A stretch of 64,000 nucleotides of DNA from Candidatus Levyibacteriota bacterium (GCA_963722305.1 CAVRKE010000002.1:586678-650677); one strand, 5' to 3'; shown: positions 1 through 64,000, counted from the first letter of the stretch. A program made the numbers and translations. The notes: a model not told the origin generated them from the letters alone.

Positions 1-29
1 TTATGAAGAAGGTTGTAAAAAATGCTACG

Positions 30-175
30 CTTGTGGTTACTCCGAGTGTTAGCTAAGTAAAGTAAATATAGGTAAGCCCAGTGAAAGTCTGGGGCTGTGC
101 CGCAACTGTTAAAGTCAGAAAACTATATTTACAACCTTTCACCCGAGCAGGTAATTTGTCCTTCTCGGGAAAAGA
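30..175 (+). ncRNA. cobalamin riboswitch candidate
   Basis: Positions 70-112 read AGGTAAGCCCAGTGAAAGTCTGGGGCTGTGCCGCAACTGTTAA, matching the conserved riboswitch core (GGUGAAA..CUGG.GCUG..CCGCAACUGUAA). A B12-box-like AGTCAGAAAAC follows at 113-124. It lies directly upstream of B12-related genes. Confidence 0.6.
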
Positions 176-189
176 GAAGGATTTTTTTA

Positions 190-902
190 TGGAAAAAACA
201 AGTGAAAATTTAACGGGAAAATTTTTCGATAATAAAGGAATAATCATTATTTTCATAGTAGTGTTTTCCTTGCTTATCCCGTCTGTTTTTGCTTTTCAAA
301 ATTCACCAATCAATAAACAGACGGCGGTGTTGGGGTTGGCGGCAAAAGCTAATTCGTCATTTCCAACCCCGACTCCGCTTCAACCGGCGGTTTCTGTCCC
401 GACACCAACCGGTGTTCCCACTCCCACCCTGATTGTCACTCAGGCTCCGACTCCGACACCAACTATCACACCAACCCCGACATTAACTCCAACGCCAACC
501 GCGGCTACTCCGACTCCAACGCCGACAGTAACCCCTTCGCCGACACCAACCAGTGTGCCGACCCCCACACAAACCGACACTCCCACCCCAACTCCTACCA
601 CCCTTAAAATTCAAATCGGTATAGATTACGCCGGACAAAGGCCAACTGATTCTGATACGACTTCAGTTAATCAAGGACAAACCGCTTGGGATGCGGTGGT
701 AGCGGCAGTAGGCATCAGCAACATTCAATATACGGATTACGGTGGAAGCATGGGGATTTTTATTACCGGTTTTAATGGCGTTAACGCGGCCTCAAATCAG
801 TATTACGAATTTGAAGTCAATGGTGTATCATCAAACGTAGGAGTTTCCAGCTATAAAGTCAATGACGGCGACAAACTGAATTTTGTTTTAACCAGTGATT
901 AA
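190..902 (+). CDS. membrane-anchored PT-repeat protein with C-terminal DUF4430-like (transcobalamin-like) domain; candidate extracellular B12-binding protein
   Basis: ORF 81..902 with a likely true start at the ATG at 190 (MEKTSENL...) followed by a hydrophobic helix. It has a long Pro-Thr linker. The C-terminal ~100 aa (TAWDAVVAAVG...NGVSSNVGVSSYKVNDGDKLNFVL) resembles the DUF4430 fold. It shares an operon context with riboswitch, ECF S component and PduO. Confidence 0.45.
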
Positions 903-1425
903 CATGCATAAATTTAAAAATCTTAGCGGTCCGTTTTTAGTCATTTTTAGCGCGGCTTTAATCAGGCTTTTGCCGCATCCGCCAAACTTTACGCCGATTG
1001 CGGCCATGGCCCTTTTTGGCGGTGCTTACTTAAACAAAAAATTTGCTTTTAGCGTCCCGTTGGGAGCGATGTTTATTTCCGACATTTTTTTGGGTTTTCA
1101 TTCAACCATGCCTTATGTATACGGCAGCTTTATTTTGGCAGGTTTAATTGGTTTATGGCTTAAAAAGCATAAAAGTGCGAAAAATGTCCTTTGCTCAACG
1201 CTTCTATCATCAATCTTATTTTTCTTAATCACCAATTTTGGGGTGTGGGCGCAAGGGTGGTATCCAAGAAACTTAAGCGGTCTCTGGGAAAGCTATGTCA
1301 TGGGAATTCCCTTTTTCAAAAATACTGTTGCCGGCGACCTTTTCTACAGCGGAATTTTCTTCGGGACCTATGAATTGGTTCAGCTTCTTGTAAGCAAATA
1401 CAGCGTCAATAAAGCACATTCTTAA
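895..1425 (+). CDS. ECF transporter S-component-like membrane protein (CbrT-like, candidate cobalamin-specific)
   Basis: 176 aa with 5-6 predicted TM helices. Start overlaps upstream stop (operon). Context is B12 riboswitch plus PduO. Confidence 0.45.
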   Translation: MINMHKFKNLSGPFLVIFSAALIRLLPHPPNFTPIAAMALFGGAYLNKKFAFSVPLGAMFISDIFLGFHSTMPYVYGSFILAGLIGLWLKKHKSAKNVLCSTLLSSILFFLITNFGVWAQGWYPRNLSGLWESYVMGIPFFKNTVAGDLFYSGIFFGTYELVQLLVSKYSVNKAHS

Positions 1426-1434
1426 GGAGGATTT

Positions 1435-1980
1435 ATGCCAATTTACACCAAGTTCGGCGACAAAGGTAAAACTTCGCTATTTGGCGGAAAAACCGTTTCC
1501 AAGGGAGACTTACGGATTGAAGCCTACGGGAATTTGGATGAGCTGAATAGTTTTCTGGGCGTGGTTCTTTCTCAAGTCAAAGATAAAAAAATAAAAGCAG
1601 AGCTTCTACAAATTCAAAATGATTTATTTGAGATTGGCGCCAATCTGGCCGACGCAACGAAGCGAAAAAACCAGGAATTGGGACAAAAATTAAACACCCG
1701 GGTTTTGGAATTTGAAAAGAGAATAGATTTATTGACAACGAAACTGCCAAAACTGACTAACTTTATCTTGCCTTCGGGCAGGAGCGGTGCGCTGTTGCAC
1801 TTCGCCCGGACAATTGCCAGACGGGCCGAAAGAAGAACAGTGGTCTTAGCCGAAAAAGAAAAGGTTCTTCCCGCAGTGCTTATTTATCTAAACAGGCTTT
1901 CGGATTTACTCTTCACTTTTGCGCGAAGCATTAACTATCAGGAAAAGCAAAAAGAAACTATTTGGTCTGCAAAACCCTAA
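1435..1980 (+). CDS. pduO: PduO-type ATP:cob(I)alamin adenosyltransferase
   Basis: N-terminus MPIYTKFGDKGKTSLFGGKTVSKGDLRIEAYGNLDELNSFLG is the hallmark of the PduO/MMAB family. It has an RBS GGAGG 6 nt upstream. Confidence 0.8.
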   Translation: MPIYTKFGDKGKTSLFGGKTVSKGDLRIEAYGNLDELNSFLGVVLSQVKDKKIKAELLQIQNDLFEIGANLADATKRKNQELGQKLNTRVLEFEKRIDLLTTKLPKLTNFILPSGRSGALLHFARTIARRAERRTVVLAEKEKVLPAVLIYLNRLSDLLFTFARSINYQEKQKETIWSAKP

Positions 1981-2021
1981 TATTTATTGTTCTTTACTGG
2001 GCTAAATGTTATGATTAAGCT

Positions 2022-2477
2022 ATGGATAGTACTGCTCAAAACCAAAACCAGACCAATGATAATCAGCAACCGCCAGTTTCGTCTCAACCACAGGGACAAA
2101 GCCAACCTCCGGTAATCCCCGCAGGGGTAGGGTCGATTAATAAAGAGGCAGAAATGGCGCCGGTGAGTGATTTTGTGCAGCCTTCGGAGAAGCCGGTGGT
2201 AAAAGATAAAGAAGTGGCCGAGGCCGGAGTCAAAGAAGTGGCGCAAAGTGCGGAACTAAGCAAAGAGCATGAAAGGATTGGTATTAAGCCCGCGGCAGAG
2301 GCAACGCCGGTTCAGACCGAACCAAGCGGAAGCGTGCAATTGCCAATGACACAGACTCAGGCGACACAAGTTTTGCAGAAAAGCAAAAATATCAAGGATT
2401 CAATTGTCTGGCTGGCGATTTTAATGATTAAACACTTTAAAAAAATGCACCGGAAATTATTGAAAGGAGGAGCTTAA
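2022..2477 (+). CDS. hypothetical Q/P/E-rich low-complexity protein with C-terminal TM helix
   Basis: ORF. Composition is biased and it has a single hydrophobic stretch IVWLAILMI. It lies immediately upstream of the large ATPase. Confidence 0.35.
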   Translation: MDSTAQNQNQTNDNQQPPVSSQPQGQSQPPVIPAGVGSINKEAEMAPVSDFVQPSEKPVVKDKEVAEAGVKEVAQSAELSKEHERIGIKPAAEATPVQTEPSGSVQLPMTQTQATQVLQKSKNIKDSIVWLAILMIKHFKKMHRKLLKGGA

Positions 2478-2484
2478 AAAACCT

Positions 2485-4851
2485 ATGGGACCGAGACTGG
2501 AGATGGCGAACATTTTAGCTTTGTTGGTGCCCCTAACTGTAGTGGTGGTTGTATTATTACTTGTCGCCGGAGTTGTTGCCGGAGTAGGCTACCTTGTGCT
2601 GCTTTGGCTGCGAAACAGCGGCAGGGAAGGGCAATCCCTTGAGTCAACTCTTATTCAGGTAACCGTGCCCAGAGATAACGAGGTCAAAATTGACGCGGCG
2701 GAACAATTTTTTGCCAGTTTTGTCGGAATTAAAGCCAGCGGAATGTTCTCCTTCCTCAGATATAGGCCTCATATTGCTTTTGAAATAGTCGGTATGCCGG
2801 AAGACATCCGTTTTTATGTTTATGCCCCAAACAAATATAAAGATTTGGTGGAAAAGCAGATTAATGCATCATACCCGGACGCGGAAATAAAAGAAGTGGA
2901 CGAAAAAACTTCCAAAGAAGGCTATATTGTCGGCAACGAATACAACATTTTTTCCAAAGAGGGCAGAGTCGCTTTTGCCTCTTTTAAACTGGCCGATTCA
3001 AATTACAAACCAATTAAAGTTTTTAAAGATTTGGCGGTTGATCCGATGTCTTCTCTAACTTCGGTTTTGGCAAAGATGGGCCAGGGGGAGGGAGCGGCCA
3101 TTCAACTGATAATCTCCGGAGCGGATTCCGGCTGGAGCAAGAAAGGCCGAAAGTACATTGCTTCGACCAAAAAGGCCGAATCAAATCCGGAAACTGCCAA
3201 ATACTCGGCAGACCCGAAAGAATTGGAAGGAGTAGAAAATAAAATTTCCAAGCCGGGGTTTTACGCGGTGATAAGAGTCGTTGTCTCGTCAAGTTCACAA
3301 GAAGCGGCGGAGGCGCATTTGGCAAACATTGTCAGTGTTTTTGACCAGTTTAACGGTATCAATAAATTCAAGAAGAACAAGAATTGGATTAAAGGCAATT
3401 TTATCTCCGATTTCATTTACCGCTATTTGCCGGATCGGAATATGGCCATTTTGACCAGCGAAGAACTGGCCGGAATTTTCCACTTTCCTAATAAAAGCGT
3501 GGTGACGCCCCATATTCATTGGCTAAATGCCAAGCGGGCGCCGGCGCCGGCGCAAATCCCCAGCTCCGGCCTGTTCTTGGGTACCAGTACTTTTCGGGGC
3601 ATTGCTAAACCGGTTTACATTCAAAAAGACGATAGGAGGAGGCACATGTATGTGATTGGAAAAACCGGTGTCGGAAAATCGGAATTTTTGAAAGAGATGA
3701 TTTTGCAGGATATTAAAAATGGTGAAGGGGTTTGCTTTATCGACCCGCATGATACCATCGACAAACTGTTGCCACTAATTCCGCCGGAGCGGGCCGAAGA
3801 CGTTATCTTATTTGATCCCTCCGACACCCAACGGCCGATGGGTTTAAACATGCTGGAAGCGCAAACCGAAGAGGAGAAGCATTATATTGTCTCCTCAATT
3901 GTCGGGCTAATGTATAAACTGTATGATCCGAACAAAACCGGAATTATCGGACCAAGATTTGAGCATGCGATTAGAAACGCAATGCTCACAGTTATGTCGG
4001 AGAAGGGCAGTACCTTCATCGAAGTGGTTCGCGCCTTAACCGATGCCAATTTTGTCCAGGAATTGTTGCCGAAAGTGACCGACCCGATTGTCAGGCGCTA
4101 CTGGACCGACCAGATTGCCCAGACCAACGATTTCCATAAGTCCGAAGTGCTTGATTACATTGTTTCTAAATTCGGCCGTTTTGTCACCGATAAAATGATG
4201 CGTAATATAATCGGGCAGTCGGCCTCCGCTTTTGATTTTCGTAAAGTGATGGACGATGGTAAAATTCTGTTGGTTTCTTTGTCCAAAGGAAAAATCGGCG
4301 AGGAAAATGCCAGTTTCTTGGGGCTTATTTTGGTGCCGAAAATTTTGGTGGCAGCGATGAGTAGGCAAGATATTCCGGAAGAAAGCAGGCGTGATTTTTA
4401 TCTTTACGTTGACGAGTTTCAGAATTTTGCCACTCCCGATTTTGCTCAGATATTGTCGGAAGCAAGAAAATACAGACTCAACTTAGTTGTTGCCAACCAG
4501 TTTATCGGACAAATGGACGAAGACGTGAAAAACGCTATTTTTGGCAACGTTGGAACTTTAGTATCATTCAGGGTGGGAGTAACCGATGCAAATTATTTAG
4601 CTCATGAATTCCAGCCGGTATTCACCGAGGCAGATTTAATCAATGTTGATGTCTATAATGCCTACGTTAAAACCATTGTCCACAACGAGCCGATGAATCC
4701 TTTCTCGATGGATTTAACCCGCGATATGGCCAAAGCGGCAAGTATGGAAAACCCGCGCGTGGCGGAGCTAATTAGGGAACTCTCCAGACTAAAATACGGT
4801 AAAGAAATCAAAAGCCTCGAGGCCTCAATTGCACAGAGAGCCAGACTGTAG
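2485..4851 (+). CDS. membrane-anchored P-loop NTPase of the type IV coupling protein (VirD4/TraG/TraD, DUF87-like) superfamily
   Basis: 788 aa with an N-terminal TM helix. Walker A is VIGKTGVGKS. Walker B-like is LYVDEFQNF, followed by ARKYRLNLVVANQ, typical of the TraG/TraD C-terminal region. Confidence 0.55.
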   Translation: MGPRLEMANILALLVPLTVVVVVLLLVAGVVAGVGYLVLLWLRNSGREGQSLESTLIQVTVPRDNEVKIDAAEQFFASFVGIKASGMFSFLRYRPHIAFEIVGMPEDIRFYVYAPNKYKDLVEKQINASYPDAEIKEVDEKTSKEGYIVGNEYNIFSKEGRVAFASFKLADSNYKPIKVFKDLAVDPMSSLTSVLAKMGQGEGAAIQLIISGADSGWSKKGRKYIASTKKAESNPETAKYSADPKELEGVENKISKPGFYAVIRVVVSSSSQEAAEAHLANIVSVFDQFNGINKFKKNKNWIKGNFISDFIYRYLPDRNMAILTSEELAGIFHFPNKSVVTPHIHWLNAKRAPAPAQIPSSGLFLGTSTFRGIAKPVYIQKDDRRRHMYVIGKTGVGKSEFLKEMILQDIKNGEGVCFIDPHDTIDKLLPLIPPERAEDVILFDPSDTQRPMGLNMLEAQTEEEKHYIVSSIVGLMYKLYDPNKTGIIGPRFEHAIRNAMLTVMSEKGSTFIEVVRALTDANFVQELLPKVTDPIVRRYWTDQIAQTNDFHKSEVLDYIVSKFGRFVTDKMMRNIIGQSASAFDFRKVMDDGKILLVSLSKGKIGEENASFLGLILVPKILVAAMSRQDIPEESRRDFYLYVDEFQNFATPDFAQILSEARKYRLNLVVANQFIGQMDEDVKNAIFGNVGTLVSFRVGVTDANYLAHEFQPVFTEADLINVDVYNAYVKTIVHNEPMNPFSMDLTRDMAKAASMENPRVAELIRELSRLKYGKEIKSLEASIAQRARL

Positions 4852-4922
4852 AATTTGACAATCACCACAAAGAATCGTACTATATAAACATATCTATATA
4901 ATATTAATTTCAAAGTTCACTT

Positions 4923-5615
4923 ATGGCAAGAGTTATTGACAGGCAAAAAGCAATTGATTTAAGAAAGCAAGGTAAAACTTACGGTCAAATAAGGCAAGAA
5001 TTAGGAATTTCAAAAAGTACACTTTCAGATTGGTTAAGTAAATATCCTCTTAGCGAAAGACAGCTAACATTACTAGGAAATAATAAAAAGAACAGTAGGC
5101 AAGTTGCTATAGAAAAGACGATAATTGCCAAGCAAAAGAAACATCAATCCCGCATTGAATCTGCATATAAAGAACAGAAAAAATATTGGGTTTTTCTGTC
5201 TCAAAAAGAGCTCGAAATTGCCGGACTTTTTCTTTATTGGGGAGAGGGAAATAAAAGGTTAAATGGCTCGGTATTTATAAATAATACTGACCCAAGCGTT
5301 TTGAAATTTGCTTTGTATTGGTATATAAAAGGTTTGAGTGTTCCAAAAGAAAAAATAAAAGTAGACTTACATCTTTATAGCGATATGAATATACAAGAAG
5401 AGATTTCTTTTTGGAGTAGAACATTAAAATTGCCGGTGTCGCAATTCAGAAAACCTTATATTAAAGCCAGTACTAGGGTAGGGATAGATCAAAAAGGTTT
5501 TGGTCATGGAACTTGCGGTTTAAATGTTAATGATGTTTTGTTAAAAGAAAAAATCATAATGGGAATAAAGGCAATTTCAGATTATTATGCGTTAAAACTT
5601 GAGGCTATGATATAA
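4923..5615 (+). CDS. HTH domain + LAGLIDADG-like domain protein (paralog of 8713..9402)
   Basis: N-terminal resolvase-like HTH (GKTYGQIRQELGISKSTLSDW). The central motif AGLFLYWGEGNK resembles a degenerate LAGLIDADG motif. It has a strong promoter TTGACA-17-TACTAT at 4867-4895. Confidence 0.45.
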   Translation: MARVIDRQKAIDLRKQGKTYGQIRQELGISKSTLSDWLSKYPLSERQLTLLGNNKKNSRQVAIEKTIIAKQKKHQSRIESAYKEQKKYWVFLSQKELEIAGLFLYWGEGNKRLNGSVFINNTDPSVLKFALYWYIKGLSVPKEKIKVDLHLYSDMNIQEEISFWSRTLKLPVSQFRKPYIKASTRVGIDQKGFGHGTCGLNVNDVLLKEKIIMGIKAISDYYALKLEAMI

Positions 5616-5627
5616 TTATCACAGCTT

Positions 5628-5699
5628 GCGCCCGTAGTTCACCGGCAGAACAATTGTCTTATAAACAATAGGTATTTGGTTCGACTCCAAGCGGGCGCA
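5628..5699 (+). tRNA. tRNA-Ile (anticodon UAU)
   Basis: Hand-folded cloverleaf: acceptor GCGCCCG/CGGGCGC; D-arm GTTC-ACCGGCA-GAAC; anticodon arm ATTGT-CTTATAA-ACAAT; T-arm TTTGG-TTCGACT-CCAAG; discriminator A. An extended -10 TGaTATAAT lies upstream. CCA is not encoded. Confidence 0.75.
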
Positions 5700-5774
5700 C
5701 AGGGTTATTAAAAAGTTCAAGCAGACGCACTAATCATTGACAGGTATAAAATTTAAGGTTATCATTTAAACAAT

Positions 5775-6410
5775 ATGTCAGCAGATGGTGGATCTCCCGA
5801 TATTCAAGGTTCAACGGCTCCAGTTCCTTCTATAACAGAAGCTGGCGATTCAAAAACCCTTTTTAACCAAGCGCTTGTGGATAATCCTGGAAGAGCTTGG
5901 ATTATGGCAACATCTAATCTTAGAGCGGATACCGGAGCCAGTTCAGTTGGAGAAACTTCGCAAAGCCCATGGGTAGAAAAAGAGCAACAAGCCTTTGCGG
6001 CATTCGCAGAGAATGTAATTGCCAAGCCTGTGCCGGATGATCCAAATGAGCGGATAAAACTTCAGGCTGACATTGAGGGTCTTTTCGATTCAGCTAGGTT
6101 CAGGCCAGACGGTTATGAAAGTGGACATCCAAGCGAGTTGGCAATGCGAATTGCCGAAAAGATGATTGATGTTGATATGCAAATTCCCGGTAGAGGCGTT
6201 TTTGCGCTTCAGACGGCCGAGATGGCGCATATGCCTGAGGAACGAATCGAATCAATTCGTAAACAAATTTCGTCTCCTACGGCAGGTGAACTACTTCATC
6301 GGGCGGAACGGGCATATATTCTGGCGGCGAGAGATGTTATTAGAGCTCCATTTAGACTAGTAAGGCTAGTAAGTCGAAGGATAGGCCAAACTAAAAAAGG
6401 TTCCAAGTAG
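5775..6410 (+). CDS. hypothetical protein (higher GC than surroundings)
   Basis: ORF of 211 aa with no recognisable motif. Composition is A/E/R-rich. Confidence 0.4.
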   Translation: MSADGGSPDIQGSTAPVPSITEAGDSKTLFNQALVDNPGRAWIMATSNLRADTGASSVGETSQSPWVEKEQQAFAAFAENVIAKPVPDDPNERIKLQADIEGLFDSARFRPDGYESGHPSELAMRIAEKMIDVDMQIPGRGVFALQTAEMAHMPEERIESIRKQISSPTAGELLHRAERAYILAARDVIRAPFRLVRLVSRRIGQTKKGSK

Positions 6411-6429
6411 TAAATCTCCCTAATATAAT

Positions 6430-7290
6430 TTACAGTTCGGTTAAAACGGAGGTTTCTTTGCCGCGTTCCGGCACGTATTGCAGGTATCTTTCGGTGGTCG
6501 AAATTCGTTTGTGTCCCAACACTTTGGACAAAACCATCAACGATACGCCGTGTTTTAAGTGGTGGGAGACAAAAGTATGCCTTAAATCGTTGACTTTAGC
6601 ATCTTTTATTTCCGCTAATCTGAAATATCTTTCCACCGCGGTTCTAATGTTTCTGATTAAAAACGGTTTGCCGGATTTGGTAACGAAAATATGAGTTTCG
6701 GTAACTTTGGGCCTTACTTCCAAATACCTATTTAATGCTTCCTCGGCTCTTTTATTCAAGGGAACAATTCTTTCTTCGTGTTTTTCAAACGGAGCAATGT
6801 GTAAACCGGCTTTAGTCATGTCCGAAAGTCTTAAATTTGCCAACTCGCCGATTCTAATGCCGGTTTGCAGCAGTAATTCGATCACCGCAAACATGCGCGG
6901 ATCGTTTCTGGCGGCATCGCGTAAGGCTCTGTATTCGGTTGGCGTGAGCATTCTTGGTGCGGCCAGCTGGTATTTGGGGTGGGAGATTAAAAGCGAAGGG
7001 TCGTCGGTAACGTATTCGTTCACTTTCAAAAATCGGTAGAAAGTCCTGGTGGAGTTAATTTTTCTGGAAACTGACTTTGGAGTGTAGCCCTCTTTGGTTA
7101 ATTTGGCTAAAAAAGCTTCAATATCGTCCTTACTTACTTCATGAACATTATTTCTTTCCAGTTCTTCCAAAAACGTCAAAAGCTGGTCAATATCCTTGCC
7201 GTAGGCAACAACAGTCGAATTTGATTTTTTATTCTGTTTTAAAAAATTCTTAAACTCTTCGTGGGCATCGCGAAGTCCAATTTGCTTCAT
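6430..7290 (-). CDS. tyrosine site-specific recombinase (XerC/XerD/phage-integrase family)
   Basis: 286 aa with the C-terminal catalytic region ...LRHTFVSHHLKHGVSLMVLSKVLGHKRISTTERYLQY and an N-terminal SAM-like domain. Confidence 0.8.
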   Translation of the reverse strand: MKQIGLRDAHEEFKNFLKQNKKSNSTVVAYGKDIDQLLTFLEELERNNVHEVSKDDIEAFLAKLTKEGYTPKSVSRKINSTRTFYRFLKVNEYVTDDPSLLISHPKYQLAAPRMLTPTEYRALRDAARNDPRMFAVIELLLQTGIRIGELANLRLSDMTKAGLHIAPFEKHEERIVPLNKRAEEALNRYLEVRPKVTETHIFVTKSGKPFLIRNIRTAVERYFRLAEIKDAKVNDLRHTFVSHHLKHGVSLMVLSKVLGHKRISTTERYLQYVPERGKETSVLTEL

Positions 7291-7377
7291 ATTTCAACTC
7301 TGATGTCCTATAATATCACCAAATTTCACAATCGTCAAGTAGAAGAATCCAGCCTCCCCAATATGCTATCATAATAG

Positions 7378-7725
7378 TTGATATTTATGAAAAAAGCAGC
7401 CTTTATACTTATAGTGCTAATTTTGCTGTTTATAATCAATGGTTTACTCCATTCGATCTATGATTTATGGCATAAACAGGACTTATTAACCGTAGCTCAG
7501 AAACAGCTGACCCAGGAACAACTCAAAAACCAAAAATTAAAAGCAGGTCTTTCCTATGTTAACAGCCCGCAATTTATTGAAGAGCAGGCTCATGATAAAT
7601 TGTTTTTAGTTAAACCGGGGGAGCAGGAGGTTTTAGTGTCACCGGATTTGTTGAATAAGGGCCAAGTTCAAAAGCAAACCGAAAACATTCCTAACTGGCA
7701 AAAATGGCTCAATCTTTTCTTCTAA
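7378..7725 (+). CDS. septum formation initiator family protein (FtsB/DivIC-like)
   Basis: Small protein with an N-terminal TM helix followed by a coiled-coil segment (LTQEQLKNQKLKAGL), typical FtsL/DivIC architecture. Confidence 0.5.
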   Translation: MIFMKKAAFILIVLILLFIINGLLHSIYDLWHKQDLLTVAQKQLTQEQLKNQKLKAGLSYVNSPQFIEEQAHDKLFLVKPGEQEVLVSPDLLNKGQVQKQTENIPNWQKWLNLFF

Positions 7726-7735
7726 AGAGGTTTAT

Positions 7736-8275
7736 TTACTGGATTTGTGTAGCAAAATCATTTCGTGTTCTCCCAAGCATCTCTTTAGCACCTGTAACTG
7801 CAAGTCCATAATCCGTTACAACGTCCTCATGATCACTATCAGCTCTCTTATGCTTATAAATAATTGAAGGTTTATCTTTATCCTTACCGTCTAAAACATC
7901 ATTTAATTCTGTAGTAGTTAAAACATCTTCCAATTTCTTACTGATTATAATAGTTAAATCTTCTTCGTCTCCGCTTGTATCTCTTCTACTTAAATGAAAT
8001 CTTTTTCCTTGTCCTTCTGGTCCATCAAACGATTGTATTGGTTCAAAGCTATAAAGTCCTTTTCCTTTAGGGAATAGAGAAACAGATTTGTTATCTATAT
8101 CATTTTGACCAAAAAATAATTTAGTTATTGCTAGTTGTAAATCGGGAGCATCTCTAAATAAATCAACAAATGACCCTACTAGATTTTTTCCCTCTGAATT
8201 TAATTCGCTTCGGTTAAGCTTATAATCAGGGGCAAAATGTTGTGGTTTTGGTTGTTCTCCTCCTGTCTCAGGCAT
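7736..8275 (-). CDS. hypothetical protein
   Basis: ORF of 179 aa, D/E/K-rich, with no recognisable motif. Confidence 0.4.
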   Translation of the reverse strand: MPETGGEQPKPQHFAPDYKLNRSELNSEGKNLVGSFVDLFRDAPDLQLAITKLFFGQNDIDNKSVSLFPKGKGLYSFEPIQSFDGPEGQGKRFHLSRRDTSGDEEDLTIIISKKLEDVLTTTELNDVLDGKDKDKPSIIYKHKRADSDHEDVVTDYGLAVTGAKEMLGRTRNDFATQIQ

Positions 8276-8331
8276 AGTTAGATTCTATATAGGATATTAT
8301 AAATTGTCAAATCGAGGCTAAAAAAACTATG

Positions 8332-8602
8332 TTGCGGGGCTAGGAGTTGCGCCTAGCCTATGAGATTATGCTTTCTGTTTCTCCGGTTACCCAGAGTGTC
8401 GGACTATATCTTTCCCCTTCTTTTTCAAAAAGGAGGGGACTCAGCGTGTAGTCTCTACGGGATCTCGCTTTCGCTTGACTTCCCTCGGTATTACCCTAAA
8501 TAATAAATAAATGGGGTTTCACCGATATAGCTGAGTACTGTTTCAATATTACTATTAAAATGGCCCATTTTGAGCCTCATGTGCACTGTACACTACCCCG
8601 CG
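8332..8602 (-). tRNA. tRNA-Met(CAU)-like gene interrupted by a group I intron (initiator-like acceptor stem)
   Basis: On the minus strand: exon 1 is 8602..8573 (CGCGGGGTAGTGTACAGTGCACATGAGGCT). Exon 2 is 8370..8332 (CATAATCTCATAGGCTAGGCGCAACTCCTAGCCCCGCAA). Spliced, they give acceptor CGCGGGG/CCCCGCA with a C1-A72 mismatch, anticodon loop CUCAUAA and a T-arm CTAGG-CGCAACT-CCTAG. The 5' exon ends in U and the intron in G. A minus-strand promoter TTGACT-17-TATTAT sits 7 nt upstream. The D-loop lacks GG and the T-loop lacks T54-U55. Confidence 0.5.
8371..8572 (-). other. group I intron (ORF-less, ~202 nt) in tRNA anticodon loop
   Basis: Minus-strand R element CCGTAGAGACTACACG and S element AAAGATATAGTCCGAC form P7 (GACTA/TAGTC). 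The P9 hairpin CTCTGG-GUAA-CCGGAG has a GNRA loop. A short P1 forms between exon GGCU and intron GGCC. Confidence 0.55.
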
Positions 8603-8611
8603 CGTAACAGC

Positions 8612-8640
8612 ATAATAGCAAAGTCAAAGCTAATAGTCAA
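8612..8640 (-). promoter_or_regulatory. sigma70-like promoter for the intron-containing tRNA
   Basis: -35 TTGACT at 8640..8635, a 17-nt spacer, and -10 TATTAT at 8617..8612. Confidence 0.5.
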
Positions 8641-8677
8641 TAAAATTGCTCAAAGATTAACAATAATTAATTTACAA

Positions 8678-8706
8678 TTGACATAGCGCAATATCATGCT
8701 CATAAT
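8678..8706 (+). promoter_or_regulatory. sigma70-like promoter for 8713 ORF
   Basis: TTGACA at 8678-8683, a 17-nt spacer, CATAAT at 8701-8706, and ATG at 8713. Confidence 0.5.
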
Positions 8707-8712
8707 ATAAAT

Positions 8713-9402
8713 ATGCAACATAACCAGGTTGTTAAAAATAGAGTACGTCAGCTTCGCATGCAGGGCTTAAGTTTAGGGCAAATATATCAAGAAACAAGCA
8801 TTCCAAAAACGACTATTCGAAGCTGGATTATGGATATTAAGCTTTCCGAAAGACAATTAGATATATTAAAATCCAGAACTCAGAAAGCGTTACAAAAGGG
8901 AAGAATTAAAAAGCAAAAGCAAGATAAGGTTTCAAGACTTGATAACGAGAAGAAACTTTTACAAAAGGCGCTTTTGAAAATAGGGAATTTGAGCGATCGA
9001 GATTTACTCATGGCAGGAGTTGCTTTGTATTGGGGAGAGGGGTTTAAAAATAAACATGAGCATCGATTGGGTTTTTGTAATTCGGATCCGGAAATGATTA
9101 TGTTTTACATAAAATGGCTTGAAAAATGCTTTAGAATTAAAAAGGACGATGTAATTGCCAGATTAACTTTAAACGTAGCTTATAAAGAAAAAACAGAAGC
9201 TATAGAAAATTATTGGTTAAAAATTACAGGAATACCAAAAAATCAATTTAAAAATACTTTTTATCAGAAAACAAAATGGAAAAAACAATATAACGAGGAT
9301 AATTATCATGGCGTTTTAAGAATTCACGTAAAAGATAGTTTAAACATGTTGATTTCGACAAGAGGTTTTATTGAGGGAATGAAGTTGAGTGTGATAAAAT
9401 AG
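8713..9402 (+). CDS. HTH domain + LAGLIDADG-like domain protein (paralog of 4923..5615)
   Basis: N-terminal HTH (GLSLGQIYQETSIPKTTIRSW). The LLMAGVALYWGEGFKNK motif is comparable to LAGFVEGEGSF of the intron-encoded endonucleases in this window. Confidence 0.45.
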   Translation: MQHNQVVKNRVRQLRMQGLSLGQIYQETSIPKTTIRSWIMDIKLSERQLDILKSRTQKALQKGRIKKQKQDKVSRLDNEKKLLQKALLKIGNLSDRDLLMAGVALYWGEGFKNKHEHRLGFCNSDPEMIMFYIKWLEKCFRIKKDDVIARLTLNVAYKEKTEAIENYWLKITGIPKNQFKNTFYQKTKWKKQYNEDNYHGVLRIHVKDSLNMLISTRGFIEGMKLSVIK

Positions 9403-9408
9403 GTAAGC

Positions 9409-9482
9409 GCCAGGGTAGCTCAGTCGGTTAGAGCACAGCATTCATAACGCTGAGGTCGTGGGTTCGATCCCCACTCCTGGTA
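9409..9482 (+). tRNA. tRNA-Met (anticodon CAU, elongator-type)
   Basis: TAGCTCAGTCGGTTAGAGC D-arm; anticodon loop TTCATAA; T-arm GTGGG-TTCGATC-CCCAC; acceptor GCCAGGG/TCCTGGT. Close to the E. coli metT pattern, with no initiator features. Confidence 0.8.
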
Positions 9483-9549
9483 CTTTTGTCCGTGAACCTA
9501 TATTCCACAAAAATTCGTAAATTCTCGCAAAATCTCCTATAATACCCAC

Positions 9550-10785
9550 ATGCATGATATAAAAAAGTTCATTTTTTCCGGCTATGATATCAATCTTGGT
9601 CAAGGAATAGTCACCTTTCATTACTTGACTCAATCAGATAAACAGAGCCATGAATTCACGGAAAAGATCACGTTTCCTCCTGTGGTTTCTCAAACTCCGG
9701 ATAATTTACTGAAGTCCTTATTGAATAATCTCCTGTTAATTTTAGGGATTAGTTATTGGAAACTATATTGTCCTCAAGACATCATAATTGAACCATTTTC
9801 TTTAACTCAATATCAAGCAGAATTTTGGAATACAATATACACAAAGGGATTGGGCGAGTTTTTTTATAAAAATAAAATCGATTTTCGAAACCTAGTTAAT
9901 TTTCCTTATGAAGAACATGATGTAAAATCGGTACCGTTTGTAAGACAAAATAGGTCTCTTTTGGCTCTTGGTGGAGGAAAAGATTCGATTGTGTCGGCAG
10001 AGATACTGAAGACTCGAAAGACAAATTTTGACCTTCTTACCGTTGGAACCTCAATAATCCAGGATGAAGTAGCAAAAATTATCGGAAGAAAGGTTATTGT
10101 TATAAATCGTCAGATTGACCCCGCACTTTTTCAGTTAAATAAAAGCGGTAATGCCTATAACGGTCACATTCCAATTTCCGCAATCTATGCGTTTTTAGGC
10201 TTGATGGCAGCCATTTTTTATGACTACAGCTATGTGGTAGTCTCGAACGAAAAAAGCGCCAATTACGGCAACGTCGAATATTTAGGCGAGATGATCAATC
10301 ATCAATGGAGCAAGTCGGAGGAGTTTGAAAGCCTTTTTAAAAATTATGTTAACAATTTTATAACCCCTGATGTTTCCTATTACTCATTATTAAGAAAGTA
10401 CGATGAACTTGAAATCGCTGAATTATTCGTTAAACATAAGCAATACTTTAGCGTATTTTCTTCCTGTAATAATAATTTTAAAATTAACGAAAAAATTGAT
10501 TTAAATTCAAAATGGTGCGGCAAGTGTCCGAAATGCCTGTTTGTTTTTACTCTTCTTGCGGGACTTATGCCCAAAAAGGAGTTAATAAGCGTATTTGGCA
10601 GAAATCTTTTCGAAGACGAATCTCTGCTGCCAATTTTTAAAGAATTACTTGGTATTAAAGATTTCAAGCCTTTTGAATGCGTCGGTACTCCCTCTGAGGT
10701 CAAAACGGCTTTGGCCAAAGCTTACGATAGGGGAGAATTTTCCGGCAGTGTTTTAATGAGAGTCTATAAAAATGAAACTAGCTGA
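9550..10785 (+). CDS. PP-loop ATP pyrophosphatase superfamily protein; candidate MurL-like UDP-MurNAc-L-Ala-L-Glu epimerase
   Basis: SGGxDS-type PP-loop motif LALGGGKDS at about residue 140. C-terminal CGKCPKC cysteine cluster. The 3' end overlaps the murD start by 14 nt (translational coupling). Confidence 0.4.
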   Translation: MHDIKKFIFSGYDINLGQGIVTFHYLTQSDKQSHEFTEKITFPPVVSQTPDNLLKSLLNNLLLILGISYWKLYCPQDIIIEPFSLTQYQAEFWNTIYTKGLGEFFYKNKIDFRNLVNFPYEEHDVKSVPFVRQNRSLLALGGGKDSIVSAEILKTRKTNFDLLTVGTSIIQDEVAKIIGRKVIVINRQIDPALFQLNKSGNAYNGHIPISAIYAFLGLMAAIFYDYSYVVVSNEKSANYGNVEYLGEMINHQWSKSEEFESLFKNYVNNFITPDVSYYSLLRKYDELEIAELFVKHKQYFSVFSSCNNNFKINEKIDLNSKWCGKCPKCLFVFTLLAGLMPKKELISVFGRNLFEDESLLPIFKELLGIKDFKPFECVGTPSEVKTALAKAYDRGEFSGSVLMRVYKNETS

Positions 10786-12067
10786 TTTAAAAAACAAAAA
10801 AATTCTGATTGTCGGAAAAGGAGTTGAGGGGGAAGCCGTTGGGAGATATCTGAAGAAGAAATTTCCAAATATTACTATTGATGCCGTTGATAAAAAAGAC
10901 GGTCAAGATTACCTTGAAAAGCAAAGCAATTACGATATTGTTATTAAGTCACCGAGTGTAAAACCCGAAGTAATCAGTATTCCTTATACAACCGCAACAA
11001 ACCTTTTTTTAGCTAATGCCAAAGGGAAAATTATCGGAGTCACGGGAACTAAAGGCAAAAGCACAACTGCAACGTTAATCTACGAAATGCTTCAGAAACA
11101 GGGCTTCGATGCATATTTAGGTGGCAATATAGGTGTTTCCCCTTTAGATTTTTTGGATAAATTAGATACTCAATCATGGACAGTACTTGAATTATCTAGT
11201 TTTCAGTTGCAAGACTTAAAAATAAGCCCACACATTGCTGTTTTATTAATGATTGTTCCGGAGCACTTAGATTATCATCAGTCATTAGAAAAATACATTG
11301 ACGCAAAGAGGAATATTTTAAGGTTTCAAACAGCAGTGGACTTTGCGGTGATTAATAAAGATTATCCTGCAAGTAATGAGTCTGACGTAGAAACGCCGGC
11401 ACGCGTTTTTAGAGTCAGCAGAGAAAAAGAAGATGACAACGGTTGTTTTGTAAGAAGTAAGTCCGTTTGGATAAAAAAAGACGAAGAAGAATTAGAGATT
11501 ATTAAACTTAGTGAAATAAAACTTCTTGGAGAACACAATTTAGAAAATGTTTGTGCAGCGGCAATGGCGGCTTATCTTGCCGGGGTTTCTGTAGTAAACG
11601 TCGCTGCAGTTTTAATAACGTTTAGCGGCTTGGAGCATCGGTTAGAATTTGTTAGAAAAGTCGGAGATGTCAGTTTTTTTAATGATTCCTTGGCTACTCT
11701 CCCTCAAGCTACAGTGGAAGCGCTGAAAACTTTAAAGGAGACGGAAACTTTAATAACGGGAGGATTTGACAGGGGTTTGGATTATAAAGATTTAGCTAAA
11801 GCAATTGTTCAGTCCGGCATTAAGATACTTATTCTGTTTCCAACTACAGGAGCAAGAATTTGGAAGGAAATTTGTGAAGAAACAGATAATCCTCCTGAGA
11901 AATTTGACGTAACTACAATGGAACAGGCAGTCAGAATTGCTTTTGTGGAGACTACTCCGGGTAAAATTTGTTTAATGTCGCCTGCGTCAGCCAGTTTTAA
12001 TCTTTTTAAAAACTATAAAGACCGCGGAGATCAGTTTAAGGAAGAAGTTCTTAAATTAAAATCCTAA
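10772..12067 (+). CDS. murD: UDP-N-acetylmuramoyl-L-alanine--glutamate ligase (MurD family; possibly L-Glu-adding MurD2)
   Basis: Mur ligase motifs: N-terminal KILIVGKGVEG Rossmann, ATP-binding GVTGTKGKSTTATL, and the central/C-terminal Mur ligase domains. Confidence 0.8.
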   Translation: MKLADLKNKKILIVGKGVEGEAVGRYLKKKFPNITIDAVDKKDGQDYLEKQSNYDIVIKSPSVKPEVISIPYTTATNLFLANAKGKIIGVTGTKGKSTTATLIYEMLQKQGFDAYLGGNIGVSPLDFLDKLDTQSWTVLELSSFQLQDLKISPHIAVLLMIVPEHLDYHQSLEKYIDAKRNILRFQTAVDFAVINKDYPASNESDVETPARVFRVSREKEDDNGCFVRSKSVWIKKDEEELEIIKLSEIKLLGEHNLENVCAAAMAAYLAGVSVVNVAAVLITFSGLEHRLEFVRKVGDVSFFNDSLATLPQATVEALKTLKETETLITGGFDRGLDYKDLAKAIVQSGIKILILFPTTGARIWKEICEETDNPPEKFDVTTMEQAVRIAFVETTPGKICLMSPASASFNLFKNYKDRGDQFKEEVLKLKS

Positions 12068-12081
12068 TTTCTAATTTTTAA

Positions 12082-13311
<1,230 letters not shown>

Positions 13312-13376
13312 ATAATCCGCTGCTATAAGATAGATACATGGTAGAAACAGCTGTTGCAGGATACCGTTGCAAAAAC

Positions 13377-14520
13377 GGTCACCTGAATAGCCTCAAGAGT
13401 TCTCCAATTTCCTCAGGGTTTTTCATGGTCTGTTGAAGTGAAGATGTTCCATTTAACATTCTGAATTTAGCGGTACAATCGGTAAAGACTTTCAGTCTTC
13501 GTCTTAAGAAATATGCATTTAACCACATATCAGCGTGTTTAAATGATTCAAAACCTTTCAGCGGCTTTACTCTGGCTTCTAAGTGCGAGTTGTAACTTTC
13601 AATCAGATTAGTAGTGGTGGGAATAGTTCTGTTATTCATGTAGGTGTTTAATTGCGGTAATCTCCTTTGCATGTCTAAAAGGATCGCAGAAAGTAATGAA
13701 TCATGTTTGTAGGTATTATACAGTTTTGCGGCTAATGTGAGGAATTCATCTTCCGCTCTTTTGTGAGAGAACAAGTCTTCTATTCTCTGCATAAAAGGAA
13801 GATATGTTGTATCAGTTCTGACTCCAAGAGTTGTCCTGATATTCTCCTTGTAGTGATTATGGCAAAGTTGAGTAAGCACTTTAGGATATACTGACACACA
13901 GGCATCATAGATATTGGCATTGTCATCAGAAACAATGGCCTGTAAAGGATAATTCAATAATCGTAAGGAGTTGAAAAACGTCCGGCAAGTTTGGTAGCTT
14001 TCAGATTGGGAGAAAATATATGTTGGGATATCATGAGTAAGGTAATCAATCCCATACAAAACCGGAATCTTTCTTTCGTATCCCTTCACTTTAATATATT
14101 TTCCATCAACCACTAATATCCCACAGAACTTACTGCAGTATTTTCTTGTTACGTCTGCTAAATGAGGGAGCTCTCCTAATTCCTTAAGGCAGCGTCTGTA
14201 GGCAGTAGATGGGTCAATTTGGTAGGTTTTTCCTAAGGAGCGGAAAGATACTCCGGTCAGATGAGCAAACAGCAATTTTCCAGTGGAGTTTTTCTTTATC
14301 CTATTTATCTGAAACCATTTATTACACTTTCTACAAACATATTTAATTTTTCCTCTTCTTACTCCTTTACGGATAGTATTTTGGCTTTCGCAGTGGGGAC
14401 ATCTGTAAGATGCTGTTTTTTTTCACTCAAGGAGTATATCATCAACAAAGACAATTCTCACTGAGTGGAATTACTGCTTTTGTTTGTTAGAACAATCTAA
14501 ATACCCTCTTTCAGGTGACC
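13377..14520. mobile_element. IS element (ZF-DDE transposase family), copy 1
   Basis: 11-bp terminal inverted repeats GGTCACCTGAA at 13377-13387 and 14510-14520 (inverted) bracket the transposase gene. Confidence 0.55.
13379..14442 (-). CDS. zinc-finger DDE transposase, interrupted by a frame change at an A8 tract
   Basis: Main ORF 13379..14275 (VDGKYIKV...DDN...). An in-frame upstream extension encodes a C2C2 zinc finger (CPHCESQ...CRKCNKW) up to a stop just 5' of the A8 run (plus T-run 14416-14423). The ATG at 14442 is in the -1 frame. Confidence 0.6.
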
Positions 14521-14523
14521 AAA

Positions 14524-15009
14524 ATGCAACGGTCTCCTGTTGCAGAACCAGAGGCAAAACCGGTTTTGGAAGGAGTTCCCAAAGAGATAAAACAAACAGT
14601 CCCCGAAGCCTTAATCGTTAGAGCGAACGAAATTATTAGAGAAGCAAGAGTTGTAAGCCCAGGTATAGTACCCACTACAGTCACAACTCAAAGGGAGCCA
14701 GAAAAGCCAATAGACGACTCAGTTTATGAGGCTACTGTATTAACAGCAAAAAGACAAGGTATACCGGCAGCACAAATGATCACAACGTCACGAAGAATAT
14801 CTGGGAAAGGTCCGGAATCACTAACCAGATACACATTGTTTACAGCAGATGATGACAAATTGAAGATTGGTTTTGATAGAGGGCGTTTGATAGAGATTAG
14901 TGCTGACGAAGGTAGTACCCGAGTTGAATTTGGGCCTAAGTGGTACGTAGGAAATCTTTCTCCAGAACAGCAATCGAAATTATTAAGGAGAGTGGGCGTT
15001 AAAGTTTAA
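14524..15009 (+). CDS. hypothetical protein (higher GC, adjacent to IS)
   Basis: ORF 14515..15009. The likely start is the ATG at 14524, because the annotated GTG lies inside the IS inverted repeat. Confidence 0.35.
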   Translation: MQRSPVAEPEAKPVLEGVPKEIKQTVPEALIVRANEIIREARVVSPGIVPTTVTTQREPEKPIDDSVYEATVLTAKRQGIPAAQMITTSRRISGKGPESLTRYTLFTADDDKLKIGFDRGRLIEISADEGSTRVEFGPKWYVGNLSPEQQSKLLRRVGVKV

Positions 15010-15129
15010 TCTTGGGGCCCTCTTAAGAAAAATCTTCGGGTGCAATTCTCAAAACCGCAAAATAGCCTGGCTATCATAAATGATAGAACCCAATTGCTTG
15101 ACAATTCTTCTTTATTTTAGTATACTAGT

Positions 15130-15429
15130 ATGATGAGATTAAATTTAAAGTTTGGCCCAAGCTTAAATAAGGAGGAGAATAAGAGTAAAGATTTGGAGGA
15201 ATTAATTAACGTTCTTTTAAGCATTAAATCAAAAGAGGAAATGGAGGATTTTCTAAAAGGCATTTTAACAGCTAAAGAGCTTTTGGAGATTCCGAATCGA
15301 CTCAAAATTGTCAAAATGCTTAAAAAAGGCATTCCTCAGCACGAAATTGCCGGAAATTTAAAGGTCGGCGTGATGACTGTAACCAGAGGCTCAAAAGAGT
15401 TGCAAAATGGGAGATTTAAAAATGTATAA
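15130..15429 (+). CDS. TrpR-like YerC/YecD family DNA-binding protein
   Basis: About 99 aa with a C-terminal HTH (GIPQHEIAGNLKVGVMTVTRGSKEL) typical of the YerC/YecD Trp-repressor-like family. Promoter TTGACA-17-TATACT ends 3 nt before the ATG (leaderless). Confidence 0.65.
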   Translation: MMRLNLKFGPSLNKEENKSKDLEELINVLLSIKSKEEMEDFLKGILTAKELLEIPNRLKIVKMLKKGIPQHEIAGNLKVGVMTVTRGSKELQNGRFKNV

Positions 15430-15524
15430 ATATTCAAAATTAATTAAAGTATGGCGACAGCCTCTATTGGAGGCTTGTCTTTGTATGACTTAAACGTTTT
15501 TATTCAAATTATCATTCAAACACA

Positions 15525-15549
15525 AACCTCCAAAATGGAGGTTTTTTTG
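15525..15549 (+). terminator. intrinsic terminator / possible attenuator in trpB2 leader
   Basis: Hairpin AACCTCC-AAAAT-GGAGGTT followed by TTTTTT. A second upstream hairpin lies at 15452-15482. Confidence 0.55.
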
Positions 15550-15581
15550 TGGTTCGGATAACGCTCACCACCAGTTAGGAG

Positions 15582-16901
15582 GTGAAAATTATGCAAAATA
15601 CAAAAATATTATTGGAAGAAGAGGATATCCCGACGCATTTTTTAAATATTAATTACTATTTAAAAAAATACTTAGGAAAATTACCGGACCCGCCTTTGAA
15701 TCCGGCAACGAAAGAGCCGATTAAGGCGGAAGAATTGGCGCCGCTTTTTCCAATGGAGTTAATTAGGCAAGAAGTTTCCCTGGAAAAAGAAATCGAAATT
15801 CCGGAGAAGCTCAGGGAATTATATAAAATGTTCAGACCTAGCCCTTTGTTTAGGGCAAAACGCTTAGAAAAATTCCTAAAAACACCGGCACATATTTATT
15901 ACAAATATGAGGGGAATAACCCTTCCGGCAGCCATAAATTAAATACGGCTTTGGCTCAAGCTTACTATAACAAAAAGGAAGGAGTTAAAAGCTTATTGAC
16001 GGAAACCGGAGCGGGACAATGGGGAACGGCTTTAAGCATGGCGTGCAATTATTTTAAGCTCAATTGTGAAATCTTTATGGTTAAAGTTTCTTTTGAACAA
16101 AAACCATACAGGCGGATTTTGATGGAAATGTTTGGGGCAAAAGTGCATGCCAGCCCATCAATGGAAACTGAATTTGGCCGGAAGATTCTTAAACAGCATC
16201 CCGATTCGCCGGGGTCTTTGGGAATAGCCATCAGTGAGGCCTTAGAAGTTGTTCTCAAAAAGACAAATGCCCGTTATGCTTTAGGGAGCGTTCTTAATCA
16301 CGTGTTGCTGCATCAGACAATCGCTGGGCAGGAAACGCAAAAGCAGATGGAGATAGCGGGAGAATACCCGGACATCATGATTGGCTGTTGTGGTGGAGGT
16401 AGTAATTTTGCCGGACTAATTTTCCCATTTTTAGCGGATCAATTAGCCGGAGGGAACAAGATTAGATATATCGGCGTTGAACCTAAATCGTGTCCTTCAT
16501 TAACCAAAGGAGAGTACCGTTATGATTTCGGCGATATGTCGCAAAAGACGCCGCTTTTAAAGATGAAGACCATGGGCTCGGATTTTATGCCCAGTCCAAT
16601 TCATGCCGGAGGTTTAAGATACCACGGCATGGCACCACTTTTATCATTTCTTCAGGAAGAAAAACTGATGGAAGCAAAAGCCTATGGGCAACTGGAGGTT
16701 TTTAAGGCAGGCGTTGACTTTGCCAAAACCGAAGGAATTGTCCCGGCGCCCGAGTCTGCGCATGCAATTAAAGCGGCGATAGACGAGGCAATCATATGCA
16801 AAAAGGCCGGAATTAAAAAAGTGATTGTTTTTAATCTTTCCGGACATGGGTTGCTGGACTTAAAAGGTTATGATGATTATTTGCATCATAGACTAAAGTA
16901 A
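15582..16901 (+). CDS. trpB: tryptophan synthase beta chain, TrpB2-type (stand-alone)
   Basis: 439 aa PLP enzyme with a long N-terminal extension. Conserved HKLN lysine region ([12 protein letters not shown]) and the GGGSN loop ([10 protein letters not shown]). Confidence 0.85.
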
Positions 16902-16984
16902 AGCGTAGAGCGGAAGCTTTCGCCTCCGCTCTACAAAAGGGTTTGATTATGTTGGGTAAATAAAATACAATGAAAGGTGAAATT

Positions 16985-17956
16985 ATGAAAACGGTTTTTT
17001 CGGGAGTGCAGCCAAGTGGAAATTTACATATCGGAAATTATATCGGCGCAATTTCGCAATGGGTCAAAATCCAAAATGACAAAGATGCCTTTTTTTGCGT
17101 GGTAGATTTACACGCCATAACCGTTCCTCAAGATCCAAAGATTCTCAAGGAAAAGGTTCTTGAAGTAGCGGCTTTATATATTGCTTGCGGAATTGACCCT
17201 CAAAAAGCGCACATTTTTGTGCAATCAGAAAATCAAGATCATACCGAACTGGCTTGGATTTTGAATTGCATAACTTCATTTGGCCAATTGGAAAGGATGA
17301 CGCAGTTTAAGGAAAAGAGTGAAAAGCACGAAGCCAATGCCGGGCTGTTTGACTATCCGGTGTTAATGGCAGCGGATATTCTTTTGTATCAAACAGACGA
17401 AGTACCGGTGGGCGAAGACCAAAAACAACACGTTGAGCTAACCCGCGATTTGGCGGAAAAATTTAACGCAAAATTCGGTGAAGTTTTCAAGCTACCAATT
17501 CCGGTAATCCAAAAAGAAACTGCCAGGATTATGAGCTTGCAGGACCCGACTAGTAAAATGTCAAAATCAGATAATAACCCGCTGGCCACAGTCAACCTTT
17601 TAGATTCGGAAGAGCAAACCAGGGAGAAAATTAAAAAAGCCGTCACCGATTCCGGTTCACAAATTTCCAAAGACGAGGGTTCGGCTGCGATTTCCAACCT
17701 TCTGACTATTTATGCTTCATTCAAAAATCAATCCCTGAATGATTCTATAGATCAATTAGACGGAAAGTCTTATTCCGAGTTCAAAACTTTACTCGCGGAC
17801 CTGGTCGTTGCCAAAATGTCCGAAATTCAAAAAAAATATCGCGAGCTTCGCGCTAACGAAAATTCACTCCGCAAAATTTTGGACGAGGGAAGGGAATACG
17901 CCGTTAGTAAATCTTCAGTCACTCTTAGTAAAGTAAAAGAATTAGTGGGACTTTAA
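16985..17956 (+). CDS. trpS: tryptophan--tRNA ligase
   Basis: HIGH motif (GNLHIGNYIGA) and KMSKS motif (KMSKSDNN). ORF 16970 with a likely start at 16985 preceded by AAAGGTGA. Confidence 0.9.
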   Translation: MKTVFSGVQPSGNLHIGNYIGAISQWVKIQNDKDAFFCVVDLHAITVPQDPKILKEKVLEVAALYIACGIDPQKAHIFVQSENQDHTELAWILNCITSFGQLERMTQFKEKSEKHEANAGLFDYPVLMAADILLYQTDEVPVGEDQKQHVELTRDLAEKFNAKFGEVFKLPIPVIQKETARIMSLQDPTSKMSKSDNNPLATVNLLDSEEQTREKIKKAVTDSGSQISKDEGSAAISNLLTIYASFKNQSLNDSIDQLDGKSYSEFKTLLADLVVAKMSEIQKKYRELRANENSLRKILDEGREYAVSKSSVTLSKVKELVGL

Positions 17957-18022
17957 GCTCAAATTGTGCTATAATCCCTCCAGCCCGCAATTGCTACGTA
18001 AAGCGTTGCTGGCGGGAAAGCT

Positions 18023-19885
18023 ATGGCAAGCCTAGGCAAACCTAAAAAAGTCAGACATTTTAAGTTGAAGATGAAATTGTCGTGGAAGAATTTAATTCTT
18101 TACGCCTTTTTGATTATTTTTACCGGATTTGTTCTGCTGGGAATTAGTGCTCCGTCAGGTACCTCTTTACAAAGCAATAATACCAAAACAGTACCTTTAT
18201 CTCAGCTTATTGCCGATGTCAAACAGGGGAAGGTGTCCGAGATCGACGTTTCCTCGAATAAAATTGACGCGACTGAAAAATCAGTAACACTAGAGAGTTT
18301 CAAGGAAACGGACGCCGATGTCTACCAGCTGTTTAAAAACGCTAACGTTTCTTTAGGAAATACAAAAGTGGTTATTAAAGACGACACCACTTTAAATAAT
18401 TGGATTAATATTCTATCCGGAGTGTTGCCGATTGTGCTAATGATTGCCTTTTTCTACTTTATTTTTCGCCAGGCCAGGGGAGCGCAGGAAAGCGTGTTTT
18501 CCTTCGGTCAGTCAAAAGCTAAGCTCTACAACAAAGATACCCCGAAAGTTTCTTTTAAAGATGTGGCCGGAGTTGACGAAGCCAAACAGGAGTTAACCGA
18601 AGTGGTCGACTTTTTGAAAAATCCGGGGAAATATAAGGCGATGGGAGCGAGAACCCCCAAAGGCGTGTTAATGATTGGCCCGTCCGGTACCGGAAAAACA
18701 CTGTTGGCCAGAGCGACTGCCGGAGAAGCAGGGGTGCCGTTTTTCTCCATGGCGGGCTCGGAGTTTATGGAAATGCTGGTCGGAGTCGGCGCGTCAAGAG
18801 TTCGAGATTTGTTTAACACTGCCAAAAAAGCCCAACCGGCAATTATTTTTATTGATGAGGTTGATGCCATCGGCCGGCAAAGAGGTTATGGCTTAATGGG
18901 TGGACATGACGAAAGGGAACAGACTCTCAACCAGATTCTGGTGGAAATGGACGGTTTTGCACCGACCGAACAATTGGTGGTGATTGCCGCTACCAACCGC
19001 CCGGATGTTTTGGATCCGGCGCTGGTTAGGCCGGGCAGGTTTGACAGGCGCGTGGCCTTGGAGCTACCGGACGTCAAAGGTCGTGAGGCAATTCTCTCCA
19101 TCCATGCCAGAGGCAAGCCGTTTGAAAAAAACGTTGAGTGGGTAAAAATTGCCAAACGAACAGTGGGATTTTCGGGCGCGGATTTGGAAAACATGTTAAA
19201 TGAAGCAGCAATTTTGGCGGCGCGCTTGGGTAAAAAAGCGATTGACATGAAAGATTTGGAAGAGGCGGCCACTAAAGTCAAACTCGGCCCGGAAAAAAAG
19301 AGGTTGCAATCCGACGAAGACCGCAAAATGACCGCTTATCATGAGGCCGGACACGCCTTGGTTTCTTGGTTTATGCCGCACATGGATCCGGTGCACCGTA
19401 TTTCCATCGTTTCCCGCGGCATGTCTTTAGGGCACACGATGATGGAGCCGATGGACCGCGTGCATGAAACCAAAACCCATTTGGTCGAACAGATTTCGGT
19501 GATGCTTGGTGGAAGAGCGGCGGAGAGTTTGGTTTTTAACGAAGTCACAACCGGTGCCTCCGATGATATTGCCAAAGCCACCGAGGTTGCCAAGATGATG
19601 GTAACCGAATACGGCATGAGCGAATTAGGCCCGATCAGCCTGGAAAGTGACAGTAGAATGCCTTACGAACAACCGCAGGTTTCGGAAGACATGTCGGCTA
19701 AAATTGATTCACAGGTCAAGAAAATAACGGATGAAGGTTATAGGCAAGCTTTGGAAATTTTGAAGAAAGTAAGAGGGAAATTAGACATTTTGGCCGAAGA
19801 GCTTTTGCAAAAAGAAACTTTGGAGTCAGAACAGTTCGAAAAATTAATTGGGCCAAAACCGGCCACTGTCCCCGTCAAGGCTTAA
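18023..19885 (+). CDS. ftsH: ATP-dependent zinc metalloprotease FtsH
   Basis: TM helices. AAA Walker [12 protein letters not shown] region. Zinc-binding HEAGHA motif. Confidence 0.9.
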
Positions 19886-19943
19886 AGGTTCTTCACGTTG
19901 CTTATGATTGACAACAAAATCTTCAATATGAGATTATCAGATT

Positions 19944-20567
19944 GTGAAGAAAGCTGAATTCTCCAAAAAACAAGCAGTCAAATTTGGCTTTACCCTCACC
20001 AGGAAGCACTTCCTATTTTTTCTCGAAATTTTTATCATCGTGGTTTTTTTCACTGCGCTTTCGAGTTCTTTGAGGTTCATCATAAATAGCCAAAAAGAGT
20101 TAGTACTGTATTTGGCAGCTTATCTGATTTTGGCCGTTATTAATTATGTCATTGGCATCGGATTAATAAAAATATCTTTGGAATTTGTAGACGGGAAAAA
20201 ACCAAAGTTTTTAGCCCTTTTTTATTACAAACCAATTGTAAAATACATTTTGGCTTCGGCCGTTCAAGGAATTATTATTTTGTTAGGGTTTATTCTTTTA
20301 ATTATTCCGGGAGTTATTCTGGCAATCAGGCTGCAATACAGCCGCTATTTGGTGGTTGATAAAAACTTAGGTCCCATTGAGGCGGTTAAAACGAGCTGGA
20401 AGATAACCCGCGGCAACACTTGGAACCTTTTCTTTTTCGCAATTTTGCTCGTTTTAATTAATATTTTAGGCATACTTTGCTTTTTAGTCGGGCTGTTTGT
20501 AACAGCGCCTTTAAGCATGCTGGCTTTTACTTTTGTTTACCGAAAACTTCTTAATGTCAGCAAATAG
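19944..20567 (+). CDS. hypothetical integral membrane protein
   Basis: 207 aa with multiple predicted TM helices and no catalytic motif. Confidence 0.4.
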   Translation: MKKAEFSKKQAVKFGFTLTRKHFLFFLEIFIIVVFFTALSSSLRFIINSQKELVLYLAAYLILAVINYVIGIGLIKISLEFVDGKKPKFLALFYYKPIVKYILASAVQGIIILLGFILLIIPGVILAIRLQYSRYLVVDKNLGPIEAVKTSWKITRGNTWNLFFFAILLVLINILGILCFLVGLFVTAPLSMLAFTFVYRKLLNVSK

Positions 20568-20606
20568 TGATTAGCGTCTAGCGTCTAGTTCCTGTATAAT
20601 CAACCC

Positions 20607-21539
20607 ATGAAAAAATTAGTACTAATCGACGGTAACGCCATTATTCACCGCGCTTTTCATGCTCTTCCGCCGCTTACAACTCAAGATGGTACCCCAACCA
20701 ATGCGGTTTACGGATTTTTTATGATGCTTTTAAAGATTATCGAAGACCTCCGTCCCGAATACTTGGTGGTCTGTTTTGATAAAAAAGCGCCGACCTTCCG
20801 GAAACAAATGTATGTCGGATATCAGGCAACCAGACCAAAACCAGCGGATGATTTAGTACCACAGTTTGAGATGGTCCACAAGGCCTTGGATAGCGCCCAC
20901 ATTCAACATTTTGAGATTGACGGATACGAAGCGGATGATTTAATTGGGACGATTTCCAAAGAGGCTAAGCAAAAAGATTTACAGACGATTATTGTTTCCG
21001 GGGACCGGGATTTACTGCAGCTTGTCAATTCCAAAGTTTTGATGCTGGCGCCAATTGTTGGTATGACTAAAATGACGTTATTTGACGAAATAAAGGTGCG
21101 GGAAAAATATAAGTTGGAGCCCTGGCAGATCGTAGATTATAAGGCACTGGTTGGAGACGCGTCGGACAATTACCCCGGCGTTTCCGGAATTGGGCCAAAA
21201 ACCGCCGAAGGGCTTTTAAATAAATATCAAACCCTCGAAGGAATTTACGAGCACCTGGCGGAAATTTCGCCGCAAATTCAGGAAAAATTGGCTGTCGATG
21301 CCGAGCAAGCAGCCCTGGCCAAAAAACTGGCCACAATTGTGCTGGATGCACCGGTGAAACTTGAGGAGACGCAAGCAGAAATAGAAAAAATAGACAAAAA
21401 AGCCCTCAGAAAAGTTTTTCAGAACTTAGGTTTCAAAAGCCTTTTGGGAAGGCTCGAGAAAGAAGTTCGTGTTCAGAATCCTCATGAGCCTAAAGCTGCA
21501 AAAGATAAAGATGACAACGAGCAGATGAACTTATTATGA
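20607..21539 (+). CDS. stand-alone 5'-3' exonuclease (Pol I N-terminal FEN-like domain)
   Basis: LVLIDGNAIIHRAFHALP N-terminus and an H3TH region (YKALVGDASDNYPGVSGIGPKTA). Confidence 0.8.
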   Translation: MKKLVLIDGNAIIHRAFHALPPLTTQDGTPTNAVYGFFMMLLKIIEDLRPEYLVVCFDKKAPTFRKQMYVGYQATRPKPADDLVPQFEMVHKALDSAHIQHFEIDGYEADDLIGTISKEAKQKDLQTIIVSGDRDLLQLVNSKVLMLAPIVGMTKMTLFDEIKVREKYKLEPWQIVDYKALVGDASDNYPGVSGIGPKTAEGLLNKYQTLEGIYEHLAEISPQIQEKLAVDAEQAALAKKLATIVLDAPVKLEETQAEIEKIDKKALRKVFQNLGFKSLLGRLEKEVRVQNPHEPKAAKDKDDNEQMNLL

Positions 21540-22222
21540 AAGTCTTAAGAAAAGACGGACTGAAATATCTTGACGAAGGAAAAGGCGAAGTGCTTCTTTT
21601 TTTCCATGGTTGGGGAGTCAGCCCCTTTTCCTGCCAGAATTTAATTAATGTTTTAGCCTCAAAATACCGGGTGGTTGCGCCATTTTTTCGGTCCTTTAAT
21701 AATTTTGAGAATGACGAGAAAGTCATCAAAGAACTAATTCCAAATGAAGAAAAAATAATCGTCATCGGACACTCCGCCGGCGGAATTTCGGCCGTAGATT
21801 TCTGCGCACATTTTCCAGAGAAAGTAAAAGCCTTAATTCTAATGGATAGTTTGGGTGCAGTAGTCGATAAAACAATGTCGAAGTGGACGAAGAGGTGGTT
21901 TAAGGAATCATTGGATATTATCATTCGTCCCGATAACCTTTCGGGGACGCTGATTAAAGATTTTTTTTATCAAATCCATGCGCCAAGAAGGCTTTTACGA
22001 GATGCCAGATATATTATCAATAAAGAGGTTAAGTTGACAGCAGATTTTCCGGTTTTAATATTGTGGGGAAAAGAGGATGAATTAATCCCAATCGAAAACG
22101 GCTATAATTTGCAAAAAGTAATTAAGGGAGCAACACTAAAAGTAGTCGAGGGAAACCATTACTGGTTTTTAAAAAAACCGGAATTGTTGATACGTGAACT
22201 GAATGAATTTTTAAAATCATGA
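21536..22222 (+). CDS. alpha/beta hydrolase
   Basis: HGWG oxyanion motif and the GHSAGG nucleophile elbow. Confidence 0.6.
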   Translation: MKVLRKDGLKYLDEGKGEVLLFFHGWGVSPFSCQNLINVLASKYRVVAPFFRSFNNFENDEKVIKELIPNEEKIIVIGHSAGGISAVDFCAHFPEKVKALILMDSLGAVVDKTMSKWTKRWFKESLDIIIRPDNLSGTLIKDFFYQIHAPRRLLRDARYIINKEVKLTADFPVLILWGKEDELIPIENGYNLQKVIKGATLKVVEGNHYWFLKKPELLIRELNEFLKS

Positions 22223-22300
22223 CCCCGCACAAACTTACCTTCTCCCGAGGGCTACGTCCTCGCGTCGAAGGGGCGTTAATACGGGGCAGGAAGTAACTAT

Positions 22301-23458
22301 ATGAAGGTTGCATTGGTACATGATTATATTAAAGAGTACGGCGGGGCGGAAAGAGTGTTGGAAGTCCTAACCGAGATTTTTCCGCAGGCGCCGATTTATA
22401 CAGCGTTTTATAGGCAAAATTCGGAAGCATTTAAGCACTTTAAAGACAAGAAAATCATTGCGTCTTGGGTACAAAATTTCCCCTTTTTTGGAGAGAGACT
22501 TTACAGTCCTTTGCGGTTTTTGACGCCTTTAATTTGGGGCAGTTTTGACCTCTCGGAATATGATTTGGTGATTTCCTCGGCCAGTTGGTATATCAGCAAA
22601 GGTTTCAAAAAGAAAAATGAGAAATTCACGGAGATTTGCTACTGCCATACGCCGCCAAGATGGCTGTATGGATATTCGACGTCGGTTAATTTTCAAAAAT
22701 ACTGGCCGGTTAAAATTTACGCTTTGCTCATCGGCCATTTTCTAAGGCTTTACGACTTTAAACAAGCGCAAAAAGTTGATTATTTTATTGCTAATTCCAA
22801 AGAAGTTCAGTCCCGCATCAAAAAATTCTATCGTCGAGATTCAACAGTAATTTACCCGCCCGCAACGCTTTCGCTTGCGAAGCGGGCGGGCCCGCCGACA
22901 CCGAAAGGTGATTATTACTTCATCGTTTCAAGAATTGTTGGGGCTAAAGGTTTGGATTTGGCGGTGGAGGCGGCACTCAAGAGGGGATTCAAACTCAAAA
23001 TCGCCGGTTCGCCGGCCGGATATTCGTTCGAGCACGATAAATTGGTGAAGAAGGCAAGCTACAGCCCTGAGCGTAAGTCGAATGGGGTCAAATTTTTAGG
23101 TCAGGTCAGTGATGAAGAACTGGCAAAACTTTATAGGGGAGCCAAAGGCTTTTTGGCTCTGTCCCAGGATGAGGATTTTGGCATCACACCTGTAGAAGCA
23201 ATGTTTTGTGGTACACCGGTGATTGCTTTTAACGGCGGTGGATATAAAGAAACAGTGATTGATCCTTCGGCAGGCTCAGGACAAGCTCCAACAGGCGTTT
23301 TATTCAATAATTATTCGGTGGACGGTTTGATTGCGGCAGTCAAAAGGTTCGAAAGTTTAAAATTCAGCTCAGAGGCTTGTGTTGAGCAAGCTAAAAAGTT
23401 TTCTAAAGAAAGATTTATGAAAGAAATTAAGGAGTTTGTAGAAGAGAAAACGCGCTGA
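22301..23458 (+). CDS. glycosyltransferase family 4 (GT1-like)
   Basis: C-terminal GT4 signature (EDFGITPVEAMFCGTPVIA). Confidence 0.75.
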   Translation: MKVALVHDYIKEYGGAERVLEVLTEIFPQAPIYTAFYRQNSEAFKHFKDKKIIASWVQNFPFFGERLYSPLRFLTPLIWGSFDLSEYDLVISSASWYISKGFKKKNEKFTEICYCHTPPRWLYGYSTSVNFQKYWPVKIYALLIGHFLRLYDFKQAQKVDYFIANSKEVQSRIKKFYRRDSTVIYPPATLSLAKRAGPPTPKGDYYFIVSRIVGAKGLDLAVEAALKRGFKLKIAGSPAGYSFEHDKLVKKASYSPERKSNGVKFLGQVSDEELAKLYRGAKGFLALSQDEDFGITPVEAMFCGTPVIAFNGGGYKETVIDPSAGSGQAPTGVLFNNYSVDGLIAAVKRFESLKFSSEACVEQAKKFSKERFMKEIKEFVEEKTR

Positions 23459-23577
23459 GGTCACTTACAGAAAATTTTATCGCTTTCAGCTCAAGAATCC
23501 AAAGAGATACTCCTCAAGTTCGGGAGTTCGAATGAAAGCTCAAAAATTTCGTAAGCTCCCCGCGCTATAATAACAAT

Positions 23578-24444
23578 ATGCCGGAATTACCGGAAGTTGA
23601 AACATTAAAATTGGGTTTAAAAAAATATCTTGTCGGGCACAAAATCGAGGAGATTGAGGTGCGGGTGCCCAAAATTTTCCAAGGCGATGTTCAGAAAGTT
23701 ATTGGTGCCAAAGTCGTCGATATCAAAAGAATCGGTAAGGGTTTGATTATCGAGCTCGATAACGGTTTTGTACTGACTGTTCATTTAAAAATGACCGGGC
23801 AGCTGGTTTTTCAAGATAAAAACACTTCAGGTTCAGTGCTTTCTAAAAAAGTCGGTGGAGAAACACTCCCATCGAAATATTCGCACGTCATTTTCAGTTT
23901 AGATCACGGAGCAAAGCTATATTATAATGACCTGCGGCGTTTTGGTTGGATAAAAGTTGTCAAAAAATCAGATTTGAAGGATGTTGCTTTCTTTAAAGAA
24001 ATGGGGCCGGAACCCAAGGTGGGGAAGGATTTGGCCGGTAAAGAATTAACATCGGAATACTTCAAAAACACTATCCAGAAGGGTAACTTGCCGGTTAAAT
24101 TAATCTTAATGGACCAAAAACGAATCGGCGGAATTGGCAATATCTACGCTAACGATGCTTTGTTCTTGGCAGGAATTGATCCAAGGCGTAAAGGAAAAAC
24201 ACTCACGGATTCAGAACTCGAGAAGCTGTTCAAAGCCGTCCACGAAGTCATTAAGAAAAGCCTAAATTACGGCGGATCATCGGATGAAAATTACGTTAAC
24301 GTCTTAGGGCAGGAAGGTGCTTACCAAAACCACACTCTGGTTTACGGCAAAAAAGGCGAGAAATGCTCAGTTTGTGATGGAATAATCGAAAAAATCCAAC
24401 TCGGCGGTCGCGGCACCTACTTTTGCCCCAGGCATCAGAAATAA
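23578..24444 (+). CDS. mutM: formamidopyrimidine-DNA glycosylase (Fpg/Nei family)
   Basis: N-terminal MPELPEVE, H2TH region and a C-terminal zinc finger CSVCDG...CPRHQ. Confidence 0.85.
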   Translation: MPELPEVETLKLGLKKYLVGHKIEEIEVRVPKIFQGDVQKVIGAKVVDIKRIGKGLIIELDNGFVLTVHLKMTGQLVFQDKNTSGSVLSKKVGGETLPSKYSHVIFSLDHGAKLYYNDLRRFGWIKVVKKSDLKDVAFFKEMGPEPKVGKDLAGKELTSEYFKNTIQKGNLPVKLILMDQKRIGGIGNIYANDALFLAGIDPRRKGKTLTDSELEKLFKAVHEVIKKSLNYGGSSDENYVNVLGQEGAYQNHTLVYGKKGEKCSVCDGIIEKIQLGGRGTYFCPRHQK

Positions 24445-24569
24445 GCCCTGCACTAATTTCAAAACAAGACAATATTTGTAGTAATTTCATGTAAAATTGG
24501 TGCAGGGTAAAGTTTGCTTTTTACTGCGTTTAATGGTAGCATCTAAACTTAGAATTAAAGTTAAAGATT

Positions 24570-25271
24570 ATGGCAGTAAGAGACAGAATTGTGATGTCCA
24601 TCGGAGGCTCCCTCGTCGTCCCCAACGGTGGGATTGACACGAAGTTTCTAATCGAACTGAATAAGTTCATCCGCGAACAACTGGCGAAGAATCCAAACCG
24701 CCAGTTTTTTTTGGTTATTGGAGGTGGCTCAACCGCCGGACATTATATCGATGCGGGGAAAGAAGTAATTGGTGGGGAATTAACCCGTGATGACTTAGAT
24801 TGGCTGGGAATTCATACTACCAAACTCAACGCCCACCTTGTCCGCACCATTTTCCGCGACATTGCCCACCCCTACATTATCAAGCACTACGAAATAATCA
24901 GAAAAGTCACCGAGCCGGTAGTGGTGGCGGCGGGATGGAAGCCGGGTTGGTCAACCGATTACGACGCGGTAATGCTTTGCGAAGATTATGATGTTCGGGA
25001 AGTGGTTAATTTAAGTAATGTCGCCCAGGTTTACGATAAAGACCCGAAAGAACATAAGGATGCCAAGCCAATGGATAAAGTTTCTTGGGCGGATTTTCGA
25101 AAAATGGTCGGAGATGTCTGGGTGCCAAGAATGAATACGCCTTTCGACCCGGTGGCGGCGAAAAAAGCGGAAGAGTTGGGAGTTAAGGTGGCGGTTTTAG
25201 GTGGAGCAGACTTTGATAACATCCGGAAATACTTTAACCACGAAAAATTCGTCGGAACTGTGATAGAATAG
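24570..25271 (+). CDS. pyrH: UMP kinase, archaeal-type (amino acid kinase family)
   Basis: IVMSIGGSLVVP and VIGGGSTAGHYI blocks and the AAGWKPGWSTD...VYDKDPKEHKDAK region align with archaeal-type UMP kinases. Confidence 0.6.
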   Translation: MAVRDRIVMSIGGSLVVPNGGIDTKFLIELNKFIREQLAKNPNRQFFLVIGGGSTAGHYIDAGKEVIGGELTRDDLDWLGIHTTKLNAHLVRTIFRDIAHPYIIKHYEIIRKVTEPVVVAAGWKPGWSTDYDAVMLCEDYDVREVVNLSNVAQVYDKDPKEHKDAKPMDKVSWADFRKMVGDVWVPRMNTPFDPVAAKKAEELGVKVAVLGGADFDNIRKYFNHEKFVGTVIE

Positions 25272-25331
25272 CTTCAAGAAACGTTCGCGCTTAAGGCCTC
25301 CCGCTCAAGCGGGATCTCCGCGCTGAAATTT

Positions 25332-26405
25332 ATGCTCAAGTCAATTTTTTTACAAAATTTTCGCAGTTACCAAAAAATGGAATTTTCTTTCGAAGATATC
25401 AATTTAATTATTGGCCCAAACACTTCCGGCAAAAGTAATTTAATTGAAGCAATCTACCTTTTGTCAACCGGCAAAAGTTTTCGGACCGATAAAGACGCCC
25501 AGATGCTGGCGTTTAGAGAAGAAGTCGGTAGAGTAAAAGGAAAAACGGAAAATCCTTCGACAAGTTCAGGACAGTTGAGCGAGTTGGAAGTTGTACTGAC
25601 AAACGGAATGGTTGGAGGTATCGCCTCACAATATAAAAAATTCTTGGTTAACGGTGTGGCTAAAAGACGGGTCGATTTTGCCGGAAGGCTTTTAAGCGTT
25701 CTTTTTTCGCCTCAGGATTTAGAAATTATTGTTGATTCACCGTCGCTGAGGCGTAATTTCCTGGACGAAATTTTAGAGCAAGTGGATAGAAATTATCGGG
25801 CGGCCAATATCGCTTATGCCAAAGCGCTTAGGCAAAGAAATGCTCTGCTTGAATTAGCGAGGGAAACCGGTAACAGGAACCAAAAACAGCTTGAATATTG
25901 GGATAACCTGGTAATTGAAAACGGCAATGTCATAACGGCCAAAAGGGAAGAATTCGTTAACTTCCTAAACTCAGCGGCAAAAGAGATTTTTGATTTTGTG
26001 GTCGAATACGACAAGAGTCTGATTTCAAAACAGCGGCTTTTGCAGTACAAAAATGAAGAGGTGGCGGCCGGGGTGACTTTGGTCGGGCCGCACAGAGATG
26101 ATTTCTCAATTTTAATGGTAAATAATGCAAAAACGTTGCATGATGTTAAGTTTTATGGTTCGCGCGGCCAACAACGCCTGGCAATTTTGCAGCTGAAAAT
26201 GTTGGAACTTACCTTTATCGAAAAGGTGATGGGCGAAAGACCGCTACTTCTCTTGGATGATATTTTTTCCGAGCTTGACGAGAGCCATATCGTGATGATT
26301 TTGGCAGAAATCGGCAAACAGCAAACAATCATGACCACCACTCACAAAGAATTTATTCCCAAAAACTTGCTAAAATCAATGAGGATAATTAGTTTTGTAA
26401 AATAA
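25332..26405 (+). CDS. recF: DNA replication and repair protein RecF
   Basis: N-terminal FRSY...GPNTSGKSNL Walker A and a C-terminal LLLLDDIFSELD signature/Walker B. Confidence 0.85.
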   Translation: MLKSIFLQNFRSYQKMEFSFEDINLIIGPNTSGKSNLIEAIYLLSTGKSFRTDKDAQMLAFREEVGRVKGKTENPSTSSGQLSELEVVLTNGMVGGIASQYKKFLVNGVAKRRVDFAGRLLSVLFSPQDLEIIVDSPSLRRNFLDEILEQVDRNYRAANIAYAKALRQRNALLELARETGNRNQKQLEYWDNLVIENGNVITAKREEFVNFLNSAAKEIFDFVVEYDKSLISKQRLLQYKNEEVAAGVTLVGPHRDDFSILMVNNAKTLHDVKFYGSRGQQRLAILQLKMLELTFIEKVMGERPLLLLDDIFSELDESHIVMILAEIGKQQTIMTTTHKEFIPKNLLKSMRIISFVK

Positions 26406-26440
26406 ACCCTGCGCTTTTAAAGGTTGCAGGATTTAAAAAT

Positions 26441-27178
26441 ATGATTCAAAACACGCAAAAAGTGCAGGGTAAAAACATTGAATTTAAGGTTCAAAATGAC
26501 ACTTTGCGAGGATCACTGTTTATTCCCGATGGCCAAGGACCGTTTCCGGGAGTAATTTTTTATCACGGTTGGGGTTCAAACAGGAAAAATTATTTACCAA
26601 TGGCAGAAAAGCTGGCTGAAAAAGGTGTTATGGCGCTCGCTTTTGATTTTCGGGGCTGCGGCGAAAGCGGCGGAGAGTTTAAAAATCAAACAAACAGAAT
26701 GGGGATTGAAGACGGCAAAGCGGCTTTAGAATTCTTGCTCGAACAAAACGTAGACAAAGAAAGAGTCGGAATACAAGGGACAAGTTTTGGCGGATACGTC
26801 ACAGGAATGCTTTTGAATTATCCGGAATTCCAGTTTATAAAATCAATCGTTTTAAGAGTGCCGTCGGCTCATTCTGATATAAATTTTGGTGTTAGAGTAG
26901 ATGTTGAAAACGAATATTTTGCTCAAAGGGAAAATTGGATAAACTCAGGCTCGTATAGTAGTTTGGCTCAATTTAAAGGTAGCTTGCTAGTTATACGATC
27001 GGAGAACGATCAATTGCTGGCAGAAGAATTGGTTAACAAGTATTATGATGTAGCGGTTAATACTAAGGAAAGGAAACTTTATATTCACAAAAATGCCGGC
27101 CATAGTTTAAGTAATAATCCTAAAGCAATGAAAGAATTTCATGAAGTCACAGTTGATTGGTTTTTAAAAACATTATGA
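26441..27178 (+). CDS. alpha/beta hydrolase (dienelactone hydrolase / peptidase S9-like)
   Basis: HGWG and GTSFGG nucleophile motif. Confidence 0.6.
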   Translation: MIQNTQKVQGKNIEFKVQNDTLRGSLFIPDGQGPFPGVIFYHGWGSNRKNYLPMAEKLAEKGVMALAFDFRGCGESGGEFKNQTNRMGIEDGKAALEFLLEQNVDKERVGIQGTSFGGYVTGMLLNYPEFQFIKSIVLRVPSAHSDINFGVRVDVENEYFAQRENWINSGSYSSLAQFKGSLLVIRSENDQLLAEELVNKYYDVAVNTKERKLYIHKNAGHSLSNNPKAMKEFHEVTVDWFLKTL

Positions 27179-28074
27179 GTCAGTTCAATGTTAACGATTT
27201 AAAAAAACTGTATGTGCCGGCCTCGGATTCGCACAAGGGAGAGAATGGGAAGCTGTTGATTATCGGCGGGTCGGTTCTATTCCACGCTGCCTCACTTTGG
27301 GCTTTGCAAGTTGCCTCAAGAATTGTGGACATGGTTTTTTACTCCTCCGTTCCGGAAAACAACCAGCTGGTGGAAAAAGAAAAAGCGGAATTTCGAAACG
27401 GCATTATTGTGCCAAGAAACAAAATTGACCATTACATCGAAGATGCAGATTGTGTACTAATCGGTCCGGGTCTGCCGCGGGAGAGCGGAGTAGAGAAAGG
27501 CGACGACGATACCAAAGAGATGACAGAGGGTTTATTCCAAAAATACCCCAACAAAAAATGGGTGGTCGACGGAGGTAGCTTACAAGTGATTAAGCCGGAA
27601 ATTATTCCTCATGGGGCAATTTTGACGCCACACCATGGAGAGTTTTCCAAACTCTTTAATTTTCAATTTCCCCGCCTGCCAAAGTCTGGCACTGGCGGGC
27701 AGGCAATTTCTAGTTCTCAATCAAATTCAAATGAACAAATGCCCAAAATTCAAAACAAGGTGTCTGAAATGGCCAAAAAGTTCAATTGCACGATTTTACT
27801 CAAAGGCGAAAAGGATTTAGTTTCAAACGGAACAGATACGGTTCAGATTGCTGGTGGAAATGCGGGGATGACTAAAGGAGGAACAGGAGATGTTTTGGCA
27901 GGACTGGTAGCGGCTTTATACTGCAAAAACGAAGCTTATCTTTCCGCCGCTGTCGCTTCATTCATTAATAAAAAAGCCGGAGAAAGTGTGGCGCAAAAAA
28001 TGGGGATTTACTTCAACGCTTCGGATTTGGCCAACGAAATTCCGGTGGTTATGAAACAGTTATTGGAGAATTAA
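27157..28074 (+). CDS. nnrD: ADP-dependent NAD(P)H-hydrate dehydratase (YjeF C-terminal domain)
   Basis: Carbohydrate-kinase-like YjeF-C signature (GGNAGMTKGGTGDVLAG). Confidence 0.75.
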   Translation: MVFKNIMSQFNVNDLKKLYVPASDSHKGENGKLLIIGGSVLFHAASLWALQVASRIVDMVFYSSVPENNQLVEKEKAEFRNGIIVPRNKIDHYIEDADCVLIGPGLPRESGVEKGDDDTKEMTEGLFQKYPNKKWVVDGGSLQVIKPEIIPHGAILTPHHGEFSKLFNFQFPRLPKSGTGGQAISSSQSNSNEQMPKIQNKVSEMAKKFNCTILLKGEKDLVSNGTDTVQIAGGNAGMTKGGTGDVLAGLVAALYCKNEAYLSAAVASFINKKAGESVAQKMGIYFNASDLANEIPVVMKQLLEN

Positions 28075-28075
28075 G

Positions 28076-28363
28076 CTATTCTCCCTGCAGTCTTTCGGAG
28101 AGTTTGGAGAGCTGGACGGTAATTAAAACCGCCAGAGCAGTAATAATCAAAGCGTAAATTAAGAGCGAAATTATTCCCCCGCCGGCAGGAATCCACTTTT
28201 TGACGTAAGAATTGACAAATTCCTGAATAACGCTGTTCCAGGCCAGTGCGGCGACCAAACCAAAAGCGCTGGTCGATAAAGTGACCATTTGCTTGACGAT
28301 TTCAACGTGTAGTTTTTGGTCGTCTTTTTTCTTCGCTTTTGGCATATCTGGATTATAGCACAA
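28076..28363 (-). CDS. small membrane protein
   Basis: 95 aa with two hydrophobic helices and a Lys-rich N-terminus. Confidence 0.4.
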   Translation of the reverse strand: MCYNPDMPKAKKKDDQKLHVEIVKQMVTLSTSAFGLVAALAWNSVIQEFVNSYVKKWIPAGGGIISLLIYALIITALAVLITVQLSKLSERLQGE

Positions 28364-28487
28364 GACACAAATACTTAGGGAAAAACTCGGGAATTTTGTT
28401 ATAATAAAAGAGTAATTTTTAATTTTAAATTTGTAATTTTCATTGAATTTGATTAGAAATTAGAAATTAAGAATTAGAAATTTTCTT

Positions 28488-29537
28488 ATGTACACACCTA
28501 AGTTCGTTATCACTAATAAAATTTTAAAAAACATTGGTAGCATTGAAGCTTCGAAAGAAGTCATCGACAACGCACCGCTTTTGCCGTATTTCGAAAAAGA
28601 ATTTCGAGAAGACGCAATGGTCAGGACTGTTCATTACGGCACGCATATCGAGGGCAACGAACTGAATTTGTCGGAAGCGGAAAAAGTGCTTTTAGGCCAG
28701 CAGATTACAGCCCGCGATAGAGATATTCAGGAGGTCATTAACTACCGTAAAGTAATGGATTATATCGGTAGCCTTAAAGCCCAGGAGACAAAAATTGATG
28801 AGGACGTCATCAAGCATTTGCATAAGCTAACGGTTGAAAAAATTTTGGCAGCGGAGCAATGTGGGGTGTTTCGTAAAACCCAGGTGGTAGTGAAAAACAG
28901 CACTACCGGGGAAATTTCTTTCCGGCCGCCAATGGCTGTCGCGATTTCCTTCCAGATTAAAAATCTGCTGGAATTTGTCGAAAGTGCCAAAGACGAAGAC
29001 GTCCATCCGGTGCTAAAGTCGGGGATTGTTCATTACGAACTGGTCAGAATTCATCCGTTTTTAGACGGCAACGGTCGGGTGGCCAGAGCTTTGGCAACCT
29101 TGATTTTGTACCAGGACGGTTATGATATCCGTAAGTTTTTCTCTTTGGAGGAATATTTTGACGAAGATGCCGCATCTTATTACGAAGCTTTGCAAAGTGT
29201 GGAGAAAGGCAATGGCGATCTAACGCATTGGCTGGAATATTTCACTTTAGGTCTTTCAATCGAACTGGCCAAAATTAGGGGAAAGGTGGAGGGAATTTCG
29301 GTTGACGCCAAAATCAAGGAAAAATTAGGCGGTAGCCCGATTATGCTCACCCCAAGACAACTTAAGATTATCGAATATATTCAAAAAATCGGCTATCTCC
29401 AGAATCAGGCATTCGAGCAATTGTTTCCGATGGTCTCGGAAGATACGGTGCTTAATGAAATAAAAGCATTGGTCAGTGCTGGTATTATTAAAAAACACGG
29501 AGTAACCAAGGGCGCACGGTACATCATGACAGATTAA
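28488..29537 (+). CDS. Fic family protein
   Basis: Canonical Fic motif HPFLDGNGRVAR and a C-terminal winged-helix region. Confidence 0.85.
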   Translation: MYTPKFVITNKILKNIGSIEASKEVIDNAPLLPYFEKEFREDAMVRTVHYGTHIEGNELNLSEAEKVLLGQQITARDRDIQEVINYRKVMDYIGSLKAQETKIDEDVIKHLHKLTVEKILAAEQCGVFRKTQVVVKNSTTGEISFRPPMAVAISFQIKNLLEFVESAKDEDVHPVLKSGIVHYELVRIHPFLDGNGRVARALATLILYQDGYDIRKFFSLEEYFDEDAASYYEALQSVEKGNGDLTHWLEYFTLGLSIELAKIRGKVEGISVDAKIKEKLGGSPIMLTPRQLKIIEYIQKIGYLQNQAFEQLFPMVSEDTVLNEIKALVSAGIIKKHGVTKGARYIMTD

Positions 29538-29564
29538 TGATGAATGATTAAGGATTAATGAATT

Positions 29565-31328
29565 ATGAAATTTGAAGATTTGTCAAAGTATTTTGAAAAG
29601 CTTGAGGCAACTTCATCTCGTCTTGCGTTGATAGAAATATTGTCGGAGCTGTTTAAAGATAAAAATATTCAAGATTCTGATGAAATCGAGAAAATTATTT
29701 ACTTATTGCAAGGCAGAATTGCACCTTTCTTTGAACCTATTGAGATGGGTATGGCAGAAAAAACAGTTGCTGAGTCAATAGCTCAAGCCTCATACGGTTT
29801 ATACAATAGAGATGCAGTTTTACGAAAATATAGCGAGCTAGGGGATTTAGGTAAGGTAGCACAAGAAATCGCAGGACAAAATCTTCAAAAAAGAAAACTT
29901 AAGCCTGGAAATTTAACTGTTACTCAAGTATTCGGTCGTTTAAAAGAAATTGCTCAGACTTCAGGCAATGGAACTGTTGAAACAAGAATCGAAATTGTTT
30001 CTCAAGCATTATTAATGAGAAGTGTTGATCCGTCTTCTGAAAAGTATATAGTCCGCATTTTGCTTGGAAATCTGAGGTTGGGTATCGGTGACCCGACAGT
30101 TCTTGACGCTTTGGCCACGGCAAAGTTAGGTGATAAGTCGCAAAGAAAACTGTTGGAAGGTGCATACAACCGCACTTCAGATTTGGGTTTGATTGCCAAA
30201 ACCTTGTGGGATAGTGGATTAGGAGCTGTTCAGAAGTTAGAGCTGAGGGTTGGTTACCCTGTCCGTTCGGAATTATGCGAGCGTTTGCCAAATCCCGAGA
30301 AAGTGATCGAAAAAATGGGGGAAGTAGATGTCCAGTATAAATATGACGGGTTTAGGGTGCAAATTCACAAAAACGACGACGAAGTGCGCATGTTCTCGCG
30401 CAATTTGGAAGAAATGACCCACATGTTCCCGGAACTTATCGTTGCTGTCAAAAAACAAATCAAAGCCAAAACCATCATTCTTGATTCGGAAGCCTTAGCA
30501 TACAATCCGGAATCGGAAGAATTTTTGCCGTTCCAAGAAACTACTAAACGAAGACGCAAACATGGAATCGAAGAAATGGCCAAAAGTCTGCCGCTGAAAG
30601 CCTTTGTTTTCGATATTCTCTATAAAGATGGAGAGTCGCTTATCGACAAACCATTACAGGAAAGAATGGCAGTTCTCAAAGCGGTTTTGCCGGAAGATGA
30701 TGTACTCATCAGAACAAAAAATCAGACCATCGCTGACGCGAAAGTCTTAAGTGTTTTACTGGAGGACGCCATTTCTAAAGGTTTGGAAGGATTGGTTGTC
30801 AAGAAACTGGAAAGCCCGTATGAAGCAGGGGCGCGCAATTTCAATTGGGTCAAACTCAAGCGGCATTCCTCAGGTGAATTAAATGACACTATTGATTGTG
30901 TAATCTTGGGTTATATTAGCGGGAAGGGTAAGCGCACGGTTTTTGGAGCCGGCGCCTTACTGGTTGGAGTTTATGACCAAGAAAAGGACGAATTTGTCTC
31001 AGTCTCAAAGATCGGAACGGGACTGACGGACGAGGAGTGGAGAGAAGTGCACAAAAGAGCGGATAAAATCAGTCTTCAGCAAAAACCGGCCAGAGTCAGC
31101 TCAAATATTATTCCGTCGGTTTGGATAAAGCCGGAGATTGTTATCGAAATTCTGGCGGATGAAATTACCCGTTCACCAATCCATACTGCCGGTAAAACCG
31201 AGACAGAAGCGGGTTATGCCCTCAGATTTCCGCGTTTGGTTTCTTTCAGGGGTTCGGACAAAAAAGCCGAAGACGCAACCAGCGTGAAGGAATTAATTGA
31301 AATGTACTCTCAGCAAGGAAAACAGTAA
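29565..31328 (+). CDS. ATP-dependent DNA ligase (archaeal/eukaryal-type with N-terminal DNA-binding domain)
   Basis: Motif I KYDGFRVQIH (KxDGxR). Downstream adenylation and OB motifs (EGLVVK, FAFDILY). Confidence 0.85.
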   Translation: MKFEDLSKYFEKLEATSSRLALIEILSELFKDKNIQDSDEIEKIIYLLQGRIAPFFEPIEMGMAEKTVAESIAQASYGLYNRDAVLRKYSELGDLGKVAQEIAGQNLQKRKLKPGNLTVTQVFGRLKEIAQTSGNGTVETRIEIVSQALLMRSVDPSSEKYIVRILLGNLRLGIGDPTVLDALATAKLGDKSQRKLLEGAYNRTSDLGLIAKTLWDSGLGAVQKLELRVGYPVRSELCERLPNPEKVIEKMGEVDVQYKYDGFRVQIHKNDDEVRMFSRNLEEMTHMFPELIVAVKKQIKAKTIILDSEALAYNPESEEFLPFQETTKRRRKHGIEEMAKSLPLKAFVFDILYKDGESLIDKPLQERMAVLKAVLPEDDVLIRTKNQTIADAKVLSVLLEDAISKGLEGLVVKKLESPYEAGARNFNWVKLKRHSSGELNDTIDCVILGYISGKGKRTVFGAGALLVGVYDQEKDEFVSVSKIGTGLTDEEWREVHKRADKISLQQKPARVSSNIIPSVWIKPEIVIEILADEITRSPIHTAGKTETEAGYALRFPRLVSFRGSDKKAEDATSVKELIEMYSQQGKQ

Positions 31329-31347
31329 TTAAGACCAGTCCTCATTG

Positions 31348-31740
31348 CTAGTGCGAAGCATTACCGGCGCGTGTGCGAGTAGCAGGGAAAGCAGTAGGAG
31401 TTCTTCTAAGTAAGCCCCTTATTCTTGCCAAGACGCCTCGTCTTGGAGCAAAGGTAACGATATCTCTGGCAGAGAATTCTGGTCTTAACCTGGGTTGTTG
31501 TTCTATTCGTTCTTCTGTAAATTGTCTTCTGCCTTCTCGATCAAGAACTAGTTTCCCATGCTCATCGCGGGTTAAATGGTGCACCACTACTGCGGATACT
31601 TCTCTAACGCCTTCAGGCGTGATATCCACGGGACGATAAATAGCAGTAACAGTCCTTTCTAGCGTAGATACAGATGGTTTAGTAGACAATGTTAGATCAG
31701 CTCCAGCTAGCCTTCCTTCGAAATATTTTTCCCCTGCCAT
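31348..31740 (-). CDS. hypothetical Arg-rich protein
   Basis: ORF of 130 aa in a GC-rich stretch. A plus-strand ORF (31373..31639) overlaps it, so coding status is uncertain. Confidence 0.3.
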   Translation of the reverse strand: MAGEKYFEGRLAGADLTLSTKPSVSTLERTVTAIYRPVDITPEGVREVSAVVVHHLTRDEHGKLVLDREGRRQFTEERIEQQPRLRPEFSARDIVTFAPRRGVLARIRGLLRRTPTAFPATRTRAGNASH

Positions 31741-31912
31741 TAATTTAATTGTAACAGTAATAAATTATTTTGCCAAAGGGTAGATTGTGCTAAAATGTCG
31801 TTATGGAATTTGTCACCGACCTACATCTTTCCAACATATCTTACTTTTCGCCTTTTCAATTCTATTCGAATACGGCTCAAAGAGCAATTATTGTCGGACA
31901 GGCACTCCAAAT

Positions 31913-33274
31913 ATGGAATACGTAACAGATTTACATTTACATTCAAAATATAGCCGAGCTGTAAGCAAAGACATGAACCTTTATAATATGGCTTTGTGGG
32001 GAACTAAGAAGGGCTTTGACGTGTTAACAACCGGTGACTGGACGCATCCACTCTGGCTTAGAGAAATCAAGCAGGAGTTAGTTGAGGACACAGCGGGAAT
32101 CTTCAAATTCAAGGATAATTTGACGTTTAAAACCCGCTTTATCCTCACGGTGGAAATTTCCAGCATCTATTCCCAGGGCGGAAAAGTCCGCCGGATTCAT
32201 AACCTGGTTTTTTCACCTTCAATTCAAACTTCGGAAAAAATCGCCGCAGAACTCATTAAGCGGGGCTGCAATTTAACTTCCGACGGCAGGCCGATTATCG
32301 GTTTATCATCAATTCAACTGATGGAACTGATTTATTCAATCGATAAAAATGTTTTATTAGTTCCTTGTCACGCTTGGACGCCGTGGTTTGCTTTGTATGG
32401 CTCAAATTCCGGTTTTGATTCAATTGAGGAATGTTTCGGCGAGTACGCGGACAAAATTTACGGTGTTGAAACCGGTCTTTCCAGTGACCCCTACATGAAC
32501 TGGCAGATAAAAGAGTTGGAAAACCGTTCACTCATCTCAACTTCCGATGCGCATTCACTGCCAAAAATGGGCAGAGAAGCGACTGTCTTTGTAGACAAAG
32601 ACACAAATCCCAAATCCAAAATCCCAAATCACAAAATTACCTATCAGGACATCACAGATGCGATTAAGCAAAAACCGGAAGGCAGGCTCAAAATCGGCTA
32701 CACCATTGAATTTTATCCGGAAGAAGGAAAATACCATTACACCGGACACCGCAACTGCAGTTTTGTCCAGGACCCTAAAACTACCAGAGCAGAAGGCAAC
32801 ATTTGCCCGGTTTGCCACCGGCCACTGACGGTTGGGGTGATGCACCGGGTTGAGGAGCTGGCTAAAGCTACCCAGTTTCCGGATGAAGTGTTTAAGTCAA
32901 ACGCAAACGGGGTAAAATGGATTTTGGACCCAAGCAAGAAACACCCGCCGTTTGTCAAACTGGTGCCGCTAAACGAAATTATTGCCGAGAGTCTTTATTC
33001 CACCGTTTCAGCGCAAAAAGTGAAAGACCTTTATGACAGTCTTTGTAGAACATTCGGTTCGGAAATGGAAATTCTCCTTAAAATCTCCAGACAAGAGCTG
33101 GAAAAAGAAGCCGGGCCAAGGGTGGCCGAGGGGGTGGATAAGGTCAGACGGGGAGAGATTGTGATTGCCCCCGGTTACGACGGCCAATACGGAATTGTCA
33201 AAATCTGGGAAGACAGAAAAGTAGTCGAGAAGTCGCAAAAAGCAGCGGAAAGCCAATTGGGAATTGACTTTTAA
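31913..33274 (+). CDS. PHP-domain phosphoesterase family protein
   Basis: Start MEYVTDLHLHSKYSRA (PHP metal-binding HxH). The annotated N-terminal extension from 31787 is a translated repeat element. An in-frame heptamer-repeat insertion lies at 32604-32636. Confidence 0.65.
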   Translation: MEYVTDLHLHSKYSRAVSKDMNLYNMALWGTKKGFDVLTTGDWTHPLWLREIKQELVEDTAGIFKFKDNLTFKTRFILTVEISSIYSQGGKVRRIHNLVFSPSIQTSEKIAAELIKRGCNLTSDGRPIIGLSSIQLMELIYSIDKNVLLVPCHAWTPWFALYGSNSGFDSIEECFGEYADKIYGVETGLSSDPYMNWQIKELENRSLISTSDAHSLPKMGREATVFVDKDTNPKSKIPNHKITYQDITDAIKQKPEGRLKIGYTIEFYPEEGKYHYTGHRNCSFVQDPKTTRAEGNICPVCHRPLTVGVMHRVEELAKATQFPDEVFKSNANGVKWILDPSKKHPPFVKLVPLNEIIAESLYSTVSAQKVKDLYDSLCRTFGSEMEILLKISRQELEKEAGPRVAEGVDKVRRGEIVIAPGYDGQYGIVKIWEDRKVVEKSQKAAESQLGIDF

Positions 33275-33323
33275 ATTGTAGCAAGATACGCTAATCATAG
33301 TTTCGGAAAGGAGGTGAAAAATA

Positions 33324-33782
33324 ATGAACGCATTAGACACGCAGCTAAAACCATTACTTAAATTTCTTGATGAATATTATGCAAAAATCCCTGCTCTACC
33401 AAAAGGAGCTACGGAGTTTATAGTTAAAGTCGCTCCATGGCTGGCTTTAATTGGCGCAATTCTGTCCGTTTTATCAGTTATAAGTCTATATGGTTTGATG
33501 ACATACGTTGGCCCATTCGCAGCCTACGCAGGAGTGAGTGGATTTTCTATCACAATAGTTTTATCAATGATAGTTTTATTGGTTTGGGCAGTGCTATACT
33601 TATTAGCCTTTCCATCTCTTAAAGCAAGAAAGATAAAAGGTTGGAATTTAATGCTATATGGTATGCTCCTGTACATCCTTAGCGCCATTGTTAGGCTTAA
33701 CGTAATGGACATTGTCAGCTCTTTAATAGGAGCTTTAATAGGGTACTATTTCCTGTATCAAGTTAAATCCTATTATAACTAG
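33324..33782 (+). CDS. hypothetical membrane protein
   Basis: 152 aa, 3-4 TM helices, RBS GGAGGTG upstream. Confidence 0.45.
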   Translation: MNALDTQLKPLLKFLDEYYAKIPALPKGATEFIVKVAPWLALIGAILSVLSVISLYGLMTYVGPFAAYAGVSGFSITIVLSMIVLLVWAVLYLLAFPSLKARKIKGWNLMLYGMLLYILSAIVRLNVMDIVSSLIGALIGYYFLYQVKSYYN

Positions 33783-33831
33783 TTAGGGCTAAGACCGAAC
33801 CAGATGAGTATCCTTGCCTTGAGGATATATA

Positions 33832-34467
33832 ATGGTGGTGATGTTTGAAGATAGGGAAGACGCCGCACGAAAACTTTGTTTGAAACTTAAAAAATACCAA
33901 AATCGGAAAGACATTGTTGTTGTCGGTTTAACGCGGGGTGGAGTAGTGATTGCCAAAATAATTTCCGCTGCTCTTGGTTTAAAACTAAAAGCGTTAGTCG
34001 TCAAAAAAATTGGAGCGCCGGGAAATTTGGAGCTCGCAATCGGAGCGATGGTTTCGGCCAAAGATGTTTACTGGAATGAAGAGATTGTCAATGAATTAAA
34101 AATCAGCAATTGGGAAAAAGAATACTTACTTTTTCAAAAAGAAAAAGAAATCAAAAAGCTTGAAAAGTCACTTAAATTAGAAACAAAACCCTTTGAATAT
34201 AAAGATAAAAATGTTATGATTGTGGACGACGGCGTTGCTACCGGCGCAACGGTCATTGCAGCGGCGATTTACTTAAAAAGAAGTAAAGCCAGAGAGTTAA
34301 TTTTAGCGACACCGGTCATCTCGTCTGATATTATAGTAAATATTAAGAAATATTTTGATACAGTAATTCAGTTGCGGTCGGTTGGGAATTTTTACGCCGT
34401 TGGGCAATTTTACAAACACTTTGAGCAGATATCGGATGAGGAAGTTACGAGAATATTAAATATATGA
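33832..34467 (+). CDS. phosphoribosyltransferase-domain protein
   Basis: PRPP-binding loop VMIVDDGVATGATV. Confidence 0.65.
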   Translation: MVVMFEDREDAARKLCLKLKKYQNRKDIVVVGLTRGGVVIAKIISAALGLKLKALVVKKIGAPGNLELAIGAMVSAKDVYWNEEIVNELKISNWEKEYLLFQKEKEIKKLEKSLKLETKPFEYKDKNVMIVDDGVATGATVIAAAIYLKRSKARELILATPVISSDIIVNIKKYFDTVIQLRSVGNFYAVGQFYKHFEQISDEEVTRILNI

Positions 34468-35075
34468 AATTAATAGTGGGACTCGGTAACCCCGGTTTGA
34501 AACACGGAAAAACCAGACATAACCTCGGATTTATGGTGGTGGACGCATTTATAAAAGATTTTGAGTCGGCATCGCAAGCCTTATGGAAAGAAGATAAAAA
34601 ATTTCAAAGCCAAATGGCGGAAATTAATTGGCAGCCAAAAAAGGGAAAAGCCGAAAAAGTAATTTTGGCAAAACCGTTAACCTATATGAATGGTTCGGGT
34701 CTGGCCGTTTCCGCAATTGCCAAATTCTACAAAATTGACAGTGAGGACATCTGGGTTATTCATGATGAGGTCGACTTACCGCTTGGCAGCATGAAAATAC
34801 GCTTTGCCGGCGCATCGGCGGGGCATAAAGGGGTTGAATCAATTATCGAACAGTTGGGAACGGATAGATTCTGGAGATTTAGAATAGGCATCGGTCCGCA
34901 AAGAGAGAAAATCCAAGCCAAAAAAGTCAAAGCCATTGACAATTACGTTTTAGGAGAATTCTCTGAAGGCGAGAAGGGGAAAGCGCGGGAAATTGTCAAA
35001 AAGGGCATGAAAGCAATTGAAGATTCTCTGGAAAAAGGCTTGGAAAAAGCCATGAACCGCTTTAACACGAAATAG
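34464..35075 (+). CDS. pth: peptidyl-tRNA hydrolase
   Basis: LIVGLGNPG...TRHNLGF N-terminal signature and the catalytic His region. Confidence 0.9.
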   Translation: MKLIVGLGNPGLKHGKTRHNLGFMVVDAFIKDFESASQALWKEDKKFQSQMAEINWQPKKGKAEKVILAKPLTYMNGSGLAVSAIAKFYKIDSEDIWVIHDEVDLPLGSMKIRFAGASAGHKGVESIIEQLGTDRFWRFRIGIGPQREKIQAKKVKAIDNYVLGEFSEGEKGKAREIVKKGMKAIEDSLEKGLEKAMNRFNTK

Positions 35076-35196
35076 AATTTGTTGAGGTCGTACCGTCTTG
35101 ACGGTACTCTCCGCAAATAAATTTATATGCAGAAAGTTTCACGTCCATTCGGCTCCTTCGACGGGCTCAGGATTGTAATTTTGAGGTTATTAAATT

Positions 35197-35526
35197 ATGA
35201 AATCGGTTCAACAAATACTTAAAAATTTTAATCCTACCAAGGACAAATATATTTCCCGGGAATTCCAGTCGTTCGGAATTTATTTGGCCGAAGAAATGAA
35301 TGACTATAAAAACAGGGGAATGTGGATTAAACTGGCCAAAACCAACCACCGCTCGGTCTTGGAAGAAGTTTTATCTTTTGTTAAAGACTCAACCGCCGAC
35401 AACAAAATAGCGTTATTCCTCTGGAAGTTGAAACAGATAAAATCAAATCCCAAATCCCAAATCACAAATCCCAAGGGGGAATCCCAAACCCTAGATTCCA
35501 AATCACAAAAAAATGAGCAAGTTTGA
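35197..35526 (+). CDS. hypothetical protein with heptamer-repeat-encoded C-terminus
   Basis: ORF. The last ~25 codons are encoded by the CCAAATC/ACAAATC tandem repeats (35441-35510). Confidence 0.3.
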   Translation: MKSVQQILKNFNPTKDKYISREFQSFGIYLAEEMNDYKNRGMWIKLAKTNHRSVLEEVLSFVKDSTADNKIALFLWKLKQIKSNPKSQITNPKGESQTLDSKSQKNEQV

Positions 35527-35860
35527 TTTAAGAGAAAGAATTTTGAAGTTTGTTTTGGCTGTAATTGACTTAACAAAAAAATTACCCCAAGATAGGACAA
35601 ATGCAGTTCTGATAAATCAGATAATACGCTGCGTAACCTCAATTGGAGCTAATTACGAGGAGGCTGATGGTGCAAGAAGTAAGAAAGAATTTGTATCAAC
35701 AATGGGGATTGTTAAAAAGGAAGCTAAGGAAACCAAGTATTGGTTGGAAATTATAAAAATGTCATTACCGCCTTTTAAAGATAGAATAGAAATTCTCCAA
35801 GTAGAAAATGAAGAATTAATTAAAATTGTCGCTAAAATAATAATTAACAGTAATAATTGA
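35513..35860 (+). CDS. four-helix-bundle protein (23S rRNA intervening-sequence protein family)
   Basis: About 115 aa with the conserved IGANYEEA...KETKYWLE blocks of the 23S-IVS four-helix-bundle family. Confidence 0.7.
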   Translation: MSKFDLRERILKFVLAVIDLTKKLPQDRTNAVLINQIIRCVTSIGANYEEADGARSKKEFVSTMGIVKKEAKETKYWLEIIKMSLPPFKDRIEILQVENEELIKIVAKIIINSNN

Positions 35861-35894
35861 GATTTGGTCATTGGGTTTTGTGATTTAGAAAATT

Positions 35895-36167
35895 ATGGTA
35901 ACAGCCAGAATTTATATCTTAGGTTTTGTCCAAGGAGTGGGATACAGATATTTTGTTAAATCAAACGCCCGTAAGCTTGGTCTAAAAGGTTGGGCTAAAA
36001 ATACGGAGGATGGCAGGGTAGAAATCCTCGCTCAAGGTCCGAAAGAGGCAATCGAGAAACTGATTAAAATTTGCGAAAAAGGGCCGTTTTTATCCGAAGT
36101 AAAATCGGTCCAAATTGAGTGGGAAGAGACAGCAGAAAAATTCCAGAGTTTTGACATCAGCCATTAA
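35895..36167 (+). CDS. acyP: acylphosphatase
   Basis: VQGVGYR and GWAKNTEDGRVE signatures. Confidence 0.85.
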   Translation: MVTARIYILGFVQGVGYRYFVKSNARKLGLKGWAKNTEDGRVEILAQGPKEAIEKLIKICEKGPFLSEVKSVQIEWEETAEKFQSFDISH

Positions 36168-37285
36168 GACTTTCTCTCAGAGAAAAAAAGACTGGCCAAA
36201 AACGTCACAATCGGCACAGACAGTAATAGTCCAAGACTGCCGGCCAGTATCTTCACCACTTCGTCGGAAACCATTTCGCTATTTAAAACTATCCAATAAG
36301 GGACTTTGGCCGGATTTAAGACAAAAAAGATAAACACCGCAAAAGCTGAACCGGCATAGGCTAAGATTAACGTATTGACCAAAGAAGCAATATGCTCTTT
36401 GCCAACGGCAAAGCCTTTTTCAAACAGAGCCACGAATTTAAGTTTTGGGTCGGCTTTTTTCAGTTCCAAAATAGTCATCGCCTGAGTAGTAGTAATGTCA
36501 TTTAAAGCACCCAGTGTGGCGATAATAATCCCGCTTAAGAAAAGCCCTTTTAAATTGATCAGGCTGGTTGTGCCGACTTGCAAGGCGAAGGCGTCTTCGT
36601 TGCCGATACCACTGATATTGGTGAAGCTGACCGCAAAGATTGCCAGCCAGGCAGTCAGAAAAATTGAGATAAGAGTTGAGCTTAAAGCAATGGTAGTTTT
36701 CCAGGAGACGCCGTGAGCCAGGTAAGTTGTCAGCAAAATAATAACCGTGGCGCCGATTAAGGTAATGGTGAGCGGATCATTCCCTTTGAGGATATTTGGC
36801 ACAATATAGAGAAGAATGATTGCAAAGCTTAAGCCCATGCCCAAAAGTGAGCCAAAGCCCTTTAGTCCGGCAATAAGAATAACGGCAATACAAAATATAC
36901 CTAAAAATATGAAGATATTATTCAGTCTGTAGGCATCGTAGACAGAGTAAGAAACTTTATTATTTTGGTCGGTAACTTTATCGACGATTATTTCCTGGCC
37001 TTCAACTACGAACTGGTCCTTAGTGATTTGCGATTCATCTCCGTTTCCAACCACCACAATTTTGCCTTTTTGCGGACCATCCTCGATCTGCACTTTAAGA
37101 GTCTGAAAATAGCTTTTATAGCCTTGATTGTCTCTTTGACCTTCTTTGCTGATGCTAACGACTTGAGCCTTAAAATAGTCTTCCTTGGGTGCGTTTGGTG
37201 CGGATGGCAAGTTTTGGGCGAAAATTTTTGCAGGGATAAGCAAGACTAAGAGCAGGAAAATAAATAGTAACAATATTTTCGGCAT
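36164..37285 (-). CDS. YibE/F-like integral membrane protein
   Basis: 373 aa with a signal/anchor, a soluble segment, then at least 6 TM helices. The assignment rests on architecture only. Confidence 0.45.
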   Translation of the reverse strand: MPKILLLFIFLLLVLLIPAKIFAQNLPSAPNAPKEDYFKAQVVSISKEGQRDNQGYKSYFQTLKVQIEDGPQKGKIVVVGNGDESQITKDQFVVEGQEIIVDKVTDQNNKVSYSVYDAYRLNNIFIFLGIFCIAVILIAGLKGFGSLLGMGLSFAIILLYIVPNILKGNDPLTITLIGATVIILLTTYLAHGVSWKTTIALSSTLISIFLTAWLAIFAVSFTNISGIGNEDAFALQVGTTSLINLKGLFLSGIIIATLGALNDITTTQAMTILELKKADPKLKFVALFEKGFAVGKEHIASLVNTLILAYAGSAFAVFIFFVLNPAKVPYWIVLNSEMVSDEVVKILAGSLGLLLSVPIVTFLASLFFSERKS

Positions 37286-37316
37286 AGATATTGATTATAG
37301 CAAATTAAAAATATTA

Positions 37317-38580
37317 GATAGCGTACCATTCTTCGTCTGCTAAATCGTTGCATTTAGATTATCATGTTGAGACAATCAATTAAGTATCCTCTTCCGGAAG
37401 AAGCTAGGAGGTGAATTATGAGGAAAAAAAATACGTTGTCCGATCTGTCAATCACTTTCAACAAGACGGGCTGGAAACAGATGGGTAGGAAAAGAAAAAC
37501 GGTATCAGAAGCAGCGTTTCGTTTGTCTTAATTGCCACAAATACTTCAGTTTTAAACACAGGAAAGGAATAATCGGTCAAGCACTTCAGAAGAAGGTCTT
37601 CCGTGACAGTTTGGAAGGCAGAAGCAGCATTCGCACCATTGCCAGACGAAAGAGGCTCTCCAAAACCACAGTTTCATTAGCCGTTCTGGAGGTTGCCAAA
37701 CAAACAAAAGGCAGTATCTGGATAGCCAAACATTTTCAGCCTAAGTGGGGACATGTACTCTCGGTGGATGGGAAAATCATTCGTGTCTTTGATCCAATAG
37801 CCGAGCGGTTTCAAGGAAGCGGTCATGAGAAATCATATCTTCTGAAAAAGACCTGGTTAGCGGGTGTGGATGTGATGACCAAAGATTTACCCCATTACCA
37901 AATGGCTGAGGGAGAAACCAAAATCGATCTGTATGAGTACTTCAAAACATTGAAAAATGATATTGGCTATGATTTAAAAGTGTTAGTCTGTGACGGAAAT
38001 CCGGAGACAATGACAGGAGCACAGAGAATCTACGGTCCAAGTATCGGTGTTCAGCTCTGTGTCAGGCATTTCATTGAAACACTTAAAACAATCGCCAGGG
38101 AAGAAAAGCGGGAGGAGAGGAAGATAACCGAAAACCTGGTTGGTTACGTCTGGTTAGCGCTGGCAATGAGAAAAGAGGAAGAGTGTTTAGAGCAATTAAA
38201 GGTACTTCAGACACTAGCGAAGACCCGCTGCCAAAGACTAATCATGCAAAGCTTAAATCAACATCTGTTTTTACTGACCACCCATTTTCGCTTTCACGAT
38301 CAATACTTTGTTCCCAGCTACAACAATGACGCTGAGAACCTGTTTAAGCAACTAAGCTTGAGGTTAAAAAGCTGGAATATGTTCAGAAACAAAGAAAATG
38401 CAGAGCATTACTTAAAAACCTGGGCATTGGCTAGAAGATTTACCAAGTTTACCGATTGCAGAGGTGATATGAACAGATTAAAGAATGGGAAAGCGCCACT
38501 GGAATTAGCGGGAGTAAACATTAGGGGAATTGATTACCTAAATTTGTAACTGAAAAGCAGACGAAATTTGGTACGCTATC
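37317..38580. mobile_element. IS element (ZF-DDE transposase family), copy 2, with 8-bp target site duplication
   Basis: Imperfect 25-bp inverted repeats GATAGCGTACCATTCTTCGTCTGCT (37317-) and the reverse complement ending at 38580. They are flanked by direct repeats AAATATTA (37309-37316 and 38581-38588). Confidence 0.7.
37418..38549 (+). CDS. zinc-finger DDE transposase, with +1 frame change at an A8 tract after the start codon
   Basis: ATG at 37418 with RBS AGGAGG. The A8 run at 37424-37431 shifts to the +1 frame, which encodes the zinc finger (CPIC...CLNCH) and is continuous with ORF 37611..38549 (DDE core). Confidence 0.6.
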
Positions 38581-38629
38581 AAATATTACTTATTGACAAA
38601 TGCAACTTAGTTGCATATAATACTCAATT

Positions 38630-39025
38630 ATGGTTTCAACTCAGCTTAATTTTAAAAAAACACCGGCGCGGTTGGCGATAAACGGTTTTCTTTCAAATTC
38701 AAAGATTCCGGTAGACGTTGAGCAAATAATCAAATATTTAAGATCAAAACAGCTTGATACCAATAAAGTAACTGTTTATCGGAATTTAGACTTTCTTTTC
38801 AAAAATAAGATAATCGAGAGGGTAGAGTTTGGGGAAGGGAAGTATCGATATGAGCTGAAAAAAAATCACCACCACCACCTAATTTGCACCAATTGCGGTA
38901 AAATTCAAGACGTTGAGACAAACGCAGTTGAAAAATTAGAGAAACAGATTCAAGAAGATAAACGTTTTAAGGTACAAAGTCATTCTCTGGAGTTTTTCGG
39001 ACTTTGTGCCAATTGCCAAAAATAA
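38630..39025 (+). CDS. zur: Fur family transcriptional regulator (likely Zur)
   Basis: Fur-family HTH, His-rich HHHH, and CxxC...CxxC (CTNCGK...CANCQK). Sits upstream of znuABC. Confidence 0.75.
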   Translation: MVSTQLNFKKTPARLAINGFLSNSKIPVDVEQIIKYLRSKQLDTNKVTVYRNLDFLFKNKIIERVEFGEGKYRYELKKNHHHHLICTNCGKIQDVETNAVEKLEKQIQEDKRFKVQSHSLEFFGLCANCQK

Positions 39026-39029
39026 AAAT

Positions 39030-39947
39030 ATGAATAAAAAATTAATACTATTGTTGGGAATCTTAATCGTAGTATTTGCGGTAGTTTTACTGTTTAATTT
39101 TGGCTCAACGAAAAAAACCGGCGACGGAAAACTGCAAGTCGCTGCCTCTTTTTACCCGATGTATTTTTTTGCGTCAAGAATCGGCGGAGATAAGGCAGAT
39201 GTGGTCAGTATTACGCCGGCGTCAGCAGAGCCTCACGATTATGAGCCGACTACCCAGGATTTAGTCGGTATCCAGAATAGCAATATGTTAGTCTTAAACG
39301 GCGGGGCTTTGGAAGCCTGGGGAAATAAAATTAAAGGGCAACTGCCTGCAAATGTTCTGGTTGTGACCGCAGGAGAAGGGCTAGCCAATAAACAGCTTAA
39401 CGAAAACGGACAGATAATTCAGGATCCGCATGTTTGGCTTGATCCGATTTTGGCCAAAAAAGAAGTTGAGGTTATCGAAAAAGGGTTTGAAAAACTTGAT
39501 CCAAAAGATAGCTCATATTTTCAGGCAAACGCTCAAAAACTGGATGGCGAGCTTGATGTTCTTAATGCAGATTATACGTACGCCTTCACAAATTGCGTGC
39601 AAAAAGATTTTGTGACTTCCCATGCTGCTTTTGGGTACTTGGGTGCGCAATACGGGATTACTCAAATTCCAATTTCCGGCGTTTCGCCGGATGAGGAGCC
39701 CTCAACGCAAAAAATGGTTGAAATTACCAACTTAGTCAAGGCTAAAAATATCAAAGTAATTTTTTTTGAAAGCCTAGTCAGTCCAAAATTATCAGACACG
39801 ATTGCCAACGAAACCGGCGCCAAGGCGATGGTTTTGGATCCGATTGAGGGATTAACTAAAGATGAAATCCAAAGCGGCCAAAATTACTTGACAATTATGA
39901 GGCAAAACCTCAATAATCTACAAATAGCCTTACAATGCCAGAAATAA
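39030..39947 (+). CDS. znuA: metal ABC transporter substrate-binding protein (ZnuA/TroA family)
   Basis: Signal anchor followed by the cluster-9 SBP fold (HDYEPT, DPHVWLDP). Confidence 0.75.
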   Translation: MNKKLILLLGILIVVFAVVLLFNFGSTKKTGDGKLQVAASFYPMYFFASRIGGDKADVVSITPASAEPHDYEPTTQDLVGIQNSNMLVLNGGALEAWGNKIKGQLPANVLVVTAGEGLANKQLNENGQIIQDPHVWLDPILAKKEVEVIEKGFEKLDPKDSSYFQANAQKLDGELDVLNADYTYAFTNCVQKDFVTSHAAFGYLGAQYGITQIPISGVSPDEEPSTQKMVEITNLVKAKNIKVIFFESLVSPKLSDTIANETGAKAMVLDPIEGLTKDEIQSGQNYLTIMRQNLNNLQIALQCQK

Positions 39948-40687
39948 ACCACAAAACCACCATCATTGAACTTAAAAACGTTTTCTTTGCTTACGAGAAA
40001 GAATTTGTCGTTAAAGATGTTTCTTTAGTAGTGCATAAAGGCGATTACTTAGGAATTATCGGGCCAAACGGAGGAGGGAAATCAACGCTTTTAAAACTGA
40101 TTTTAGGACTTCTAACACCGACCAAAGGGGAAATTGAGCTGTTTGGAAAACCGATCGCCAAATTCAAAGACTGGCCAAAGTTTGGTTATATCTCACAAGT
40201 GGTAACGCATACCGACCCGCATTTTCCGATGACTGTTCAGGAAGTCGTGGCCATGGGAAGGTATCCAAGACTGGGACTGATGCATTTTCCAACCAAAAAA
40301 GACAAACTCAAAGTTCAAGAGGCTTTGGAACAGGTGGAGATGTGGGAGTTTCGTAGCCGCTTAATCGGCGATTTGTCCGGTGGGCAGAAACAACGGGTGT
40401 TTATTGCCCGGGCTCTGGCTGGGGGCCCTGAAATAATTGTTTTAGATGAGCCAACAGCCGGAGTCGATGTTAAAACCCAGAAACAATTTTATACATTATT
40501 ACAGAAACTAAATAAAGAATTAGAATTGACGCTTATTCTTGTTTCTCACGAGCTCGATGTTATTGAACACGAAGCAACTGAGATTGCCTATATCAACGGA
40601 GAATTAGTTTATTACGGAGCGGCTGACCAGTTTGTGCATAGTGAATACTTCGAAAAATTAACCGAGAAAGGGGAGCATCATGTTTGA
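39935..40687 (+). CDS. znuC: metal ABC transporter ATP-binding protein
   Basis: Walker A GPNGGGKST, signature LSGGQKQR, Walker B ILDEP. Confidence 0.8.
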   Translation: MPEINHKTTIIELKNVFFAYEKEFVVKDVSLVVHKGDYLGIIGPNGGGKSTLLKLILGLLTPTKGEIELFGKPIAKFKDWPKFGYISQVVTHTDPHFPMTVQEVVAMGRYPRLGLMHFPTKKDKLKVQEALEQVEMWEFRSRLIGDLSGGQKQRVFIARALAGGPEIIVLDEPTAGVDVKTQKQFYTLLQKLNKELELTLILVSHELDVIEHEATEIAYINGELVYYGAADQFVHSEYFEKLTEKGEHHV

Positions 40688-41480
40688 TATTTTTCAGTAC
40701 GGATTTATTTTGCGGGGAATCGAAGTAGGGTTGATTATCGGCGCGATATCACCTTTAATCGGTATTTTTTTGGTGCTTCGCCGCTATTCACTCATTGCCG
40801 ATACGCTTTCCCATGTGTCTTTGGCGGGAGTTGCGATTGGTCTTTTACTAAACGTTAATCCACTTTTAACAGCAATTGGCGTCTCGGTTTTGGCATCATT
40901 TGTCATTGAAAAATTAAGGCTTTCCAAAAAAGTTTACGGCGAGTCGGCCTTATCGATTTTTCTTTCCGGAAGCCTAGCAATTGCTCTAATCATCCTTAGC
41001 CTTGCCCATGGATTTAGCGTTGACCTTTTCAATTATCTTTTTGGGAGTATCTTAACGGTGAAGCAATCGGATGTCTATATTATTTTGGGAGTTGGAATTA
41101 TCGTTCTTCTTTCAATAATTTTACTTTACAAAGAGCTGATTTACATTACTTTTGATGAAGAAGCGGCTAAAGTAGGTGGAATCCCGACGAAACTGATTAA
41201 TAATATTTTTATTGTACTGGCCGCTCTAACAGTTGCTTTGGCAATTCCAATCGTTGGTATCCTTTTGATATCGGCTTTAATTGTAATTCCGGTTGTGGCT
41301 GCCTTACAGCTTAAAAAAAGTTTTTGGAAAACACTTGTTTTAGCTGAAATATTCTCTTTAATCTCGGTGTTTTTAGGAGTAGTAGCATCTTTCTATCTTA
41401 ATCTTCCTGCGGGGGGAGCAATAGTAGTTACAACGCTGATTATTTTTGTTCTGACTCTGTTTTATCAAAAGATGAAGTAG
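40680..41480 (+). CDS. znuB: metal ABC transporter permease
   Basis: 266 aa, 8 TM helices, ABC-3 family pattern. Confidence 0.8.
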   Translation: MFDIFQYGFILRGIEVGLIIGAISPLIGIFLVLRRYSLIADTLSHVSLAGVAIGLLLNVNPLLTAIGVSVLASFVIEKLRLSKKVYGESALSIFLSGSLAIALIILSLAHGFSVDLFNYLFGSILTVKQSDVYIILGVGIIVLLSIILLYKELIYITFDEEAAKVGGIPTKLINNIFIVLAALTVALAIPIVGILLISALIVIPVVAALQLKKSFWKTLVLAEIFSLISVFLGVVASFYLNLPAGGAIVVTTLIIFVLTLFYQKMK

Positions 41481-41524
41481 GGGACTAGTTCAGATTCTGG
41501 AGGAGTCTTACTACTAATTTAATC

Positions 41525-42421
41525 CTAGTCTACTGTAAGTTTGCATTGGGCATCAACCGACCATTTTTTGTTGGCACTTTCAGCGGTTATGGCGCCTTGA
41601 ATCGTCTGATACGGACAAGCTCCAACAATCGGAGTTCCATTAATAAAGAAACTGGGGGTGCCGGAAACGCCGGCTTTTTGGCCGTCCGCTAAATCCTGGC
41701 TTACTTTACTTTCATCGGTTTTGTTACTCAGGCAATTCCTAAACGTAGTTTCATCCATCCCTAAACTGACGGCCGCTTGGGTTAAAGTATCGGTATTATA
41801 CATGCTGGTGTCGGATTCCGACGGCTGGTTTTTATAAAGGTAATCATGGAAATCCCAGAACTTACCTTGGTCATTAGCGCATTCGGCCGCATCTGCTGCG
41901 ACCACCGAAGCCTGTTGTCCGTCAGCGGAGTTACCGGGAAGAAAAGCGAAATTTCTAAAGACAAACTTCACTTTGCCGGTATTCACAAAATTTTGGAGAA
42001 TTTGCGGTTCGGTGTTGGTAAAGAACTGTTCGCAGAACGGGCAGCGAAAATCGGCAAATTCAATAATGGTCACTTTAGCTTTTGGGTTACCTTTAGCCGG
42101 GAAATGTCCGAGGCTAACATTAACTTTGGTTCCCGCAGCTGGGGCATTCGGTTGAGCAGTTTGTGCTCCTGCTGCAGCCTGTTGATTGTTGGCTGTCTGG
42201 CCCTTTTCCAGATATTGAACTTTTGTAAACAAAACCCCGATTAAAAAAGCAGCGATTACCAAAAGGGCAACTAAAATTTGATTCGAAGATCTTGGCAGAA
42301 CCTTTTTCCAATCTACTCTTTCCAGTGCCACCTTTAGAGGAAGTTTAGTTTCCGAGGTTCTTAATGTCGGTTTATCAATTTCCAAGGCAGGGGTTTTTTG
42401 GGTAGCAACTCTTTTTGGCAT
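41525..42421 (-). CDS. DsbA-like thiol:disulfide oxidoreductase with N-terminal membrane anchor
   Basis: Thioredoxin-fold active site CPFC, a TM anchor and a Q/A-rich linker. Confidence 0.65.
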   Translation of the reverse strand: MPKRVATQKTPALEIDKPTLRTSETKLPLKVALERVDWKKVLPRSSNQILVALLVIAAFLIGVLFTKVQYLEKGQTANNQQAAAGAQTAQPNAPAAGTKVNVSLGHFPAKGNPKAKVTIIEFADFRCPFCEQFFTNTEPQILQNFVNTGKVKFVFRNFAFLPGNSADGQQASVVAADAAECANDQGKFWDFHDYLYKNQPSESDTSMYNTDTLTQAAVSLGMDETTFRNCLSNKTDESKVSQDLADGQKAGVSGTPSFFINGTPIVGACPYQTIQGAITAESANKKWSVDAQCKLTVD

Positions 42422-42469
42422 AAAAGGATTGTATAGTTTTTAAAAAACTTTTGTCAAGTGCTAAAATTC

Positions 42470-43321
42470 GGGTTCTCCTACCCTGTTGGTAAAGCATGTA
42501 GCGTGTTTTGCAAGTAATGGTAAGGAGATTTAAACATTTCCGGTCTGGAAAATCTGCAGTAAAATTCACAGACATATTCTTCAAGCTTTTCTTCACTGAC
42601 ATGGTGGTACATCCTCCGGATAAAAGTCCTTAAAACGCCAAACATTCCTTCAATTTCAGAGGTGTTGGTAAACTCAAATTTCTTGTGAATGTCTGTCATA
42701 TGGAATAGAGGATAATACTTATCAATATTTTTGTAAATAGTAGAGCCATCTGTATTTAGTTGAGACTCTGGTTTAACGTAAGTTCTAACAAAATCAATTG
42801 CATCTTTCTTCGCTGGGGCATCAGAGGAGAGGATTTGATAAGCAAGCTTTCTGGTTCCTCTCTCCTTTCCCATGAGAAGTGCGGTATTACCAAATCTGCC
42901 AAAGTAGGCCTCATCAAGCTGGACAATATGCTCTAGAAGCCTCTGATCTCTTGGTAATTGTTCTCTGAACAAGTCAAAGTAATGTCTGACTCCCTTCTCA
43001 GACAAAGAAGTTAGATCTTCAGTCTGTTTAACCGGCATTTGTTTTGTCCAGCACCAGAGAATTAACCAAAATCTCTGCAAAGGAATCTTCACATTGCAAA
43101 GCCAGGTATGGGAAAACAGCGAGAACTTAATCTGACATTGTCTACATCTGTATCTTTTTTCAAAGCGAACAATATTCCAGGATTTGCACTTTGGACAGAA
43201 GATATTTCTACCAAAAACAGTTCTTCTGAGAAACTTTTTAATCTGGGCATCCGTAGGTACTTGTTTTAAATGGTACATAATCATATTCTAACGATTTTGT
43301 ACCAACAGGGTGGGATTACCC
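42470..43321. mobile_element. IS1595-family insertion sequence with 8-bp target site duplication
   Basis: 22-bp imperfect inverted repeats GGGTTCTCCTACCCTGTTGGTA at 42470- and at 43321- (inverted). They are flanked by perfect direct repeats TAAAATTC (42462-42469 and 43322-43329). Confidence 0.8.
42478..43284 (-). CDS. IS1595-family transposase
   Basis: N-terminal zinc finger (CPKCKS...CRQCQ) and a DDE core (LDEAYF, TDGSTIYKNI). Confidence 0.8.
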   Translation of the reverse strand: MIMYHLKQVPTDAQIKKFLRRTVFGRNIFCPKCKSWNIVRFEKRYRCRQCQIKFSLFSHTWLCNVKIPLQRFWLILWCWTKQMPVKQTEDLTSLSEKGVRHYFDLFREQLPRDQRLLEHIVQLDEAYFGRFGNTALLMGKERGTRKLAYQILSSDAPAKKDAIDFVRTYVKPESQLNTDGSTIYKNIDKYYPLFHMTDIHKKFEFTNTSEIEGMFGVLRTFIRRMYHHVSEEKLEEYVCEFYCRFSRPEMFKSPYHYLQNTLHALPTG

Positions 43322-43796
43322 TAAAATTCAACTTTTGCATCAGGTGACTGAAAAAGAAACTTAAAGAAGTCAAAATATTCGGTTTCTTCTTCTCGGCTTT
43401 TTTTATGGAAAAAGAAAGCTTTTTGTTCTTTGCGAAGATCATCTTTCATATTCCGTAAAAGGTTTTTAAATTGTAATGTTTTTCCGTCTAATACTTTCAT
43501 AATATTTCACCCCCTTAGAAGACACGAAAAGCAGCATACGAAAATGTCACTGGTAAAGCAGTAATTGTTTAGACAGAAATGTTGTAAGCGGGCTAACAAA
43601 TGTTTTTAATTGAGTAAAGAAAGAGATAAAGGTGTATTAACAAGGCGCAAAAAATAAAAGAGGAGCGTTATCAAATAATCTATTAAACAAACCTTTCTTT
43701 TTATAATTGGATATGATTTATATTCATGGAGCTGGTAAGATTATACGTTGACAGGGGAAAAACTGTCTGCTATGGTAATACAACGAGGAGGTGAGT

Positions 43797-44120
43797 ATGG
43801 CAGATTTAAACATTACAGATCAGAATTTTGAGGCAGAAGTACTAAAATCGGAGATTCCCGTCTTGGTGGATTTTTGGGCAGAGTGGTGCCATCCTTGTCG
43901 GATTGTCGGGCCGATTATCGAAGAGTTGGCCACGGATTATGACGGAAAAATTAAAGTCCGCAAAGTGAACGTTGACTTAACCCAAGTTTCAGGCAACTAC
44001 GGAATTATGAGTATCCCAAGCGTTTTGCTTTTTAAAAACGGGAAAGTGGTGTCAACCATGGTTGGAGCGCAAAGTAAAGATAGTTACAAAAAAGAAATAG
44101 ATAGTGTTTTGGGAAGTTAG
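43797..44120 (+). CDS. trxA: thioredoxin
   Basis: Active site WCHPC in a thioredoxin fold. Promoter TTGACA-17-TATGGT at 43748-43776. Confidence 0.85.
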   Translation: MADLNITDQNFEAEVLKSEIPVLVDFWAEWCHPCRIVGPIIEELATDYDGKIKVRKVNVDLTQVSGNYGIMSIPSVLLFKNGKVVSTMVGAQSKDSYKKEIDSVLGS

Positions 44121-44237
44121 CATTTCGGGGTCCTGCCGGAAGTTTCCCTCCCGCCAGTGCTCGTTCAGGGTGAAACAAGCTTCAGTGAACTGCGCGCTGT
44201 CAGGAGCCTTTCCACTTCCGTCACCCCTCACAGTATG

Positions 44238-45248
44238 GATAAATTATACGACATAATTATTCTTGGCTCAGGTCCTGCCGGTTTAACCGCCGCAATTTAC
44301 ACCACCCGCGCTGATTTAAAGACGCTGGTGATTGCCGGAGTGAAGTCGGGCGGACAATTAATGCTAACAACATTGGTGGAAAATTTCCCTGGTTTTCCCG
44401 AAGGAATTCAAGGCCCGGATTTAATGGCCAACATACGCAGTCAAGCGGAAAAATTCGGCGCGGAGTTTGTGGACGATGATTTTACAAGCGCAGATTTTAG
44501 CTCACAGCCATTCAAAGTCAGCGTTGGCAATAAAACTTATCAGGGAAAAGCGGTGATTATTGCCACCGGGGCAGAGAATAAGTGGTTAGACGTTCCCGGT
44601 GAAAAAGAAAAAATCGGCCGCGGAGTATCTTCCTGTGCACCCTGTGACGCAGCCTTTTTCCGGAATAAAAACGTCATCGTTGTCGGCGGCGGAGACAGCG
44701 CCATGGAAGAAGCCTTAGTCTTAGCAAAGTTTGCCACCAACGTAATCATTGTGCACCGCCGGGACAGTTTCAGGGCTTCAGAAATTATGATAAAAAGGGT
44801 GATGGAAAACCCGAAAATTCATGAGTTTTTTAACGCGGAAATCATTGAAGTGCTCGGAGAGCAGAAGGTCGAGAAGGTTAAGGTAAGAGTGAGGCCATCG
44901 GATAAAGCTTTGCCGTCAAAATCAAAGGAAGAAATCGAAAAAATTACGCCGGCATTGTTACAATTCAAAGTTCTGGAAAAAGATGCGGAAACCATCACCG
45001 GCACAATTGTTATCGATGGAGTGTTTGTGGCTATCGGGCACCGGCCAAACACGGCAAACTTCAAAAATATCGAGCTTGATGAGGGAGGTTTTATCAAAGT
45101 TCATGACCATTTCTTAACCAATATTGACGGGGTGTTTGTCGCCGGCGATGTCCACGACAACCAGTATAAACAGGCCATTACCGCCGCCGGTTACGGCTGC
45201 TCAGCCGCTCTTGAACTTCAGAAATGGTTAGCTAGTCAATCCTCATAA
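44238..45248 (+). CDS. trxB: thioredoxin-disulfide reductase
   Basis: FAD site IIILGSGPAG, redox-active CAPCD and the NADPH site GGGDSA. ORF 44157, with a likely start at 44238. Confidence 0.8.
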   Translation, partial: DKLYDIIILGSGPAGLTAAIYTTRADLKTLVIAGVKSGGQLMLTTLVENFPGFPEGIQGPDLMANIRSQAEKFGAEFVDDDFTSADFSSQPFKVSVGNKTYQGKAVIIATGAENKWLDVPGEKEKIGRGVSSCAPCDAAFFRNKNVIVVGGGDSAMEEALVLAKFATNVIIVHRRDSFRASEIMIKRVMENPKIHEFFNAEIIEVLGEQKVEKVKVRVRPSDKALPSKSKEEIEKITPALLQFKVLEKDAETITGTIVIDGVFVAIGHRPNTANFKNIELDEGGFIKVHDHFLTNIDGVFVAGDVHDNQYKQAITAAGYGCSAALELQKWLASQSS

Positions 45249-45298
45249 TTTTCGCCGGCTGCAACAATCTCGCCGTATCATAGTAATATTCAACAAAC

Positions 45299-46894
45299 TT
45301 ATTTCTTTTCGTAGAAATAGATATATTTCTGGTTAAAAGAAGTGGGTGGGAAAGCCCGACTGACTATATCGGAATCGTTACCATTGTAAACATTTTTACC
45401 GACCTCAAGTTTTTTTAGAACATACTTATCGGCTATCTGTTTCCATAAATTAACAAAACATTCGGATTGGTTTTTGGTGTTTAGGGTAGCTTGGTTCAAA
45501 TCAGCAAAGTAAATCCAGCGAATATTGTCTTTATTAGTAATTGAGCGTGGCCCCGTATATTGACCGGTTTTTCCATCGCAAATAAGGGAAAAGAAGGGCA
45601 CTTTTGAATCAAGATATACCGCGTAGGAATAGCTTCCTAAATATAAATCTCCCTGATGATAGTTTTTCTTAAAATAGCCGGCAAGTATCGGTAAATATGT
45701 TTGATATTTTTTTGTTAATTCTATTTTATATGCATCAAATACATTAACTTCTTTAACGTAGTGATTTATAATCTGCAAGGGGAATGTATTTAGAATCGAA
45801 GTACTAATAAAAAAAATGCTTAATAAGAGTAGGAACAATATATTTTTCTTTCGTAGGAAATAATAAATTACTCCGTAAAGCAATACTAATATCGGGGCAA
45901 GGTGAATAATATATCTCCCGTGGGGGACCAGGAAAACAGTAACCAGCGAAAGGTGCACGAGCATCCATATCGAAACAAGATAAATAAACTTGCTAAACTT
46001 TTTTCTGCCCAAGAAGAAAATAATTGGTACAAGAATTAGAGGGAACAAATAGGCGTTAATATAGGAAATACTCTTACCTGCCAGCAATGGAATATTGGTG
46101 AGACTGTGTGCGGCCATAAAGACATTGCTGTTATATGGTCTAAATATTAAGAACCAAAATATAGCAAAGGCCGTTTCGACGATAATTATTGTAAAAAGAA
46201 TTTTATTCCTTTTAATTAGAAGCACTATAAATACAACTATTAGACAGCTAAGCCAAATTAAATAATTGCTAAAAAAGAGCAAGAGTAAGCTTACAAAAAA
46301 CAAGATGTAATTATTTCGGTCCAGTCGATGCCAGATATATTTAACTAGTAAATAAAATACGCATAAAGAGAAAAAACTTGATAGGCTATAATATCTTGCC
46401 TGTCTTGAATACAAAAAAAACGGGAGTAAAAATATCAGCTGAAGAGAAAGAAGAAAACTGATTAATTTATTTTGGAAAATTAATGTCGATGTTTTAAATA
46501 ATAAAATTACGCTTAAGACTCCACAAAGAGCGAAGAATAGACGTGTTCCCCAGAGATTATTACCAAAAATTAATATGCCGGCAAGCGTAACATAATGCTG
46601 AAGCCAGGGATGCCAGGTCCAAATATATTTGCCAAAAATTAATCTTGAATCTATTCCATTGGCTGTAGAAACAAACACTTGTCCTGTCCAGGCAGTAGGA
46701 ACGCCATTTGTCAATATTGATGTTGCCAAAAGCACAGTTTCCGGCTCATCTAATGAATACTCCTGGCCTGAAAGATTGGTGCAAAATATGGCAACGCCAA
46801 TAACGATAGTCAGTATTAAAAGTAGATTGTTTTTTAAAAAAGCGAAACTTAAATGATTTGTTAATCCCTTTTTAAACGTATCCTTTATCTTCAT
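45299..46894 (-). CDS. large polytopic membrane glycosyltransferase (GT39/GT83 ArnT/PMT-like)
   Basis: 531 aa, more than 10 TM helices and an N-terminal periplasmic-loop architecture. Assignment is by architecture only. Confidence 0.45.
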   Translation of the reverse strand: MKIKDTFKKGLTNHLSFAFLKNNLLLILTIVIGVAIFCTNLSGQEYSLDEPETVLLATSILTNGVPTAWTGQVFVSTANGIDSRLIFGKYIWTWHPWLQHYVTLAGILIFGNNLWGTRLFFALCGVLSVILLFKTSTLIFQNKLISFLLSLQLIFLLPFFLYSRQARYYSLSSFFSLCVFYLLVKYIWHRLDRNNYILFFVSLLLLFFSNYLIWLSCLIVVFIVLLIKRNKILFTIIIVETAFAIFWFLIFRPYNSNVFMAAHSLTNIPLLAGKSISYINAYLFPLILVPIIFFLGRKKFSKFIYLVSIWMLVHLSLVTVFLVPHGRYIIHLAPILVLLYGVIYYFLRKKNILFLLLLSIFFISTSILNTFPLQIINHYVKEVNVFDAYKIELTKKYQTYLPILAGYFKKNYHQGDLYLGSYSYAVYLDSKVPFFSLICDGKTGQYTGPRSITNKDNIRWIYFADLNQATLNTKNQSECFVNLWKQIADKYVLKKLEVGKNVYNGNDSDIVSRAFPPTSFNQKYIYFYEKK

Positions 46895-47127
46895 TTGGGA
46901 ATGGTCTTTTAAGCAAAAGCCAGATTAATAAGTTGATTTATCTTTCATTACTTTGTCTAGGATTTTGTTGCCGGGTCAATGTTAGTCAAAAAGATTATTA
47001 ATAATAAAGGTTCCACTATAGATGTATTCTAAGCTAAGGTATTTTTATTTGTCAACAAACCTGTAATTTAAATTACATACAGCAGAGTAGAAATTGCGTA
47101 TTCTAAGCTCCTAAGTCATCTGAATTT

Positions 47128-47643
47128 ATGGAAGAAGAAAATAAAACGCAAGTTTCTGGAAAACGTCCATTTTGGCAGTGGGCTTTTTTAGGTGTTGTGG
47201 TGGTAATAGTAGTTTATGGGCTGGTTTATTATTTTGTTTTAGCAAAGCAACCAAGTAGTCAGAGTATGACTTCTGCAGCTTCATCTATGAAGCCAACCAT
47301 GGCGCCAAAACCAACAGCAGGGACAGCGATGCAGAAATTTTCCGACTCAAGTGACTACCAGTATAGCTACAAGATTTTCCCCGGAGCTTTAGCGAGCGAA
47401 TCAAAGCAGGCAATGGCCGGTTTTGCGATGACTACAAAAGTCATGCCGGATGGTTCAACTCAAGTGACCCTAACCGCCCAGAACCCACTTTATAAAACTC
47501 AGCAGTATATGGTAAAACCGGGAGACACACTCTACTTCATCGAAAGAAATCTTAAGGACGACGATCCGGAAAAAGATACAGATAAGATGATGCTCGATGA
47601 TACCGCCATTTTAGTCGACCCCCAAGGGAATATTATTCAATAA
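47128..47643 (+). CDS. hypothetical membrane-anchored protein
   Basis: ORF with one N-terminal TM helix. Confidence 0.4.
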   Translation: MEEENKTQVSGKRPFWQWAFLGVVVVIVVYGLVYYFVLAKQPSSQSMTSAASSMKPTMAPKPTAGTAMQKFSDSSDYQYSYKIFPGALASESKQAMAGFAMTTKVMPDGSTQVTLTAQNPLYKTQQYMVKPGDTLYFIERNLKDDDPEKDTDKMMLDDTAILVDPQGNIIQ

Positions 47644-47654
47644 CAATTAAATAT

Positions 47655-48032
47655 ATGGTTGAAGCAAAAAGACGACGAAAATCGCAGTTTGAAGTTCTTC
47701 TGGTGGAAAGTCGTGTATTCGGCGTAGATATTGCTCGATTGGCGGTGGATAAATTAAGAACTCCTACTGAAATGCAGGAGTTTTTAGACGGATTTGCAGC
47801 TTCTCTTAATCCATTCCACGATCCGCAAAGAAACGCGGATGCTCTTGAACAGGCCAAAAGCAGACTTATGGCTCAGACGAATGTTGCACGATTTTATGAT
47901 GATTATTTAAGATGGACAAAGTTTTTAACAGTAGGTACTCTTTCCGCAAGACCGGAAACTCCTCTTCTACAGTCGGTTGCTGGTCCAAGACAAAGTAATT
48001 TAGGCAATTCATCCCCAAGGCGTGCTCCATAA
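47655..48032 (+). CDS. hypothetical protein
   Basis: ORF of 125 aa. Confidence 0.35.
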   Translation: MVEAKRRRKSQFEVLLVESRVFGVDIARLAVDKLRTPTEMQEFLDGFAASLNPFHDPQRNADALEQAKSRLMAQTNVARFYDDYLRWTKFLTVGTLSARPETPLLQSVAGPRQSNLGNSSPRRAP

Positions 48033-48141
48033 AACTTCGATAATGACTTGAGGCAGGAGAATACCGCTTATATTTGACATCTTCAATTCTTAGTGAAATA
48101 CTCAAACTAGAGGTTAGAGCTTAAATAAAGCTTAAAAGGGG

Positions 48142-48387
48142 GTGAGAAAAATGCAGCAATGTGAAAGTTGCGGAATGCCACTTCAATTAAACACAACATC
48201 AAAAGTTGACGACCGTTATTGTATTTATTGCCAAGATCAGGAGACGGGGGAATTAAAATCAAGGGACGCGGTCAGGGAAGGAAGTATCAGGGCGACGATG
48301 GGCTCAATGGGAAAAACCAGAGAAGAGGCGGAAAAGATGGCAGACGAAATGATGCCAAAACTGCCGCGCTGGCAAGCCCAGCCATAA
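48142..48387 (+). CDS. zinc-ribbon protein
   Basis: CESCG...CIYCQ four-cysteine ribbon. RBS GGGGGTGAG upstream. Confidence 0.45.
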   Translation: MRKMQQCESCGMPLQLNTTSKVDDRYCIYCQDQETGELKSRDAVREGSIRATMGSMGKTREEAEKMADEMMPKLPRWQAQP

Positions 48388-48406
48388 AGTCTGTTATACT
48401 ATTTTA

Positions 48407-49615
48407 GTGACGGAAAAAGTTCCCCAAATCATGATAGCGCAAATAAAACTGTTTCTGCAGAAAAACCGAAGCGTCTTAGCAATTTTTGGAATCTTCACTG
48501 TTGCCTGTATTTTGTTAATTGCCATTTTGAGCTACAAAACTACTACTCAGGGTATGCAGAATTTCAAACTTTCCGCTCAGTTGGAAGCCACCGCTGCCAA
48601 GCTTAACAACTTGCAAAACCAAAACCAATACAAAATTAACCAAAGCTTAAAAGCCAGCATTAACAATATCCAGACTACTTATAAATCTTCGCTTGGTTTG
48701 TACCAAAGAATTCTGGATTTACAGGCCCAAAAACAAGACACAAGCGATTTGGATAAACAGTTTGCGCAAAGCTTAAGCTATCTGTCAGATCTAAATTATG
48801 CTTCTGCTTCGGCCAGTTTAAATTTACTGGCAACGGAGATTAAAAATAAAGAGGATGCGCTGGCTGCGGCTCAGGTTCAAGCTCAAGTTGCCCAAAATGT
48901 TACTCAAAGCAACACGCCACCGGGCAGCGGATTTTCGGTTCAGTCTGTCACAACCGACAATGGGAAGTTTACAGTATATATAGTAGCGGCGGATTTAAAC
49001 TCCACGCGAGTCATTGTTGACACGGCTTCCAACAGCGATTGCAGTAATAATTGTCCGGTGCTGCCTTTGTCCGATTATGTGGGAAGAAATGGCGCGTTTG
49101 CCGGCATTAACGGTTCGTTTTTCTGTCCGGCCGAATATCCAAGTTGCGCGGGGAAGACCGGTTCGTTTGACCTTTTGGTGATGAATAAAAATAAAGTCTA
49201 TTTTAATTCCGCCAATAATGTTTACTCAACCAACCCGGCGGTGATTTTTTACGGCAACAGCGCGCGTTTTGTCGGTCAAGCGCTTGAGTGGGGAAGGGAC
49301 ACCGGTGTTGACGCGGTTTTGTCCAACTATCCGTTGTTGGTATCAGGTGGAAATATTGTCTACGGCGGAGGTGGCGACCCCAAGTTTTCGCAAAACGGAG
49401 CCAGAGGCTTTATTGCCAATAAAGGTAGCACGGTTTACATCGGTGATGTTTTAAACGCCACCATGACGGATAGTGCCAAAGTACTCAAGGCTTTGGGTAT
49501 GGATAATGCAATGAACTTGGACGAAGGCGGCTCAACGGCTTTATGGGCCAACGGTAATTATCAGTTAGGTCCGGGCCGCAATATCCCCAACGCCATTCTA
49601 TTCACCCACAAATAA
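48407..49615 (+). CDS. membrane-anchored protein with C-terminal phosphodiester glycosidase (NAGPA-like) domain
   Basis: N-terminal TM, a coiled-coil, and a C-terminal domain with PLLVSGG, ARGFIANKGSTVYIG and AMNLDEGGSTALW blocks. Confidence 0.6.
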   Translation: MTEKVPQIMIAQIKLFLQKNRSVLAIFGIFTVACILLIAILSYKTTTQGMQNFKLSAQLEATAAKLNNLQNQNQYKINQSLKASINNIQTTYKSSLGLYQRILDLQAQKQDTSDLDKQFAQSLSYLSDLNYASASASLNLLATEIKNKEDALAAAQVQAQVAQNVTQSNTPPGSGFSVQSVTTDNGKFTVYIVAADLNSTRVIVDTASNSDCSNNCPVLPLSDYVGRNGAFAGINGSFFCPAEYPSCAGKTGSFDLLVMNKNKVYFNSANNVYSTNPAVIFYGNSARFVGQALEWGRDTGVDAVLSNYPLLVSGGNIVYGGGGDPKFSQNGARGFIANKGSTVYIGDVLNATMTDSAKVLKALGMDNAMNLDEGGSTALWANGNYQLGPGRNIPNAILFTHK

Positions 49616-49659
49616 TTTTTCAGTTTCACTTAAGTTTTAAAGTGGTATAATTCTTACCA

Positions 49660-50394
49660 ATGAATGTTAAAAACAAAATTGCCATTGTGACCGGAGCATC
49701 TTCGGGAATTGGATTGGCAACAGCTAAACTTCTTTCTCACAAAGGCGCTACAGTGGTGCTGGCGGCGCGCTCACTTGATAAGCTCAAAAAACTTTCTCAG
49801 GAGCTCCCTGGGGCATCACTGGTCGTCCAAACCGACATACAAGACGAAAAGCAAATCAAAAATCTCATTCAGGTAACCCTCAACAAATTTGGGCGAATAG
49901 ACGTTCTAATTAATAATGCCGGTCGGGGGTACGATGCATATGTTGAAGAAATCGAAACCGATAAATGGAAAGAACTCATCAGCCTTAATTTAATTGGACC
50001 GCTTTTGGCAATTCAACAAGTAGTCCCACAGATGAAAAAACTGGGTGAAGGTGCAATCGTCAATATTTCCTCGGGAACCGCTTTAATGGCCTTGCCCGGC
50101 ATGAGTGCTTATTCTTCACTGAAACGCGCTTTAGTCGGGCTGTCCTTAACCGCCAACGAAGAACTGAAAAACGACAAGATTACCGTCAGCGTAATTTATC
50201 CGTATATTACTGCCACTGATTTTGAAAAAAATACCATCAAAACCAAAAGAGTTCAGTCTCAAAACGAAGACGAGGGCGATTGGGATGCAAAAGCCGACCC
50301 GCCGGAATTAATTGCCAAGAAAGTGTTAGAAGCGATTGAAACCGGAAAAGCGGAACTTTACGCCCACGACTGGATGGCCCGCCCGCCACGCTAG
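49660..50394 (+). CDS. SDR family oxidoreductase
   Basis: TGASSGIG cofactor motif and the YxxxK catalytic pair. Confidence 0.8.
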   Translation: MNVKNKIAIVTGASSGIGLATAKLLSHKGATVVLAARSLDKLKKLSQELPGASLVVQTDIQDEKQIKNLIQVTLNKFGRIDVLINNAGRGYDAYVEEIETDKWKELISLNLIGPLLAIQQVVPQMKKLGEGAIVNISSGTALMALPGMSAYSSLKRALVGLSLTANEELKNDKITVSVIYPYITATDFEKNTIKTKRVQSQNEDEGDWDAKADPPELIAKKVLEAIETGKAELYAHDWMARPPR

Positions 50395-50439
50395 CCAAAG
50401 CCGGTGAAGGCATTGCGGGCAGGGAAAACGAGGTTAATT

Positions 50440-50919
50440 ATGGACCAAAATAAAATCATCAGAAAAGAACTTCTAAGCCTTCTTGGCGGCGGTAACGCGC
50501 ATATGAGTTTGGAAGAAGCGGTCGAGAATTTCCCCGAGGATAAAATTAACGACCTCTTTCCTAACGGAGAATATACTCCCTGGCACCTGTTAGAACATAT
50601 CCGTCTAAGCCAAAACGACATTTTGGATTTTATCGTCAATGCAAATTATCGGGAAAAAGACTGGCCAAAAGACTACTGGCCGGCCCGAAGCAAAAAAGCC
50701 ACCATCAAAGACTGGCAGAAAACCATCAGTCAAATTCAAAAAGATAATCAAGCGTTGCAACAACTTGTCAACAATTCCAAAACCGATTTGTACGCTAAAA
50801 TCCCCTGGGGAGAAGGGCAGACCATTTTTCGGGAAATTCTGACGGTTTCCGACCACAACGCTTACCACATCGGTGAGTTTGCCATCATGCGCCAAGCAAT
50901 GGGTACCTGGCAAAGGTAA
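50440..50919 (+). CDS. DinB-like four-helix-bundle protein
   Basis: ORF 50404, with a likely start at 50440. H..H metal-site pattern (WHLLEH ... NAYHIGE). Confidence 0.45.
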   Translation: MDQNKIIRKELLSLLGGGNAHMSLEEAVENFPEDKINDLFPNGEYTPWHLLEHIRLSQNDILDFIVNANYREKDWPKDYWPARSKKATIKDWQKTISQIQKDNQALQQLVNNSKTDLYAKIPWGEGQTIFREILTVSDHNAYHIGEFAIMRQAMGTWQR

Positions 50920-50921
50920 CA

Positions 50922-51431
50922 ATGACAAAAATCACTGTTCTTCAAGGAGATATCAGCAAACAATCTGTCGATGTGATAGTCAATGCCGCCAATAGAATGC
51001 TGCTTGGCGGCGGAGGAGTAGACGGGGCAATTCATCAAGCCGCCGGCCCGAAACTTCTGGAAGAGTGTAAAGCTTTGGGCGTCTGTCAGACCGGCGAAGC
51101 CAAAATAACCCGCGGCTACAATTTGCCGGCCAAATTTGTCATTCATACTGTCGGACCGGTTTATGGGAGAGAATTTGGTAACGAATCAAAACTGCTGAGG
51201 AATTGCTACAAGAATTCACTCTTGCTGGCTAAACAACATCATCTTAAAACCATTGCTTTTCCGGCAATTTCCACCGGTGTTTACGGATTTCCAAAAGTTG
51301 AGGCGGTTACGATCGTTCACTCCGTACTGCAGGAATTCACAAAAGACAATTATTTTAGCGAAATCCGCCTGGTTGTTCATTCGGAAGAGGACAAAAAGCT
51401 ATATGACAAGTATTTTTCGGCTGTAGTATAA
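50922..51431 (+). CDS. macro domain protein (O-acetyl-ADP-ribose deacetylase-like)
   Basis: VNAANRMLLGGGGVDGAIHQAAG signature. Confidence 0.8.
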   Translation: MTKITVLQGDISKQSVDVIVNAANRMLLGGGGVDGAIHQAAGPKLLEECKALGVCQTGEAKITRGYNLPAKFVIHTVGPVYGREFGNESKLLRNCYKNSLLLAKQHHLKTIAFPAISTGVYGFPKVEAVTIVHSVLQEFTKDNYFSEIRLVVHSEEDKKLYDKYFSAVV

Positions 51432-51440
51432 TCTTTCTAA

Positions 51441-52004
51441 ATGAAAAATGTTTTAATTTTGCATGGAACTCAGGCTAATTCAAAATCAAATTGGCTGCCT
51501 TGGCTAAAAGAGGAACTGGCTAAAAAGGGAATGAAAGTTTGGTTACCGGATTTGCCGAATCCAAACCTTCCAAGCCTCAAAAACCATGTCAAATTCATTT
51601 TGTCCAACAAAGATTGGAAGTTCAATAAGGATTCAATTATTGTCGGACATTCTTCCGGCGCGATTGCGATTCTGGCAATTTTAAGTGAACTTCCGGAAAA
51701 TGTTGTTGTGGATAAATGTATTCTGGTTAGTTATTTTACCAAAGATTCTCCGGGGGGGGCATGGAAACCAAACAGAATTTTCTTTGATTATAAGTTTGAC
51801 TTCGCCAAAATAAAAAAACACGCTAAAAAGTTTATCATCATTCACTCCGATAACGATCCATATGGTCCGCTTAAAGACGTGAAAGTTTTGGCCCAAAAAT
51901 TAGATGCGCAACTTATCATCAAAAAAGGCCAGGGCCATTTTAACCTCGAAAAAGGGGAGGAGTACCGCCAATTCCCATTCTTATCAGGGTTGATAGAGAA
52001 ATAA
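51441..52004 (+). CDS. RBBP9/YdeN-like serine hydrolase
   Basis: About 187 aa alpha/beta fold with a GHSSG nucleophile and the HSDNDPYGP region. Confidence 0.6.
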   Translation: MKNVLILHGTQANSKSNWLPWLKEELAKKGMKVWLPDLPNPNLPSLKNHVKFILSNKDWKFNKDSIIVGHSSGAIAILAILSELPENVVVDKCILVSYFTKDSPGGAWKPNRIFFDYKFDFAKIKKHAKKFIIIHSDNDPYGPLKDVKVLAQKLDAQLIIKKGQGHFNLEKGEEYRQFPFLSGLIEK

Positions 52005-52060
52005 TTCCGCCTCAATTTGACTTTTTAATTAAGTAGTGCCAGTCTTAAGAAAGAAGGGGG

Positions 52061-52270
52061 GTGAGAAACTTGCTGTCCTCAAAAATGTTCTACAAAATAG
52101 CGGGAGTGGTGTTTGCAATTGTTGGCGTCTTGCACCTTTTAAGAGTAATTTTAGGTTGGAATTTGGTTTATGCCGGTTGGGATTTTCCGGCCTGGTTAAG
52201 TCTGGTGGCAGCGGTTGTGCTTTTCTATCTTTCTTTCAACGCGTTTAAACTAGCGGGGTTATTAAAATAG
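52061..52270 (+). CDS. small membrane protein
   Basis: Two hydrophobic helices. Competes with overlapping frame 52036..52248. Confidence 0.3.
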   Translation: MRNLLSSKMFYKIAGVVFAIVGVLHLLRVILGWNLVYAGWDFPAWLSLVAAVVLFYLSFNAFKLAGLLK

Positions 52271-52359
52271 AAAAGAACAAAAGCAGAAATAATTCCTAGC
52301 AATGCCAGTATAAGAGCTTATAGTGGAATAATTTCCCTCGTTTTGCTATAATCCCCACC

Positions 52360-52920
52360 ATGGCAAAAGCAGAAGAGGGCCCAAGCAGGGTTCAAGACAG
52401 CGAAATAGAACAAAACTACACTTATCATCCGTTTGAAGAGGTGAAAAGTGCGTTGGCAAGTTTAGGGTATGGTCCGAGCAAAATGCTGGTTGATGCTGTT
52501 TATGTCCGAAAAGACGGAATGCAGGCGGTGGGAGTGCTGACGGTAACCGAAGGGCATTGCCGCGACCACTTCGGCTTATTCAGGGGAGTAGACCAAGGGG
52601 AAGCTGCAGGTCAAACCTTAATTTTGCTGCATTGTTTTACAGACGGAATTCCGGAAGGGCAAAGTCCACTTCTTAGACATATCGCTATTGATACGGAAAA
52701 TCCCGCACCCGAAGGAGTAGTTTTAAATATGTTTGTCGATAAAACCGGGAACCGGGGAAATATTTTTTCGGGGAGAGCAAACGTTGAATCCGGAGCCGGA
52801 GTAATTTCAAGAGTAGAGATGTCGGGAAGAATTTTACCAACGGAATTGGCTAGAAAACTTATCGAATGGCGAAGAAAGAGAGAGCTTGAACATCCTGCCA
52901 GATTTCAACTTAAACCCTAA
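52360..52920 (+). CDS. hypothetical protein (GC-rich island)
   Basis: ORF of 186 aa. Confidence 0.4.
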   Translation: MAKAEEGPSRVQDSEIEQNYTYHPFEEVKSALASLGYGPSKMLVDAVYVRKDGMQAVGVLTVTEGHCRDHFGLFRGVDQGEAAGQTLILLHCFTDGIPEGQSPLLRHIAIDTENPAPEGVVLNMFVDKTGNRGNIFSGRANVESGAGVISRVEMSGRILPTELARKLIEWRRKRELEHPARFQLKP

Positions 52921-52981
52921 ATAACTTCCACCGCTCCCACCGCTGATTGATTTTTTAAAAATAAATCGCTAGAATGCCGTT

Positions 52982-53344
52982 ATGGCATTTCCTCATATAG
53001 AAGCAACAGGATATATAGGAACAACGGGGGGAATATTTCCGGCTAAAGACCTTCCATTATTCCGAACTATCGCGGATATATTTACAGAAAGAGGTGGGCG
53101 GGTTGGGATTACAGTAGGAAAAAGAGAAGATCTATTAGGACGTCCTTTGGGGGCAGATGAAGTAAGATTAATTATTAATTCGTCAAAACCTCTTGAGAGA
53201 TTTTGGAGAGTTGCTGATCCTGCCAAGCAACTTAGAACGGATCTTACTAAACAGGGTATTACGGAAGAAGAGGTAGCGCTAAGAGTCGATGCCCACATAA
53301 GAGAAGCAATTGACCGATTATTTTCTATGCCACAGTCAAGTTAG
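52982..53344 (+). CDS. hypothetical protein (GC-rich island)
   Basis: ORF of 120 aa, followed by the GC-rich 3' motif. Confidence 0.4.
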   Translation: MAFPHIEATGYIGTTGGIFPAKDLPLFRTIADIFTERGGRVGITVGKREDLLGRPLGADEVRLIINSSKPLERFWRVADPAKQLRTDLTKQGITEEEVALRVDAHIREAIDRLFSMPQSS

Positions 53345-53454
53345 TAATCTTTCTTCGCCGCCCCTGCCGAGCGGGGAATAATTCTCCCTCAAAATTGGTA
53401 ACTGTAAGTTAAATTACTGAATGCTCTTTTAATAAAGCTGATAATCACTTCATT

Positions 53455-53838
53455 ATGTTAACAAATTCTGCGGTTATGCCAACCATTCCGGTCACGGATA
53501 TAAGTAGAGCCATTGATTTTTACGTCAATAAGCTGGGACTAAAACAAAACCCGATGAGCATGGAAAAGGACGGGGCGTTGTTTGATGCCGGCAAAGGAAC
53601 AATGTTATATCTTTACCAAAGGGCTGCGTCTAAAGCCGATCATACTCTGGCTAGTTTTGCGGTAGAGAATTTGGAACAAACAATGGGTGAGCTTTTGGAA
53701 ACGGGCGTTACTTTTGAGCACTATGACATGCCCGGACTGAAAACCGACGAAAAAGGCGTTGCAACGAATGGAAATATCAAATCAGCCTGGTTTAAAGACC
53801 CCGACGGTAACATTTTGGGACTTGTCGAAGTAAAGTAG
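53455..53838 (+). CDS. VOC/glyoxalase family protein
   Basis: About 127 aa, with glyoxalase-like beta-alpha-beta-beta-beta pattern residues. Confidence 0.65.
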   Translation: MLTNSAVMPTIPVTDISRAIDFYVNKLGLKQNPMSMEKDGALFDAGKGTMLYLYQRAASKADHTLASFAVENLEQTMGELLETGVTFEHYDMPGLKTDEKGVATNGNIKSAWFKDPDGNILGLVEVK

Positions 53839-53860
53839 ATAGTAAATAATCTCGCCCCGA

Positions 53861-54589
53861 TTGACTTTTAGTTATCACAGTCATATAATTCCTCGCATTA
53901 TGACAGGAGAAATACCAGCAGCAATCAATAGAGCAAACTCCGGAGCAGTAGCCGAAATTCAATCCGCGGCAGCTACTGCTGATACATCCCCGCTTTCACC
54001 AATAAAGCTAATTATTAAGCAAGACGTCAGAAGAATTGGGACAATGCTGGGCAATATCAGTTTAGGTTCTTTGGCAGCAAAGGCGGGAATAGATGCTTAT
54101 TGGGGTATTGATAACGTTGCCGTCAAACCGTATTTGGTAAGAAAAGAAGTTTTCCAAAAAGGCCAGTCGGATTTGGAAATCATTTTGGAATTATTGGGCC
54201 AAGAGGGATATGCCGCTAGAATAGAACAGGCAGCGGAGAGACAGACCGCAGGAAAACCGCTAACGGTTAGTCAAGTGGTAGAAAAAACTCCATTGACAAG
54301 AGCAGATCGGTTGGGCGAAAAAACAGTAAGAGATATTGGCAAAGATTATGCAGAAATGCTGACTACTTGTTGGGGCACAAACAGAGAATTACCCATGTCT
54401 GACAAAATTGGCCCTCAGGCCCCGGATACGGCCTTACTTTTAGCCAGAAGAGAAGCAAGCTTTTTAGTTTCTAATGCCCTCAGAGAAGTTTTAAGTATGT
54501 TAGGGCAAGCAAATTACGCGTTTAGAATTAGTCAAGCGGTATATTGCAAAGTTTACGGTAATCCCGCTGCAGCCACTGTATCGCAATAA
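53861..54589 (+). CDS. hypothetical protein (GC-rich island)
   Basis: ORF of 242 aa, followed by the GC-rich 3' motif. Confidence 0.4.
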   Translation: MTFSYHSHIIPRIMTGEIPAAINRANSGAVAEIQSAAATADTSPLSPIKLIIKQDVRRIGTMLGNISLGSLAAKAGIDAYWGIDNVAVKPYLVRKEVFQKGQSDLEIILELLGQEGYAARIEQAAERQTAGKPLTVSQVVEKTPLTRADRLGEKTVRDIGKDYAEMLTTCWGTNRELPMSDKIGPQAPDTALLLARREASFLVSNALREVLSMLGQANYAFRISQAVYCKVYGNPAAATVSQ

Positions 54590-54631
54590 CGCCGCCCCCG
54601 CCGGGGTTTATGCTATTATGTGTAGTTAATT

Positions 54632-55069
54632 ATGGATAGTGCAGTAAATGAAGGGATAAAGCCCCCGCCTTCAGCAGAAATTATGCTTAAAGGGGAATAC
54701 TCCAGGTATAAAGCTTTTATGGGAATGGCACAAGAAGCAGAAAATCAAAGAGATGTTCCAAGTCAGGACCAACATGTGCTTGAAGCAGGAGAAATTATTG
54801 CCGGGCTAAGCGATATGATTATGCAGGATGGTGTAAATAGAGCTGGGCTTACTCAAGCTCACTTGGACTTAATAAAAGTATTTTCCGAAAAGGCTAGATT
54901 TTATCTTGACCATAATCAAAATAGGGCAGGTATTTTAGGGATATCATTACTTTTTAATCCATTGGGTTCAAGGCTCAGCGGTAAAACTGAAATGGAGAAG
55001 CTACTCGAAGAAGCGTATCCAATTGAACCTGCAAATAAAACAAATCCGAGTGAACCTCAAGGTTCATAA
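54632..55069 (+). CDS. hypothetical protein (GC-rich island)
   Basis: ORF of 145 aa, followed by the GC-rich 3' motif. Confidence 0.4.
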   Translation: MDSAVNEGIKPPPSAEIMLKGEYSRYKAFMGMAQEAENQRDVPSQDQHVLEAGEIIAGLSDMIMQDGVNRAGLTQAHLDLIKVFSEKARFYLDHNQNRAGILGISLLFNPLGSRLSGKTEMEKLLEEAYPIEPANKTNPSEPQGS

Positions 55070-55153
55070 TTCCGCCGCCCCCGCCGGAGTTGTAATGAGT
55101 AGGCTGAGATACATAGGTACCACTTTTGAACTACAATAGCGGTTCAAAAGGAG

Positions 55154-56242
55154 GTGAAACCTATGAAATCAAAAGCACATAAGCCGGCATTGTATCATCC
55201 ATGGGGATACACAACCTGGAGAGCAATTGAAAAGGGAAAAGATAACTACTGGGATTATCTTCGTATTCAGGCAAAGTTGAATAAACTATCTCCAAAAGGA
55301 CAACTTCATTTGGAATGGGTAATCTTTTACTACACGTTTGGAGAAAGAAACGTTAGTAAAACCACTAAGCACTTTGGTATTGCAAGAAAGACTCTAAGAG
55401 TCTGGTTAAAACGGTTTGACGGTAAGTTTATCAAAAGTCTTGAAGAGAAACCGAAAAGACCAAAACAAGTTAGGACATGGATGGTATCTCAAAAAGAAGA
55501 GGAGCAAATTATTGCGCTTCGAAAAGAAAACATGGAGCTTGGTAAAAGAAAATTAAAGATTCTCTACGCTAGAAAATACCAGGAGAATATCTCAACTTGG
55601 AAGATTGAACGGGTAGTAAGAAAGCACAAATTATTCCAAGAGAAAAAGAACGGATACGTTAAAAGAAGACCTAAACAGCCTCGAATTCGTATCCATAAGG
55701 TAAAAGAACTATTACAGGAATATCCTACGGGAGTAGTCTGGCATACGGACAGTATTATTATCTGGTGGTATGGCACAAGAAAAGTTATCTTCACAGCCTT
55801 AGAGAACAAAACTAAGCTTGGCTTTGCCAGAGTATACAAAACAAACTCTTCGGCAAATGCTGCAGACTTTCTGAAACGACTAAGCTATTTAAGCAATAAT
55901 CAGCTTGCCATTATTCACTCTGACAATGGATCTGAGTTTGATAAGGATTTTGCAAGAGTATGTGAAATACTTTCCATCCGACAAGTATTCTCCCGCCCCC
56001 ATACGCCCAAGGATAATCCTTGTCTTGAGAAGTTTAATCATACAGTACAAAGAGAGTGGCTTAGTTTTTCTGTCATAGGGCTTGATGAAATTGATGAAGC
56101 AAATATTGATTTAACAGAATGGTTAGTCAAATACAACAGTATTCGTCCGCATCAAGCCCTTGACTACAAAACTCCTTTGGACTATGCTTATGAGCAATCT
56201 CCTCAACTGGTACCAATGACCCCAGCCCAATCATGTAATTGA
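55154..56242 (+). CDS. IS481/IS3-like transposase (HTH + rve integrase core)
   Basis: DDE integrase core (HTDS, SDNGSEF, PHTPKDNPCLEKFNHT). RBS AAAGGAGGTG upstream. Confidence 0.8.
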   Translation: MKPMKSKAHKPALYHPWGYTTWRAIEKGKDNYWDYLRIQAKLNKLSPKGQLHLEWVIFYYTFGERNVSKTTKHFGIARKTLRVWLKRFDGKFIKSLEEKPKRPKQVRTWMVSQKEEEQIIALRKENMELGKRKLKILYARKYQENISTWKIERVVRKHKLFQEKKNGYVKRRPKQPRIRIHKVKELLQEYPTGVVWHTDSIIIWWYGTRKVIFTALENKTKLGFARVYKTNSSANAADFLKRLSYLSNNQLAIIHSDNGSEFDKDFARVCEILSIRQVFSRPHTPKDNPCLEKFNHTVQREWLSFSVIGLDEIDEANIDLTEWLVKYNSIRPHQALDYKTPLDYAYEQSPQLVPMTPAQSCN

Positions 56243-56249
56243 CCGAATA

Positions 56250-56438
56250 GTGTATAATAAAAACATGAAATTGGAAGATTTAATCAAATTACAAAACAAA
56301 TGGGTTGCATTTTCCAAAGATAGAAAAAAAGTGGTCGAAAAAGCGAGCACTTTGGAAAATCTACTAAAAAAAATTGGTGATCAAAGAGATCTGGTTGTTT
56401 CTTTTATGCATCCCGCCGACAAATTTCTTTCACCTTAA
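56250..56438 (+). CDS. small protein upstream of aspartic protease
   Basis: ORF of 62 aa. Stop 13 nt before the protease ATG. Confidence 0.35.
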   Translation: MYNKNMKLEDLIKLQNKWVAFSKDRKKVVEKASTLENLLKKIGDQRDLVVSFMHPADKFLSP

Positions 56439-56451
56439 ATTCAATTGCCCA

Positions 56452-56880
56452 ATGAAAAATATCACCTTTTACTACGTTCCTGAAGTTGGAAAAGATTTAA
56501 CCACAGGAAAAGTCTTTGAAATTTTAAGGCCTAAAATTCCAGTTCGTTTATCCGTTAATCATAACGTTTCAAAAATATTAGTTGATTGCCTTTTTGATAC
56601 AGGAGCTGATAGAAATTTGTTCCCAGCTGCTTGGGGAAGAAGCTTGGGATTGAAAATAGAGAAAGGGAAATTGGTTAAAACAATGGGAATCGGCGGAAAA
56701 GAAATCAAGGCTTATGCCCACCAGGTTGTTTTATATATCCAAGGGAATAAAATTATCACGGAAGCCGATTTTACCGACGAAAATAATACGCCATTACTTG
56801 GTAGAGGAGGTTTTATGAACCATTTTGACGATATAGTTATAAACGAGAAGAAAAAATTCATCAAATTATCTTTTGCCTAA
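56452..56880 (+). CDS. retropepsin-like (clan AA) aspartic protease
   Basis: Catalytic motif LFDTGADRNL. ORF 56374, with a likely start at the ATG at 56452. Confidence 0.55.
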   Translation: MKNITFYYVPEVGKDLTTGKVFEILRPKIPVRLSVNHNVSKILVDCLFDTGADRNLFPAAWGRSLGLKIEKGKLVKTMGIGGKEIKAYAHQVVLYIQGNKIITEADFTDENNTPLLGRGGFMNHFDDIVINEKKKFIKLSFA

Positions 56881-56923
56881 GCTTCACGACCGCCGCCCCC
56901 GCCGGGCGGGAAATAATCTAGCC

Positions 56924-57049
56924 CCGATTTTGTTTTTTGGGTTCAAAGATTTTTAAACATTTTTCACAGAAATAAAATCCTTTACCATTATCATACTTAG
57001 TTTTACATTCTTCACAGAGTTTTTCCCTAATTGGATCTTTCATTTGTCC
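56924..57049 (-). CDS. small zinc-ribbon protein (41 aa)
   Basis: Minus-strand ORF MKDPIREKLCEECKTKYDNGKGFYFCEKCLKIF... with RBS AAAGGAGGAC 5 nt upstream. Has CxxC...CxxC. Confidence 0.35.
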
Positions 57050-57168
57050 TCCTTTCAGAGAATTTATTCTCATATATTAATTATACGCTTTAGGGGTATT
57101 TTTTCATTTTTAGCTTCGTTGACTTTATTTTTAAAAGAGAGTATAAGAAAATAAGAAAGTATAAAAAT

Positions 57169-57633
57169 ATGATATGGATTGTAATAGCGATATTAATAGC
57201 TGGTTTTTTCATAGCGAGAGCAATTCAGAATAATTCTCCTAAAACAAAGGGAAACAATATTAACAATCAAATAAATGAGATTGAAAAACAAGCATATAAT
57301 TACTTTGCTCAAGCGATTGATTTATATAAACAAAGTTTAGCCGAAGCTAAAACACGAAAAGACAAAACTTCTGTTAATTCTGACGAAGGAAAAATAAAAA
57401 GTATTGAAGCTGATGAAATTAAATATATTACTCTAAAAGAAAAATTAAAACATGCTTCTATGGAAGAAAGATTGGCTCTTGTTCAGGATTGGCGTGATTT
57501 AATGGAAATTGTATTAAATAGAGCATTTGCATTTCAGCCACCAGTAGTAGAGATAGATGAAGAAAGCTTGAAAAGAGGTGGAATTAGAGCAAAAGAAATA
57601 ATTAAGAGATTTGATAAAAGATTTAAAGCATGA
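57169..57633 (+). CDS. hypothetical membrane-anchored protein
   Basis: N-terminal TM helix. Terminator-like hairpin CCCGAC...GTCGGGATTTT at 57693-57738. Confidence 0.4.
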   Translation: MIWIVIAILIAGFFIARAIQNNSPKTKGNNINNQINEIEKQAYNYFAQAIDLYKQSLAEAKTRKDKTSVNSDEGKIKSIEADEIKYITLKEKLKHASMEERLALVQDWRDLMEIVLNRAFAFQPPVVEIDEESLKRGGIRAKEIIKRFDKRFKA

Positions 57634-58164
57634 ACCTAACCTAAAAGTGGTATAATATTAGTATAGGTTTTTTAAAACCCGACAGAGTGCAGACAAAATA
57701 GCTGCAAGACGTCGGGATTTTGCGTAATTAAGGGGTATTGATAACCCTATCTTAATTGACATTTATGGTCAGTTTTATAAAGCATATAAGAAGGCTGTTG
57801 TCTTCACATATATAAGATAACTATTATTAAAAATATATAAATTACTTGACAAAATTGGCCTAAAATATATATGTAGGCACGAAAATAATACAAAGTAGGG
57901 TATTTGGGGGTAAAATTAATATATGAAGCTAAAATGGTCTAAAATAAACAAATTATTAATTAAGCTTTTGAGTAAAAAGAATATAATTTTTATTATTCTA
58001 TTGGTTTATTTTTGCATCTCGCATAGTATTGTCGCATTGATTCTTTTATTTTTAACAGGCTACAAGGCAAAATTTAATATTGGTGGTTTTTTCAAAGCTG
58101 ATAATAAATAACCACCCTTGACCCGTTCGGCTCCGCTCAGGGTTGCGCTCCGATAAATCGGAGC

Positions 58165-58193
58165 TTGACACTGTTTTGAACCTATGGTAATAT
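58165..58193 (+). promoter_or_regulatory. rRNA/tRNA operon promoter
   Basis: TTGACA (58165-58170), a 17-nt spacer, TAATAT (58188-58193), upstream of tRNA-Ala and 23S. Confidence 0.55.
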
Positions 58194-58363
58194 CATTTGT
58201 ACGTGAATGAATCCCGATTAGGTTCGGGAGGAATTTATTTTATGATGACACTAAGAAAATTAACTTTTTCAACCGCGTAGGCGGTTTTTGTGGCTTCTTA
58301 TAACTAAATTCCCTCGTTCACTAGTACTTTTAATAATTTAGCTTACGGGATCCCGAAACTTTG

Positions 58364-58436
58364 GGGCCGTTAGTTCACCCGGTAGAACACTTCATTTGCA
58401 ATGAAGAGGTAGGCGGTTCGAGTCCGCCACGGTCCA
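58364..58436 (+). tRNA. tRNA-Ala (anticodon UGC)
   Basis: Acceptor GGGCCGT/ACGGTCC with the G3-U70 identity pair. D-arm GTTC-ACCCGGTA-GAAC. Anticodon loop TTTGCAA. T-arm GGCGG-TTCGAGT-CCGCC. Confidence 0.85.
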
Positions 58437-58596
58437 CCGGATAAACAACGATTCGGGTTCAAATTACTCATTATCTAGAAAGTAGCGCTTGCCACACGAC
58501 GTGGCCGCTACTTTCTAGATACGAAATGAGTTGGCCAATGAAGTACATCGGAGATGACTTCATGGCCATGAAGCGAGTTCTAACTCTGCTTCATTG

Positions 58597-58608
58597 GCTC
58601 TTTAACAA
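58597..58608 (+). promoter_or_regulatory. boxA-like antitermination element
   Basis: GCTCTTTAACAA matches the rRNA leader boxA consensus (TGCTCTTTAACAA) between tRNA-Ala and 23S. Confidence 0.5.
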
Positions 58609-58914
58609 GTGAGGAGAAGGCCCATTGAATTTTTCCGATTTATTTCGGAAGAGTTTAATGGGAAGATTTTTAATCTACTCATAATGCCGATAATGGATGC
58701 CTAGGAGGCTTTGACCGAGGAAGGACGCATACGGCGGCGATACTCGTTGGGGAGGTGCCATAAACCTTTGATCCAGCGGTTTCCGAATGGGGTAACCCAC
58801 CAGCTTGTCTGGTGGCCAAAAATGAACTTGGACTCGTAAGAGTTCATATAACTTTTGGCCGGGTACGGCGTGAACTGAAACATCTAAGTAACGCCAGGAA
58901 TATAAATCATCCGA

Positions 58915-58946
<32 letters not shown>

Positions 58947-60743
58947 CAGTCTAAACTTGTGCGCAGCACAAGAAATCACAAATCACAATGACCAAATCTC
59001 AATTAATTTTGGGATTTGGATTTTGGAGCTTGGGGTTTCTCGCGTTGCGCGCGAGGGTTGCAGGGCAGACGATATTCGATTAAATTCAGGTAGCAGAAGG
59101 ATCCGGAATGGTCCTCCACAGAGAGTGAAAGACTCGTACGCGAAACTTGAATTTACGATAGTCTGTTCCTAAGTACCATGGGGTACGGTGAAACCCTGTG
59201 GGAATCTGGGGCGGCCACGTTCCAAGACTAAATATCAAAGTCTACCGATAGTGAACTAGTACCGCGAGGGAAAGGTGAAAAGCACCCCGGGAGGGGAATG
59301 AAATAGAACTGAAATTGTCGGCTAACAAGCAGGCAGAGTCGAGCGCAAGCGAGATGATGCCGTGCCTATTGAAGAATGAACCGGTGAGTTATTGATTGCA
59401 GTATAGCTTAACCAAGCTTGTCTTGGGGAGGCGTAGTGAAAGCGTGCCCTAACCGGGCGATTAATTGCAGTCATTAGACCCGAAACTGGGTGAGCTAACC
59501 TTGAGCAGGGTGAATGTTGACGAAAGTTAGCAGGAGGCCCGAACTCGTAGCAGCAGCAATTGCTTGAGATGACTTGAGGTTAGGGGCAATATGCCAAACG
59601 AACCCAGAGATAGCTGGTTCTCCCCGAAATATATTTTGGTATAGCGGTTATTTGTAATACGCTGAGGTAGAGCACTGGATGATCATTTGCGTCGCAAGAC
59701 GTAGGGATTAACCAAACTCCGAATGCAGCCGTATGTTTAATAACTAGTCAGACTCGTCGGGCTAAGCCGATGGGTCAAAAGGGAAACAGCCCAGACTCCC
59801 ATCTAAGGCCTCTAAATAAAGGCTAAGTTTTGAACGAAGTCAAATTTCATAGACAACCAGGAAGTTGGCTTAGAAGCAGCCATCTTTTAAAGAAAGCGTA
59901 ACAGCTCACTGGAGGATGATATTTGGCGCGAAAAATTTATCGAGGATTAAGCCTTTTGCCGAAGTTGGAGTTCCTATTTTATTAATTTAAGGTAGGGAGG
60001 TAGGGGAGCGTTCTATTTGCAGTGAAGCCGAGGTGTAAACCGAGGTGGAGCGGATAGAAGTGAGAATGCCGGTATGAGTAGCGAAATGCATGTGAGAATC
60101 GTGCACGCCGAATATCCAAGGTTTCCTCCGCAATGTAAGTCAGCGGAGGGTTAGTCGGTCCTAAGGGTGTGCCTCGTTAAAGGGGCGTAGCCCGATGGAT
60201 AAGTCGTTGAAATTCGACTACAGAATGTGAACCGTTCAAGGGAAGGACGAAAGTGGAAGAGCTGAGTCCCGTTCGCGGGATTTAAGCAGTAAGATAGTGA
60301 TAACTGGTAAATCCGTTATCGTGTTTAATCAAGCTGCAAATAAAAGGGATTAGTAATAATTCCGATTTAGTAGCTTTCAGTTTCCGAGAAAATTTTCATT
60401 GAGTCCCAAGAGCAATCGAAGGACAAATTCATATTTTTCCGTACCGCAAACCGACACAGGTGGATTGGTCGAGAAGACTAAGGCGATCGAGTGACAGATG
60501 TTCAAGGAACTCGGCAAAAAAGCTAGGCGTAACCTATGGGAGATGCCTTGTCCTGATTAGTTTCAGGATTGCAACAAAAGTTTATTTACCGACTGTTTAT
60601 CTAAAACACAGGTCCCTGCAAAGCCGAAAGGCAAAGTATAGGGGCTGACGCCTGCCCAGTGCTGGTAAGTCAAATATCGTGAATAAAACGTCGCAAGATG
60701 TCAGTTTGTGATATAAGCTCCAGTAAACGGCAGCAGTAACTAT

Positions 60744-61452
60744 AAGAAATTGTAGTTATAAAATTTAGCTATATGCTGGAAAATCTGTACCGCAACTGTT
60801 TAAAACAGACGGTTGAAGTATCTGGCGTTACTATGTTATATTTAATGTAGTGAAAAAACGTCCAGCGCAGACAATCAGCAGGAAAGACCTTGATCGGAAG
60901 AATTTAGGCTATTTTATAGCGGGGTTTGTAGAAGGAGAAGGGAGTTTTAATGTATCACTTCGTAAAAAAAGTGATTATAAGGTTAAATGGCAAATTGTTT
61001 TAAGTTTTAATGTTTCCCAAAAAGATCCATCAGTTCTTTTTATAATAAAAAAAGAACTAGGATGTGGAATAATTAAAACAAGAAAAGATGGTTTGCATTC
61101 TCTAGATATTACAAACTCTCAAGAAATAGTCAAAAAAGTTATTCCATATTTCACAAGATATCCTTTACTATCTAATAGTAAAATTAATAACTTTAATATA
61201 TTCTGTAAAATCTCAAAGCTTGTTGAAAGCGGAGAGCATAGAGATATTAAGGGATTAAAAAGAATTTTACTTTTAAGAGAAAAATTAAATGAAGGTAAAG
61301 GAAGAACAAGGAAATATGGATATAATGATATATTTCCGATTGAGGAATCCTCAGAGACTATACGCTAAACCCGCTTATAAGCGGTGATGATATAGTCCGA
61401 CCTCATGGACGACCATGAGACTCTGTATTCAATCAGAGCAAGTAACAATGTG
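60744..61452 (+). mobile_element. group I intron 1 in 23S (E. coli position ~1917 region) with LAGLIDADG ORF
   Basis: The 5' exon ends ...GTAACTAT. The R element TCAGAGACTATACG overlaps the ORF end. The S element GATGATATAGTCCGACC is present. The intron ends ...CAATGTG before the 14-nt exon AACTGTTCTATGGT. Confidence 0.65.
60850..61368 (+). CDS. LAGLIDADG homing endonuclease (intron-encoded)
   Basis: Single-motif LAGLIDADG: LGYFIAGFVEGEGSF. Confidence 0.8.
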   Translation: MKKRPAQTISRKDLDRKNLGYFIAGFVEGEGSFNVSLRKKSDYKVKWQIVLSFNVSQKDPSVLFIIKKELGCGIIKTRKDGLHSLDITNSQEIVKKVIPYFTRYPLLSNSKINNFNIFCKISKLVESGEHRDIKGLKRILLLREKLNEGKGRTRKYGYNDIFPIEESSETIR

Positions 61453-61466
61453 AACTGTTCTATGGT

Positions 61467-61712
61467 AACACTTCGTTGCTTTAGAAAAAGTGTTTTAGAA
61501 ATCTAACTATATGCTGGAATAACTCAGAATCCAACAGTACCAGAAATGGTAAAAATCTGTTTGGTGGAGTCAATCAGCAGGGAAGATCCCGATCTCTCGG
61601 GAAACCCTCAGAGACTAAACGTTAGAGTCGCCATTCAGGCGATAAGATATAGTCCGACCTCCGATGCGAATCGGAGAATCTAGATTTGCAAGATCTAGGA
61701 TTAACATAATTG
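61467..61712 (+). other. group I intron 2 in 23S (E. coli ~1931 region), ORF-less
   Basis: R element GGGAAACCCTCAGAGACTAAACG and S element ATAAGATATAGTCCGACC. Ends ...AACATAATTG immediately before exon AGCGAAGTTCC. Confidence 0.6.
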
Positions 61713-62183
61713 AGCGAAGTTCCTTGTCGGGCGAGTTCCGACCCGCACGAAAGGCAGAACGAGTAAATAACTGTCTTGAACATCTACTCGGCGAAATTGA
61801 GATGGCCGTGAAGACGCGGCCTAATTGTACATGGACAAAAAGACCCCGGGAGCTTTACTGTAGCTTGGCATTTGAAAGTATATTCTAACTGTTTAGAATA
61901 GGAGGGAGCTTTGGCAATAGTGAAATACCTCTCTTTGGAATATGCAATCATTACCTCTAGCCGCATAAAAATTCGGCAGAGGGACAGTGTCTGGCGGGCA
62001 GTTTAACTGGGGCGATTGACTCCTACAATGCAACGGAGTCGTATAAAGGTTGGCTAACTGCGGATAGAAATCGCAGTGATAGTGCAAACGCATAAGCCAG
62101 CTTGACTGCGAGACCTACAAGTCGAGCAGGTGGGAAACCAGATGTTAGTGATCCTGTATGGCGTAGTGGTACGCCTACAGCTT

Positions 62184-62216
<33 letters not shown>

Positions 62217-62247
62217 GATCGCATCCAAGCGTCCACAGCGACGATGC

Positions 62248-62305
<58 letters not shown>

Positions 62306-62320
62306 CCGGCTGTTCGCCGG

Positions 62321-62355
<35 letters not shown>

Positions 62356-62363
62356 AAGACAGT

Positions 62364-63146
62364 AAAGTTGACCGTTGCTGTCTTCCTTCAAGCGTTTTGA
62401 TACCCTAAAGAGGGAATTGAAGGGCTCTTAATGAGTATAAATCTAGCTAAATGCTGGAAACTCCGAGAATCTCAGGCTACTTGACAAATTAAAAAGAATA
62501 GAGTTATTCTATCTCTATGTCAAGTAAAAATGTCTTGAGTGCGGACAATCAGCAGGCAACTAGGCAAGTGTCAGATGAATATCTAGCAGGTTTTACTGAT
62601 GGAGAAGGTTGTTTCTATGTGGGATTTGGTAAAAGAAACGATTTGCCGCTAAAATGGCAAGTGATTACCGAATTTCACGTCAGCCAAAATCCGGGCGGGA
62701 GAAACCTTTTAGAGTTGTTCAAAAAACGTCTCGATTGCGGTTATTTAAAGCCCAATCATGCTAAAAATCCAAAAGATAAATCTTGGATTTTGATAGTTAA
62801 AGATAGGGATGATCTAAGAAAAAAGGTAATTCCTTTTTTCAAGAATAATCCGCTTTTAACTTCAAAACAACAAGATTTTATAATTTTTTCAAAAGTGCTT
62901 CAAATTATCGAACAAGGTAAGCATTTAAGAAAGACAGGCTTGAAAGAAATTGCAGAATTAGTTTTTAGCAGTCAGAGAACAACTAATAAAAGATATTCAA
63001 AACAAATGATACTTTCTTAGTACCTCAGAGACTATGTGTTAGACCCGCCAATGAGGCGAGGAAGATATAGTCCGAACTGCATAGCGATATGTAGAGCGTA
63101 GTAGAAATACTTACGCCCTCCGAAAAAACGGAGAGTAACATAATTG
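62364..63146 (+). mobile_element. group I intron 3 in 23S (E. coli position ~2593 region) with LAGLIDADG ORF
   Basis: The 5' exon ends ...GTAAGACAGT. R is CCTCAGAGACTATGTG and S is GAAGATATAGTCCGAAC. Ends ...AACATAATTG before exon TCGGTCTCTATCC. Confidence 0.65.
62517..63020 (+). CDS. LAGLIDADG homing endonuclease (intron-encoded)
   Basis: Motif YLAGFTDGEGCF. Paralogous to the 60850 ORF (shared KWQ..., VIPFF blocks). Confidence 0.8.
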   Translation: MSSKNVLSADNQQATRQVSDEYLAGFTDGEGCFYVGFGKRNDLPLKWQVITEFHVSQNPGGRNLLELFKKRLDCGYLKPNHAKNPKDKSWILIVKDRDDLRKKVIPFFKNNPLLTSKQQDFIIFSKVLQIIEQGKHLRKTGLKEIAELVFSSQRTTNKRYSKQMILS

Positions 63147-63279
63147 TCGGTCTCTATCCTGTACAATCGTTGATATTTGAGAAGATTCGTCCCTAGTACG
63201 AGAGGACTGGGATGAGGGAATCCCTGGTGTGCCGGTTGTTTCCGAATAGGAGCAGCGCCGGGTAGCTAGATTCCCAACC

Positions 63280-63310
<31 letters not shown>

Positions 63311-63604
63311 GGCCTTCAAGATAAGATATCGTGTGCCCGTAAGGGTACTAAAACCCCTTCTAGACTAGGAGGTTGATAGGCGGACAGTGTAAGCGCCGTA
63401 AGGTGTTTAGCTTACCCGTACTAATGGTTTTTAGAGTAGATTGAAAATGATATTTCTCCTCACCTTTAAGGAGCCAAGTTTGACTTGGCGACGCAATCCT
63501 CCTAAGATTGCTCCGTGAGCCGTGTTCGAATAGAACTGAAAAGGCGAACGGTAAAATCGGGAGGATAAAGAGCGCCTTGAACATTAACAATTGAAGATGG
63601 AAAT

Positions 63605-63718
63605 TTTCTGGTAATTTGTGCGAAGTGGCACCACCTCTTCCCATTCCGAACAGAGAAGTGAAACGCTTCAGCGCCTACGATACTGATTTATATTGGGACA
63701 ATAGGTCATTGCCAGAAA
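63605..63718 (+). rRNA. rrf: 5S ribosomal RNA
   Basis: CCCATTCCGAACAGAGAAGTGAAACG...AGCGCC.ACGATACTG core. Terminal helix TTCTGGTAA/TTGCCAGAA. Confidence 0.85.
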
Positions 63719-63757
63719 TTTTCTGTTTTCAATGGTTCGACAAGCTCACCACTATAG

Positions 63758-63784
63758 TTAAAAATCCCCGCGAGGGGATTTTTT
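63758..63784 (+). terminator. intrinsic terminator after 5S rRNA
   Basis: AAAAATCCCCGCGAGGGGATTTTTTT: GC hairpin plus T-run. Confidence 0.8.
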
Positions 63785-63856
63785 TGTGGCTGGTAGGTTC
63801 TAAAACGAAGTGCAACACTTGAGGTAAAATCAATTACCGAAAGGAGGTGTTGCGCT

Positions 63857-64000
63857 ATGTATAATCATTTAACTCTTGTAGAGCGGGAAGAGCTTTATGC
63901 GCTTAAGCATGCAGGACTAAGTCTGGGAGATATTGCAGATAAATTAGGACGAAACAAAGGCACTCTGTCTCGTGAACTCAAAAGAAACAGAACATATACC
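63857..64000 (+). CDS. IS30-family transposase, N-terminal fragment (truncated by window end)
   Basis: MYNHLTLVEREELYALKHAGLSLGDIADKLGRNKGTLSRELKRN is the typical IS30 HTH N-terminus. RBS AAAGGAGGTG upstream. Confidence 0.6.
   Translation, partial: MYNHLTLVEREELYALKHAGLSLGDIADKLGRNKGTLSRELKRNRTYT

Follow-up and report, generated by a model that had tools for sequence, protein, structure and literature searches.

A Sharply Bounded 21-nt Motif at the Joints of a Possible Gene-Cassette Array Upstream of an rRNA Promoter in Uncultured Patescibacteria

Introduction

When small genes that share no similarity end in the same GC-rich sequence, that sequence may terminate their transcripts, record the passage of a mobile element, or bound units that can be exchanged. 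This question is raised by a 64-kb stretch of DNA (the window), for which a sequence-only reading had described a higher-GC island at 52360–57100 with a recurring motif behind its genes, and had offered a terminator, a recombination site of a cassette-like array or an element footprint as the origin of the motif. The observation was partly confirmed and its interpretation is partly supported. The framing as a higher-GC island was wrong: with 0.404 for the interval and a mean of 0.407 for the window, GC content falls at the 43rd percentile of same-size windows, with 0.432 in the first half (82nd percentile) and 0.366 in the second (10th percentile). Codon usage did not set the region apart in that direction either, as third-position GC of several of its ORFs (0.24–0.35) is below the reference of 0.44 ± 0.05. 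Of the two findings that were to refute the sequence-only reading, one was obtained, in that the region is not a GC outlier; the other was not, as the motif is no ubiquitous sequence behind genes. In the window as in its relatives, the motif occurs at this one locus only, although for the source genome, of which 64 kb were searched, confinement on a genome-wide scale would follow from contig-level data. Among the origins proposed, the recombination site of a cassette array fits best: in relatives, the motif is found between single-ORF units that vary and are shuffled, in the same chromosomal place.

Recurring Motifs at the Joints of the Window Array

The first motif, M* (CGCCGCCCCCGCCGG), has four copies in the window, all on the + strand, at 53356 (2 mismatches), 54590, 55073 and 56891, where 0.01 would be expected by chance. 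These copies span only 3.5 kb, and no further one was found anywhere in the 64 kb at ≤2 mismatches. They correspond to the GC-rich motif previously noticed after four unrelated ORFs: the distances from stop codon to M* are 12, 0, 3 and 10 nt for the ORFs at 52982–53344, 53900–54589, 54632–55069 and 56452–56880, respectively, which have no detectable similarity to one another. The continuation of the motif was also recovered, both as a second motif, AATAATCTNGCCCCGATT, at 53845 and 56912, and in the diverged form AATAATTCTCCCTCAAAATT (PWM 12.9 bits) into which the M* copy at 53356 runs on. This second motif is more informative than the first and is part of a sharply bounded 21-mer, M (GCGGGAAATAATC(T/C)AGCCCCG), whose family accounts for four of the five best PWM scores among the 128,000 positions of the window. 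M* is a GC-rich 5′ extension of the joint in the lineage of the window.

The junctions, all on the + strand, combine both elements in different ways. Junction B (53356–53391) consists of the M* with two mismatches (53356–53370) followed by the diverged M (53371–53391). In junction C (53839–53889), an M with a diverged 5′ end (53839–53859, 10.8 bits) precedes a TTGACT-17-TATAAT promoter (53861–53889), and the start, at the ATG of position 53900, is of the leaderless type. Junctions D (54590–54604), directly after a stop codon, and E (55073–55087) are formed by M* alone with 0 mismatches, and junction F (56891–56926) carries M* (56891–56905) and then a perfect 21/21 M (56906–56926, 39.4 bits).

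Other + strand sites are uncertain. A possible diverged M*, CCACCGCTCCCACCGC (52928–52943), lies 8 nt past the stop at 52920; it has 4/16 mismatches, as do eight other sites of the window, and by itself is not significant. Copy A, TAGAGAAATAATTCCGCCTCA (51994–52014), is a weak M-like sequence with a PWM score of 8.2 bits, the fifth best of all positions; it overlaps the stop of the Ser_hydrolase gene, is followed by TTGACT, and its match is partly the conserved C-terminal coding sequence of that gene itself. A degenerate M, AGCAGAAATAATTCCTAGCAAT (52282–52303), was recognized by eye; it is below the PWM top list and syntenic with the M of locus L053.

Genes and Units of the Array

The region from about 52.0 to 58.1 kb comprises some six to seven units and is best explained as this genome's version of a lineage-specific gene-cassette array. 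Its first cassette encodes memb69, a 69-aa membrane protein (52061–52270, +), with relatives that are 62–91% identical in the aligned part in L087, L053, L065/L106, L093, L100, L044 and L027, where the gene has M on both sides and differing neighbours. It is followed by a 186-aa cassette ORF of unknown function (52360–52920, +) without a match in Pfam, NCBIfam or PDB; a homologue of 37% identity sits between two M copies in the L054 array. The next ORF, of 120 aa and unknown function (52982–53344, +), has a third-position GC of 0.24 and no family or PDB match.

The remaining gene content agrees with what had been read from the sequence. A VOC/glyoxalase-family cassette ORF (53455–53838, +) matches PF00903 with 32.4 bits against a cutoff of 20.6. 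Two ORFan cassettes come next: a 229-aa ORF (53900–54589, +), which matched only itself among 1.84 billion representative proteins and whose AF2 model is unusable (pLDDT 36.7), and a 145-aa ORF (54632–55069, +), which matched only itself among 5.8 billion clusters. Beyond the transposase of the IS481-like element, a two-gene cassette (56265–56880, +) encodes a 57-aa protein (56265–56438) and a retropepsin-like aspartic protease (56452–56880), the latter matching Asp_protease_2 with 24.9 bits against a cutoff of 24.3, TIGR03698 below the cutoff (22 bits), and Ddi1 in PDB weakly (E ~0.9). A convergent 51-aa zinc-ribbon ORF (56918–57073, −; C1_2 19.9 bits, below cutoff) has two CxxC pairs, and its final three codons (NRG) and stop lie inside the M of junction F. 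The downstream anchor is the rRNA promoter TTGACA-17-TAATAT (58165–58193, +), which precedes tRNA-Ala (58364–58438) and the 23S gene (from 58668). No phage or plasmid similarity was found.

Conservation of the Site in Related Loci

An M-based scan of metagenome contigs yielded 34 low-GC loci, about 24 of them distinct and related, with 62 distinct M copies; with copy F of the window, the set comprises 63. Each locus has one to five co-oriented copies, and none on the opposite strand was found in the 34 loci. Information content drops to background at either end of the 21-mer. Twenty loci extend into the rRNA genes, and in each of these M is always found just upstream of the rRNA promoter, tRNA-Ala and 23S and points in the same direction. 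The array directly precedes the rRNA promoter/tRNA-Ala/23S/5S unit, whose promoter is conserved among relatives beginning with the −35 element. M keeps its + orientation even around reverse cassettes (HicAB, and ORFs of 304 and 75 aa). The hosts are a clade of tiny uncultured Patescibacteria that keep the array directly upstream of their rRNA promoter.

The site is found in minimal and in occupied form. The minimal version is that of L053, where thioredoxin reductase is followed by memb69, M, 10 nt and directly the rRNA promoter, while in the window 12.9 kb separate thioredoxin reductase from the rRNA promoter. L087 retains only GCCCCCA and a linker ahead of the promoter.

Cassette Content and Shuffling

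The units separated by M measure about 0.15–1.4 kb and mostly hold a single ORF. Among 39 inter-M intervals (median 548 nt), 29 contain exactly one co-oriented ORF and five contain reverse ORFs only, one of these being a mis-called memb69 interval. Just one interval is truly ORF-less; L054 227–1175, counted as such, holds a 308-aa ORF whose called end overruns the next M. The stop codon of the co-oriented ORF that precedes M is inside M or ≤30 nt upstream of it in 42 of 46 cases. Unit content differs between relatives and is typical of cassette arrays, including HicA/HicB-like, MazE/AbrB, Fic, PCMT and HTH genes and many ORFans.

While the architecture is conserved over the roughly 24 related loci, the cassettes differ and are shuffled. 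The genes for memb69, a 146-aa membrane protein, HicAB and a 104-aa zinc-ribbon protein all recur with different neighbours across loci. For instance, a HicAB unit is shared between L061 (653–1261) and L065 (930–1537) at 93% identity, with M at both bounds and unrelated flanks, and a 99% match between L046 (3031–3165) and L091 (3561–3695) begins at M, the upstream sequences being unrelated. L061 and L094 have rRNA operons that are 98.7% identical and completely different arrays. Ends of homology blocks are ≤10 nt from M in 39% of cases versus 4.3% for random positions, a statistic inflated by the many non-independent pairs in which the 146-aa gene takes part and weakened further because genes end in M and promoters begin right after it, so that gene-sparing rearrangements must break near M. 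The strain-level data (L001, L122) show the same array, and neither a circular cassette nor a precise excision allele was observed.

A Proposed Recombination Site

The reading that we favour, with moderate confidence, is that of an integron-like cassette array in which M/M* is the junction or recombination site and the recombinase is encoded elsewhere. M/M* would be the place where cassettes are inserted, excised and exchanged, most likely by a site-specific recombinase whose gene is located in another part of the genome. With the conserved rRNA operon as anchor, short-repeat or one-sided homologous recombination may replace or supplement this route. The three perfect M* copies, at 54590, 55073 and 56891, have the appearance of a single site that was duplicated twice, first when the 145-aa unit was inserted and then with the insertion of the small-protein/protease unit, which would have left a single M at the distal end.

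The only tyrosine or serine recombinase detected in the window is an Xer-like tyrosine recombinase at 6430–7290 (−), 45 kb from the array. It matches XerD by phmmer with an E-value of 2e-29 and the XerD model TIGR02225 with 174 bits, below the cutoff, while the integron-integrase model gives 64 bits against a cutoff of 265. This protein looks like a housekeeping Xer and is the only candidate trans-acting enzyme in view. A phmmer search with XerD and resolvase queries against all ORFs of ≥80 aa in the 34 loci found the same gene alone, and no recombinase gene is present in or next to any array locus, with 5–12 kb of upstream flank covered in four of them. M itself shows neither the dyad symmetry usual for core sites of tyrosine or serine recombinases nor an attC-like structure.

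Comparison with Known Systems

The closest known systems are integron arrays, especially sedentary chromosomal integrons and CALINs, the latter being attC clusters that lack an integrase (PMC4889954, PMC9024848). As in integrons, the units are short, co-oriented and mostly single-ORF, and the 3′ end of the ORF is marked by a recurring site that often overlaps it; they are mostly ORFans and toxin-antitoxin genes, some of the latter reversed; and content and order vary between close relatives, the breakpoints falling at the sites, whereas the architecture is retained, as is the place in the chromosome. The array also resembles a CALIN in having no adjoining integrase. The sites themselves are different. 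attC sites are imperfect inverted repeats of 57–141 nt (R″-L″...L′-R′), conserved in structure and with a GTTRRRY core (PMC4889954, PMC9024848), whereas M is a 21-bp motif conserved in sequence, without the R″/L″-L′/R′ organisation or that core. With its sharp edges and a folding no better than that of shuffles, M was rejected as an attC site. Furthermore, no IntI, attI or Pc was found here, which a complete integron needs beside its array and a CALIN by definition lacks; the fixed anchor is an rRNA promoter, and the array belongs to a Patescibacteria lineage. Nor are the cassettes promoterless like those of integrons: after about half of the junctions (31/60) comes a strong promoter specific to the cassette, with a start of the leaderless type.

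A second comparison is offered by Xer/dif modules, namely the pdif 'dif modules' of Acinetobacter plasmids (PMC6449649, PMC13141974), together with elements integrated at dif. In both cases, short sites bound discrete accessory-gene modules that include toxin-antitoxin pairs; dif modules are shuffled between replicons, and their recombinase is a housekeeping Xer encoded elsewhere, as the Xer-like gene 45 kb away could be here. However, dif-like sites are 28 bp long, with two 11-bp inverted arms and a 6-bp spacer, and alternate in orientation in plasmids, while M has no such dyad and always one orientation. A dif-type site was accordingly rejected for M, in which only CGGG and CCCG are mutually inverted, around a 12-nt spacer and with flanks that are not conserved. 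The array is not at a GC-skew switch and is therefore not at the chromosomal dif.

Variable-lipoprotein loci of Mycoplasma use vis/RS sites of 21–35 bp and an Xer-like recombinase, and so share with the array a conserved site of about 21 bp next to every gene in a multigene locus. In Mycoplasma, the genes are paralogues for surface proteins and lie in both orientations, inversion moves one promoter, and the tyrosine recombinase is encoded next door, whereas the genes here are unrelated, co-oriented and each provided with a promoter. Phage 'morons' and propagated ('mobile') promoters are autonomous promoter-ORF units between other genes, comparable to the near-identical promoter modules found here before unrelated ORFs, but they lack a defined junction motif, a single chromosomal array and a fixed anchor.

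Alternative Explanations

The main rival to the cassette array, which we consider possible but rather unlikely, is that M is a promoter-upstream regulatory module, for example a UP-like element or a site bound by a monomeric activator or repressor. Copying would have spread M jointly with a strong leaderless promoter, a 'mobile promoter' that may derive from the upstream region of the rRNA promoter; the array would be a set of co-regulated accessory genes, shuffled by ordinary recombination. The promoter data speak for this. A sigma-70-like promoter is found ≤38 nt after M in the 31 of 60 copies mentioned above, compared with 9% in controls; its −35 element begins 0–1 nt after M in 14 of the 31 and at 7–13 nt, about one helical turn further, in 10 more, and an ATG follows the −10 element by 4–13 nt in 30. 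M, promoter and ATG form a conserved module of some 65 nt that precedes unrelated ORFs at junction C of the window, twice in L008, and in L018 and L050. In several rRNA promoters the −35 element is directly preceded by a shortened M-like sequence, GAATAACC(G/A)CCC, and in L053 a complete M lies 10 nt ahead of this element. The sharp edges and cross-species conservation of M are, moreover, typical of protein-binding sites.

Against a regulatory role, perfect or near-perfect M copies occur without a co-oriented promoter or gene after them, at 56906 in the window (where the gene is convergent) and at L021 1524, and ahead of reverse cassettes at L065 927, L007 6984 and L091 2575. The core is equally conserved (0.32–0.56 mismatches) whether or not a promoter follows M or an ORF precedes it, and the spacing from M to the −35 element varies from 0 to 36 nt. 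At old fixed junctions M decays while the promoter survives (104-aa gene, L010 versus L007/L008), and M is absent from all other promoters of the 64-kb window.

An unlikely alternative regards M as a short conserved repeat without a dedicated enzyme, a homology anchor only. Relatives would exchange DNA through natural transformation and RecA-dependent or homology-facilitated illegitimate recombination, with the rRNA operon as the long anchor on one side and M, along with similar promoters, as the short anchor on the other. The constant position of the array next to the most conserved sequence of the genome (20/20 loci) is consistent with this, as are the lack of a nearby recombinase, the repeats of 21–65 nt and very high identity at each joint, and the L061/L094 pair with its near-identical rRNA operons and wholly different arrays. 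This explanation does not account, however, for the near-invariance of the 21-mer across species in which the flanking intergenic DNA is saturated, for the strict single orientation, or for three perfect tandem M* copies, and 21 bp is at the lower limit for RecA-dependent exchange.

The terminator proposed in the sequence-only reading fared worse. As a terminator or insulator, M and/or M* would end cassette transcripts and shield the rRNA promoter from read-through, which we judge very unlikely. Its position 0–30 nt after the stop in those 42 of 46 cases would suit such a role, as would the T-rich sequence often found after M. M* in copy F could form a 6-bp GC hairpin, although it is followed by GAAATAAT, with no T-run, and copy D reads as a CCCC/GGGG mini-hairpin followed by TTTAT. 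However, folding z-scores of the motif copies (−0.7 to +1.1) are about 0, no better than shuffles, and a consensus scan found no terminator-like site at any motif copy. The only possible stem in M has 4 bp (CGGG/CCCG) around a 12-nt loop; it shows 0 compensatory changes, 22 of 47 distinct copies have a broken outer pair, and the loop is the most conserved part of M, the opposite of a terminator pattern. Copies behind reverse cassettes have no co-oriented transcript to end. An intrinsic (Rho-independent) terminator, with a stable GC-rich stem-loop and a T-run, was rejected for every copy.

The IS481-like Element

Between junctions E and F lies an IS481-like insertion sequence of 1,138 bp (55096–56233, +), whose ends were set from independent copies in L119 (94%) and L120 (71%). 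Homology begins at 55096; the L120 match ends at 56233, and that of L119 stops at 56227, its last bases being diverged. The imperfect inverted ends, TGAGTAGGCTGAGATACATAGGTACC and TGATTGGGCTGGGGTCATTGGTACC, are about 26 nt long, with some 21 of 27 positions matching and one gap, and the element is flanked by a 5-bp target duplication, TGTAA, at 55091–55095 and 56234–56238. The element has the terminal inverted repeats, the short target duplication and the multiple copies in different contexts that are expected of the IS481 family.

That a transposable element (IS481-like, MITE or REP-like) gave rise to M/M* as its footprint, end or target duplication, as the position of this IS between copies E and F and the identical 15–16-bp direct repeats on either side of 55088–56890 might suggest, is most improbable and largely refuted, given that the IS has its own ends and TGTAA duplication, which are not the motif and exclude a footprint of this element, that the E–F and D–E units showed no inverted repeats at their ends, that this IS is absent from the array of every relative, and that the motif is never inverted and not dispersed. 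A MITE or REP-like repeat was rejected on similar grounds, all copies having one orientation at one locus and no inverted repeats being found. The IS481-like element is a later insertion into the promoter region of the next cassette, unrelated to M/M*. Its transposase has the Pfam domains rve, rve_3 and HTH_28, and its best family is NCBIfam IS481 (NF033577), with 163 bits, below the cutoff of 224, compared with 104 bits for IS3. Hundreds of homologues of the element are found on IS-sized contigs of 1.2–1.5 kb.

Shared Motif and Its Distribution

A sequence-only reading had pointed to a recurring GC-rich sequence behind four unrelated ORFs in the island at 52360-57100. This motif, CGCCGCCCCCGCCGG, proved to be real: copies on the plus strand begin at 53356 (two mismatches), 54590, 55073 and 56891, which is 12, 0, 3 and 10 nt past the stops of the four ORFs, with 0.01 copies expected by chance and none elsewhere in the 64 kb. 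A fifth GC-rich copy, at 52928, is not significant when taken alone. A second motif, AATAATCTNGCCCCGATT, had been described at an intergenic site and as the continuation of two of the GC-rich copies; it is present at 53845 and 56912 as claimed, whereas only a diverged copy follows the site at 53356. Domain and family searches recovered the gene content described for the island, whereas its supposedly higher GC did not survive measurement. The segment has a GC of 0.404, the 43rd percentile of same-size windows, its first half lies at the 82nd percentile and its second at the 10th, and in codon usage the GC3 of several of its ORFs is below that of the genome, not above.

Three syntenic loci of relatives, fetched through homologues of the neighbouring Ser_hydrolase (73-82% identity), contain no homologue of the island proteins. 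The second half of the originally noticed motif is the most over-represented 11-mer in these loci, and it belongs to a 21-mer, GCGGGAAATAATC[T/C]AGCCCCG (hereafter M), of which window positions 56906-56926 are a perfect copy. Scanning metagenome contigs with GCGGGAAATAATCYAGCC returned 100 stretches, about two-thirds of them single chance matches in unrelated, mostly higher-GC DNA. Taking together the scan, the hydrolase-derived loci and the window, M occurs in 34 low-GC loci (0.34-0.45), about 24 of them distinct, with one to five copies per locus at up to four or five mismatches, all co-oriented within a locus and none on the opposite strand. The 63 distinct copies comprise 62 from relatives and copy F of the window (56906-56926). 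For the 60 with the longer flanks required on both sides, information content is about 2 bits over positions 4-18 and at background directly outside the 21-mer. The GC-rich sequence, which extends M on its 5' side, is largely confined to the window lineage; a shorter form, G(C/T)CCC(C/T)GCCGG, is joined to sequence starting GAAATAAT at six junctions in relatives.

In each of the 20 loci of sufficient length, every M lies upstream of, and in the same direction as, an rRNA promoter, tRNA-Ala and 23S gene, the last copy being 9 to about 1,250 nt from the promoter. No convincing copy was found in the housekeeping flanks examined or in the other 58 kb of the window, so M is specific to this locus and not the generic signal behind genes that had initially been considered. 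M-like matches at 25222 and 28161 fall within coding regions and were put down to chance. The composite motif GCCCCNGCCGNGCGGGNAATAAT has three matches among 185,579 species genomes, about the number expected by chance, all in unrelated organisms (a Glassbacteria MAG with 56% GC, an Acidobacteriota MAG and an uncultured Desulfovibrio). Viral contigs yielded seven single matches to M, the best of which (L112) has no other likeness to the arrays. BLAST of 52000-57150 against phages and plasmids gave no match, and Rfam returned no RNA family in 51900-58250 beyond one chance match.

Genomic Setting and Array Anatomy

The genome is low in GC (41%) and of the Patescibacteria/CPR type; public records name the homologues of window genes as Microgenomates, Patescibacteria or Daviesbacteria. 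The source contig measures 679 kb (NCBI), and near-identical copies in ENA and Logan assemblies (L001, at 99%, L002, L003 and L122) keep the arrangement unchanged. Downstream of the array lie tRNA-Ala (58364-58438), the 23S rRNA gene (58668-63324), which is interrupted by group I introns, and the 5S gene. The window has no 16S gene upstream of this operon (1-58363), which means that the rRNA genes are not linked; it is the cassette array that fills the space next to the operon promoter on its upstream side. In the promoter region itself (58107-58170), AAATAACCACCCTTGACCC combines an M-like sequence with an apparent old -35 element; between these and the present -35 element stand some 40 inserted nt, which include the hairpin GCTCCGATAAATCGGAGC. 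A similar insert is seen in L012, and the uninterrupted form in L010 and L046.

Read from its 5' end, the window array runs from the hydrolase through a weak M, a 69-aa membrane-protein cassette (memb69, 52061-52270), a decayed M, a 186-aa ORF, a possible GC-rich extension, a 120-aa ORF, an extension with M, and the VOC gene. It continues with M and a promoter, a 229-aa ORFan, an extension, a 145-aa ORFan, a further extension, the inserted IS, a small protein with a protease, and an extension with M, and closes with a convergent zinc-ribbon ORF, ORFs of 154 and 62 aa, and the rRNA promoter. Sequence diverges right after ...CCGG in the three perfect copies of the extension, and a single M is kept past the last of them. 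One site carrying both extension and M, if hit by two successive insertions, would produce exactly this pattern.

Across 19 non-redundant arrays, the 39 intervals between successive M copies have a median length of 548 nt (range 156-1,368), and 29 contain a single co-oriented ORF. In five, only reverse ORFs were scored, one of these five being a mis-called memb69 interval. Only one is truly ORF-less; another counted as such (L054 227-1175) holds a 308-aa ORF whose called end passes beyond the next M copy. Of the 63 copies, 46 follow a co-oriented ORF with a length of 45 aa or more; in 21 of these the ORF stops within M and in 21 others 1-30 nt before it. The former stops are mostly TAA (positions 9-11) or TAG (positions 14-16), so that unrelated proteins share the C-terminal endings ...GGK or ...EREII.

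A sigma-70-like promoter follows within 38 nt of M at 31 of 60 copies, compared with 9% in controls. In 14 of these 31 the -35 element begins 0-1 nt past M, and in 30 an ATG stands 4-13 nt past the -10 element, which predicts leaderless or nearly leaderless mRNAs. A conserved module of about 65 nt, consisting of M, promoter and ATG, precedes unrelated ORFs, including the 229-aa ORF of the window. Cassette products include HicA with a HicB-like partner, a MazE/AbrB antitoxin, Fic, PCMT, XRE and sigma-r4 HTH proteins, a FabA-SDR fusion, a cupin and a small kinase, and most belong to no family. The 145-aa protein of the window has no homologue among 5.8 billion clusters, nor the 229-aa protein among 1.84 billion representatives. 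Single-sequence AF2 models were unusable (pLDDT 38.5 for the 186-aa and 36.7 for the 229-aa protein), PDB sequence searches with the 186-aa and 120-aa proteins were empty, and the idea that the former is a FabA/FabZ-like hot-dog protein found no support.

Signs of Cassette Turnover Between Relatives

The same units recur beside different neighbours, among them a 146-aa membrane protein (16 loci), memb69, a 104-aa zinc-ribbon protein, HicAB and an AAA kinase. Of the ends of homology blocks, 39% lie no more than 10 nt from M, versus 4.3% for random positions; many of the compared pairs are not independent. L061 and L065 share a HicAB unit at 93% identity, with M on either side and unrelated flanks; between L046 and L091, DNA of 99% identity begins exactly at M, and the DNA upstream is unrelated. 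L061 and L094 have rRNA operons that are 98.7% identical and arrays without a common cassette. In L053 the order is thioredoxin reductase, memb69, M, 10 nt and the rRNA promoter; the same anchors stand 12.9 kb apart in the window. L087 retains only the last bases of M (GCCCCCA) with the same linker ahead of the promoter, a remnant that points to a break inside M. Where junctions are older, M has visibly decayed and the adjoining promoter has survived.

Contigs carrying the VOC gene show only the arrangement of the window, with no alternative junction alleles in the source population. Among the Logan unitigs of the source run, L003 ends at 53841 and L002 starts at 53812, at the VOC stop and motif copy C, with a 30-nt overlap (k-1), and the other end of L002 lies 30 nt into the IS (55096-55125). 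The break at 53812-53841 may represent a population branch at a cassette junction. The stretch between thioredoxin reductase and rRNA promoter (window 44157-58165, L053 78-1188) varies from 0.3 kb in L053 to 12.9 kb here, and the order of hydrolase, Gmad2, NAGPA and other genes is shuffled within it; this plastic zone may be larger than the array marked by M, which would then be no more than its youngest part. Two places in relatives are possible scars: an ORF-less 156 nt between two M copies (L008 7287-7463), and a partial M (AATCTAGCCCCG) that is separated from a full M downstream by about 14 nt similar to the 3' terminus of the 146-aa gene (L050 1670-1733).

The IS481-like Element

The transposase region has two further copies, one 94% identical with other flanks (L119) and one 71% identical (L120). 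Homology of both to the window begins at 55096; it ends at 56233 in L120 and at 56227 in L119, because the last bases of the latter diverge. The element spans 1,138 bp. Its inverted ends, some 26 nt long, match imperfectly, and 5 bp (TGTAA) are duplicated at its borders. IS481 is the family that fits it best, with 163 bits, under the cutoff of 224, and hundreds of homologues occur on IS-sized contigs of 1.2-1.5 kb. The insertion point lies past motif copy E and ahead of the promoter that serves the small protein and the protease, so the element neither created the motif copies as a target duplication nor carried the protease pair as cargo.

Competing Explanations for the Motif

We consider it an even call that M and its extension form a cassette joint or recombination site. 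Its conservation across contexts is best explained by a function of the joint itself rather than by transcription of either neighbour. No tyrosine or serine recombinase is encoded in any array locus, the only one detected in the window being an Xer-like tyrosine recombinase (6430-7290, minus strand) 45 kb from the array; M has no dyad symmetry, and no circular or excised cassette form was seen. Because of these three results and a window of 64 kb only, the cassette-joint reading is held at this level and no higher.

That M is instead a promoter element is a possibility to which we give clearly less credence. Promoters often abut M, and an M-like sequence abuts some rRNA promoters; however, perfect copies also occur with no co-oriented promoter downstream, such as that at 56906, which faces a convergent gene, and those before reverse cassettes. 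Other perfect copies are not preceded by a co-oriented ORF, core conservation is alike in all four contexts (0.32-0.56 mismatches), and the orientation of M is kept around reverse-oriented cassettes. It is unlikely that M is a passive anchor for homologous exchange beside the rRNA operon.

A terminator, one of the options in the sequence-only reading, or an insulator is very improbable: the motif folds no better than shuffles, and a scan found no terminator-like site at any copy. The sole possible helix in M has 4 bp, shows no compensatory changes and has its outer pair broken in 22 of 47 distinct copies, and its 'loop' is the best-conserved part of M. Least credible of all is a transposon footprint, since the IS ends and the TGTAA duplication map elsewhere than the motif copies, and inverted-repeat tests for a 1.8-kb transposon from copy E to F, with the GC-rich extension as target duplication, were not significant.

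Relation to Known Systems and Significance

Patescibacteria (CPR) have tiny genomes and are thought to be host-dependent, and their acquisition and turnover of accessory genes are poorly understood. Classical integrons are essentially proteobacterial. In its workings the array comes closest to a sedentary integron or CALIN (PMC4889954, PMC9024848), but it lacks the features that define one, having neither attC structure nor IntI/attI, and about half of its cassette junctions are followed by a promoter. A second likeness is to the Xer-dependent dif modules of Acinetobacter plasmids (PMC6449649, PMC13141974), whose dif-like site architecture it lacks. No description of integron-like arrays or of such repeats was found in the literature on Patescibacteria. 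We see in it an integron-like array of cassettes whose joint and anchor differ from those of integrons, and the chance that it arose as an independent invention is a real one.

A bolder proposal, which we advance tentatively and with less than even confidence, is an undescribed site-specific system of cassette capture in Patescibacteria, a functional analogue of the integron with an independent origin in ultra-small, host-dependent bacteria. In such a system, single-gene cassettes, leaderless and with their own promoters, would be inserted and exchanged at GCGGGAAATAATCYAGCCCCG, a non-palindromic site of 21 bp placed just ahead of the rRNA promoter, by a recombinase encoded in trans whose site logic would be unrelated to IntI/attC. 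If true, a conserved array without integrase and attC, fixed in place, joined by a simple 21-bp motif and equipped with leaderless promoters of its own, would give these organisms a new route to plasticity of gene content. M can serve as a handle for fishing arrays from metagenomes and cataloguing the mobile gene pool of the clade (TA systems, Fic, many ORFans), and its co-occurrence can be used to seek the responsible enzyme. Should M be regulatory, a compact, portable expression module beside an rRNA promoter would likewise be new for CPR.

Other Features of the Window

An AdoCbl-II (cobalamin) riboswitch lies at the window start (54-131), and the ORF at 81-902 contains Thr/Pro-rich tandem coding repeats (399-598) with a periodicity of 12-24 nt. 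A tRNA-Ile with anticodon TAT occupies 5628-5700, and runs of a CAAATCC-type heptamer (repeat family D3) occur about 2.8 kb apart, at 32604-32634 and 35444-35508. The 23S gene (58668-63324) carries several related group I intron-like insertions, some with homing-endonuclease-type ORFs. Repeats were located at 60745-60886, 61483-61669, 62439-62559, 61349-61412 and 63023-63087, and ORFs at 60850-61368 and 62517-63020. Rfam places Intron_gpI at 61457-61676, and a gene in the aligned L001 contig has a LAGLIDADG domain. That strain, 99% identical, has about 240 nt where window 61093-61641 has 549 nt, a length difference that suggests presence or absence of an intron between strains.
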